A DNA stretch of 18,532 bases. It comes from a virus. Its lineage: Duplodnaviria > Heunggongvirae > Uroviricota > Caudoviricetes. The notes beneath the pieces were generated by a model, which saw nothing but the letters and a program-made list of their open reading frames with translations, had not been told where the DNA came from and ran no database searches. Positions within the stretch are counted from its first letter, which is position 1; every line of letters begins with the position of its first letter. Below, piece after piece: positions 1 through 18,532 of this stretch. The stretch lies in IMG/VR virus record IMGVR_UViG_2541047891_000001. The stretch is one strand, 5' to 3'. The position numbers and the translations under genes are program-made.

Positions 1-542
1 CCAAAACAGCACAGCAGCACATCGCCCGGCTGCGCCGCTGACAACGGCACCTGATACAGCCCTGTGGCCTCCAGATTATCCAGATAGAGATTCTGGCCGT
101 TACACCACCAGTCATCCTCACGATGAAAGTCCGGCATCTCAATCCCCGCCAGATGATAAGCATCCCGGAACAGCGTGTAACAGTCCGTCACCCCGTGCTC
201 AAAGCGCCGCCCGGTAAGATGCGGCACACAGCGGAACTTATGAATCTCACCCCGGCAGACCAGCCACCAAGGCAAATCGCTCTGCACCTGCAGCCGCCTG
301 TCAGCCTCACTCAGCCAGGGCAGACCACCGGGGTGGCTGTGGACCAGCGCCACAATCTCACCCTGCATCTCTGCCCGCAGCCAGTCCTCCGGCGACATCC
401 GGAAATACGCCTCCGGCTCACCGGAGATATTCACGCAGGGAAAATATCTTTCCCCTTCCGGCGTTCTCACCACGAAGCCGCACGACTCCGCTGGCGCACA
501 TCGCCGGGCGTGCGCCAGAATCGCTGATTCTGTCTGTGTCAT
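1..542 (-). CDS. K: Tail assembly protein K-like (lambda gpK family), partial: C-terminus lies beyond the window start
   Basis: Minus-strand translation from ATG at 542-540 gives MTQTESAILAHARRCAPAESCGFVVRTPEGERYF...EIVALVHSHPGGLPWLSEADRR..., which contains a JAMM/MPN motif (HSHP...SEAD). It lies immediately downstream of L (4 nt gap), in lambda gene order. Not in the ORF track because it runs off the window. Confidence 0.85.
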   Translation of the reverse strand, partial: MTQTESAILAHARRCAPAESCGFVVRTPEGERYFPCVNISGEPEAYFRMSPEDWLRAEMQGEIVALVHSHPGGLPWLSEADRRLQVQSDLPWWLVCRGEIHKFRCVPHLTGRRFEHGVTDCYTLFRDAYHLAGIEMPDFHREDDWWCNGQNLYLDNLEATGLYQVPLSAAQPGDVLLCCF

Positions 543-546
543 GGGA

Positions 547-1245
547 TTACTGCGAAAGTTTGTTAATGGAAAGGAAGCCGCCAAAGTTGCCGACGTTATT
601 GCGAAACTTACAGCCGCTCAGGCATTTGCTGCATTTATCCTTCGTGATATCGGACGTCGGCTGGTCATATTCATCCGCGACAGCCGGACCATGATAACCG
701 CACTCATCACCGCGATAGGTCCAGGTGCAGGTGTTGGCCAGCATGATGCGCCCCGGAAAAACAGCACCATCCGTTTCCGTCGGTGTGGAGAGCACAAAGG
801 AGGCACTGACCGCACTCAGTTCGCTGCACTGCTCGATGCGCCAGCGGCTGATCACCTCCTGCTCCGGATCGGCGTCGCTGTTTCCGTTGACGAAGTTCAC
901 CGCATCCAGAAAACGGGCGTAAACCTTACGCCTGACCACCGTTCCGCCGACCAGACTCTGCAGGTCTTCCGCCATCCCGGTGACCATGCCGTGCAGGTTA
1001 GAGACCGTCAGTGTCGGACGGGCAGCACTGCCCTTACCGTTCAGTTCAAATCCCGTCCCCTGAATGGGGTATGCCTGATACTGCCGCCCCTGCCAGGTGA
1101 CCGGCTCACCTTTTTCGTTCTGCTCATTACAGAAAAAATAACGTTCACCACCGACCTCTGTCAGATCGATTTCCCAGAGCACCACCAGGGCTGACTGAGT
1201 AAGGCGTGTCGTCTCATGATGTGTTTCCTGTGGAATATCCTGCAT
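547..1245 (-). CDS. L: Minor tail protein L (lambda gpL family)
   Basis: 232 aa, same length as lambda L, with near-identical recalled sequence (MQDI.QET...VVLWEIDLTEVGGERYFFCNEQNEKGEPVTWQGRQYQ). ATG at 1245-1243 preceded by GGAGG with 5 nt spacing. Sits between M and K. Confidence 0.9.
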   Translation of the reverse strand: MQDIPQETHHETTRLTQSALVVLWEIDLTEVGGERYFFCNEQNEKGEPVTWQGRQYQAYPIQGTGFELNGKGSAARPTLTVSNLHGMVTGMAEDLQSLVGGTVVRRKVYARFLDAVNFVNGNSDADPEQEVISRWRIEQCSELSAVSASFVLSTPTETDGAVFPGRIMLANTCTWTYRGDECGYHGPAVADEYDQPTSDITKDKCSKCLSGCKFRNNVGNFGGFLSINKLSQ

Positions 1246-1254
1246 CAGGGCCTC

Positions 1255-1584
1255 CTATGCCACGACCTGTTCAAAATCTGCCGTTATGGTTACCCACAGC
1301 GCCCCCACGCTTGCCGACCATTTACGACAAACCACCCTGATCGGCCTCCAGTCATAAGGTGGCGTCCACTGAAATGCGCGGACGCCACCGTGCCGTTCCA
1401 GAAAGGCTTTTAAAGATGGGTGTTCACATTTACGAACACGTATCGTCACGCTGTAAGTCGACAACTGGTTATTCAGTCCCGCCGCACGACGCTGTTCATA
1501 ACCATCGCCCAGCTTCACTGTCACCACTTTCGGCTCTGATACCACATTCATATCCGGGCGCACTTTCCAGTGAAACGTCTCCAT
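1255..1584 (-). CDS. M: Minor tail protein M (lambda gpM family)
   Basis: 109 aa, same length as lambda M. Its ATG at 1584-1582 overlaps the stop of the tape measure gene (TAATG). Position between H and L. Confidence 0.85.
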   Translation of the reverse strand: METFHWKVRPDMNVVSEPKVVTVKLGDGYEQRRAAGLNNQLSTYSVTIRVRKCEHPSLKAFLERHGGVRAFQWTPPYDWRPIRVVCRKWSASVGALWVTITADFEQVVA

Positions 1585-4500
1585 TACCGATATGCTCCAC
1601 TTAACCGACCACCATCACGGGCCTGCTGTTGCATAAAGTCCGCTGCCGCTTTTTTCCCAAGGTCATAAACCACCTTCAGGGCAGCCGGACCTATCTGCCC
1701 GTTCGTGCCATCGTTATTGATCTCGATGTTGTACTGCGGGGAAAACATCGCCATACCTGAACCCCCAATATCCGCCACAACCCCCAGCTTACCGTCAGCA
1801 CCACGACGCAATGGCAGAATGGCTTCAGGTCCCGCTTCCCCCATCACACCCGCGCCTTTTGCAAAAGCAAAAAACGTCGGACGGTTAACCACCGTGCCAC
1901 TGTAACGACTCAAATCAGCAGACTGATAAATCCCCCCATTGGCATTCAGGGAAAGGCTGCTGAGATCAAATCCCAGTACACTGCCAATCCCTTTTATCGA
2001 TTTCATCATGGTTGCCTGCGCCAGGATTTTCGCCATATCTGACAGCACAGAAGAGGTGAAGGATTTGAAATTGAGTTTGCCGGTAGTGACAAAAGTTGCC
2101 AGGCCATTTCCCATGTTGCTGAAGGCTGACGAGAACACCTGTTCTGCTGTTTCTGCCGTATTATCTGCATCCACGGTAAAATCCTGAAATGCACGCAGGA
2201 CTCCGTTTTTCCAGTTACCCTGCACAACTTCAAGCTGTTGCCAGTAACGGCGATTCTCATTCAGTTGTCGGTTCAGGCTCTCCGTCAGCGCCTGCTCGGC
2301 CTTTCTGTAGTCATCCGTGTTATATGTCCCTTTCTGCTCACTATCCCGCCTCAACTGCTCCAGCTGTTGCTGGTATTTCTGGCGAAGACTCAGTTGTACC
2401 TGATATCGCTGTCGCTGCTGATCACCCATACCCACCGTGGCGATATCCAGGTCATGTTGCTGACGCTGAGCGCGCTCTTCTTCAGCCAGTTGACTGGTCA
2501 GCTGAATTGTTTTTTTCTTCAGCTCGTTGAGTGCCGTCTGTTTCTGAAGCTCCTGCTGTTTTACATCCAGCAGCGTCAGTGCCTGAATCAGTTCATCTTT
2601 ACGGGCCAGCACACTCTTTTCATCTGCCGTCAGTTTTTTCCCGTCCAGGTCGCTGATGCGCTGCTGCAGAGCCAGGAGCTGTTTATGCGCTTCTGTCATC
2701 CTTTCCGTGGCAATGCCTGCTGACTGTCTGGCAGCAGCAATCTGTCCTTCCACCTGTGCCTGTTGCTGACTGTACTGCAGCAATAACCGGGTGGCCTCAT
2801 CATTACGGGTTTCGCGTGTTTTTTTCTTACCGGATGCCAGGGCTTTCTCGTAACGTTCATTTTCACGTTGTATCGCCGCATCCCTGACAGCCTGATCGGC
2901 GTACTGCATGGCATTAATACGCGCAATTTCACGCTGATGTCGTGCAGCTTCCGTTTCATTCATCCGGTTCAGTGCAGCATTTTCAGCATTACGGCGTTTC
3001 TGTTGCTCCTGATAATTCCGCTCTGCCTGCTCTTTTGCATCCTGCAAATCCTTCTGGCGTTTTTTCTCCTGAAGATCGTTAAGACGCTGCTGATCGTATT
3101 CAACCTGAGAAGATGATGCCGTCCAGGGGAGTCTTTTCGCCCGCGACACTTTCTCCTGCAAAGTGGCAATCTGCGCATCCAGCGAATCTTCACGACCAAT
3201 ATTCATGGCCGCATCCCAGAACTGCTTCCACCAGTCAGACAAAGTTTGCAGCGTACTGCCCAGCGCATTGAGGTTATTATCAATATCCGCAGTACGCCGA
3301 CCGGTTTCCTCTGCCAGTGCAGACATGGCTATCCGTGCCGCATCACTGGACCGCCCCTGCTCTCCAAGGACGCGTATCTGCTCAAGCTGAGTGGCAGTAA
3401 GAAAATGCAGCTCATTGTCCAGAGACTTCGCGGCATTTACAGGATCATCCTTCAGCCGCTTAAACTGATTTATGGTATCGCTGACCGACTGGCCAACCGA
3501 TCGCTCCATCTGTGCGGCAGCTCTCGCCACCATACCGATATCGTTTCCACGAAATGCACCACTCCCCACCACCTGAGCCAGCGCACCGGCTGCAGCATGT
3601 TGCGTGATACCATTCCCGGAAATAGCACGACTGAGCGTCCACAGCTGCCCGGCAGTGACTCCGGCATAATGCCCCGTCAGCGACAGCTGGCGGTTAAATT
3701 CTTCCCCCTCCTTCTGACCGTCATACCAGGCTTTACCCAGACCATAGACGGCCGCGGTAATACCGCCAATAACCCCGCCCAGCATCATGCCTTTCGGTGA
3801 CATCAGTGTGTCTATCCATCCGGCACGGTTAGCCAGCGTTATCCCGGATCCCCTCAGCGCCCCTAAATTGCCGCGGGCCAGTTCACCTATCAGAACGCCT
3901 ATCTCCTGGCGGGCCGCTGCACTTTTCAGACCCAGCGAATGCGTGGCTTTTCCTGCCCGCTCCATTTTGCGGATATACACTTCTGCAGCACTGCTTACCC
4001 CCAGCTGGGCAGCCCTGGCACGAAGCAACTCAGAAGAAGAAAGATTCTGGCGGGTTGCCTGCTCTTTAAGCTGACGGATAAACGCCACTTTCTGTCGGGT
4101 AGCCTCTGCCTCAGCCTGCGTAAGAACACGGGTTTTCGCCGTAACCTCAGAAATCAGCGCCAGATAATCCTGCTGACCAATCCCGCCACTGTTTCTGGCC
4201 TGTCGGATCTGCTGCTGAATACGCTGTAATTCCTGCAGCCCCGCACTGGCCTGTTTCACACTGTCAATCTGACGATAAAACGCAGCAGCCGCTTTATCCT
4301 GAGCCTCCGCCAGAGCCATGGCCTGCGCCTGTTCCTCGCGCATTTTCTGGCTCAGTGCCTCCATGCGCTGGCGGGTTTTCTCCACCTCGCGGGCCATGCG
4401 TTCATGAGCCTGTGCGTTCTTCTCCACCGTCTGCGCATGGACGGATGCGGCTGTTGCAGCCGAAGAAGCTGCCTGCGTTGTCTGCCGGGCGGCCTGAGTC

Positions 4501-4649
4501 TGACGCTCCATAAAACGCTGCATACGGGCAGAAGACCGTTCTGCATCGCTGGCTGCACCATTCAGAAGGTTTTTGATACGGGGAATTTCATTTTTAAACT
4601 CTGCCGCATCAATCCCCAAATCAATGACCAGGTTGGCTATCTGGTCCAT
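1584..4649 (-). CDS. H: Tail tape measure protein (lambda gpH-like), about 1021 aa from the ATG start
   Basis: The C-terminus (INNDGTNGQIGPAALKVVYDLGKKAAADFMQQQARDGG) matches the lambda H C-terminus as I recall it. Long Q/E/R-rich coiled-coil middle and glycine-rich hydrophobic segments. The ORF-track start at 4679 is TTG; the first ATG is at 4649-4647, preceded by GGAGG with 8 nt spacing, and the downstream residues (DQIANLVIDLGIDAA) resemble the lambda H N-terminus. Confidence 0.85.
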   Translation of the reverse strand: MDQIANLVIDLGIDAAEFKNEIPRIKNLLNGAASDAERSSARMQRFMERQTQAARQTTQAASSAATAASVHAQTVEKNAQAHERMAREVEKTRQRMEALSQKMREEQAQAMALAEAQDKAAAAFYRQIDSVKQASAGLQELQRIQQQIRQARNSGGIGQQDYLALISEVTAKTRVLTQAEAEATRQKVAFIRQLKEQATRQNLSSSELLRARAAQLGVSSAAEVYIRKMERAGKATHSLGLKSAAARQEIGVLIGELARGNLGALRGSGITLANRAGWIDTLMSPKGMMLGGVIGGITAAVYGLGKAWYDGQKEGEEFNRQLSLTGHYAGVTAGQLWTLSRAISGNGITQHAAAGALAQVVGSGAFRGNDIGMVARAAAQMERSVGQSVSDTINQFKRLKDDPVNAAKSLDNELHFLTATQLEQIRVLGEQGRSSDAARIAMSALAEETGRRTADIDNNLNALGSTLQTLSDWWKQFWDAAMNIGREDSLDAQIATLQEKVSRAKRLPWTASSSQVEYDQQRLNDLQEKKRQKDLQDAKEQAERNYQEQQKRRNAENAALNRMNETEAARHQREIARINAMQYADQAVRDAAIQRENERYEKALASGKKKTRETRNDEATRLLLQYSQQQAQVEGQIAAARQSAGIATERMTEAHKQLLALQQRISDLDGKKLTADEKSVLARKDELIQALTLLDVKQQELQKQTALNELKKKTIQLTSQLAEEERAQRQQHDLDIATVGMGDQQRQRYQVQLSLRQKYQQQLEQLRRDSEQKGTYNTDDYRKAEQALTESLNRQLNENRRYWQQLEVVQGNWKNGVLRAFQDFTVDADNTAETAEQVFSSAFSNMGNGLATFVTTGKLNFKSFTSSVLSDMAKILAQATMMKSIKGIGSVLGFDLSSLSLNANGGIYQSADLSRYSGTVVNRPTFFAFAKGAGVMGEAGPEAILPLRRGADGKLGVVADIGGSGMAMFSPQYNIEINNDGTNGQIGPAALKVVYDLGKKAAADFMQQQARDGGRLSGAYR

Positions 4650-4950
4650 AACGCACACCTCCGGAAATACCTTCCCCAAGATGCATCAGTTCTTCGTCCG
4701 TTCGCTCCGGTATCCCGTTCTCTTCCGGTAAAAGGCTGAAATCAGCCACCGCAGCATCACTGCTGCCGGACACCATTCTCACGATCAATGCCTTCAGCGA
4801 GGCAAACTGCGCATCCATCCACACATCACTGAAGCTCTGCATCCGGAAATAATCGCCCCACTCACCAAGCTCAGTGGCCGACATTTCCGACAGCATCCGC
4901 CGCCAGTCTGCCCGCCGGAACTCCCGGGCAAGCCGCATGACAAACTGCAT
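4621..4950 (-). CDS. T: Tail assembly chaperone T-frame segment, probably expressed only as a G-T fusion by -1 frameshifting
   Basis: ORF in the -1 frame relative to G, overlapping the G 3' end. This frame is open upstream of its ATG through the slippery site at 4971-4965. Conserved G / G-T arrangement of long-tailed phages. Confidence 0.6.
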   Translation of the reverse strand: MQFVMRLAREFRRADWRRMLSEMSATELGEWGDYFRMQSFSDVWMDAQFASLKALIVRMVSGSSDAAVADFSLLPEENGIPERTDEELMHLGEGISGGVRYGPDSQPGH

Positions 4951-4958
4951 TTCCCGCG

Positions 4959-5345
4959 TCAGGACTTTTCCGGCGTCAGCGCCTCATGCTCATCATCCAC
5001 GGCATTATCAATGGCCCCCATACCGCTCAGCGACAGAACCATCTCCGCCCCCGCACCCAGGGCATCATACGACCATGTTGTAATAACGGATGCGCAAAGC
5101 GTCTCTACATCCTTAGACTGATCCGCATTCCACAGTGAGCGGGAAACCAGCCAGGCATTGATATCCATCCCCATCCGCAGAAAAGCAATCTGTCGTTCAG
5201 CCTCCGGCAGTTCTCCCTCCACGGCATCAAACTTTGCCGTTCGCTGCTGAACAAACGTCAGATATTCAATTCTCTGCAGCCCGGACAGCTCACTGAGCAC
5301 CACGGACTGTTTTTCATAATTAAACGTGTCCTGTTTCAGAAACAT
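4959..5345 (-). CDS. G: Tail assembly chaperone G (lambda gpG-like)
   Basis: Positioned between V and T-H. Starts MFLKQD..., like lambda G (MFLK...). GGAG lies 6 nt upstream of the ATG at 5345-5343; the ORF-track start at 5387 is TTG. Acidic C-terminal region (VDDEHEALTPEKS). Confidence 0.8.
   Translation of the reverse strand: MFLKQDTFNYEKQSVVLSELSGLQRIEYLTFVQQRTAKFDAVEGELPEAERQIAFLRMGMDINAWLVSRSLWNADQSKDVETLCASVITTWSYDALGAGAEMVLSLSGMGAIDNAVDDEHEALTPEKS
4965..4971 (-). other. Candidate -1 programmed ribosomal frameshift site (heptamer GGAAAAG on the minus strand) giving a G-T fusion
   Basis: G frame reads CCG GAA AAG TCC TGA; the -1 frame reads GGA AAA GTC and stays open into the T ORF. 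Analogous position to the lambda G-T slip site (GGGAAAG as I recall it). Confidence 0.5.
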
Positions 5346-5361
5346 CATGTTCTCCACCTGC

Positions 5362-5385
5362 AAAAAAGCCCCGCATAACCGGGGC
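5362..5385 (-). terminator. Intrinsic terminator-like hairpin plus T-run immediately downstream of the major tail gene
   Basis: Minus strand reads GCCCCG-GTTATG-CGGGGC followed by TTTTTT, lying between the V stop (5406) and the G ribosome-binding site. Confidence 0.5.
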
Positions 5386-5405
5386 AAATGATGAGTATCG
5401 TCCTG

Positions 5406-6149
5406 TTAACCTGCTGCGCTGACAGTCACCGCAGTCACAGCCACAAAATTCCCGTCAGCGGTCATGCCCACAATGCTGACACTGCCCTGCTTCACGCCTT
5501 TTACCGTGGCCACAAGTCCGTTCAGGGTAACCGTGGCAGTCTGTGGATCTGACGAATGCACACTGATCGCTTTGTCACTGGCTCCGTCAGGTTTTACTGT
5601 AAAGGTCAGCGTGGTGGTTGCTCCCACTTTTACACTGGCAGACGCCGGTGATACTGTCAGCCCGGTAACGCTCACGGTTTCAGTGCCTTCCTCTGCCAGA
5701 TACGGACGCCCCACACCGCTGATTTTCACAGTGCGGGTCATCACGTCTTTTGAGGCAATGGTTTTACCCAGTGAGCTCAGCCAGCCACGGAAAACATCAA
5801 CAGTGCCGTTGGGATATTTGATACGAAACGCGCAGACTTCACCGGAGTCGAACAACTGAACCAGTTTTTTCTGCCCGCTGTCACCCGGACGCCAGGCCAG
5901 CGTCGCCGAAGTATCACCAACGGATTTCTGCCCCTGGGTTGTCGTTTTCCAGTCTGCATCTTCATCATCGAGATAAGTGTCATCTTCTGCATCAGCGGTC
6001 ATTTCGCCAGGTTGCAGATCCTTCACCATCGCAAGACGCAGCCAGTCAGTGTCCGACAAAGGGTTCGCAAACGCATCGCCGTTGCCGGTATACATCCAGA
6101 ACGTCGTCCCCGCACCTTTCGTCTTTGCCAGTGGATTTGGTGTGGTCAT
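5406..6149 (-). CDS. V: Major tail protein V (lambda gpV-like) with a C-terminal Ig-like (Big_2-type) domain
   Basis: From the ATG at 6149-6147 (AGGAGG directly upstream) the protein starts MTTPNPLAKTKGAGTTFWMY..., matching the lambda V N-terminus (MPVPNP...KGAGTTLW) as I recall it. The C-terminus is T/V/S-rich beta-type repeats typical of the Ig-like domain. The ORF-track start at 6224 adds an implausible extension overlapping U. Confidence 0.85.
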   Translation of the reverse strand: MTTPNPLAKTKGAGTTFWMYTGNGDAFANPLSDTDWLRLAMVKDLQPGEMTADAEDDTYLDDEDADWKTTTQGQKSVGDTSATLAWRPGDSGQKKLVQLFDSGEVCAFRIKYPNGTVDVFRGWLSSLGKTIASKDVMTRTVKISGVGRPYLAEEGTETVSVTGLTVSPASASVKVGATTTLTFTVKPDGASDKAISVHSSDPQTATVTLNGLVATVKGVKQGSVSIVGMTADGNFVAVTAVTVSAAG

Positions 6150-6159
6150 TACCACCTCC

Positions 6160-6561
6160 TTAATTCGTGTACGTGATCTGGTACGTGATTTCCGCCATCG
6201 CCCAGGTGGCCATCTCATTATCACGTTGATAGTTAAAACCGAGTGGGTTCAGGGTGTCGATGAGTCCGGAAAGTGCCGGTACATCATTCAGGGCCGGGAA
6301 AATGGTGCTCTCCATCCACATATCCAGCTCTGAATCCGGTGCCTGTGCCCGGATGAAGACGGCAATATGCAGAACAGCCTGCCAGTCATCTTCATCCGTC
6401 ATTTTTCCGGTGTACTGAGCATCACTCAGCCACACCGCCACGGCAGGCAGTTCCTGCGCATCAATAAATGCCGGAAGCCCGTCAAAAAACGTGGCGCTGT
6501 CTCCACACTGTTCCCGAAGGCGTGCCAGTACGACCTGGCGGATTTGTGTATGTCGGTTCAT
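6160..6561 (-). CDS. U: Tail terminator protein U (lambda gpU-like)
   Basis: Contains ATFFDG...FPAVAVWL...YTG...DSELD.WMES, similar to lambda U as I recall it. I chose the ATG at 6561-6559 because it overlaps the Z stop (ATGA coupling) and aligns with the lambda U start. The alternative start is 6573. Confidence 0.8.
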   Translation of the reverse strand: MNRHTQIRQVVLARLREQCGDSATFFDGLPAFIDAQELPAVAVWLSDAQYTGKMTDEDDWQAVLHIAVFIRAQAPDSELDMWMESTIFPALNDVPALSGLIDTLNPLGFNYQRDNEMATWAMAEITYQITYTN

Positions 6562-7148
6562 CGGGTCAGCCATAACCTCAGTTGTTGTTTCAGTGCATAC
6601 CCCAGCTGTTTCGGCATTTCCGCAGCAATGATGTGGTCGCGGGCATCTTCAAATGCCTGTGTCAGCGGTCCGGACAGCGGGATTTTCACTACCTCCACAG
6701 GAAGACGATTTTTTCTTGGCCTGCCCTGATGGTCATGCCCTGTTGCAAAACGCGCTTCAGGAAGACGCCTCAGAACATGCCAGCGGCCATTCGCCAGTTG
6801 CTGAACAAATGCCCCCCGGAAAAAGTATTTTCCCACTCTCAGTCCTTCACCAGCACGCCGCCGTGTTGTGTTCAGTTTGATGGCGGGCAGATTGCCCCGG
6901 TTAACGCGGATCCTGGCCGTCATTTTTCCTGACGGACTGGCTTTAAACACCCGGACACGCTGACGTACCAGTTTCAGGGGGATCCCTTTCACCTGGTTAT
7001 CTCCCGCAACGGTATTCCCGGCAACCTGCCGGGTGGCAACCGAGACCGCTTTCTGTGCCACACGGTTTATCGCCCATGCGCTGGCCTGTGGCACCATACG
7101 GGTATCAAGGCTGTTCAGATTGCGGATGGCATTCTCAAGCCCCTTCAT
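6558..7148 (-). CDS. Tail completion protein (gpZ-like by position and size)
   Basis: 196 aa ORF between the FII-like gene and U. ATG at 7148-7146 with AGAGGTG upstream. The assignment is by synteny and size (lambda Z is about 192 aa), not by a sequence match I can verify. Confidence 0.6.
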   Translation of the reverse strand: MKGLENAIRNLNSLDTRMVPQASAWAINRVAQKAVSVATRQVAGNTVAGDNQVKGIPLKLVRQRVRVFKASPSGKMTARIRVNRGNLPAIKLNTTRRRAGEGLRVGKYFFRGAFVQQLANGRWHVLRRLPEARFATGHDHQGRPRKNRLPVEVVKIPLSGPLTQAFEDARDHIIAAEMPKQLGYALKQQLRLWLTR

Positions 7149-7159
7149 CCCACACCTCT

Positions 7160-7435
7160 TTACTCAATAAAGATCATTGGCTTACCGTTAAAGCGTTCAT
7201 GCCGTGTGACCGTCCATTGTTGTCCGTCATAAACAACGCGATCCCCGCGCCGTGGGCGGTATCCCGAAGAAAACACCACCAGAGAGACCGCAGGTCCGGA
7301 CAGAGCATTCAGCTCTGCCAGTGTTTCTCCCGGGATCACAGTCATATCGACATCATTAATCGAGGCTGTCTTTCCCATCTTTCTGACCGTGATCGCATCC
7401 ATACGCGCTGCCAGCCGGGAAAAGGGATCAGACAT
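7160..7435 (-). CDS. Head-tail joining / head completion protein (FII-like by position)
   Basis: 91 aa ORF starting at ATG 7435-7433, between the head genes and Z. Small beta-rich protein ending RVVYDGQQWTVTRHERFNGKPMIFIE. Function assigned by synteny. Confidence 0.5.
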   Translation of the reverse strand: MSDPFSRLAARMDAITVRKMGKTASINDVDMTVIPGETLAELNALSGPAVSLVVFSSGYRPRRGDRVVYDGQQWTVTRHERFNGKPMIFIE

Positions 7436-7751
7436 TGAGTTTTACCGGCACTTCTTCTGCACTGGTTCCGGCATCTGCCCAGACAACCCCGACCAGCGGA
7501 TCAGAGCCGCTGTTAGTCAGCTGAACTTTTCCGGACTTCAGATAAACCTTCTTACCCGTTTTCATGTCATCCGTTTTCAGCTTAGGCAGCATAAACACAC
7601 CTTCGGTCATGCCGTCGCCTGTTTCACCCTGTGGAATATCGGTCAGCGCCACCGCAAAAACATCACCCACCTGCACCAGCTCTCCGCTGCTGATGGCTGC
7701 ACTGGCAACAATCGCCACCGTTTTTCCTTCTTCTACAAAATTCTTTGCCAT
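7428..7751 (-). CDS. Small head-associated structural protein (DUF2190-like; possible capsid decoration/cement protein)
   Basis: 107 aa from the ATG at 7751-7749 (GGAG 8 nt upstream). Motifs GVFMLPK and a C-terminal VGVVWADAG...VPVKLNV resemble the DUF2190 family as I recall it. Lies directly downstream of the capsid gene. Confidence 0.45.
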   Translation of the reverse strand: MAKNFVEEGKTVAIVASAAISSGELVQVGDVFAVALTDIPQGETGDGMTEGVFMLPKLKTDDMKTGKKVYLKSGKVQLTNSGSDPLVGVVWADAGTSAEEVPVKLNV

Positions 7752-7793
7752 AACTGTCTCCGCACAGCCCCGTTCAGGGGCTGATTTCAGGTA

Positions 7794-7813
7794 CAAAAAA
7801 AGCCCTTACGGGC
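7794..7813 (-). terminator. Weak intrinsic terminator-like element just downstream of the capsid gene
   Basis: Minus strand reads GCCC-GTAA-GGGC followed by TTTTTTT, 25 nt after the capsid stop. A second 7-bp hairpin (CAGCCCC-TGAAC-GGGGCTG) sits at 7765-7783. Confidence 0.4.
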
Positions 7814-7837
7814 CATCAGAGTTGTTGTCTGCGACGT

Positions 7838-9796
7838 TTACGCCGTACATTTCACCAGACCGCGGTGATCAACTGGCGCGACACCGGCGTCAATACGCAC
7901 TTTCGTTGTCACGCCATCCACACTGAAGCCCTCCATCTGATCAATATATGGCGTATCCACACCGTTGAGATAAGCCACTTCAATCGTATCGGAGCCTTTT
8001 GACGCAGCCAGGTAGAAGGTGGTCTGGCTGTTATCATCAAGACGAGGCTCTGCAATAACGGTCGCAAAATCTTTCACCGGGTTAATAATACCGGCGTTAA
8101 TGTCAGCCCCCTTGACACTTGAGGAGCGAATGACCTGGTTAGCAACAGACTCCATCGCCGTCGGTACCAGTACGAACGCAGGACGAATATTCAGATGACG
8201 CTCCCCCTCTTTCTGAACGCGCATCAACTGGCGGGCTTTATCCAGCGATGCCACGTCCATTGCAGCGCTCTCCAGTACGTTTGCATGTTTCGCTTTATCG
8301 AACAGACTTACATTATCTGTGGAGATTTTCGGGTTAGACGTCAGAATGGCATAAACCAGATCGGCAATAGTGGATTTCGCCGCACGGCCCAGTTTCATCG
8401 GGACATCGGTCAGCATATTCAGATCATCATTGATAATGGCCTGACGGGTGATACTGAACAGCTCGCCATAGGTCGCCAGTGCAATAGTGGCCTGTTTATC
8501 TCCGGTGGTGACGTATTTATATTCCGCCCCTTCACGCACCTGACGCAGAGCACTGAAGCCCCCCATACCCACACGATGGGCAATTTTAAAATCAGACAAC
8601 TGACCTTTCCGCGTCCATTGTTCATAGGTTTCAGGAGCATCTTCCCAGCCCTGCAGAATGGCTTTGTTCGCAACATCCAGCAGAATATTACCGAAGTCAG
8701 ACGTACTGTGGGTGAACGCCGCACCGACCATCTGCATCGGGTTATAACCGGAAACCCCAATACCCCGTTCAGTCAGTGACATACGGGCATATTCACGCAG
8801 GGTCATCCCGTTGTAGACATTATCACGTTCGGTTTTTTCAAATCCGGCACGCGCCATCAGCGCCTGGCGGATCCCGTCCCCCACAAAATTACCGTTACCA
8901 GCATAAATATGAGCCGGTGTATTTTTATTGGATGGCGTGGACTCGCGCCCCATCTCGTTCAACAGCTTTTCGCGGGCCTGCTCCAGCGAACACTCAGGAT
9001 CGGCAAGACACTGAGCCTGCAGCGTCTGATAACGCCCGCCAAACATGGCAAACAGATCATTAATACCGTTTACACGCGCTTTTTGCTCTGCCAGTACCTG
9101 CGCACGGATACTGTTTTCATCCACCACGGGTGCTGCTGCCTGCACTGGCGTCCGGGAGGCTGCAGGTTCATCATCCTGTACGCGTGGAGCACTGTTGCGT
9201 GGCGGAGTAATCATGTTTCGAATGGATTCCGGCATCTTTTTAAATTCCTCTGTACGTTTTGACTGAATACATGCCATTGCCTTAACGGCTGGCGTCACCT
9301 GATCAGCAAATCCATGTGCCAGACATTCGGCACCGGACATCCAGGTCTCATCCGCCAGCATGGCAGCAATTTCATCGGTGGTTTTCCCGGTTTTCTGTGC
9401 ATAAGCGGGTAACAGAACCGCCTCAACCTTATCGAGCAGGTCGGCATAGGTGCGCATGTCCTCCGCATCACCGCCCGTAAAGCCAAATGGTTTATGAATC
9501 ATCATGAAGGTGTTTTCCGGCATAATGACCGGGTTTCCCACCATCGCAATGACCGACGCCATTGACGCCGCCACACCGTCGACATAAACGGTAATGGACG
9601 CACCATGTGTTTTCAGCGCATTAAAAATGGCGATGCCTTCAAAGACATCGCCACCCGGTGAATTGATATGGAGATTAATGTGGGTGATATCGCCCAGTGC
9701 ATTCAGATCACTGATAAACTGCTTCGCTGTAACACCCCAGAAACCAATCTCGTCATAAATATAAATATCCGCGTCACTCTGGTGACCAGCCTGCAT
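7838..9796 (-). CDS. Prohead protease / scaffold-like / major capsid fusion protein (ClpP-like N-terminal domain, HK97-fold capsid C-terminal domain)
   Basis: N-terminal region has ClpP-type motifs (GDITHINLHINSPGGDVFEGIAIFNAL, VDGVAASMASVIAMVG, MMIHKPFG). The middle is a coiled, A/Q-rich segment. The C-terminal ~350 aa are capsid-like. Start chosen at ATG 9796-9794, 13 nt after the portal stop; the ORF-track start at 10057 would overlap the portal gene by about 250 nt. Confidence 0.75.
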   Translation of the reverse strand: MQAGHQSDADIYIYDEIGFWGVTAKQFISDLNALGDITHINLHINSPGGDVFEGIAIFNALKTHGASITVYVDGVAASMASVIAMVGNPVIMPENTFMMIHKPFGFTGGDAEDMRTYADLLDKVEAVLLPAYAQKTGKTTDEIAAMLADETWMSGAECLAHGFADQVTPAVKAMACIQSKRTEEFKKMPESIRNMITPPRNSAPRVQDDEPAASRTPVQAAAPVVDENSIRAQVLAEQKARVNGINDLFAMFGGRYQTLQAQCLADPECSLEQAREKLLNEMGRESTPSNKNTPAHIYAGNGNFVGDGIRQALMARAGFEKTERDNVYNGMTLREYARMSLTERGIGVSGYNPMQMVGAAFTHSTSDFGNILLDVANKAILQGWEDAPETYEQWTRKGQLSDFKIAHRVGMGGFSALRQVREGAEYKYVTTGDKQATIALATYGELFSITRQAIINDDLNMLTDVPMKLGRAAKSTIADLVYAILTSNPKISTDNVSLFDKAKHANVLESAAMDVASLDKARQLMRVQKEGERHLNIRPAFVLVPTAMESVANQVIRSSSVKGADINAGIINPVKDFATVIAEPRLDDNSQTTFYLAASKGSDTIEVAYLNGVDTPYIDQMEGFSVDGVTTKVRIDAGVAPVDHRGLVKCTA

Positions 9797-9809
9797 CCTG
9801 AACCAGGAA

Positions 9810-11318
9810 TTATTCTTCGGACTGGTCGTCGGTGTGCTGCGGCTCCTGTCGTTTCGTTGCGGCACTGCTGCCTCCTTTATCACTGGCCGGATCGGTATCA
9901 AATACCAGATCCAGCTTGCGGTTTTCATCAATTTCTGCCTTGCGCCGACGTTTGACATCATCCGGATTACGACCACCTGCACGTACCCAGTCTGATTCTG
10001 TCGCCGCTCCACCACGAATCTGAATTTTCCAGGCCTCAGCCTCCTTAACAGGGTCAATCCACGGCATCACCGGTCCGGAATACACCGCGGTATACAGTGA
10101 AGAACGGTCAAGATCGCGGGGTAGCCTGATAACACCGGATGCCACAGCCTGTTTCAGCCAGGCACGATACATCGGGCGGGTGACGGCACCAATAAACCAG
10201 TCCTGCAGGATCAGGTAGCCATCAGTGGATTCAACCAGCTCCTGACGCTGGGCGCTGTAAGTGCCGTTATAGTTGCGCGCTGTACTGGAAAAACTCAGAC
10301 GACTGCCCGCCGCCACGGCACGCAACTGACCATTACGAAAAGTTTCAAGGTTAGGATTGGGGCGATCCGACTTCACCATTCCGATTTCTTCGCCGGGTTT
10401 CAGATCGTCGTAAATAATGCCTGGCTGAATGGTAAGCTCGCGTTCATTCTCCTTGCTGTCATTACCATCCGTTTCATAGCTCTGTCCGTCGCCTTTGCGG
10501 ATGTACATCCCCAGAGCAGCAGCGATCCTTGCTGCAGTCAGCTCAGAATCTTCATATTCTTTCAGGGCACTGAGGCGGATCAGCACACCGGACAATAAAG
10601 ACGTCCCGCGCATCTGGTGCAGACGGCGAACAAATTTAAGATGCAGCATTCGCTCTGCATCCACTTCTTTGGTTTCCATCTGCCGTCCGGATACAGGACG
10701 ACTTTTATACACCAGATATTTTTCGGGACGCCCCCAGTCATCAACAAACACGCCCTGATTCAGCCTGTTGCTCTCATCACTGGTCATGGGAATAAAGTCT
10801 GGCTCGAGTGCCTCCAGCCAGAAATGAACACCGGCAGAAGGCGTCAGGCTGTTTATGCGCCCGGAAACCATCTGGGCAAACACCTCACCATCGCGCAGCC
10901 AGGTACGCAGCATCAGACGTTCCAGCATCGGACGGGTAAACTGCCCGGTAACTTCCGGACTGACAGACCATTCACTCCATCGGGTGCGTATCTCCGCTGC
11001 CAGATCACGGGCAATGGCCCCATTGCGTAATACCGGATGTGGCTCGACAATAATCCCGTTTTTCCCCACCACCCGTTCTTCCAGCTTGTCAAATACACCA
11101 ATGACCAGATCGTGGTTGTTATCAAGGTAACGGGCCTGCTCACGTAACGACACGGCCCCGTAGAGGCTTAACTGGTCGGCAGTTCGGTTTTCCCGCCGGG
11201 CTTTGTGTGTCCGCGTCGTTTTTACGGCCTCATAAGCCTGGATCACCGCCCGGGAACGCAGCCTTGCCGCTTTCCATCCTGGTGAAAAAACGCCAATCAC
11301 ATCATCAAGAATTGCCAT
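9810..11318 (-). CDS. Portal protein
   Basis: About 502 aa, lying between the W-like gene and the protease-capsid gene. Start ATG at 11318-11316 overlaps the W-like stop (TGATG coupling). Acidic C-terminus, typical of portals. The family is not lambda gpB by my recollection, so the call is by position, size and composition. Confidence 0.75.
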   Translation of the reverse strand: MAILDDVIGVFSPGWKAARLRSRAVIQAYEAVKTTRTHKARRENRTADQLSLYGAVSLREQARYLDNNHDLVIGVFDKLEERVVGKNGIIVEPHPVLRNGAIARDLAAEIRTRWSEWSVSPEVTGQFTRPMLERLMLRTWLRDGEVFAQMVSGRINSLTPSAGVHFWLEALEPDFIPMTSDESNRLNQGVFVDDWGRPEKYLVYKSRPVSGRQMETKEVDAERMLHLKFVRRLHQMRGTSLLSGVLIRLSALKEYEDSELTAARIAAALGMYIRKGDGQSYETDGNDSKENERELTIQPGIIYDDLKPGEEIGMVKSDRPNPNLETFRNGQLRAVAAGSRLSFSSTARNYNGTYSAQRQELVESTDGYLILQDWFIGAVTRPMYRAWLKQAVASGVIRLPRDLDRSSLYTAVYSGPVMPWIDPVKEAEAWKIQIRGGAATESDWVRAGGRNPDDVKRRRKAEIDENRKLDLVFDTDPASDKGGSSAATKRQEPQHTDDQSEE

Positions 11319-11530
11319 CAGAACCTCGCCAGCCGGTACCCGGGATGCCCCCGTCGTCGTGTAATCAGAGCCGCAAGGCGGCGCTCCCACTCCTGCCGTC
11401 CCTGCCGGATCTCAGATAAGTTTTCCATGGTCATCTGCTGACCATTAAAGGTGACGGATTTTCCGTCCAGCACCGCCATTTCAGCTTCCGTATAACGCTG
11501 AATCATGGCTTCGATATCATTCTGGTTCAT
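11318..11530 (-). CDS. gpW-like head-tail joining protein
   Basis: 70 aa from the ATG at 11530-11528 (GGAGG 6 nt upstream), overlapping the terminase stop (ATGA). The C-terminal RRRGHPGY resembles the lambda W C-terminus (RRRGPAGF) as I recall it. Position between terminase and portal. Confidence 0.65.
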   Translation of the reverse strand: MNQNDIEAMIQRYTEAEMAVLDGKSVTFNGQQMTMENLSEIRQGRQEWERRLAALITRRRGHPGYRLARF

Positions 11531-13246
11531 AACCATCCTCCGGAAGTCAGCCAGGGGTTAACATCGTCAGTTACTGTTTTCTTCCGTTTTTGTTTTTTAA
11601 CAGGCGTGGATACCGGTTCCGGTGAGGGTGACGGTTCGGTACTGTCCGGGACACACTCCAGCCAGGTTTCCCGGCTCGCCCACTCCGGTGCATCCGGCCA
11701 GCGGATCTTTTCGTATCCATGCAGAATGACCAGAGCCTCGGCATACACCATCAGGTCAAAAGCTTCGTTGGCACCGCGACCCGGCTTACTCCATTTCCCG
11801 TCACTGCTCCGCTCTTCATACGTCAGTTCGTCGTAAAACCAGCTCCCCAGCCAGTCAGGGAAATGCACATAGCCGGGACCTGGCGAGTCACGCCATAACG
11901 CGTTATTCACCCGGTCTTTCAGTGCATCCGTCTGAAGAAGCCAGAGCGGCACATCACCTGCGGCCTGCGCCCGTCGGCCCGTTCGTCCGGTGTTATCAGG
12001 GAATGTACGGGTGATCAGTTTTGCGCGCCGGATGCTGTCGCCCTTAAACAGGTAAATACGTTTACCAAGGCCATCACGACGGCAACGACGCCAGAATTTA
12101 TAGGCATTATCAGTGACCCCGTCTTCACCGCCGGAGTCCACCGCCATTGCCATCAGTCGCATTTGTTGAGAAGGATCGGAGGCCAGCGGCCAGCTTTTAT
12201 GAAAAACATCCGTCAGCAGGACATCCCAGTCTTCCGGATAGCTGGCCGGATCAATTCGCTGGCTCTCCCCGTCGCAGTCACTGCGCAATGACTGCGTGAT
12301 ATTGTAACGATCAATAATCCAGCGTTCGCCACGACTGCCATAGCCCGTTACCTGAACCACAAAACGGCGATGACGTCCCGCCTGCACATCCACTGTCGCC
12401 ACAAGGAAATTAACGCCATCCGGCACACTGCAGGAAGGAACTGGCTCTGCCCGCTGCTCAAGCAGTTCACTTTTTCGTTGCTCCATGCTGGCACGAGGAA
12501 GATAAGGCAATCCCCAGTCGGTGTTGATAACCGCCCTGAGTGTTTCTTCGCTTCCTGTCGCTTCATACTCCTGTTCTGCAGTCAGTAATTTGTAAACCAG
12601 TTGCGCCCAGGTCTGATACGCAGCAGCTGGCCCTTCCATCCAGAAACTGGCGATACGGGAGCGGCGCGGTTCACCGGAAACGTTGCCGTTACGATCAATG
12701 ACCTGACCTTCACGCAACCAGACTCCTGCACTATTGAGCTCACGCTTTTTCTCCGCAGTGATAATGCCGCTGCAGTGCGGGCAAAGTAGATACGCCGCCT
12801 CACTGGCTTTAAAGGGATCCGGTTCATTACGGTAGCCGGTCATGGCATCCATAGCTGGCTGAAAATATTCACCGCAGTGCGGACATGGCCAGTACCAGCG
12901 GCGGCGGTCACCACGATTGTAAAGGGAAAGAATACCAGTCGTCGGTGGAGCTTCATGAGGCGACTTACGTCGCCATTTGCTGTCGCAGATGTCACGTCCC
13001 GGCGAGCTCTCCACCAGAGTCATCCCGGCGGACATAAATGTGGTGGTACGTTTTGAGGCCAGGGAGAAACCATCACCCTCGCTGTCGATATTCTCCGGAA
13101 AACGGTCGTAATCGGTTAAGGCGACAAACCGGTAATCCGACGATGACATAATGTTGACCGAGGGCCAACCAATTTTAAGGAACGAGCCATCCCTGAACGT
13201 CTTATCATGGACATTATTGTCGTTACGACGTGGACTCATTCTTTTC
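11527..13246 (-). pseudogene. Terminase large subunit (gpA-like), truncated at the 5' end by the IS66-family junction; N-terminal ATPase Walker A region missing
   Basis: The 570 aa ORF aligns with the lambda gpA region from the Walker-B-like segment (VALTDYDRF) through the CPHCG zinc motif and the nuclease domain. About 130-170 N-terminal residues are absent. The reading frame runs directly into the IS terminus at 13247. Confidence 0.8.
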
Positions 13247-15003
13247 GTAAGCGGCTCGTCAGAACCGTATTGATATTTACTGAGAGCTCAGATCAACTTT
13301 CCAGGGCAACAGATCGCGTACCCGGTTTGCCGGCCAGTCCTGGATATGTTCAATGACGTAGCGCAGCCATTTTTCTGGCTCCACATTGTTCAGACGGCAT
13401 GTGCCGATCAGCGAGTACAACACCGCCGCATGTTCGCCACCGCTGTCGGAACCTGCGAACAGCCAGTTTTTCCGGCCCACGGCCACACCCCGTAAGGCGT
13501 TCTCTGCGATGTTGTTGTCGATTTCCACCCAGCCATTACTGCAGTACACGTTCAGGGCCTCCCACTGTTTCAGCAGGTATGCGAACGCTTTTGCCGTATC
13601 TGAGTGACGCGACAGTGTTTTCATCTGTTGCTGTATCCAGTCATACAGTGACTGCATCAGTGGCGCGGCTCTGGCTTTTCTTGCCGCCAGACGCTGTTCT
13701 GCTGAACAGCCCCGGACCTCTGCCTCGATGGCATACAGTTCACCGATACGCTGCAGGGCTTCCGTGGTGATGTCGGTGGGCGCTCTTGCATGCACATCGT
13801 GGATTTTTCTCCGGGCATGAGCCATACACGCGGCTTCCGTTATTCTGCCGGATTCGTATAACGCCCGGTAACCACCGTAAGCATCGGCCTGAAGCACACC
13901 GCTGTAACCGGCCAGGTGATTTTGTGGATGGATACCTTTCCGGTCCGGACTGTACGCGAACCAGACCGCCGGGGGCATCTGTGAACCGGCGTTGCGGTCA
14001 TCACGGACGTAGACCCACAGCCGGGCTGTCCGGGTTTTACCGCTGCCCGGCTCCTGGACCGGGACGGGGATATCATCGGCATGGACTTTACCGGGCATCA
14101 GCACATACTGGCGCAGGACGTCATACAGCGGCTCCAGCAGTTCAGCAACAGCACCTGTCCAGCGCCCCAGTGTGGCACGGCTCAGCTCCACTCCCTGACG
14201 ACGGTATATTTCTGACTGGCGGTATAACGGCAGATGGTCTGCATATTTCCCGGTGACAACATGGGCCAGAAGCCCCGCTCCGGCATAACTGCGTGCAATG
14301 GGTTTTGAAGGTACTGGTGCCTGCACGATATGGTCGCACCGGCAACAGGCCAGTTTCGGACGTTGTATTTCGATAACCTTAAAGGCGCTGCTGATAAGCT
14401 CCAGTTGCTCTGACACATCACATCCCAGAGAACTGAGTTCACCACCACAGGCAGGACAGCATTCCTCTTCCGGCCGGATAACCCGGGTTTCACGGGGAAG
14501 TGAGGCCGGTAACGGTTTACGGGCTGAAGACTGGCGCAGGGCGGATGGCAGTACCGGGTCATATTGCTCACCCAGCGTTTCCGCCATTTCTTCCTGAAGT
14601 GCGCTGATTCGCTCCTGTGCTTCCTGTATCTGCCGTTCGGTTTTTGCACGAAGTTTTTCTGAGCTTTTACCGAACTGCATACGTTGCAGTTTCGCAACCA
14701 GCGCCTTCAGCCGGTTGATTTCGGAAGCATAAGCCGCCACCCGCTGTGAGAGCAGGCGGTTGTATTCAGCCATCTGGCGGATGGTGTCCTGTTGCGTCTG
14801 CAACAGTGCCCGCAGGCGGGCGTTCTCATGAGCAAGTGAGGTGTCCATATCCTCACTTTACAACGGGTTATATGCGGATTCCAGCGCGTTCCGTTCGTTT
14901 CGGGTGCTTCCAGTTGATACCTTCAAGAAGCATGGATAACTGAGCCGGAGTAAGGTGCACCTTGCCGTTACGGGTGACTGGCCAGACGAAGCGGCCCCGC
15001 TCC
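13247..15003 (-). mobile_element. Truncated IS66-family insertion sequence (3' end of tnpB, complete tnpC and one terminal repeat; tnpA, most of tnpB and the other terminus are absent)
   Basis: The terminus at 13247 reads GTAAGCGGCTCGTC inward on the plus strand, consistent with IS66-family ends as I recall them. tnpC is at 13277-14848. The tnpB C-terminal motif ([32 protein letters not shown]) is encoded at about 14868-15000. The upstream boundary (about 15003) is inferred from where cold-shock homology stops. Confidence 0.75.
13277..14848 (-). CDS. tnpC: IS66-family transposase TnpC
   Basis: 523 aa with an N-terminal leucine-zipper-like coiled coil, a zinc-finger segment (CCPACGG...CCRCDH), DDE-region motifs and a CMAHARRK motif, all characteristic of IS66 TnpC. 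ATG at 14848-14846. Confidence 0.85.
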
Positions 15004-15167
15004 ATAGAGAAGGTAACCTTTTGACCTTCAAATAAGGTTCGATAATTATCATTCTGAATCGCAGAAAAATGCACAAACACATCTTTACTACCATCAACAG
15101 GAGAAATAAAGCCGAAACCTTTATCAGCGTTAAACCATTTTACTAAACCAGTCATTTTATTTGACAT
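14868..15167 (-). pseudogene. Chimeric ORF: N-terminal ~54 aa of a CspB-like cold-shock protein fused in frame to the C-terminal ~45 aa of IS66 TnpB
   Basis: [54 protein letters not shown] is a cold-shock domain with RNP motifs. It is followed by [45 protein letters not shown], a TnpB C-terminus. ATG at 15167-15165 with AAGGA upstream. Confidence 0.7.
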
Positions 15168-15465
15168 TCTACATTCCTTAACTTGAGCCTTTCGGCATAA
15201 ATGGTTTGCATAACAGAAACGACTTCGTACTTAATTGGAGAGACTCAAAGAAGGAATAAGTGAATAACACCTGAAATGAGAACTGCTTTAGTAAACTACT
15301 TCGTATATCGTCTGTTCTTCAAACCGACGCAGTCATTAACTCATAGTTGAACATATGAAGCAATGTTTATTTTAGACATCCAGCCACCTTCAACCCTATC
15401 AAAAAAGTAGTTTTCTCCAGGAACGTGTGTATGGTGCACCAGGTTATCAGTATTAAGGAGTTTTT

Positions 15466-15680
15466 CTGTCCCCTAAAATGACAGGAATTGTCAAAAACTT
15501 TGACTACAAAAGCAGCAAAGGTCTTATATTCCCATCCGATGGCGTATCGATGCCCAGCTTCACGTTTCAGCTCTCAATCTTCGAGATGCAGAAGAAATTA
15601 CCACAGGATTACGCGTGGAATTTTGCCGGATAAATGGTTCGCGTGGACCTTCAACTGCCAATGTTTATCCCGGGATGAGA
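15466..15680 (+). pseudogene. cspF-like cold-shock gene remnant, frameshifted and probably with a mutated start codon
   Basis: One frame gives [22 protein letters not shown] (ATG at 15478). The next frame, from about 15543, gives [42 protein letters not shown]. Together these are the two halves of a single cold-shock domain. AAGGAG at 15455-15460 is spaced for a start at 15466, which is CTG here. Confidence 0.55.
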
Positions 15681-15711
15681 TTCAATATCTCTATTGCCCC
15701 ATTTAAAGCAC

Positions 15712-15740
15712 AAAAACCCGCTTATCAGCGGGTTTTCTAC
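15712..15740. terminator. Bidirectional intrinsic terminator
   Basis: Plus strand reads AAAAACCCGCT-TATC-AGCGGGTTTT with an A-run on one side and a T-run on the other. It lies after the cspF-like gene (plus strand) and about 45-60 nt downstream of the candidate late promoter (minus strand). Confidence 0.5.
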
Positions 15741-15782
15741 TTTTTTCTAAACGTCGGATACACAAAGCCCATCGTTGAGAAA

Positions 15783-15811
15783 ATCTTATCCATGTTTTTT
15801 GAAAAATGCAA
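15783..15811 (-). promoter_or_regulatory. Candidate sigma-70 promoter downstream of Q (possible PR'-like late promoter)
   Basis: On the minus strand: TTGCAT (-35; plus-strand 15806-15811), a 17 nt spacer, then TAAGAT (-10; plus-strand 15783-15788). It is followed by the terminator at 15712-15740, giving a PR'-tR'-like layout just 3' of the antiterminator gene. Confidence 0.3.
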
Positions 15812-15842
15812 ACATCATGTCGCCATCTTCAGCAAAAATCAT

Positions 15843-16595
15843 TTATCTCGTCACCTTCCTCAATTGCGCTTCCGCGTATGCTTCTTCCTGCCAGCACTTT
15901 GTTACCAGTTTATCAATGACGTCCGCATACCCCTTATACCACTGATAATCGGTCAGGTCTGGTACCAGCTTCTGGACATGACGTCGTGCCAGCGTGGTTG
16001 GTAAACGACTAAACCGGTTTCCATTACAACGCCCACAAATCTTATATACCGGTACGCCATGAAACCGGGTTCTTTTTTCATCCAGAACAATCCCTTTACC
16101 CTTACACCCTCTGCACGCTGTGCTGACTTCGCCCTTACCATGGCAATGCTGACATAGTTCCTTCACCCATTCTTCCTTGATTACAGATTCCCCGCGTCTG
16201 TAGTGTTTCACCACTTCGCGCAATACATTATAAAATCCCGTACCTGAACAATGCTCACAGCGAGCCTTACTTGCCGCAGACCTGGAGTAATCAGCAAAGG
16301 CAAAACTCACGAGGTAAGGAATAATCTGTAACCGGATTTCTTCACTCAATTTGTTCAATGTCGGGTTATCCAGTGCCATCGCGTAATTTAGCAGGCCTTC
16401 AATCGCAAACTGAGGGTCCTGAACACCAACTTTTGCCAGAAATAAGGCCAACCCAAGTGGTGCTTTCGACTGCACCATCCCCTGCGCTGCCATTACATCC
16501 GTAATTGTTAAACAACCGGTGCCTGTCGCTGGAGCGTCATCGCTCAATTTTGGAGATTTTGGGGAGTAATATTTTGGTAAGGCTTCAAGGTTCAT
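15843..16595 (-). CDS. Late antiterminator Q (phage 82 / Qin quuQ-type)
   Basis: About 250 aa from the ATG at 16595-16593 (GGAG 8 nt upstream). The N-terminus [20 protein letters not shown] and multiple CxxC zinc motifs ([30 protein letters not shown]) match the QuuQ/YdfT-type Q protein of E. coli Qin-like prophages as I recall it. Confidence 0.85.
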
Positions 16596-16608
16596 GCTCG
16601 TTCTCCAC

Positions 16609-17697
16609 TTACGCCAGTACGCCAATTGCCAGCGCGCTATCGATAAAACGAAATATCAGCTCCAGTTGGGAGCCATACTTCTCTTCAAATGCCACTGTAT
16701 CCGTATGCAGCTCGTTGTGATGCTTTCTGCACAAAGGCAACACAAAGAGATCATGTGCTTTTGTTCCCATTCCGCCCTGCCCGTGACCAATCAGATGATG
16801 CGGATCGTCGGCTGGCATACCGCAGCAAGCACACGGCTGTGTCTTAACCCAACGTGTGTATTTCTCCTTAACCCAGCGGCGACGTTTAGGCAGCTTCATG
16901 AAAGATTCCGGAGACTCTGGATCAACGGTGATGCTTACCACCGTCTTTTCCTGTGGTGGTTTTTGTTGCTGGTAGGCGTAAGGCAACGGTGCAAGATTTT
17001 TTGTGCGTTGTTTCAATATGCTGGTGGCGGTCTGCTCTCCCGGTACGATGTCGCTTTCGCGGTACACCGAGCAGATTTTTTCCGCTGGTAATCCCAGCGA
17101 ACGACGCGATACAGCCTCAGGTAGTGCATCCACCACCTGATTGCAGACCGCCCACCAGGATAATTCAGCCAAAGATAATTCCCGCTCCTGCGTACCGCTT
17201 ATTGCGTGACGGATGACGTCAATCACCCATGCTGTCAGATTTTGTTGAGCAAGCAGATCCAGTGATTCCGATGTCTGGTCACGCAGTTGGTTGTCGCAGT
17301 GCCAACACAACACCATTGCGCCGGTACCATAACGGTGAATGACTGTTTCAGAGTGATGGTAATCGCCATTAGGCCACTGGCAGGATGTAACATGACGTAA
17401 TAGCCAGTCAGACAATGCGCCAACGCCGCCAGCAGCACGAATCACCCGTTCGTTACTAAAAAACGGCAGCAATGTTTTGTCTTCCACCAGCGGCTGGCGA
17501 ACGGCAGGAACAACTCCGGATGGCAGATTACGCATGCTTTTTGGTTCCGGTTCCACCAGCACTCGAGGATTATGAAATATCTGTATGGATTCACGGCCCG
17601 GCTTAAGGACCACCAGCCCAAGCTCAGGCACCAGAACAGGTCTAAGTAATACCCGCACGTTACCTCCAGATCCGTTGCTGGAAAGTGCGGGACGCAC
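16609..17697 (-). CDS. DUF968 / YdfU-like protein with a C-terminal HNH-like zinc-finger motif
   Basis: The C-terminus CACCGMPADDPHHLIGHGQGG...NDLFVLPLCRKHHNELH has an HNH nuclease-like signature. Synteny (upstream of Q, downstream of rem) matches ydfU of Qin. The ORF-track start at 17697 is GTG, so the true start is uncertain; the first in-frame ATG is at 17535. Confidence 0.7.
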   Translation of the reverse strand: MRPALSSNGSGGNVRVLLRPVLVPELGLVVLKPGRESIQIFHNPRVLVEPEPKSMRNLPSGVVPAVRQPLVEDKTLLPFFSNERVIRAAGGVGALSDWLLRHVTSCQWPNGDYHHSETVIHRYGTGAMVLCWHCDNQLRDQTSESLDLLAQQNLTAWVIDVIRHAISGTQERELSLAELSWWAVCNQVVDALPEAVSRRSLGLPAEKICSVYRESDIVPGEQTATSILKQRTKNLAPLPYAYQQQKPPQEKTVVSITVDPESPESFMKLPKRRRWVKEKYTRWVKTQPCACCGMPADDPHHLIGHGQGGMGTKAHDLFVLPLCRKHHNELHTDTVAFEEKYGSQLELIFRFIDSALAIGVLA

Positions 17698-17938
17698 GTG
17701 GTGGGCGTTCGGAGTAAGGCAATCTGACTGAGATTATCCAGTGACGGTAGTCGAGGCTAAGGGCTTTCTTAACCTCGTATCCGCGCCTGCGGTAACACTG
17801 AATTATCCATTCAGCCTGCTCTTCAGTGCATGGAGGGTGTTGGAACCATTCAGACTTGAATGCGTGAGAATACCGCTCGTGCGTGCAGACAAGAACGGGC
17901 GAATTATCAGAATTGTAATATTTTACGTTGCGTGCCAT
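17660..17938 (-). CDS. Hypothetical small protein (92 aa), 3' end overlapping the DUF968 ORF
   Basis: ATG at 17938-17936 with GGAG 7 nt upstream. Cys/His-containing N-terminal half (VLVCTHERYSH...HPPCTEEQAEW). I do not recognise the family. Confidence 0.4.
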   Translation of the reverse strand: MARNVKYYNSDNSPVLVCTHERYSHAFKSEWFQHPPCTEEQAEWIIQCYRRRGYEVKKALSLDYRHWIISVRLPYSERPPRASRTFQQRIWR

Positions 17939-18004
17939 CGGTTTTCTCCGGTGGCACGGTGTTACTCAGCGGGAGTTCAGCCCCGCGCAAGATTGTAGAT
18001 GAGT

Positions 18005-18256
18005 TTATTCTTCTGCAAAAGCTGAAAAGCCTGCTTTTATTCCGATCTCTTTCAGTGCCTGTAATGAAGTGACAAACTCACCTTCGCGCAAGATAAATCC
18101 GTCCGTGACTCGAGCATCCACAAAATTAATTAACGCAGCCCCATTCTTTCGCAAACACAGAATGCGGTAATGACTAACAATGTTTCCATTTTCAACGCAC
18201 ACAGCATAGAGGCCATCTTCACAAAAAATTTTACGCAGTTCTTCGATGTTCATCAT
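18005..18256 (-). CDS. rem: Rem-like small protein (83 aa, unknown function)
   Basis: 83 aa ORF (MMNIEELRKIFCEDGLYAVCVENG...) between the DUF968 gene and hok, as for rem in the Qin prophage. The sequence match is from memory only. Confidence 0.55.
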   Translation of the reverse strand: MMNIEELRKIFCEDGLYAVCVENGNIVSHYRILCLRKNGAALINFVDARVTDGFILREGEFVTSLQALKEIGIKAGFSAFAEE

Positions 18257-18334
18257 CAGAATCCTTCCGGATAATTAACTCTCCCCTTTAAGGGACCATC
18301 CCTCTTATCCCTGCGCGCTACTTAAGTATTTTTG

Positions 18335-18364
18335 ATTCTATTCCGGCACCGTCCAGAACTTCAA
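18335..18364 (-). promoter_or_regulatory. Candidate promoter for rem
   Basis: On the minus strand: TTGAAG (-35), an 18 nt spacer, then TAGAAT (-10), about 80 nt upstream of the rem ATG. Confidence 0.25.
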
Positions 18365-18371
18365 ACGCGTT

Positions 18372-18402
18372 GAAAATAAAAACAAAAACCCGCCGAAGCG
18401 GG
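18372..18402 (-). terminator. Intrinsic terminator at the 3' end of the hok transcript
   Basis: Minus strand reads CCCGCTTCGGCGGG (GC stem with TTCG loop) followed by TTTTTGTTTTTATTTT, about 70 nt downstream of the hok stop. Confidence 0.55.
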
Positions 18403-18473
18403 TTAAGTGCGGGTGCGTTGAGGATGCCTGTCACATCAGAGGTGGCGAGGGATTTCTCCCTCGCCGGGTCTCT

Positions 18474-18532
18474 TACTCCTCAGGTTCGTAAGCTGTGAAG
18501 ACAGCGACCTCCGTCTGGCCGGTTCGGATTCG
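18474..18532 (-). CDS. hokD: Hok/Gef-family type I toxin, 3' end only (start lies beyond the window end)
   Basis: Minus-strand translation of the window end gives ...RIRTGQTEVAVFTAYEPEE followed by a stop, matching the HokD/RelF C-terminus as I recall it. Not in the ORF track because it is partial. Confidence 0.7.

Follow-up and report, generated by a model that had tools for sequence, protein, structure and literature searches.

A ClpP-like protease, scaffold-like linker and HK97-fold capsid domain in a single gene of a defective lambdoid prophage, with a conserved candidate internal translation start

Lambda-type head modules have a separate S49 protease (C), a gpE-family major capsid protein and a gpD-family decoration protein. 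The window analyzed here (the whole stretch of DNA, 18,532 nt) does not follow this plan: a single gene on the minus strand (7838..9865) encodes a ClpP-like prohead protease, a scaffold-like linker and a major capsid protein, as indicated by its open reading frame, the RefSeq CDS, the NCBIfam model NF045540 and PHROG 133. The locus raises the question of what kind of gene this is, where it starts, and whether it makes one protein or two.

The reading frame and its translation are uninterrupted from stop to stop (7838..10057). The initial annotation delimited the gene by positions 7838 and 9796, and both the strand and the start had to be revised: on the minus strand, 7838 is the end of the stop codon and 9796 belongs to an ATG in the same frame. 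The most likely start is the GTG at 9865, 23 codons upstream of this ATG, which is also the one used by RefSeq (WP_001136590.1). A Shine-Dalgarno (SD) motif, AAGGAGG (9871..9877, minus strand), lies 5 nt upstream of the GTG (9865-9863), within the 3'-terminal part of the portal gene. The pairing with the anti-SD is -11.6 kcal/mol at this position, versus -2.2 kcal/mol at ATG 9796, which has no SD motif. Moreover, the protein of Gifsy-2 has an Ile at the residue aligned with the Met of ATG 9796, which is hence not a conserved start. The gene would then comprise 675 codons and a stop (7838-7840), and its product is likely to have 675 aa (73.5 kDa) rather than 652. Lambda C is similar in this respect, since it has a GTG start with a pairing of -12.0 kcal/mol and overlaps the end of the portal gene B.

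The N-terminal part, from around residue 24 to 197 (9275..9796, minus strand), is a ClpP-family serine protease domain. It matches Pfam CLP_protease (E 4.5e-36) and the NCBIfam model for ClpP-related head maturation proteases (NF045542, 216 bits for a cutoff of 120), and a search of the PDB with the full fusion protein matched only ClpP chains. The motifs AASMAS and IHKP, which had been proposed from the sequence as a protease signature, are residues 99-104 and 123-126. They align with AASMG and IHQP of solved ClpP structures (E 4e-16), on the catalytic Ser and His, and are thus genuine. The corresponding codons are at 9563-9565 (Ser101) and 9494-9496 (His124), while Glu173, adjoined by Asp172, occupies the position of the catalytic Asp of ClpP. 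Cellular ClpP is a stand-alone subunit of about 200 aa. The fusion protein does not belong to this group: it scores 59.7 bits with the model of the ATP-dependent enzyme (TIGR00493, cutoff 308.6), and far under the cutoff with every ClpP equivalog and subfamily model.

The linker covers residues 198-324 (8894..9274, minus strand) and was delimited using an AlphaFold2 model, composition and conservation. It starts with a conserved junction, Cys199...Met211, followed by a spacer (222-249), a helical region (250-308, at 8942-9118 of the window) and a second spacer (309-324). The model was computed on a 126-sequence alignment of residues 198-675 and superseded one obtained from the single full-length sequence (pLDDT 37). 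It has an overall pLDDT of 83.4 and predicts three helices of 24, 9 and 15 residues (pLDDT 90-94) between two disordered Pro/Ala-rich spacers (below 50). This segment had been described as coiled and A/Q-rich. The enrichment is there, since A and Q make up 22-29% of the linker versus 16% of the whole protein, but the short helices do not form a long coiled coil.

The C-terminal part (from around residue 325 to 675; 7841..8893, minus strand) is an HK97-fold major capsid domain of the Mu gpT-like, Phage_capsid_4 type, encoded in the same uninterrupted frame. It matches the Pfam family with an E-value of 8e-55, and the predicted structure upholds the HK97 fold suggested by the initial annotation. 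Its relatives in the PDB could be found with a family profile but not with a single-sequence search. Together with the protease match and the NF045540 score below, this bears out the proposal that one frame encodes protease, scaffold-like linker and capsid.

How unusual is such a gene? The protein scores 986 bits with NF045540, the model of Gifsy-2-type ClpP-like prohead protease/major capsid protein fusions (cutoff 475), and residues 9-651 of the 652-aa form cover positions 2-651 of the 652 in the profile. Like the members of this family, it has a Ser/His ClpP-related protease and an HK97-fold capsid domain in one frame, in synteny with portal and cement genes. It also falls in PHROG 133, and RefSeq names the identical gene as a fusion of this type. 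The best 120 homologues were all at least 54% identical, and more distant members were retrieved with a profile built from distant members. Effantin et al. (2010, Virology 402:355) reportedly made a structural characterization of Gifsy-2 whose title mentions mixed HK97/lambda head features. The Gifsy-2 tripartite capsid gene is attributed to that study in PMC12315714, and another article describes a trimeric decoration protein at the 3-fold axes of this phage (PMC8538268). In Pseudomonas phage MD8, gp5 was described as one gene for protease, scaffold and major capsid protein (PMC8508860, 2021). Hence, the arrangement is already known, and even ordinary: it was published for Gifsy-2 in 2010 and for MD8 in 2021, it has an NCBIfam naming rule of its own, and we found the gene in 2125 of the 5426 complete E. 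coli genomes (around 40%).

Gifsy-2 (NC_010393, STM1034.3n) has the gene order of the window, with a lambda-type large terminase (TerL) and portal ahead of the fusion, and then a 107-aa cement protein and lambda-type tail genes. The two fusion proteins are 69% identical over their full length and 84% in the capsid part. They differ in the extension preceding the protease, which is shorter in the window (675 vs 696 aa as annotated), and the window comes from a defective prophage of E. coli. The cultured or inducible E. coli lambdoid phages mEp460, cdtI, Tritos, Ayreon and phi458 use what is essentially this gene, at 98-99.8% nucleotide identity, and differ only in its annotation, which is inconsistent ("protease/scaffold", "Major Capsid Protein", "Nu3" or "head-tail preconnector protease C"). 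MD8 gp5 and the LESphi2/F10 group also have ClpP-type protease, scaffold and capsid parts followed by a head decoration gene, with end-to-end identities of 55-56%, rising to 63% in the capsid part. However, they infect another host and have a longer N-terminal extension. More distant are the fusions with an S78-type protease (NF045541), such as Stenotrophomonas phage S1 gp8 and those of the Rhodobacter RcC-cluster phages. They share with the window the linker and capsid module (around 28-33% identity), the Cys...Met junction and the downstream cement gene, whereas their N-terminus is an unrelated HK97-type Peptidase_S78. Accordingly, the window protein scores 402 bits with NF045541 (cutoff 525), with a match limited to residues 197-649. 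It is thus very probable that the fusion is the head-shell gene of a lambdoid prophage of the Gifsy-2/mEp460/cdtI type, within the known family of protease/capsid fusions.

The neighborhood of the gene is consistent with this assignment, since a portal gene before the fusion and a cement gene after it are also found in Gifsy-2, LESphi2 and other relatives. Directly upstream is a lambda-family portal gene (9810..11318, minus strand; Phage_portal_2, E 1e-81, and RefSeq annotation of the identical locus), the last 56 nt of which overlap the fusion in another frame. Immediately downstream is the gene of a 107-aa head cement (decoration) protein (7428..7751, minus strand). It matches PF09956 (Phage_cement_2, E 1.5e-20) and is 60% identical to STM1034 of Gifsy-2, so the decoration function that the initial annotation had included in the polypeptide is in fact encoded by a separate gene. 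A sequence search of the PDB gave no relative of this protein. In the five relatives that we checked (LESphi2, RcKvothe, Epona, Vibrio 2.096.O and the E. coli reference locus), the small gene following the capsid gene matches PF09956 or is annotated as DUF2190, the former name of that family. Stenotrophomonas phage S1 has a small gene at this position, known by position only.

The head had also been seen as HK97-like and the tail as lambda-like, making a mosaic virion. The tail is indeed lambda-like (Z, U, V, G, T, H, M, L), and the head mixes HK97 and lambda features, but the joint is not between head and tail. TerL and portal are of the lambda family, and only the segment equivalent to C-Nu3-D-E is of another type. 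Neither is this segment a typical HK97 module. In HK97, the S78 protease (gp4) is encoded on its own, the shell protein (gp5) forms covalent chainmail crosslinks, and there is no decoration protein, whereas the window has a fused ClpP-type protease and a cement gene. In lambda, too, the gene of a decoration protein, small and trimeric, adjoins the capsid gene.

By analogy with the published work on the 69%-identical Gifsy-2 homologue, we propose that the linker, with its flexible Pro/Ala-rich spacers and its small three-helix domain, stands in for a delta/Nu3-like scaffolding domain. The precursor would form a T=7 procapsid on the lambda-type portal, from which the built-in protease would then remove itself and the scaffold part. 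The shell would expand upon DNA packaging, and trimers of the cement protein would lock the 3-fold sites, as gpD does in lambda.

Whether these steps take place in the host of this DNA is a different matter, because the prophage is defective. The 5' end of the TerL gene is truncated by an IS66 element, whose transposase lies beside it, and we found no small terminase or lysis genes between TerL and the Q antiterminator (15843-16625). A search for inverted repeats of IS66 ends gave nothing convincing. By eye, the ORF at 14868-15167 looks like a chimera between the N-terminus of a cold-shock protein and an IS66 TnpB-like tail. The truncated TerL and the missing genes make the function of the fusion in situ doubtful, and it is probably not used for making phage in this window. 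We find it rather likely that the gene, although intact, is carried along unused in a decaying Qin-type prophage and is relevant only as recombination material for incoming lambdoid phages. The chimera-like ORF fits such decay, as does the similarly scrambled Qin region of the closest relative, E24377A, and no complete E. coli genome of the collection has the arrangement of the window over 80% of its length. On the other hand, the fusion and cement genes, the portal gene and the whole set of tail genes remain intact and match the genes of viable phages exactly or almost exactly, which implies that the terminase and lysis genes were lost recently or that the module was maintained. In any case, the decay of the prophage limits where the mechanism operates and does not replace it.

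The number of products is the point at which the gene might depart from the published descriptions. Comparative analysis revealed a candidate internal translation start at 9233..9250 (minus strand), consisting of GAGGA (9246-9250) and the ATG of Met211 (9233-9235). Initiation there would yield, in the same frame, a scaffold and capsid product of 465 aa (50.7 kDa). Met211 is conserved in 124 of 126 sequences. The SD pairing upstream of it averages -6.8 kcal/mol over 81 unique contexts, which are phylogenetically related and hence not independent. This equals the value at real downstream gene starts (-6.7), whereas the figure for 1337 other in-frame ATGs is around 5 kcal/mol weaker (-1.7). The signal does not stand out when the SD scan is confined to the window, where Met211 (-6.0) is one of three in-frame ATGs at -6 or lower. 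Nor does an internal start require a strong SD on this metric: translation of the lambda scaffold Nu3 begins in frame inside C, and this start, used as a positive control, scores weakly (-2.7).

These comparisons suggest, with fair probability, that the fusion is a nested two-product gene, giving a 73.5-kDa form from GTG 9865 and a 50.7-kDa form from Met211. Most shell subunits would then start at Met211 and lack the protease, and a few full-length copies would co-assemble with them, carrying the protease inside. Such a scheme would parallel the nested genes C/Nu3 of lambda and I/Z of Mu. The initial idea of one polypeptide would thus be right regarding the continuous frame, yet may be incomplete regarding the products.

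Alternatively, the gene may have a single product, such that all of the approximately 415 shell subunits begin with their own protease and scaffold, removed by self- or trans-cleavage. We regard this as possible but somewhat unlikely. The SD-like motif and Met211 would then reflect constraints at the protein level, as a cleavage site or a tether, or else a translational pause site or what is left of a former boundary between genes. The continuous frame agrees with this reading, as do the accessible descriptions of the Gifsy-2 and MD8 genes (PMC12315714, PMC8508860), which present a single gene with a composite product and mention no internal start, although the original Gifsy-2 report may have it. 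In ClpP-type genes, 9-11 nt separate the SD from the ATG, a long and suboptimal distance. Part of the signal also comes from the amino-acid sequence itself: the pairing at Met211 is stronger than in synonymous shuffles in 73 of the 81 contexts, but the shuffles still average -4.55, owing to the conserved Glu-Glu residues. Finally, Cys199 is as conserved as Met211, which points to a constraint on the protein at this junction.

Other observations are harder to reconcile with a single product. At position -5, Glu is encoded by GAG in 29 of 29 contexts, versus 38% gene-wide, and the following codon keeps the form GA-N across changes between Glu and Asp. In distant homologues, the residues encoded over the motif vary widely, but a GGAG or GAGG core is retained at 5-9 nt; in the MD8/LESphi2/F10 group the motif is AAGGAG or CAGGAG instead of GAGGA. 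The feature is kept in two types of fusions with unrelated proteases, and a relic would have decayed at around 30% protein identity. In Epona, a relative in which the gene is split, the separate scaffold and capsid gene begins at an equivalent SD and ATG, upstream of the same helical domain.

The conserved internal start is the single point of this locus that may interest specialists of phage assembly. If true, it would hold as a general rule across the widespread family of ClpP-type and S78-type fusions, and would extend the nested-gene logic of lambda and Mu to a family with two unrelated types of protease. It would also show how a polyprotein capsid gene sets the ratio of protease to shell, and thereby solve a problem of stoichiometry, since a head has hundreds of shell subunits and needs few proteases.

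The initial annotation had called for a check that no frameshift or stop splits the protease from the capsid, and we found neither an internal stop nor a frameshift within the gene. Many complete E. coli chromosomes carry a 100% identical copy of its DNA, which their annotation treats as a single CDS, leaving no sign of a sequencing frameshift. Thus, even if databases contain entries with neighbors fused by indels (e.g., 1159-aa chimeras of portal and fusion), it is extremely improbable that an assembly error or lost stop merged separate protease and capsid genes, given these independent identical copies, the approximately 99% identity in cultured phages, the conservation of the fused state in Pseudomonas, at identities as low as 55%, and in S78-type relatives, and the existence of a dedicated curated NCBIfam model. 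The 1159-aa proteins had also led us to consider a programmed frameshift joining portal and fusion, which we rejected because the junctions differ between entries. The practical use of these results lies in annotation: in public records, the fusion goes by "Nu3", "protease C", "putative protease" or "major capsid protein", and its cement neighbor by "recombinase" or "DUF2190".

The fused architecture is an established, widespread and curated gene type, and hence it holds no novelty. The protein matches the NCBIfam family NF045540, [quoted passage not shown], from end to end with 986 bits (cutoff 475), and this name is the one used by RefSeq. The gene was found in 2125 of the 5426 complete E. 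coli genomes, and in many of these chromosomes its DNA is 100% identical. The corresponding gene is 98-99.8% identical in the cultured phages mEp460, cdtI, Tritos, Ayreon and phi458. The product of the Salmonella phage Gifsy-2 shares 69% identity over the full length with the window protein, within the same gene order. The 2010 study of Gifsy-2 reportedly described a ClpP-like protease and a central domain of ~200 residues that might act as a scaffold, as well as a T=7 shell fitted with the HK97 major capsid protein (MCP) and a decoration protein resembling lambda gpD. The sole element meriting specialist follow-up is a conserved putative internal start, presented at the end of this analysis.

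The ORF list and the translation give a single uninterrupted frame on the minus strand, from stop to stop at 7838..10057. The initial annotation had recognized a real single ORF, and its assignment of the domains is correct. Its strand and start had to be revised. Position 7838 is the end of the stop codon, and the proposed start at 9796 is an in-frame ATG (652 aa) without a ribosome-binding site, with an anti-Shine-Dalgarno (SD) pairing of -2.2 kcal/mol. The GTG at 9865, 23 codons upstream, has an AAGGAGG at 5 nt (-11.6) and is the RefSeq start in an identical chromosomal copy (675 aa, WP_001136590.1). Gifsy-2 has an Ile where the Met of ATG 9796 aligns. Given the SD strength, the RefSeq start and this Ile, we place the gene at 7838-9865(-), encoding 675 aa (73.5 kDa). 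Its first 56 nt coincide with the end of the portal gene, which is read in another frame, and its own frame stays open over the 64 codons that precede the GTG, in the portal 3' end. The layout is the same in lambda, where gene C starts at a GTG, behind a very strong SD (-12.0), before portal gene B has ended (L171, 4418). Around 12 database proteins of 1135-1159 aa join the portal to the protease-capsid protein (e.g., P0005, P0009, P0011 and P0043; overlap 9810-9865). A programmed joining was rejected because the junction positions differ among these proteins, which stem from frameshift errors or mutations that arose sporadically in the 3' end of the portal.

The N-terminal third matches Pfam CLP_protease (E 4.5e-36), scores above the cutoff of the NCBIfam model "head maturation protease, ClpP-related", and retrieves ~100 ClpP chains from PDB with phmmer (best E 4e-16). 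All the NCBIfam equivalog models of cellular ClpP are far below their cutoffs, which indicates a phage prohead protease rather than a housekeeping ClpP. The motifs AASMAS (residues 99-104) and IHKP (123-126) align with those of the ClpP catalytic Ser and His. The position of the catalytic Asp is occupied by Glu173 (codon 9347-9349), which is kept in Gifsy-2 and in the Pseudomonas phage LESphi2; the adjoining Asp172 is not conserved. The protease may therefore use a Ser-His-Glu triad or, in effect, a dyad.

The C-terminal half matches Pfam Phage_capsid_4 (E 8e-55) and Mu-like_gpT (E 4e-8). A profile built from eight diverse family members reached solved capsid proteins by sequence, i.e., 8rkc and relatives (E 1.7e-12) and 9jod (E 1e-9). 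The structure predicted for residues 198-675 from an alignment of 126 sequences has a pLDDT of 83.4 and a pTM of 0.68 (pLDDT 37 from the single sequence). When compared with PDB by Foldseek, it gave 344 matches at E<=1e-3, of which the best 50 are all HK97-fold shells, including HK97 Head II. The outcome that would have refuted the initial annotation, a C-terminal half without a capsid fold, is therefore not what these comparisons show. In the linker, the model shows a weakly ordered junction (residues 198-221), a disordered Pro/Ala-rich spacer (222-249; A+Q 29%, P 18%), three confident helices (250-273, 280-288 and 294-308; A+Q 22% vs 16% in the whole protein) and a second disordered spacer (309-324). 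Describing this linker as scaffold-like is reasonable, but calling it coiled overstates what are short helices between disordered spacers.

When the capsid part alone was used as a query, it matched 148 phage records, many annotated as protease-capsid fusions. A different N-terminal domain precedes this linker and capsid module in Stenotrophomonas phage S1 (L005:602-2584), in Rhodobacter RcC phages such as RcKvothe (L006:623-2665) and in a Vibrio phage (L007:659-2656). In Pfam, this domain is an HK97-type Peptidase_S78 in RcKvothe and has no protease match in S1 and the Vibrio phage; homologues of the S1 protein are named prohead protease/MCP fusions, corresponding to NCBIfam NF045541. Faecalibacterium phage Epona (L008:499-2635) has a separate S78 protease gene, then a 530-aa linker and capsid gene. 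An archaeal virus, Methanoculleus virus Blf4, has a 395-aa gene with the Phage_capsid_4 domain and without a protease domain (L009:1591-2778). The label of its product, "prophage Clp protease-like protein", is an annotation error, since Pfam matches solely capsid families. The different N-terminal domains indicate that two unrelated proteases were each fused to the linker-capsid module, at the boundary between protease and linker. The pattern resembles a displacement of the protease at a fixed junction.

The gene directly after the fusion (7428-7751, 107 aa) matches PF09956, "Phage cement protein" (E 1.5e-20), and is 60% identical to its Gifsy-2 neighbor. Decoration is thus encoded separately, and not within the polypeptide as initially proposed. 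The small gene after the capsid gene also matches PF09956 in LESphi2, RcKvothe and Epona, and is annotated DUF2190 in Vibrio 2.096.O and in the E. coli reference locus. In S1, the gene at this position (gp9, L005:2607-2972) is labelled "putative recombinase", possibly a legacy DUF2190 name. The next gene (7160-7435, -, 91 aa) matches PF13856, "Gifsy-2", described as "ATP-binding sugar transporter from pro-phage"; it is named "DNA breaking-rejoining protein" in RefSeq and "Head completion protein Hc1" in phage Tritos. By its position and the Tritos annotation we take the product as a putative head-completion or connector protein, and the PF13856 and RefSeq names look misleading. Tail genes Z, U, V, G, T, H, M and L are of the lambda family, and so are the portal and TerL, which has the ATPase and nuclease domains of gpA. 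The boundary of the initially proposed mosaic of HK97-like head and lambda-like tail does not separate head from tail: the stretch replaced relative to lambda is C-Nu3-D-E only.

The genes for the head shell, cement protein, portal and tail are all intact. TerL (11527-13239, -; 570 aa) is truncated in 5', its ATPase match starting at position 97 of the 247 of the profile, and directly adjoins an IS66-family transposase gene (13277-14848, -). Read by eye, the ORF at 14868-15167 (-, 99 aa) has a cold-shock-protein N-terminus followed by an IS66 TnpB-like tail; on this reading, the IS66 element would also be incomplete, and would mark the scar left by a deletion or rearrangement within a Qin-type region. 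The Q antiterminator (ydfT-like), ydfU and rem-like genes follow (15843-18256). The small terminase and lysis genes, present at this place in the intact reference locus, are absent between TerL and the Q antiterminator in the window. Hence, given the TerL truncation, the IS66 and the missing genes, the prophage is defective. None of the complete E. coli genomes in the collection shares this arrangement over 80% of its length; the closest is E24377A, with its scrambled Qin region.

Three residues of the junction are near-invariant in the 126-sequence alignment and common to the fusions with ClpP-type and S78-type proteases: Cys199 (123/126), Glu207 (106/126) and Met211 (124/126). We placed the conserved Met with a linker HMM in 160 loci with DNA and scored the anti-SD pairing upstream. 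The mean is -6.78 kcal/mol in 81 unique contexts, which are phylogenetically related and non-independent (95% at or below -4). It is -1.71 for 1337 other in-frame ATGs of the same ORFs (12%) and -6.69 for 71 real starts, those of the downstream cement gene (93%). Shuffling synonymous codons at the six upstream positions gave -4.55, and the observed pairing was stronger in 73 of the 81 contexts. Distant members keep a GGAG/GAGG core despite widely varying encoded residues. The distance of the core to the ATG is 5-9 nt in the S78-type genes, and 9-11 nt in the ClpP-type ones. In the latter, all 29 of 29 contexts use GAG for the Glu at position -5, vs 38% of the other Glu codons of the same ORFs, and the following codon keeps GA-N for Glu and Asp alike. 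Most sequences lacking the Met in the aligned column have an SD and ATG a few residues away, and in Epona the equivalent SD and ATG are the annotated start of the separate scaffold and capsid gene. In the window alone, Met211 (-6.0, with a long spacing to the SD) is among three in-frame ATGs at or below -6. The known internal start of lambda Nu3 (L171, 5132) is preceded by a weak SD, at -2.7 when scored likewise.

This is good comparative evidence, and we consider it rather probable that a nested scaffold and capsid product of 465 aa (50.7 kDa) would be made, with the full-length form as a minority carrier of the protease. Mu I/Z has the same kind of nested-gene layout. Lambda C/Nu3 also parallels the proposed one (Shaw and Murialdo 1980, as cited in PMC8508860). 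The literature searched gave no mention of an internal start in fusion genes, a point the 2010 Gifsy-2 paper may address. Cys199 (codon 9269-9271), 12 residues upstream of Met211, would occur in the full-length product only; possible roles include a cleavage site, a tether, or metal or disulfide chemistry.

Follow-up and report, generated by a model that had tools for sequence, protein, structure and literature searches.

A Qin/Tritos-type lambdoid prophage of E. coli very probably disabled by one IS-associated lesion

The closest described relative of the prophage studied here is Tritos (prophage 3 of AIEC strain LF82; OV696610.1). Tritos is viable: it forms plaques, and its virions have been imaged (PMC9928086). 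We analyzed a stretch of 18,532 nucleotides, called the window below, that forms the end of an E. coli scaffold (GCA_000460155.1; draft short-read assembly). The lambdoid prophage in it is of the Qin/Tritos type, and its genes lie on the minus strand. Window positions 1-13246 correspond to Tritos 14358-1113 at 98.99% identity, and the Q/ydfU regions of the two match at 95.7%. They share gene order, Q type, the cspB leader and a GpA-type terminase, as well as a lambda-family portal, a protease-capsid fusion and lambda-like tail genes. However, Tritos keeps cos, terS, a full-length terL and an S-ydfR-R-Rz lysis cassette, and the window has none of these. Tritos 1-1112 and 41136-46360 are absent from the window, and a fragment of ISCro1 is found in their place.

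Other lambdoid prophages have had their packaging functions interrupted by an IS. In the defective prophage Sp4 of E. coli O157:H7 Sakai, nu1 is disrupted by an IS and most structural genes remain (PMC2669165). Sp4 keeps a cos that is near-identical to that of another prophage, and it is packaged in trans, probably by the Sp14 terminase (PMC2669165). Like Sp4, the window prophage is lambdoid and has an IS-inactivated packaging enzyme, but it also lacks cos, terS, the N-terminus of TerL and the lysis cassette, and we would not expect an Sp4-type rescue in trans.

Strains 08-00022, 98232 and L5_E1779_ETEC carry ISCro1 in the cos-terS-terL region of prophages of the same family, and its orientation there matches that of the late operon. 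The three strains have different insertion sites: one lies between cos and terS, one inside terS, and one close to the 3′ end of terL. In each, ISCro1 is a complete 2,699-bp element with both flanks and the lysis genes are kept, whereas the window has only a fragment; the 08-00022 insertion is accompanied by an 8-bp duplication (AACTGGTC). The copies in the three strains show 0-2 differences among themselves, compared with 16 in 1,757 bp for the window fragment, which was therefore probably acquired independently. Descent of the window's lesion from the 08-00022 insertion (between cos and terS) by an end-anchored deletion is not favored, as the window IS is a distinct variant.

The family of the window prophage also shares a set of genes with Qin of K-12, namely Q (quuQ/ydfT), ydfU, rem, hokD, cspF, cspB, cspI, gnsB and the ynf set (RefSeq names in relatives), and the cryptic prophage Qin presumably has the gene content that these names imply. 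We take Qin to have kept its lysis genes (essQ, rrrQ, rzpQ) and to have lost the head genes and most tail genes, which is the opposite of the pattern in the window.

Our analysis indicates that a single IS-associated lesion has very probably disabled the prophage in the window. The original prediction had read this element as defective in packaging and lysis. We located Q, the csp genes, the IS fragment and the terminase where it had placed them (Table 1), and its two routes to refutation, a restoring flank and a naturally short terminase, did not overturn the reading as far as they could be followed.

Table 1. Features of the prophage in the window, with the evidence for each
Feature	Position	Strand	Evidence
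Head and tail block, all frames open	3..11530	-	99.95% gapless identity to intact relative L001 (5 substitutions in 10,947 nt)
Large terminase (GpA type), truncated; first 380 nt (126 codons) gone	11527..13246	-	Pfam and relatives
Junction A: exact right terminus of ISCro1 (GTAAGCG...) abuts terL nucleotide 381	13246..13247		Alignment with L001 and L002
ISCro1 (IS66 family) fragment, right-hand 1,757 of 2,699 bp	13247..15003	-	99.1% identity to ISCro1 copy in L002
tnpC, IS66-family DDE transposase, 523 aa, full length	13277..14848	-	Pfam DDE_Tnp_IS66 E=1.8e-104, plus LZ, zf and C-terminal domains
99-aa in-frame fusion ORF: CspB residues 1-57 and ISCro1 TnpB residues 73-115	14868..15167	-	Pfam CSD (residues 5-58) and TnpB_IS66 (residues 55-90)
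cspA-type thermoregulator (cspB 5′ leader and coding start), intact	14951..15328	-	Rfam RF01766, 136.7 bits (gathering score 78), E=1.4e-35
Junction B: interior of ISCro1 tnpB joined to cspB	15000..15004		Base-by-base alignment with L002 (IS) and L001 (cspB)
cspF pseudogene, frameshift near codons 23-26	15466..15668	+	CspF tblastn: two segments in different frames
GC-rich hairpin flanked on each side by A/T runs, putative terminator-like site between Q and cspF	15713..15736		Terminator scan, 10-pair stem
Q, late-gene antiterminator (ydfT/quuQ type), 250 aa, intact	15843..16595	-	Pfam Antiterm PF03589 E=9.5e-55

In close relatives, including Tritos, the gene order is Q, cspF, cspB, ynfU, the holin gene (essD/S), ydfR, the endolysin (lysozyme) gene (rrrQ/R), the spanin gene (rzpQ), cspI, ynfQ, ynfR, ynfN, gnsB, a DUF1398 gene, ybcW, cos, the small terminase gene (DUF1441) and a gene for a 699-aa large terminase. 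The window lacks everything in this series from the last 14 codons of cspB through the first 126 codons of the large terminase gene, which encode the Walker A motif. In total, the gap between Q and the head genes comprises about 6.32 kb of phage DNA. Window positions 2300-13246 align with L001 at 99.95% and without gaps, ending at L001 10947; homology restarts at L001 17269 (window 15000), and the sequence between the two matching stretches is that of ISCro1. Profiles identify the lost lysis genes as those of a holin, an endolysin and an Rz-like spanin, and the DUF1441 protein of relatives as a terminase small subunit (phrog_141, E=7.9e-65).

The absence of these genes, predicted for the interval between Q and the head genes, extends to the whole window. 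As tblastn queries we used 14 proteins that an intact relative encodes in the missing segment, along with a lysis cassette of a second type. We detected neither a lysis cassette nor terS anywhere in the window, and the only significant matches were to csp paralogues. Position 13247-15843 has no ORF resembling a holin, endolysin or small terminase, as predicted. To place cos, we used the first nucleotide that is common to the records of phages Tritos and cdtI, both of which start with a lambda-like cohesive-end sequence (GGGCGGGAGCGTCGCGG). This point is 196 nt upstream of terS, within the segment missing from the window, and no cos motif of the Tritos/cdtI type was found in the window with up to three mismatches allowed. 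The lambda cohesive end itself (GGGCGGCGACCT) has no match in the window or in L001 with up to two mismatches, because Tritos-type phages carry a different cos.

The missing genes also do not lie next to the window on its right side. The 6.6 kb beyond the right end contain only early genes (hok, QueH, replication, cro, cI, dicB and exonuclease), with no intact lysis or small-terminase genes. In relatives, the left flank corresponds to K, I, J and tail-fiber genes.

The IS fragment expected between Q and the head genes proved to be the right-hand piece of ISCro1. The left inverted repeat and tnpA are gone, and tnpB has lost its first 72 codons. Whereas the intact ISCro1 copy in L002 has both ends and an 8-bp duplication (AACTGGTC), the GTAA repeats and 8-bp target duplication of a two-ended IS66 element are represented in the window by the right terminus only (GTAAGCG at 13247). 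With a single end and no tnpA, the fragment is itself immobile. It differs from the L002 copy at 16 positions over its 1,757 bp, 10 of which are clustered in 13361-13559, and its best match in complete genomes is 99.2%. Its TnpC has five amino-acid differences from the common ISCro1 TnpC, and this exact sequence occurs on this contig only.

Junction A coincides exactly with the IS terminus, as in a classical IS-adjacent deletion, but the IS is not whole, given that junction B lies inside tnpB. The two sequences joined at junction B share an imperfect microhomology of 3-5 nt (CTCCA in tnpB versus CTCTA in cspB). Therefore, at least one step was an ordinary illegitimate deletion. Neither junction A nor junction B has a match in 5,426 complete E. 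coli genomes, and both are private to this one assembly. A single 100% junction match, in strain 98232, is made up of two pieces separated by 555 bp and reflects another insertion, located inside terS.

These junctions suggest a history in two steps. ISCro1 (2,699 bp) would have transposed into terL after nucleotide 380, in the orientation of the late operon. A later illegitimate deletion, using the few bases of microhomology, would then have run from codon 72/73 of tnpB to codon 57 of cspB, with a loss of about 0.94 kb on the IS side and about 6.32 kb on the phage side. The order of insertion before deletion is a proposal that is not provable, because the left end of the IS and any target-site duplication are gone.

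An error of assembly could in principle produce a similar picture. The strain might have an ISCro1-derived fragment after cspB as well as a full copy in terL, and the assembler might have joined the two and dropped the lysis-cos-terS segment between them, in which case less DNA was deleted, or none. The source is a draft, and the next scaffold begins inside the IS fragment at window position 14792, overlapping the right end of the window perfectly for 3,741 bp. The right end of the window is itself a scaffold end, and the start of the next scaffold within the IS fragment means that the assembler had trouble at the IS; the duplicated sequence points to an ambiguous path. Moreover, junction A coincides exactly with the boundary of a repeat, and mis-joins occur at such sites. 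Neither junction is found in a second assembly that could confirm it independently. However, the window has no N gaps, and junction B is inside the IS, unique and present in both scaffolds, which indicates a real deletion endpoint there regardless. The fragment is also an unusual variant, with its 16 differences and its private TnpC, and is thus distinguishable from canonical copies. Even if the assembly were collapsed, terL would be interrupted by the IS and cspB would be truncated. We therefore consider such a collapse improbable.

It is also conceivable that the segment was moved rather than lost. An inversion or translocation linked to ISCro1 might have carried the lysis genes, cos, terS and the 5′ part of terL elsewhere in the chromosome, unlinked from the prophage. 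IS copies drive large rearrangements in enterobacteria, and an expansion of ISCro1 along with large-scale rearrangements is known from Citrobacter rodentium (PMC3072379). In addition, the part of the genome examined comprises just the 18.5-kb window and the 6.6-kb right flank. However, homologous recombination between IS copies leaves whole copies behind, whereas junction B is an internal breakpoint with microhomology, which is typical of deletions. We regard relocation as very unlikely, and it would leave the prophage equally defective.

The large terminase gene was predicted to lack its N-terminal ATPase region, and this is the case. What remains of the terL frame encodes 570 aa from the internal Met130 (ORF 11527-13239). 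The Pfam GpA_ATPase profile matches from position 97 of 247 only, compared with 2-247 in an intact 699-aa relative, and the Pfam and PHROG profiles together place the deficit at about 96-130 N-terminal positions. Walker A (GPARTGKT, residues 72-79 of intact TerL) is in the lost part. By contrast, the GpA_nuclease domain is complete (positions 1-294 of 294, E=1.5e-86). Relatives at 98.8-99.95% DNA identity encode a 699-aa TerL. The idea that 570 aa is a natural short form, in a functional prophage that packages and lyses by other means, could appeal to the open frame with its ATG start and to the complete nuclease domain, but it is already contradicted and has next to no chance of being correct: homology to the 699-aa gene extends upstream past the ATG as far as the IS terminus, both profiles show that the N-terminal part of the ATPase, including Walker A, is missing, five of six relatives that share the identical tape-measure protein encode a 699-aa TerL with DUF1441 in front of it, and the lysis genes, terS and cos are all absent from the window. 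Thus, 570 aa is not full length for this family.

Having set aside these alternatives in favor of an IS-associated deletion, we turn to the genes on either side of it. The two csp genes had been described as degraded. This holds for cspF, which is frameshifted. The frameshift is also annotated in L011, an otherwise complete relative, and is therefore unrelated to the lesion in the window. By contrast, cspB is not decayed. It was cut at codon 57/58 by the deletion and fused in frame to the C-terminal part of tnpB, as comparison with intact CspB and TnpB confirmed, and the exact fusion protein occurs in this assembly only. We thus rejected a general decay of the csp genes, given that one defect is common to a complete prophage and the other is a clean cut. 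Q is identical to ydfT of L011 at 250 of 250 residues and has four differences from that of L001. A consensus scan of the minus strand between Q and cspB found no late promoter, and a candidate noticed by eye was dropped because it agrees with only 7 of 12 consensus positions.

On the other side of the lesion, the head and tail genes were predicted to be intact from W to K. Their frames are indeed open and near-identical to those of L001, but K runs off the start of the window, so that only its first 180 codons could be judged. The block comprises a head-tail connector (W-like), the portal, the protease-capsid fusion, decoration-like and head-completion genes, Z, U, V, G, T, the tape measure, M, L and this part of K. 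The portal, head and tail genes are of the lambda type and in canonical order, based on gene calls and Pfam domains in L003. At 99.95% identity, the head and tail genes have hardly diverged from those of an intact relative, so the loss of the lysis and packaging segment is recent. For this reason, the term cryptic prophage remnant is correct as to the defect but slightly overstates the decay, as the late genes are otherwise essentially identical to those of intact phages.

The lambda paradigm suggests what such a prophage might still do. Because Q and the head and tail genes remain, induction could still yield late transcription, and perhaps proheads and tails. However, this prophage would not be expected to lyse the cell, and its DNA should not be recognized, cut or translocated. 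The terminase of a helper phage presumably could not rescue packaging, because cos itself is gone.

The fusion gene retains the complete cspB promoter region and the cold-shock thermoregulator leader, and tnpC follows it by 19 nt. In the Tritos lysogen, cspB is among the most highly expressed prophage genes (PMC9928086). Conceivably, the locus could be a source of TnpC, with expression that is constitutive or responds to cold or Q, and this TnpC could work in trans on ISCro1 copies elsewhere in the genome. The near-perfect head and tail genes might further be selected as a recombination reservoir for incoming lambdoid phages. We view this combined scenario as highly speculative and very unlikely to hold.

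IS-associated deletion is an ordinary route of prophage death. The importance of this case outside annotation is limited: the prophage should be labeled as defective in lysis and packaging, and the terminase ORF as a pseudogene. Nonetheless, the window provides a clean, base-resolved case of a lambdoid prophage apparently inactivated by IS insertion and then deletion, and it illustrates that structural genes that look intact do not imply a functional phage. For this strain, the prediction is that the prophage would not spread as a virion, with or without a helper phage. Its head and tail genes could still be donated to other phages through recombination.

The original prediction of a prophage defective in packaging and lysis is supported, and the defect corresponds to a single IS-associated replacement of ~6.3 kb. 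Homology to L001, an intact relative in chromosome NZ_OZ040973.1, stops at L001 position 10947 (window 13246) and restarts at L001 17269 (window 15000), which leaves ~6.32 kb of phage DNA missing. The resulting arrangement is absent from 5,426 complete E. coli genomes searched by megablast, while its flanking parts are found in many. Except for cspF, every phage gene of the window lies on the minus strand.

Layout of the window from right to left, based on ORF calls, gene calls and Pfam domains
Feature	Position	Strand	Evidence or remark
rem, unnamed gene, ydfU (DUF968)	rightmost genes, before Q	-	ORF/gene calls, Pfam
Q	15843-16595	-	Pfam Antiterm, E=9.5e-55
Terminator-like hairpin	15713-15736, between Q and the end of cspF		10-bp GC-rich stem, A run and T run at its sides
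cspF pseudogene	15466-15668	opposite to phage genes	frameshift
cspB leader and 5′ coding part	left of cspF	-	Rfam RF01766, 136.7 bits
CspB-TnpB fusion ORF, 99 aa	14868-15167	-	Pfam cold-shock domain and IS66 TnpB
IS66-family fragment (ISCro1)	13247-15003	-	99.1% identity to the copy in strain 08-00022
tnpC, 523 aa	13277-14848	-	complete IS66-family TnpC by Pfam
Terminase ORF, 570 aa	11527-13239	-	Pfam GpA_nuclease whole, GpA_ATPase partial
Portal, protease-capsid fusion, head completion, Z, U, V, G, T, tape measure, M, L, K (first 180 codons)	left of the terminase ORF	-	unbroken run

We defined the parental layout from four relatives: L001, the complete prophage of strain Z1323HEC0355 (L011), phage Tritos (OV696610.1) and phage cdtI (AB285204.1). 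In all four, the order from Q towards the head genes is cspF, cspB, ynfU, holin (essD/S), ydfR, lysozyme (rrrQ/R) and spanin (rzpQ), followed by a block of cspI, ynfQ, ynfR, ynfN, gnsB, a DUF1398 gene, ybcW, DUF1441 and a 699-aa large terminase (terL). PHROGs classifies DUF1441 as the terminase small subunit, terS (phrog_141, E=7.9e-65), and assigns holin, endolysin and Rz-like spanin functions to the three lysis genes. Beyond the left end of the stretch equivalent to the window, the relatives have nothing but K, I, J and tail-fibre genes. In strain LF82, Tritos is prophage 3; it makes virions, was isolated from a plaque and has been imaged by EM (PMC9928086). MG1655 hsdR- has served as an indicator for it. 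Therefore, the intact counterpart of the window's prophage is a proven functional phage.

The late region of the window (2300-13246) matches L001 at 99.95% (5 substitutions, gapless) but L011 at only 96%, whereas the early/Q region (15000-18532) matches L011 at 99.83% and L001 at only 94.7%. Tritos matches 1-13246 at 98.99% and the Q region at 95.7%, and cdtI has the terS-terL end in common. Judged by sequence, the prophage is a mosaic whose boundary lies inside or adjoining the deleted segment. At 15667/15668, the window and L011 both lack 258 bp that L001 carries between cspF and Q, and which encode an annotated 29-aa ORF.

We searched the six frames of the whole window by tblastn, using all proteins from cspB to terL of an intact relative and, from another relative, a lysis cassette of a second type. 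The lysis genes and the small terminase had no significant matches anywhere in the window; all significant matches were to csp paralogues, Q or the truncated terminase. This agrees with the predicted lack of a holin, endolysin and small terminase in 13247-15843, and extends it to the entire window. The assignment of Q is sound, and the terminase does lack its N-terminal ATPase region, as GpA_ATPase is matched only from position 97 of 247. By contrast, the description of two degraded csp genes holds only for cspF, which is frameshifted; cspB was cut by the deletion and has not decayed.

The cos site also appears to be gone. The lambda cohesive-end sequence is absent from L001. The Tritos and cdtI records (positions 1-24 of L015 and L013, respectively) open at the same nucleotide, with GGGCGGGAGCGTCGCGG, which resembles the lambda left end, GGGCGGCGACCTCGCGG. 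Given that two phage records end there and that the sequence resembles lambda, it is probably the cos of the Tritos/cdtI phage family. The record start maps to L001 12059/12060, 196 nt upstream of terS (the 24 nucleotides being equivalent to L001 12036-12059), and thus falls within the segment missing from the window. Allowing up to 3 mismatches, the window has no copy of the motif.

The IS fragment corresponds to the right-hand 1,757 bp of the 2,699-bp ISCro1 in strain 08-00022. Three other strains have complete, near-identical ISCro1 elements in this module of the same prophage family, each a simple insertion that follows the orientation of the late operon: between cos and terS in 08-00022 (L002, our reference copy, 8930-11628, with the 8-bp duplication AACTGGTC), inside terS in 98232, and near the terL 3′ end in L5_E1779_ETEC. 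The other two copies run from about 9503 onward in L005 and from about 7304 onward in L006. That three different sites are used in unrelated strains could mean that the module is a preferred target or that it tolerates insertions.

The copies in these three strains are 0-2 positions apart from one another, but the window's fragment differs from the common ISCro1 at 16 of 1,757 positions, and is therefore a variant element that was acquired separately. Ten of the differences cluster in 13361-13559, a pattern more suggestive of a mosaic or recombinant element than of random decay. Within tnpC, 9 changes are synonymous and 5 non-synonymous. The best match to the fragment among the 5,426 complete genomes is 99.2%, and its exact TnpC is found on the window's contig only.

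The two edges of the fragment differ in character. Junction A (13246/13247) coincides to the base with the IS terminus, GTAAGCG, which indicates a transposase-made joint. It cuts terL after nucleotide 380, removing 126 codons and with them the Walker A motif, GPARTGKT, found at residues 72-79 of full-length TerL, and the remaining ORF starts at what is internal Met130 of intact terL. Junction B (~15003/15004) lies within tnpB, where CTC(C/T)A, an imperfect microhomology, links tnpB to codon 57 of cspB. A breakpoint of this type, inside the IS and with microhomology, points to an ordinary illegitimate deletion. The simplest path would be that ISCro1 first inserted into terL, and that ~7.3 kb from tnpB to cspB was then deleted. 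Alternatively, ISCro1 could have inserted at another site of the module; a deletion anchored at the IS end would then have reached into terL, and an internal deletion would have occurred as well. This route is also compatible with the sequence, since neither the left IS end nor any target duplication survives.

The window is the final 18,532 bp of scaffold KE701562.1 in a draft E. coli assembly (GCA_000460155.1), and its right end is the scaffold end. Scaffold KE701563.1 (2.5 Mb) starts at window 14792, duplicates 14792-18532 at 100% identity and runs on into the prophage early region; the two are neighbouring scaffolds that the assembler left unmerged at the IS. The source is a short-read draft, and this scaffold break and 3.7-kb redundant overlap show the assembler struggling at the IS, but a collapse that joined two ISCro1 copies and hid the segment between them is unlikely: both scaffolds contain junction B, a unique breakpoint away from the IS ends, the IS fragment has a distinctive variant sequence, and N gaps are absent from the window. 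Even with a collapse, terL would be interrupted and cspB truncated. Both junctions are missing from every other assembly searched, so the insertion and deletion are private to this strain and have no independent confirmation.

Junction B creates an in-frame CspB(1-57)-TnpB(73-115) fusion, with the cold-shock domain at residues 5-58 and the IS66 TnpB C-terminus at residues 55-90, followed by tnpC at its native 19-nt spacing. The cspB leader is intact and scores as a cspA-type thermoregulator, and the cspB promoter may now drive tnpC. In Tritos lysogens, cspB is a highly expressed moron (PMC9928086). The cspF frameshift is shared with L011, an otherwise complete-looking prophage, and thus arose before the lesion and independently of it. 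In Tritos, cspF is unannotated. The gene appears to be dispensable, and to have been a pseudogene before the deletion. The hairpin between cspF and Q is terminator-like on both strands and could act as a Q-responsive terminator. A consensus scan for the late promoter gave no convincing candidate.

Following the lambda paradigm, loss of the holin, endolysin and spanin would preclude phage-programmed lysis, and loss of cos, terS and the terL N-terminus would preclude DNA recognition, cutting and translocation. In O157 Sakai prophage Sp4, nu1 is disrupted by an IS, but the prophage is still packaged, which was credited to the Sp14 terminase acting on a near-identical cos (PMC2669165). Unlike Sp4, the window's prophage has lost cos itself, which would close this trans-packaging route. 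It retains Q, all structural genes and, in the overlapping scaffold, the early region, and it could conceivably still transcribe its late genes and assemble empty heads and tails. The structural genes look intact because the lesion is recent, as their identity to the intact relative indicates; selection need not be invoked. A relative with an identical tape-measure protein (GCA_028478975.1; L019 1-3120) has a 161-aa DUF1441, a 93-aa ORF and no called terL, and its broken packaging module is preceded by another phage's capsid gene; it appears to have become defective independently. Lambdoid prophages disrupted by IS elements or reduced by deletion are well documented (PMC2669165), and the lesion in the window is of this kind.

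Follow-up and report, generated by a model that had tools for sequence, protein, structure and literature searches.

The Qin-like lambdoid prophage of Escherichia coli UMEA 3108-1 very probably carries a decay scar, left by the insertion of an ISCro1 element and then by one deletion. In the window analyzed here, an 18,532-nt stretch of DNA, a truncated IS66-family element abuts a 5'-truncated terminase gene on one side and, on the other, is joined in frame to the beginning of the cold-shock gene cspB (Table 1). The first-pass annotation had placed a truncated IS66-family element at a deletion junction, and the alignments uphold this reading. The locus is an ordinary, strain-private scar of prophage decay.

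Table 1. Features of the remnant and of its surroundings, with positions in the window.
Feature	Positions	Strand	Basis
5'-truncated large terminase gene (gpA-like)	11527..13246	-	Pfam, BLAST to the ST866 prophage, protein comparison
tnpC-proximal terminal inverted repeat of ISCro1, GTAAGCGGCTCGTCAGAACCGT	13247..13268	+	Alignment to complete 2,699-bp copies with 8-bp target duplications
tnpC, ISCro1 DDE transposase, full length (523 aa)	13277..14848	-	Four Pfam domains
Native tnpB-tnpC spacer (19 nt), GAGGA just before the tnpC ATG	14849..14867	-	Identical to reference ISCro1
Chimeric ORF, CspB(1-54)-Met-TnpB(72-115), 99 aa	14868..15167	-	Pfam and nucleotide alignment
tnpB 3' remnant, codons 72-115 and stop	14868..15003	-	TnpB_IS66 (E = 2.8e-8), alignment
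Deletion junction, 1 nt common to tnpB and cspB	15004..15004	.	Four-way alignment (window, K-12 cspB, ST866 cspB, ISCro1 tnpB)
cspB codons 1-54 and 1 nt	15005..15167	-	CSD profile positions 1-54 of 66
cspB 5' UTR (161 nt), part of a cspA-type mRNA thermoregulator	15168..15328	-	Rfam RF01766
cspB promoter region	15329..15400	-	Assignment inferred from the start position of the Rfam model
GC-rich hairpin and T-tract after the candidate late promoter	15736-15713	-	Scan found the hairpin on the + strand; function putative
Candidate late promoter, TTGCAT-17 nt-TAAGAT	15811-15783	-	Read from the sequence
ydfT/quuQ-type antitermination protein Q gene	15843..16595	-	Pfam Antiterm (E = 9.5e-55), annotation of homologous loci
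30-mers spanning the two junctions, GGACTCATTCTTTTCGTAAGCGGCTCGTCA and GCGGCCCCGCTCCATAGAGAAGGTAACC			

ISCro1, a member of the IS66 family, was described from Citrobacter rodentium ICC168 and is common on E. coli chromosomes and plasmids. The complete element measures 2,699 bp, and five of its reference copies are flanked by 8-bp target duplications. Positions 13247-15004 correspond to 1,758 of these 2,699 bp (approximately 65% of the element) and align without gaps to six E. coli ISCro1 copies at 98.9-99.2% identity (99.1% over 1,758 bp); identity to ISEc8 is about 71% at the nucleotide level. On nucleotide identity, the segment is therefore ISCro1 itself and not a new IS. Sixteen differences separate it from the canonical sequence, 14 of which are absent from all six reference copies compared. 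The remnant has the terminal repeat, the tnpC length, the tnpB stop codon and the 19-nt spacer of ISCro1, but only one terminus, and it lacks the 941 bp that hold the other terminus, tnpA and 61% of tnpB. Remnants of ISCro1 are also on record in C. rodentium ICC168, where they account for two of its 24 ISCro1 insertions (PMC3072379).

Alignment to the reference copies confirmed the exact position of the terminus (GTAAGCGG...), which begins at 13247 as had been predicted; the other end of the IS part, which had been set at 15003, was nearly exact, the true end being 15003/15004. The terminal inverted repeats of ISCro1 begin with GTAA, and the second of the two is missing: with up to three mismatches allowed, the copy at 13247 was the single one in the 18.5-kb window. 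The three-gene organization tnpA-tnpB-tnpC is likewise broken, with tnpA absent and tnpB reduced to the last 44 of its 115 codons; the segment is a remnant of ISCro1 and not a complete member. A single-ORF IS66 element (ISBst12-like subgroup) was also considered and ruled out, since the segment is collinear with the three-ORF ISCro1 into tnpB and no second terminus is found within 13247-15003. With one terminus and no tnpA, the remnant should be unable to transpose, judging from what is known of the family, and the single repeat supports the immobility that was expected in the first-pass annotation. The flank visible beside the retained terminus is TTCTTTTC, the opposite one having been deleted. 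It is similar to TTATTTTC, the duplication that flanks one reference copy, but no consensus target emerged among five others.

The tnpC product matches LZ_Tnp_IS66, zf-IS66, DDE_Tnp_IS66 (E = 1.8e-104) and DDE_Tnp_IS66_C, all above the Pfam cut-offs, and is of the same length as the reference protein. Fourteen nucleotides distinguish the gene from the canonical copy; nine of these differences are synonymous and five are non-synonymous (T161I, Q166L, Y359D, D430E, and M463L). Of the five substitutions, three affect positions that are variable in IS66 relatives, and every column that is invariant across four aligned TnpC proteins is retained. T161I and Q166L, which sit between the cysteine pairs of the zinc finger, are absent from the three relatives compared; "intact" therefore means that tnpC is full length, its activity being putative. 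The gene had been placed about 20 nt downstream of the chimeric ORF, and it does occupy its native position behind the tnpB stop, at a distance of 19 nt. Because the spacing between GAGGA and the ATG is very short, translation of tnpC may be poor.

The chimeric ORF, which bears the label "cold shock-like protein CspB" in GenBank, matches the Pfam family CSD at residues 5-58 and TnpB_IS66 at residues 55-90 (profile positions 64-100 of 101). Nucleotide alignment resolves the join into cspB nt 1-163, one common nucleotide, and tnpB codons 72-115 with the stop, and thus bears out the proposal that the element breaks off within tnpB and is fused in frame to about 54 codons of cspB; the similarity of 14868-15000 to tnpB is also real, as the TnpB_IS66 match indicates. 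The tnpB part departs from the canonical copy at a single site (nt 14969, D to N). In the cspB part, the RNP1 and RNP2 motifs are retained and the last 17 residues (55-71 of CspB) are replaced, so that the last strand of a complete cold-shock domain (approximately 66-70 residues) is missing. In intact cspB, the junction falls at the center of a 12-bp palindrome, TCTCTA/TAGAGA. A 5-nt overlap reported by BLAST at the join was discarded, as it contains a mismatch; the perfect microhomology is 1 nt. A single-sequence AlphaFold model of the chimera was too poor for interpretation (mean pLDDT 50.3).

The source of the window is an Illumina-era, scaffold-level draft, GCA_000460155.1, in which both junction-carrying scaffolds derive from the same reads, and the cspB/tnpB join could in principle be a chimeric contig. 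The window ends at a scaffold end, the second scaffold has a 3,741-bp overlap with it and breaks off 56 nt into tnpC, and public contigs frequently stop at the same cspB position, nt 162-164. However, the region contains no Ns, kilobases on either side are collinear with real elements, and the IS copy has its own SNP pattern both before and after the place where that scaffold breaks off. Moreover, only 1 nt is common at the join, and therefore no k-mer overlap could have merged the two sequences. Such an artefact is thus extremely improbable. As regards the contig ends in cspB, IS200C was rejected as their cause: in strain 98224, cspB is intact and this element follows it downstream instead of occupying the site. 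Other natural junctions at the palindrome of cspB were likewise dismissed, since all 55 viral-contig variants proved to be the A163G (I55V) SNP.

The breakpoints in the prophage were defined against the intact Qin-like prophage of strain ST866 (NZ_CP077646; sequence L004), to which the window is 98.8-99.3% identical. By BLAST, positions 10601-13246 correspond to 1-2646 of that sequence, and positions 15000-18532 to 8996-12528 (99.3% identity). This alignment, which the first-pass annotation had called for, delimits the deleted interval: about 6.35 kb of prophage DNA is missing, with the genes for the small terminase (DUF1441), gnsB, ynfN, cspI, and ynfU, the lysis cassette (holin, lysozyme, and Rz), and the last 17 codons of cspB. 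On the other side, homology to the intact terminase gene reaches 13246 (position 2646 of the ST866 prophage) and directly adjoins the IS terminus, as had been described. The first 380 nt of the gene are absent; the remaining ORF (11527-13239, minus strand) begins at the native Met130 (13239) of the 699-aa protein. Residues 1-129, which include the Walker A motif GPARTGKT (residues 72-79), are gone, so that GpA_ATPase is matched at profile positions 97-247 of 247 and GpA_nuclease in full.

Intact terminase subunits and a lysis cassette, both of which a functional lambdoid prophage has, are lacking here, and by its gene content the prophage is incapable of cell lysis or DNA packaging. The loss of both sets of genes in one deletion explains how it was disabled. 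Its late backbone is that of the K-12 Qin and ST866 prophages (hokD, rem, ydfU, ydfT(Q), cspF, cspB ... terminase, portal, head, tail), and K-12 Qin is also defective through an internal deletion. However, the two deletions differ: K-12 Qin kept the lysis cassette, cspB, and cspI and lost head and tail genes, whereas the prophage in the window kept head and tail genes and lost the lysis cassette, the small terminase, and the 5' end of the large terminase gene.

The cheapest history that we infer for the locus comprises one insertion and one deletion. A variant ISCro1 (tnpA-tnpB-tnpC) would have inserted in the large-terminase gene, its tnpC end facing the 3' part that is retained, and a later, single RecA-independent deletion of about 7.3 kb, by illegitimate recombination, would have joined tnpB codon 71/72 to cspB codon 55. 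The junction between terminus and terminase is what a plain insertion leaves. The tnpB/cspB join, in turn, looks like the product of illegitimate recombination and not like a transposase-made deletion, because the breakpoint lies within the IS and away from its termini, and only 1 nt is common. The earlier view of an IS-associated deletion, as opposed to a simple insertion, stands insofar as the IS sits at the junction; this breakpoint inside the element does not fit it. The order of the two events is unproven, because the deletion removed the second copy of the target duplication that would mark a simple insertion, and searches of complete E. coli genomes, species-representative genomes, and JGI metagenomes yielded no relative that carries an entire ISCro1 at this site of the terminase gene.

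A history in three steps would lead to an identical final structure. ISCro1 would first have resided at another place in the interval from cspB to the terminase gene, perhaps in the DUF1441 gene, as it does in other strains; its tnpC-proximal end would then have attacked the terminase gene intramolecularly, removing the intervening DNA, and a separate last deletion would have taken the remaining half of the element as far as cspB. An adjacent deletion of this kind leaves the precise terminus/terminase junction that is observed, and other Qin-like prophages do bear identically oriented ISCro1 copies at a distance of 0.55-1.0 kb (L004-equivalent positions 3201, 3290, and 3628). These copies are, however, canonical and identical to each other, and they differ from the window copy at 16-19 of 1,758 nt (14 for the closest); descent from them was rejected, and they are independent insertions rather than ancestors. 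As it also demands one event more than an insertion followed by a deletion, the three-step course is unlikely.

An IS66-family element also marks a deletion junction in the Agrobacterium plasmid pAt15955, where a 270-kb deletion in a mobile/accessory region is flanked by IS66 (PMC6778807). In that case, homologous recombination between two complete IS66 copies left one intact copy (PMC6778807), whereas in the prophage considered here the breakpoint lies inside a single ISCro1 copy, with almost no homology.

Among the data searched, both junctions and the chimeric protein occur in E. coli UMEA 3108-1 only. Neither junction was found elsewhere in 5,426 complete E. coli genomes, in species-representative genomes, or in JGI metagenomes, and the single viral contig that matched them (L027) comes from the same genome as the window. 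Similarly, none of the best 120 homologues of the chimera combines CSD with TnpB_IS66 or covers more than 67% of the query. The allele is thus private to one strain and is without sign of selection.

A cold-shock promoter and 5' UTR had been proposed upstream of the chimera, and the RF01766 match corroborates them, with 136.7 bits (gathering threshold 78) as against 158.8 bits for intact cspB. The promoter, the 5' UTR, and the first 163 coding nucleotides are all preserved; the 5' UTR and the retained coding part align to positions 1 to approximately 330 of 428 of the model, and the alignment stops at the junction. The promoter region is exactly that of ST866 and differs from that of K-12 by 2 nt near the -10 element. 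A scan for consensus promoters missed the known cspB promoter itself and is therefore uninformative here, and on the coding strand, a scan from the cspB start to tnpC turned up no convincing terminator. [quoted passage not shown] It is plausible that tnpC, as the second cistron behind cspB'-'tnpB, would be co-transcribed from the cspB promoter in a cold-dependent manner. As the fusion is in frame, ribosomes would still terminate at the native tnpB stop, 19 nt before tnpC, and any native translational coupling would therefore be preserved. At the same time, about 2 kb of IS RNA replaces the 3' end and terminator of cspB, which could affect how the thermosensor mRNA folds or how stable it is.

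A second possible driver of tnpC, overlooked in the first-pass annotation, is Q-dependent late prophage transcription. Just downstream of the Q antiterminator gene, the region 15713..15811 contains a candidate late promoter and a hairpin; if this promoter is active, Q-modified transcription could possibly read through cspB'-'tnpB and tnpC.

On this arrangement one could build the idea of co-option, in which cold shock or prophage induction raises TnpC that mobilizes intact ISCro1 copies in trans, or in which the CspB-TnpB chimera is itself active. The promoter, the thermosensor 5' UTR, the in-frame fusion, the native stop-to-start spacing, and a full-length tnpC are all present, and the TnpB tail of the chimera includes QLSML, a sequence similar to the beta-clamp motif QLSLF/L described for some IS66 TnpB proteins (PMC3971601). 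Against this, the junctions and the chimera are confined to one strain, the pairing of its two domains has no counterpart among the best homologues, the cold-shock domain is curtailed, the structural model is uninformative, and an in-frame join is expected by chance in one case out of three. In work on IS679 by Han et al. in 2001, all three IS66 ORFs were reportedly required for transposition, tnpA and tnpB included, and transposases usually prefer to act in cis. If all three ORFs are required, extra TnpC alone is unlikely to matter. Co-option is accordingly very improbable, and it is still slightly less probable that cold and phage induction together make the remnant a source of active IS66 transposase, with the cspB leader driving TnpC. 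Action of its TnpC in trans, which had been suggested earlier, is speculative, and a biological role of the arrangement is unlikely. Were such a source to exist, cold would raise the transposition of any intact ISCro1 copies elsewhere in the genome, and cold stress would be tied to bursts of rearrangement in the lineage.

Like cspA-family leader fusions (RF01766), the locus keeps the 5' UTR and the early coding region upstream of a foreign coding sequence. Unlike them, the fusion is natural and accidental, has tnpC downstream as a second cistron, and has lost the 3' quarter of RF01766, its cold induction being putative. If the proposed expression is correct, the scar would illustrate in nature, on a small scale, how a stress-responsive leader can capture a transposase gene. 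Beyond annotation, the significance of the decay scar is slight; two database labels are corrected, the 99-aa "CspB" of UMEA 3108-1 being a CspB'-'TnpB chimera and the IS a one-ended remnant of ISCro1.

A megablast search of 5,426 complete E. coli genomes identified the insertion sequence as ISCro1, and no record reached 80% coverage with a query across both junctions. Complete ISCro1 measures 2,699 bp, and five reference copies are flanked by target duplications of 8 bp; in the alignment, the match runs from the terminus GTAAGCGG at 13247 to 15004 and none extends beyond. The truncated IS66-family element recognized in the first-pass annotation therefore retains 1,758 bp of ISCro1 (65%): the tnpC-proximal repeat, tnpC, a 19-nt spacer, and the final 137 nt of tnpB. 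Assignment of 14868-15000 to IS66 tnpB agrees with the Pfam match in the 99-aa open reading frame. A search that tolerated up to three mismatches found no second terminal repeat in the window, which rules out a complete single-ORF IS. Because it has one terminus and no tnpA, the remnant cannot move.

On one side, the IS terminus lies beside a 5'-truncated terminase gene, as first described: homology with the intact gene ends at 13246, and the remaining ORF starts at native Met130 of the 699-residue protein, with loss of the Walker A motif GPARTGKT (72-79). Both flanks of the rearrangement are collinear with the intact Qin-like prophage in strain ST866 (locus L004), with window 10601-13246 equal to L004 1-2646 (98.8% identity) and window 15000-18532 to L004 8996-12528 (99.3% identity). 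This alignment defines a deleted interval of ~6.35 kb, whose gene content was read from the ST866 and K-12 annotations (see table). Adding the 941 bp of absent ISCro1 and, if the insertion was simple, one 8-bp duplication gives a total deletion of ~7.3 kb.

Features of the rearranged region and genes of the missing interval (window positions unless L004 is indicated)
Feature	Position	Strand	Basis or remark
gpA-type large terminase, 570 aa	11527-13239	-	Pfam; ATPase domain from profile position 97 only
IS66 transposase tnpC, 523 aa	13277-14848	-	ORF listing and Pfam; 4/4 family domains, DDE_Tnp_IS66 E=1.8e-104
Chimeric ORF, 99 aa	14868-15167	-	Pfam; CSD residues 5-58, TnpB_IS66 residues 55-90
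Promoter-like TTGCAT-17-TAAGAT, then ~50 nt later a strong GC-rich hairpin	15713-15811	-	Directly downstream of Q gene
Q antiterminator gene	15843-16595
Missing: terminase 5' end and DUF1441 small-terminase gene	L004 2647-8999/9000
Missing: one hypothetical gene and one DUF1398 gene	L004 2647-8999/9000
Missing: gnsB, ynfN, ynfR, ymcF/ynfQ, cspI	L004 2647-8999/9000
Missing: lysis cassette rzpQ, rrrQ, ydfR, essD	L004 2647-8999/9000
Missing: ynfU and cspB 3' end	L004 2647-8999/9000

The second junction was resolved by aligning the window jointly with K-12 cspB, ST866 cspB, and ISCro1 tnpB. The window reads ...ACCTTCTCTAT / GGAGCGGGGCC..., intact cspB reads ...ACCTTCTCTATAGAGAGTGG... across the break, and ISCro1 tnpB reads ...AAACGCCTGGAGCGGGGCC... 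Nucleotides 1-163 of cspB are followed by one T common to both genes (window 15004) and then by tnpB from codon 72, and in the chimeric protein a hybrid Met codon links CspB 1-54 to TnpB 72-115. The in-frame CspB'-'TnpB fusion proposed upstream of tnpC is thus established at base resolution. Perfect microhomology at the join is 1 nt; a 5-nt overlap given by BLAST includes a mismatch and hence is not perfect homology. By chance, one join in three is expected to be in frame. The cold-shock domain of the chimera is without its last strand, a structure model was uninformative, and the 120 best homologues include no further protein with both CSD and TnpB_IS66. Within the remaining TnpB tail, QLSML(L) (chimera residues 76-80; 14895-14912, minus strand) comes near the binding consensus for the beta sliding clamp, Q-L-S-L-F/L; such a motif has been reported for some IS66 elements, in either TnpB or TnpC (PMC3971601).

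The break point in intact cspB is the centre of a 12-bp perfect palindrome, TCTCTA/TAGAGA (window 14999-15010; cspB nt 158-169). This same spot (cspB nt 162-164) is where at least ten public contigs built by different assemblers terminate, and two metagenome contigs have other aberrant joins there, the first to a Streptococcus-like nrdE and the second a fold-back (loci L014-L023, L025, and L026). The common A163G (I55V) polymorphism, found in 55 viral contigs, could create assembly forks at nt 162/163 in samples with two alleles or copies, a mundane explanation that may cover the half of the ten contigs that stop at nt 162. It is also conceivable that the palindrome marks a genuine fragile site. 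Partial CspB proteins of other lengths exist too.

Deletions made by a transposase begin precisely at an IS terminus. Because the breakpoint lies within tnpB, not at the terminus, and shows almost no homology, we read the tnpB/cspB break as ordinary illegitimate recombination that took part of the IS plus prophage DNA. The earlier label of an IS-associated deletion needs softening and applies only insofar as an IS remnant stands at the deletion scar. The terminus/terminase junction has the form left by simple insertion. In the most economical history, ISCro1 would have entered the terminase gene by simple insertion, and one deletion of ~7.3 kb would then have joined tnpB to cspB. A three-step route, with insertion elsewhere, an adjacent deletion into the terminase gene, and a second deletion, appears unlikely, although the target duplication that would separate it from insertion plus one deletion has been lost.

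In related prophages, ISCro1 lies in the same orientation at three other sites within 1 kb (L004-equivalent 3201, 3290, and 3628). These are canonical copies with 16-19 differences from the one in the window and hence independent insertions; the closest reference, a plasmid copy, differs at 14. Another insertion is in a different lambdoid prophage and is not mappable onto ST866. Repeated insertion near packaging genes may reflect regional preference or selection for knocking out those genes. With the window (L004-equivalent 2646), Qin-like prophages have four sites within ~1 kb of their packaging region, all with tnpC towards the terminase gene; the loci listed for these and for the insertion in the other lambdoid prophage are L003 (13003), L007 (4759), L008 (5430), L009 (6224), and window 13247.

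E. coli UMEA 3108-1 (GCA_000460155.1) is the only recorded source of the chimera, of the TnpC variant, and of the truncated terminase; in this strain, the window is the final 18,532 nt of scaffold KE701562.1 and thus reaches the scaffold end. Scaffold KE701563.1 opens with 3,741 nt identical to window 14792-18532, and it ends 56 nt into tnpC. The two are probably neighbours left unmerged in the same assembly, and the stop within the IS hints at further ISCro1-like copies in the genome. In GenBank the 99-aa ORF is named 'cold shock-like protein CspB' and tnpC 'hypothetical protein'; RefSeq names the latter 'IS66-like element ISCro1 family transposase'. Neither junction was found in complete E. 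coli genomes, representative genomes, metagenomes, or other viral contigs, and the allele is private to UMEA 3108-1. The first-pass structural description was accurate; the locus adds one more case to a familiar class of events, in which a decaying prophage carries an IS remnant at the scar of a deletion. No evidence of a function for the arrangement was seen, and functional ideas are speculation.

Han et al. reportedly found in 2001 that IS66 transposition requires all three genes. IS66 elements are organized as tnpABC, and TnpC is thought to be the transposase (PMC6778807). The window tnpC is full length relative to the canonical gene, and its 14 nucleotide differences (9 synonymous, 5 non-synonymous) fit divergence of a working IS lineage, not decay. 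When TnpC is aligned with canonical ISCro1, ISEc8 (60% identity), and a 97%-identical variant, three of the five substitutions are at sites that vary: Y359D (relatives have D or A), D430E (ISEc8 has P), and M463L (both relatives have L). The other two, T161I and Q166L, are located between the cysteine pairs of the zinc finger and occur only in the window copy among the four proteins; every invariant column is preserved. As far as sequence can show, tnpC is intact, with putative activity. Eight of the 16 differences from canonical ISCro1 are bunched in a 124-bp stretch (13436-13559) at the tnpC 3' end, and D359 and L463 agree with the 97%-identical variant, which suggests a mosaic from recombination between IS variants.

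The Rfam cspA thermoregulator model matches 15328-14951 with 136.7 bits (threshold 78; intact cspB, 158.8 bits), and the true alignment comprises the 161-nt 5' UTR plus the kept coding part, stopping at the junction. Upstream of cspB, the aligned region is the same as in ST866 and two bases off K-12 near the -10 element. Since the cspB terminator is gone with the deletion and a coding-strand scan before tnpC found just one weak 5-bp stem, inside the cspB part, transcripts from the cspB promoter should run on into tnpC. Between 37 and 8°C, the change in cspB mRNA is about two orders of magnitude (PMC3704898). [quoted passage not shown] The native tnpB stop codon lies 19 nt before tnpC; because the fusion is in frame, ribosomes would end there and any native tnpB-tnpC coupling would be preserved. 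The hairpin downstream of the Q gene, AAAACCCGC...GCGGGTTTT, has T-tracts on both strands, and the promoter-hairpin arrangement resembles a PR'/tR' late-promoter unit and would double as the cspF terminator. Should Q-modified late transcription take place, it would traverse tnpC, a second possible driver absent from the first-pass account. The cspF gene itself (15466-15680, plus strand) is a pseudogene: compared with K-12 cspF (90% identity), it has lost 1 nt near 15543, which leaves two short ORFs; the ST866 allele is also annotated as frameshifted.

Follow-up and report, generated by a model that had tools for sequence, protein, structure and literature searches.

In a defective lambdoid E. 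coli prophage of the Qin type, the nin-equivalent region just before Q contains two separate minus-strand genes that do not overlap, a small conserved gene and ydfU. The best explanation, and a fairly probable one, is that they are two coupled nin-region genes, the first encoding a small PHROG 1212 protein and the second a protein that would serve as the nuclease of the slot that it occupies.

YdfU belongs to the 'y-ome' of E. coli K-12, and a firm function for it would be useful because about half of the complete E. coli genomes carry the gene. A phage recombination nuclease is the expected kind of finding for this protein; the gene was already named, and the HNH assignment of DUF968/YdfU was already in PHROGs and in print (Curtis 2014; Jablonska 2017; PMC4118853, PMC5714182). 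What is gained here is the correction of the gene boundaries and the exclusion of the idea that the pair is one frameshifted gene. As a fixed exchange point before four recombination nucleases, the small gene also provides a concrete hypothesis for YdfU. Two minor points are new: this conserved 92-codon gene is missing from the K-12 annotation, which it should enter, and the YdfU/PdcB family has an unnamed, strictly conserved N-terminal Cys/His cluster.

Gene boundaries and the small gene

The window, that is the whole stretch of 18,532 nucleotides analysed, matches public genomes at 99.9% DNA identity. Both open reading frames of the preliminary description are present on the minus strand, a 362-codon maximal frame (16609-17697) and a 92-codon frame (17660-17938), and the larger is indeed a DUF968 protein (Pfam E=1.9e-76; PHROG 96 'HNH endonuclease', full length, E=7e-171). 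The overlap described between them is an artefact of choosing the longest frame; the real start of ydfU is a GTG at 17658, which falls after the TAA of the small gene. This start agrees with the RefSeq annotation, and homologues from mEp460, YeP3, Vibrio phage Her and P1 (PdcB) have N-termini that back it as well. Neither of the starts proposed earlier, at 17697 and 17535, is backed by RefSeq or by homologue N-termini, and the second would cost YdfU 41 conserved residues. Thus defined by Pfam, PHROG 96, RefSeq coordinates and homologue N-termini, ydfU (16609..17658, minus strand) encodes 349 aa with a C-terminal His-Me (HNH) finger. The gene ydfT for the Q-type late antiterminator (15843..16595, minus strand; annotation and Pfam Antiterm, E=9.5e-55) starts 13 nt past the ydfU stop, in keeping with the location given earlier for YdfU, and rem (18005..18256, minus strand; annotation and PHROG 340) is the upstream neighbour of the small gene. 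YdfU of the K-12 Qin prophage (b1560, P76162) is the same gene, with 349 aa and about 97% protein identity, likewise flanked by rem (upstream) and ydfT (downstream), without any difference of substance. The prophage copy in the window has decayed further downstream, with an IS66-associated deletion.

A single base separates the TAA of the small gene (17660-17662) from the GTG of ydfU. The GGAGG ribosome-binding site of ydfU (17663..17667, minus strand) is contained in the final two sense codons of the small gene, the junction being spelled TGG AGG TAA c GTG. This junction, TGGAGGTAAcGTG, is identical in all 78 Qin-type loci whose downstream sequence is complete, and equivalent junctions (TGGGGGTGAnnATG/GTG) precede NinG, RusA and YbcO; a W-G/R-stop with a start 1-2 nt further on is the common form across nuclease types. 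The last codons of the small gene thereby double as the Shine-Dalgarno sequence of ydfU, a design that suggests translational coupling of the two genes. Of the two arrangements envisaged previously, a two-gene unit or a split gene, the tight coupling and the constancy of the junction uphold the former.

The small gene (17660..17938 including the stop, minus strand; ORF list, PGAP annotation, PHROG 1212 and homologues) is a real, conserved gene, since it matches all 66 positions of the PHROG 1212 profile with its residues 27-92 (E=1.8e-35), has hundreds of homologues and shows a dN/dS of 0.08 in its core. Those homologues establish the conservation beyond this locus that had been put in question, and the ribosome-binding site attributed to the gene is present as a GGAG (17946..17949, minus strand) 7 nt 5' of the ATG at 17938, both being kept in variant loci. 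RefSeq lists the product in other strains as a 'hypothetical protein' (WP_023140913); in K-12 MG1655 the gene is intact, yet not annotated.

Codons 1-26 (17861..17938, minus strand) form an N-terminal extension, of 24-26 aa in the Qin type and found only there, which is disordered and evolving free of protein-level constraint (variable sequence, dN/dS 2.2, AF2 pLDDT about 40). This extension holds the only in-frame start codon. The Qin type has probably lost the original start and is now translated from 26 codons upstream, acquiring an unconstrained disordered leader. The core (codons 27-75, 17714..17860, minus strand) is under strong purifying selection and is predicted by AF2 with pLDDT >90 as strand 28-33, helix 39-52 and strands 56-60 and 67-75; its conserved columns are W31, H34, C37, T38, Q41, A42, Y49, G53, L73 and P74. 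The tail (codons 76-92, 17663..17713, minus strand; dN/dS 0.13) has a pI of 12, a short helix predicted by AF2 at 84-91 and the ending ...TFQQRIWR, and is also kept in N15 and PY54. The product would be a domain of some 50 residues with a beta-alpha-beta-beta fold, followed by a basic C-terminal tail. The earlier label of a Cys/His ORF does not hold, since C18, H20 and H25 lie inside the variable extension, and H34 and C37 alone are near-invariant in enterobacterial members, being Q and M in N15/PY54.

Homologues of core and tail, at 33-47% identity, are found in PHROG 1212 and include Gifsy-2 STM1021.1n, mEp237 gp51, PY54 ORF47 and N15 'orf QD1'. These relatives have the 66-69 aa that are usual in the enterobacterial phage family, in contrast to the extended Qin type, which is paired with YdfU whereas other members are paired with NinG, RusA or YbcO. 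The small protein matched nothing in Pfam at E<=0.1, and hhalign gave probabilities of only 0.07-0.16% against lambda NinD, NinE, NinF and NinH. Non-significant matches to SH2 domains in the PDB search were dropped after further checks, P1 PdcA was rejected as a counterpart because it is unrelated, and the single match to CdiI (E=1.3) was noise.

Regarding expression, Rho inhibition raises ydfU by 1.4-2.8 log2 and rem by about 0-0.5, and a strong Rho-dependent terminator that lies after rem and before ydfU silences the genes in the lysogen (PMC9160355). Rho termination within or near the small ORF in K-12 suggests that this frame is poorly translated, at least in the uninduced state.

The two Cys/His regions of YdfU

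YdfU matches Pfam DUF968 (PF06147) over residues 160-346 of 349 with 256 bits (cutoff 27.8), as do all 36 diverse homologous sequences compared (down to 26% identity), and it has weak Pfam matches to HNHc_6 and RecA_dep_nuc. A library search with YdfU gave 4191 matches at E<=1e-3. The core of the His-Me finger (residues 276-318, 16705..16833, minus strand) comprises a CxxC, the catalytic HH pair, a Gly-rich loop, D303 and CxxHHNxxH, so that the HNH signature read earlier at the C-terminus is confirmed and conserved as C276xxC279 ... H287H288 ... D303 ... C310xxH313H314N ... H318. Among the 36 sequences, C276 and D303 are invariant, H288 is kept in 32, H287, H314 and H318 in 31 each, and D or N at position 315 in 19. 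The pairs of the zinc site, apart from C276, are kept in 28/36 (C279), 30/36 (C310) and 28/36 (C or H at position 313). The features of a His-Me finger are found at sequence level: a catalytic His in D285-P-H287-H288, with the PdcB clade as the exception, a metal-ligand His/Asn in C310-R-K-H-H-N-E-L-H, on a helix (311-319) taken from a low-confidence model, and two Cys/His pairs that flank the hairpin as a putative structural zinc site. The AF2 model of YdfU had a mean pLDDT of 43 with 15 homologues as input, and its N-terminal domain was unusable. Judging from the motifs, YdfU is likely to be a His-Me (HNH) finger endonuclease stabilised by zinc, in which H287/H288 would supply the metal ligand and the general base, with H314/H318 on the helix.

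Its closest likenesses appear to be YbcO and P1 Ref. YdfU has been placed with YbcO in His-Me group 7 (Jablonska et al. 2017, PMC5714182), and in hhalign its C-terminal domain aligned to a YbcO-type protein with 79.5% probability (E=1.5e-5) over 80 residues that include the Gly-rich loop and the CxxH helix. YbcO (DUF1364, PF07102; structure 3g27), known from DLP12 and phage 82-type nin regions, also takes the place after the small gene. However, with about 96 aa it is the finger alone, while YdfU has about 250 extra N-terminal residues and a second Cys/His cluster; the Pfam YbcO model found neither YdfU nor its 35 homologues, and gave 143 bits for a true YbcO (mEp237 gp52). This indicates, by profile comparison, a sister relationship rather than family membership. 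P1 Ref (PF16786; structure 3plw), a RecA-dependent HNH nuclease, shares the register CxxC ... HH ... PLCxxHH, and both are phage recombination-associated proteins. The alignment of the YdfU C-terminal domain to Ref (64%, E=6.6e-5) likewise denotes relatedness and not membership; YdfU scored 18.3 bits against the PF16786 cutoff of 26.9, with a weak match in 1 of 36 homologues. The N-terminus of Ref is disordered and basic, in contrast to the N-terminal domain of YdfU, which reached 9.7% against Ref. Homology to NinG is undetectable beyond the shared superfamily, as YdfU had no match to the NinG/Rap model of Pfam (PF05766) and hhalign gave 2.3% with Gifsy-2 NinG and 4.8% with lambda NinG.

P1 PdcB is a full-length homologue of YdfU (26-27% identity over residues 32-348) that keeps the N-terminal Cys/His cluster and is encoded after phd-doc-pdcA, outside any nin region. 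Neither the HH pair nor the Gly-rich loop nor the helix histidines of YdfU are found in the PdcB clade, which is therefore probably catalytically inactive. The papers searched do not demonstrate nuclease activity in any DUF968 protein, YdfU included, nor in YbcO. Sequence and profile searches of the PDB with YdfU and the small protein found nothing, aside from the SH2 matches mentioned above, and neither NCBIfam nor PADLOC gave matches. Some longer YdfU variants, of 379-449 aa, have internal duplications typical of assembly errors.

The N-terminal cluster (residues 93-123, 17290..17382, minus strand), a putative zinc site, lies outside the Pfam DUF968 model and is better conserved than the C-terminal one. 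Its pattern is C93-x7-[H/C]101-x16-C118-W-x-[C/H]121-D-N ('LCWHHDN'), and the same 36 sequences keep C93, C118 and H/C at position 121 throughout, C/H at position 101 and W119 in 35, and D122 in 33. Within the N-terminal 160 residues, this cluster would probably bind zinc and contribute to DNA or partner binding. An alignment by hhalign of residues 60-160 with 250-349 was colinear (C93/C276, H101/H287, C118/C310 and C121/H313; E=0.016, probability 2.8%), which is only suggestive of an internal duplication. A lambda Orf/NinB-like N-terminal domain has been reported in Gram-positive DUF968 proteins (PMC4118853); for YdfU it was rejected, as the 36-sequence profile gave 0.09% against lambda NinB in hhalign and there was no Pfam NinB match. 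In the representative library, the YdfU N-terminal domain also appears joined to fragments from tail, portal or capsid, but these apparent fusions are chimeric assemblies and not real architectures.

The nuclease slot and the roles of the pair

The gene that follows the small gene is YdfU in 78 of 78 Qin-type viral contigs. In short-form viral contigs it is NinG (49), YbcO (14), a Cys-rich ORF (6) or another gene (3), and among 44 loci of species-representative genomes it is NinG in 18, RusA in 13, YbcO in seven, YdfU in one and another gene in five. A recombination nuclease is thus directly downstream in about 90% of the sampled loci, which are non-independent because related lambdoid prophages dominate the samples. 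As the same junction stands before NinG/Rap, RusA, YbcO and YdfU, the 3' end of the small gene marks a nuclease-exchange slot. YdfU would then occupy a junction-nuclease slot in which it is interchangeable with NinG/Rap, RusA and YbcO, and its probable substrates, by analogy with Rap and RusA in that position, would be branched DNA or recombination/replication intermediates during lytic growth. The analogy with these junction-specific endonucleases is one of position, directly behind the small gene or shortly before Q, and the fold of RusA differs from that of YdfU. Moreover, in mEp460 and YeP3, where YdfU follows a KilA-N gene without the small gene, RusA is also present two genes upstream, so YdfU is not simply a resolvase replacement. 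It must be taken into account that genes of a mosaic region may share a map position through inherited order and not through common function.

It is quite conceivable, although short of an even chance, that the small protein has an independent nin function, such as binding DNA or a host factor, and keeps a fixed position with its 3' end as a recombination joint. Near-identical alleles of the small protein precede NinG, YbcO and the Cys-rich ORF, a shuffling that argues against a specific physical partnership and agrees with an independent function, as do the basic tail, the conserved junction and the N15 and PY54 members, which adjoin an RNase T-like exonuclease and an RdgC-like gene. However, the frequency of nuclease neighbours is tighter than a loose association would give, and the dominance of related prophages also counts against this reading.

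With rather low probability, the small protein could be a general cofactor of the slot, or the N-terminal cluster of YdfU a degenerate second His-Me finger. As a cofactor, the small protein would work with whichever nuclease follows (Rap, RusA, YbcO or YdfU), possibly with branched DNA or a recombination protein of the host as its target; in a two-module YdfU, a second finger derived from internal duplication would now serve substrate recognition. If either were true, phage recombination would have a new accessory component, in a gene absent from the K-12 annotation.

HNH proteins of other phages have roles in packaging, defence and anti-defence. YdfU could likewise be a packaging-associated protein like HK97 gp74, or a defence or anti-defence nuclease, instead of a recombination enzyme, and host selection could explain why 2511 of 5426 complete E. 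coli genomes retain the locus, defective prophages among them. This seems improbable, since ydfU lies upstream of Q and away from the terminase genes, the terminase of the prophage is a lambda-type gpA that already has a nuclease domain, PADLOC gave no match, and the silencing by Rho in the lysogen fits poorly with constitutive defence.

More doubtful still is a dedicated inhibitor or immunity protein that restrains YdfU, as in colicin DNase/Im or toxin-antitoxin pairs. The tight translational coupling, in which the small gene precedes ydfU, the constantly adjacent nuclease gene and the 'toxin to Rem' label in some phage records, which is automatic and without evidence, would suit it; however, the alleles shared between nucleases, the members before RusA with its different fold and the YdfU homologues that lack the small gene (as in P1, where YdfU's homologue follows PdcA) all speak against it, as do the absence of PADLOC matches and of likeness to known immunity proteins. 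Neither partner-specific co-variation nor obligatory co-occurrence was found for the pair.

Lastly, that the two frames are halves of one frameshifted gene, or the small ORF a 5' extension of ydfU, can hardly be entertained: the frames do abut, and a 438-aa database protein, P0218, fuses both through a short junction deletion, but this fusion is one sequence on one contig among thousands, the stop and GTG are kept in all 78 Qin-type loci, the small protein is an independent family whose 66-69 aa forms precede NinG, RusA, YbcO and other genes, and full-length YdfU homologues begin at the same MR(A/V)LL behind unrelated genes.

Gene structure of the ydfU locus

The locus lies in the nin-equivalent region of a Qin-type lambdoid prophage, where RefSeq gives, on the minus strand, the order hokD, rem, a 92-aa "hypothetical protein", ydfU ("DUF968 domain-containing protein", 349 aa; 16609-17658, minus strand) and ydfT, annotated as a Q-type antiterminator (minus strand). 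The large ORF and the small one (17660-17938, minus strand) of the preliminary description are both found in the ORF listing. The surrounding 1.9 kb shows 99.9% identity to many E. coli chromosomes, and 2511 of 5426 complete E. coli genomes contain it at a coverage of ≥80%. In K-12 MG1655 the 92-codon ORF is intact between rem and ydfU (comparison locus L172, 2807-3085; NC_000913.3, about 1644306-1644584, minus strand), and the RefSeq record of this strain has no feature in the 346 bp separating the two genes. The ydfU gene is a known, widely distributed prophage gene whose HNH assignment is already published, its small neighbour is a genuine gene, and the finding as a whole is real but ordinary. 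We are highly confident of the gene structure and of the fold class.

The overlap proposed between the two ORFs is not real, since the RefSeq start, the N-termini of homologues and the junction sequence all point to GTG 17658. This is the RefSeq start in the window and in K-12, and full-length YdfU homologues (mEp460, Yersinia phage YeP3, Vibrio phage Her and P1 PdcB) align from the same N-terminal residues, MR(A/V)LL, the genes preceding them being unrelated to the small gene. On the minus strand the junction reads ...ATC TGG AGG TAA c GTG CGG..., so that the small-gene stop precedes the ydfU start by one base and GGAGG falls within the last two codons of the small gene. As for the starts proposed previously, ATG 17535 would remove 41 conserved residues, and 17697 gives a 362-aa form that dates from an old annotation, a length still given for P76162 in the P1 record.

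That the two ORFs are a single gene split by a frameshift, also suggested, is refuted by their separate occurrence: relatives of the small protein precede various other genes and YdfU homologues follow unrelated ones. Searches with the small protein gave 141 close relatives, from E. coli, Shigella, E. albertii and E. marmotae, and distant relatives of 66-69 aa in Gifsy-1/2, mEp237, SPN3UB, the linear-plasmid phages N15 and PY54, and phages of Klebsiella, Enterobacter, Cronobacter, Hafnia, Edwardsiella and Erwinia. Downstream of its homologue lie NinG in Gifsy-2, YbcO followed by RusA in mEp237, an RNase T-like exonuclease in N15 and an ORF without known function in PY54. The gene before the YdfU homologue is of KilA-N type in mEp460 and YeP3, and is pdcA in P1; PdcA was considered as the P1 counterpart of the small protein and rejected as unrelated. 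A fused small protein-YdfU was found only in the 438-aa database protein P0218, one sequence on one contig.

A published survey counts the terminator upstream of ydfU with the strongest Rho-dependent ones of K-12 (PMC9160355). When Rho is impaired, ydfU rises by 1.4-2.8 log2 units and rem is barely altered (PMC9160355 supplement), which places the terminator between these genes, where the small ORF lies. This is as expected for a nin-region terminator overridden only in lytic growth, and implies poor translation of the small ORF in uninduced cells. Upstream of the small gene, a 5-bp GC hairpin that has no T-run separates it from rem (17969-17986), a promoter-like site precedes rem (18335-18364), and a hairpin resembling an intrinsic terminator, with a T-run, follows the hokD end of the window (18387-18404, minus strand).

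The small protein

The small protein matches PHROG 1212, a family of unknown function (E=1.8e-35), and YdfU matches Pfam DUF968 (E=1.9e-76) and, over its whole length, PHROG 96 "HNH endonuclease" (E=7e-171); these profile matches are not due to chance. The small protein had no match in Pfam, NCBIfam or PADLOC and no similarity to lambda NinD, NinE, NinF or NinH, and a Foldseek search of viral models returned N15 QD1 as its sole match. A likeness to Tec-family SH2 domains in the PDB (E=0.4-0.6) failed follow-up checks.

An AlphaFold2 model built with 35 family members, together with dN/dS computed from 29 distinct 92-codon alleles, divides the protein into a disordered N-terminal extension (residues 1-26, pLDDT about 40, dN/dS 2.2), a beta-alpha-beta-beta core (residues 27-75, pLDDT above 90, dN/dS 0.08) and a strongly basic tail (residues 76-92, pI 12, dN/dS 0.13) with a short helix at 84-91. 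The extension is highly variable across E. coli alleles and is missing from the 66-69 aa forms. The small-gene sequence has no in-frame start codon closer to the core; therefore, the extension appears to exist only to supply the start. Relaxed constraint explains its high dN/dS. Codons 1-26 (17861-17938, minus strand) also have a pS of 0.035, against 0.36 in the core, and this tenfold lower value suggests that the history of the extension differs from that of the core and is more recent, possibly in connection with a rem-proximal module or with a role at the RNA level, for example in the Rho terminator. Most of the residues that had earned the ORF its "Cys/His" label sit in this extension, and N15 and PY54 have Q and M at the positions of core H34 and C37; the Cys and His residues do not form a metal-binding motif.

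Domains and relatives of YdfU

A search of 1.84 billion cluster representatives returned 4191 relatives of YdfU at E≤1e-3 and 125 at E≤1e-30. Across 36 aligned full-length members, with identities as low as 26%, the C-terminal HNH motif described previously is present and conserved: C276 (36/36), C279 (28/36), C310 (30/36) and C/H at 313 (28/36), together with H287 (31/36), H288 (32/36), D303 (36/36), H314 and H318 (31/36 each). The exceptions are the P1 PdcB clade, which has neither the HH pair nor the glycine-rich loop nor the helix histidines and is probably inactive. P1 PdcB (locus L009, 2405-3448; relatives P0370, P0375 and P0383) is a full-length homologue with both Cys clusters kept, and is probably a catalytically dead HNH protein.

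By hhalign, a YbcO-type protein (79.5%, E=1.5e-5) and P1 Ref (64%, E=6.6e-5) are relatives of the C-terminal domain, and no relation to NinG was detected (2%); HNHc_6 and RecA_dep_nuc gave sub-threshold Pfam matches. This agrees with the placement of YdfU and YbcO together in His-Me finger group 7 (PMC5714182) and with the zinc-finger HNH motif reported for DUF968 proteins (PMC4118853). No experimental work on the activity of YdfU, YbcO or DUF968 was found in the literature searched.

Residues 1-160 fall outside the Pfam DUF968 model and have no similarity to lambda Orf; in this the N-terminal domain differs from the Gram-positive DUF968 proteins of Curtis et al. No feature of the family is better conserved than the Cys/His cluster of this domain, C-x7-[HC]-x16-C-W-x-[HC]-D-N (C93 36/36, C/H at 101 35/36, C118 36/36, W119 35/36, H/C at 121 36/36, D122 33/36), which we take as a second, putative zinc site. 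The cluster is colinear with the C-terminal finger (E=0.016) and with Ref (E=0.0033), neither significantly, and YdfU may contain an internal duplication. AlphaFold gave a poor model of the protein (mean pLDDT 43).

Many database proteins have a YdfU N-terminus fused with internal tail-tip, portal, capsid or tail-fibre pieces (P0316, P0321, P0337, P0348, P0362, P0363, P0410), and others carry internal duplications (P0199, P0200, P0205, P0269). They look like chimeric prophage assemblies and were rejected as real architectures.

A proposed nuclease slot and neighbouring DNA

The gene directly downstream of the small gene was recorded in three samples of loci, dominated by related prophages. Among 79 Qin-type viral contigs it is ydfU in 78/78 with complete sequence, always 1 nt past the stop. 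In 72 short-form viral contigs it encodes NinG (49), YbcO (14), a Cys-rich 158-aa ORF without Pfam match (6) or others (3). Species-representative genomes (Citrobacter, Kluyvera, Klebsiella, Enterobacter, Leclercia, Yokenella, Siccibacter, Kosakonia and others) contributed 44 loci, with NinG in 18, RusA in 13, YbcO in 7, YdfU in 1 and others in 5, including one uncalled HNH-like ORF and one NinG fusion. The same junction recurs in all samples (...TGG GGG TGA nn ATG/GTG; Qin type TGG AGG TAA c GTG), the terminal Trp-Gly/Arg-stop codons of the small gene doubling as the ribosome-binding site of the nuclease gene. Different nucleases are found with near-identical small-protein alleles, so there is no partner-specific co-evolution. 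From these positions, we read the small-gene 3' end as a fixed site of exchange in the mosaic nin region, with YdfU as one among four alternative proteins filling a "recombination-nuclease slot". YdfU and RusA are both present in mEp460 and YeP3.

Given its homology to YbcO and Ref and its slot position, YdfU would most likely be a His-Me endonuclease stabilised by zinc, with recombination or replication intermediates as substrates. We hold this substrate and role only tentatively, at slightly under even confidence, and regard the explanation as a whole as moderately probable. The Cys-rich slot protein of 140-158 aa (MAKSAKCLFCGNP...HH...CAECG...CPLCEDLH), seen at six loci (L152, 3153-3629, and five similar IMG/VR loci), has no match in Pfam and could represent a further zinc-finger nuclease family.

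A partial IS66 element (13277-15170, minus strand) interrupts the prophage, with the TnpC transposase (13277-14848, minus strand) and a C-terminal fragment of Orf2 fused in frame with a truncated cold-shock gene (14868-15167, minus strand). Ahead of this truncated csp gene, downstream of Q, lies a cspA thermoregulator (Rfam, 136.7 bits; 14951-15328, minus strand). The terminase large subunit (11527-13239) begins at position 97 of the ATPase-domain profile, and the lysis genes of strain 746, the closest public genome, are absent; with the IS66 interruption, these features indicate that this prophage copy is defective. Strain 746 also carries Kiwa KwaB-like, QueH-like and other genes between the replication genes and hokD (L001, 11637-13276; outside the window), which suggests that a variable accessory or defence island adjoins the locus there.
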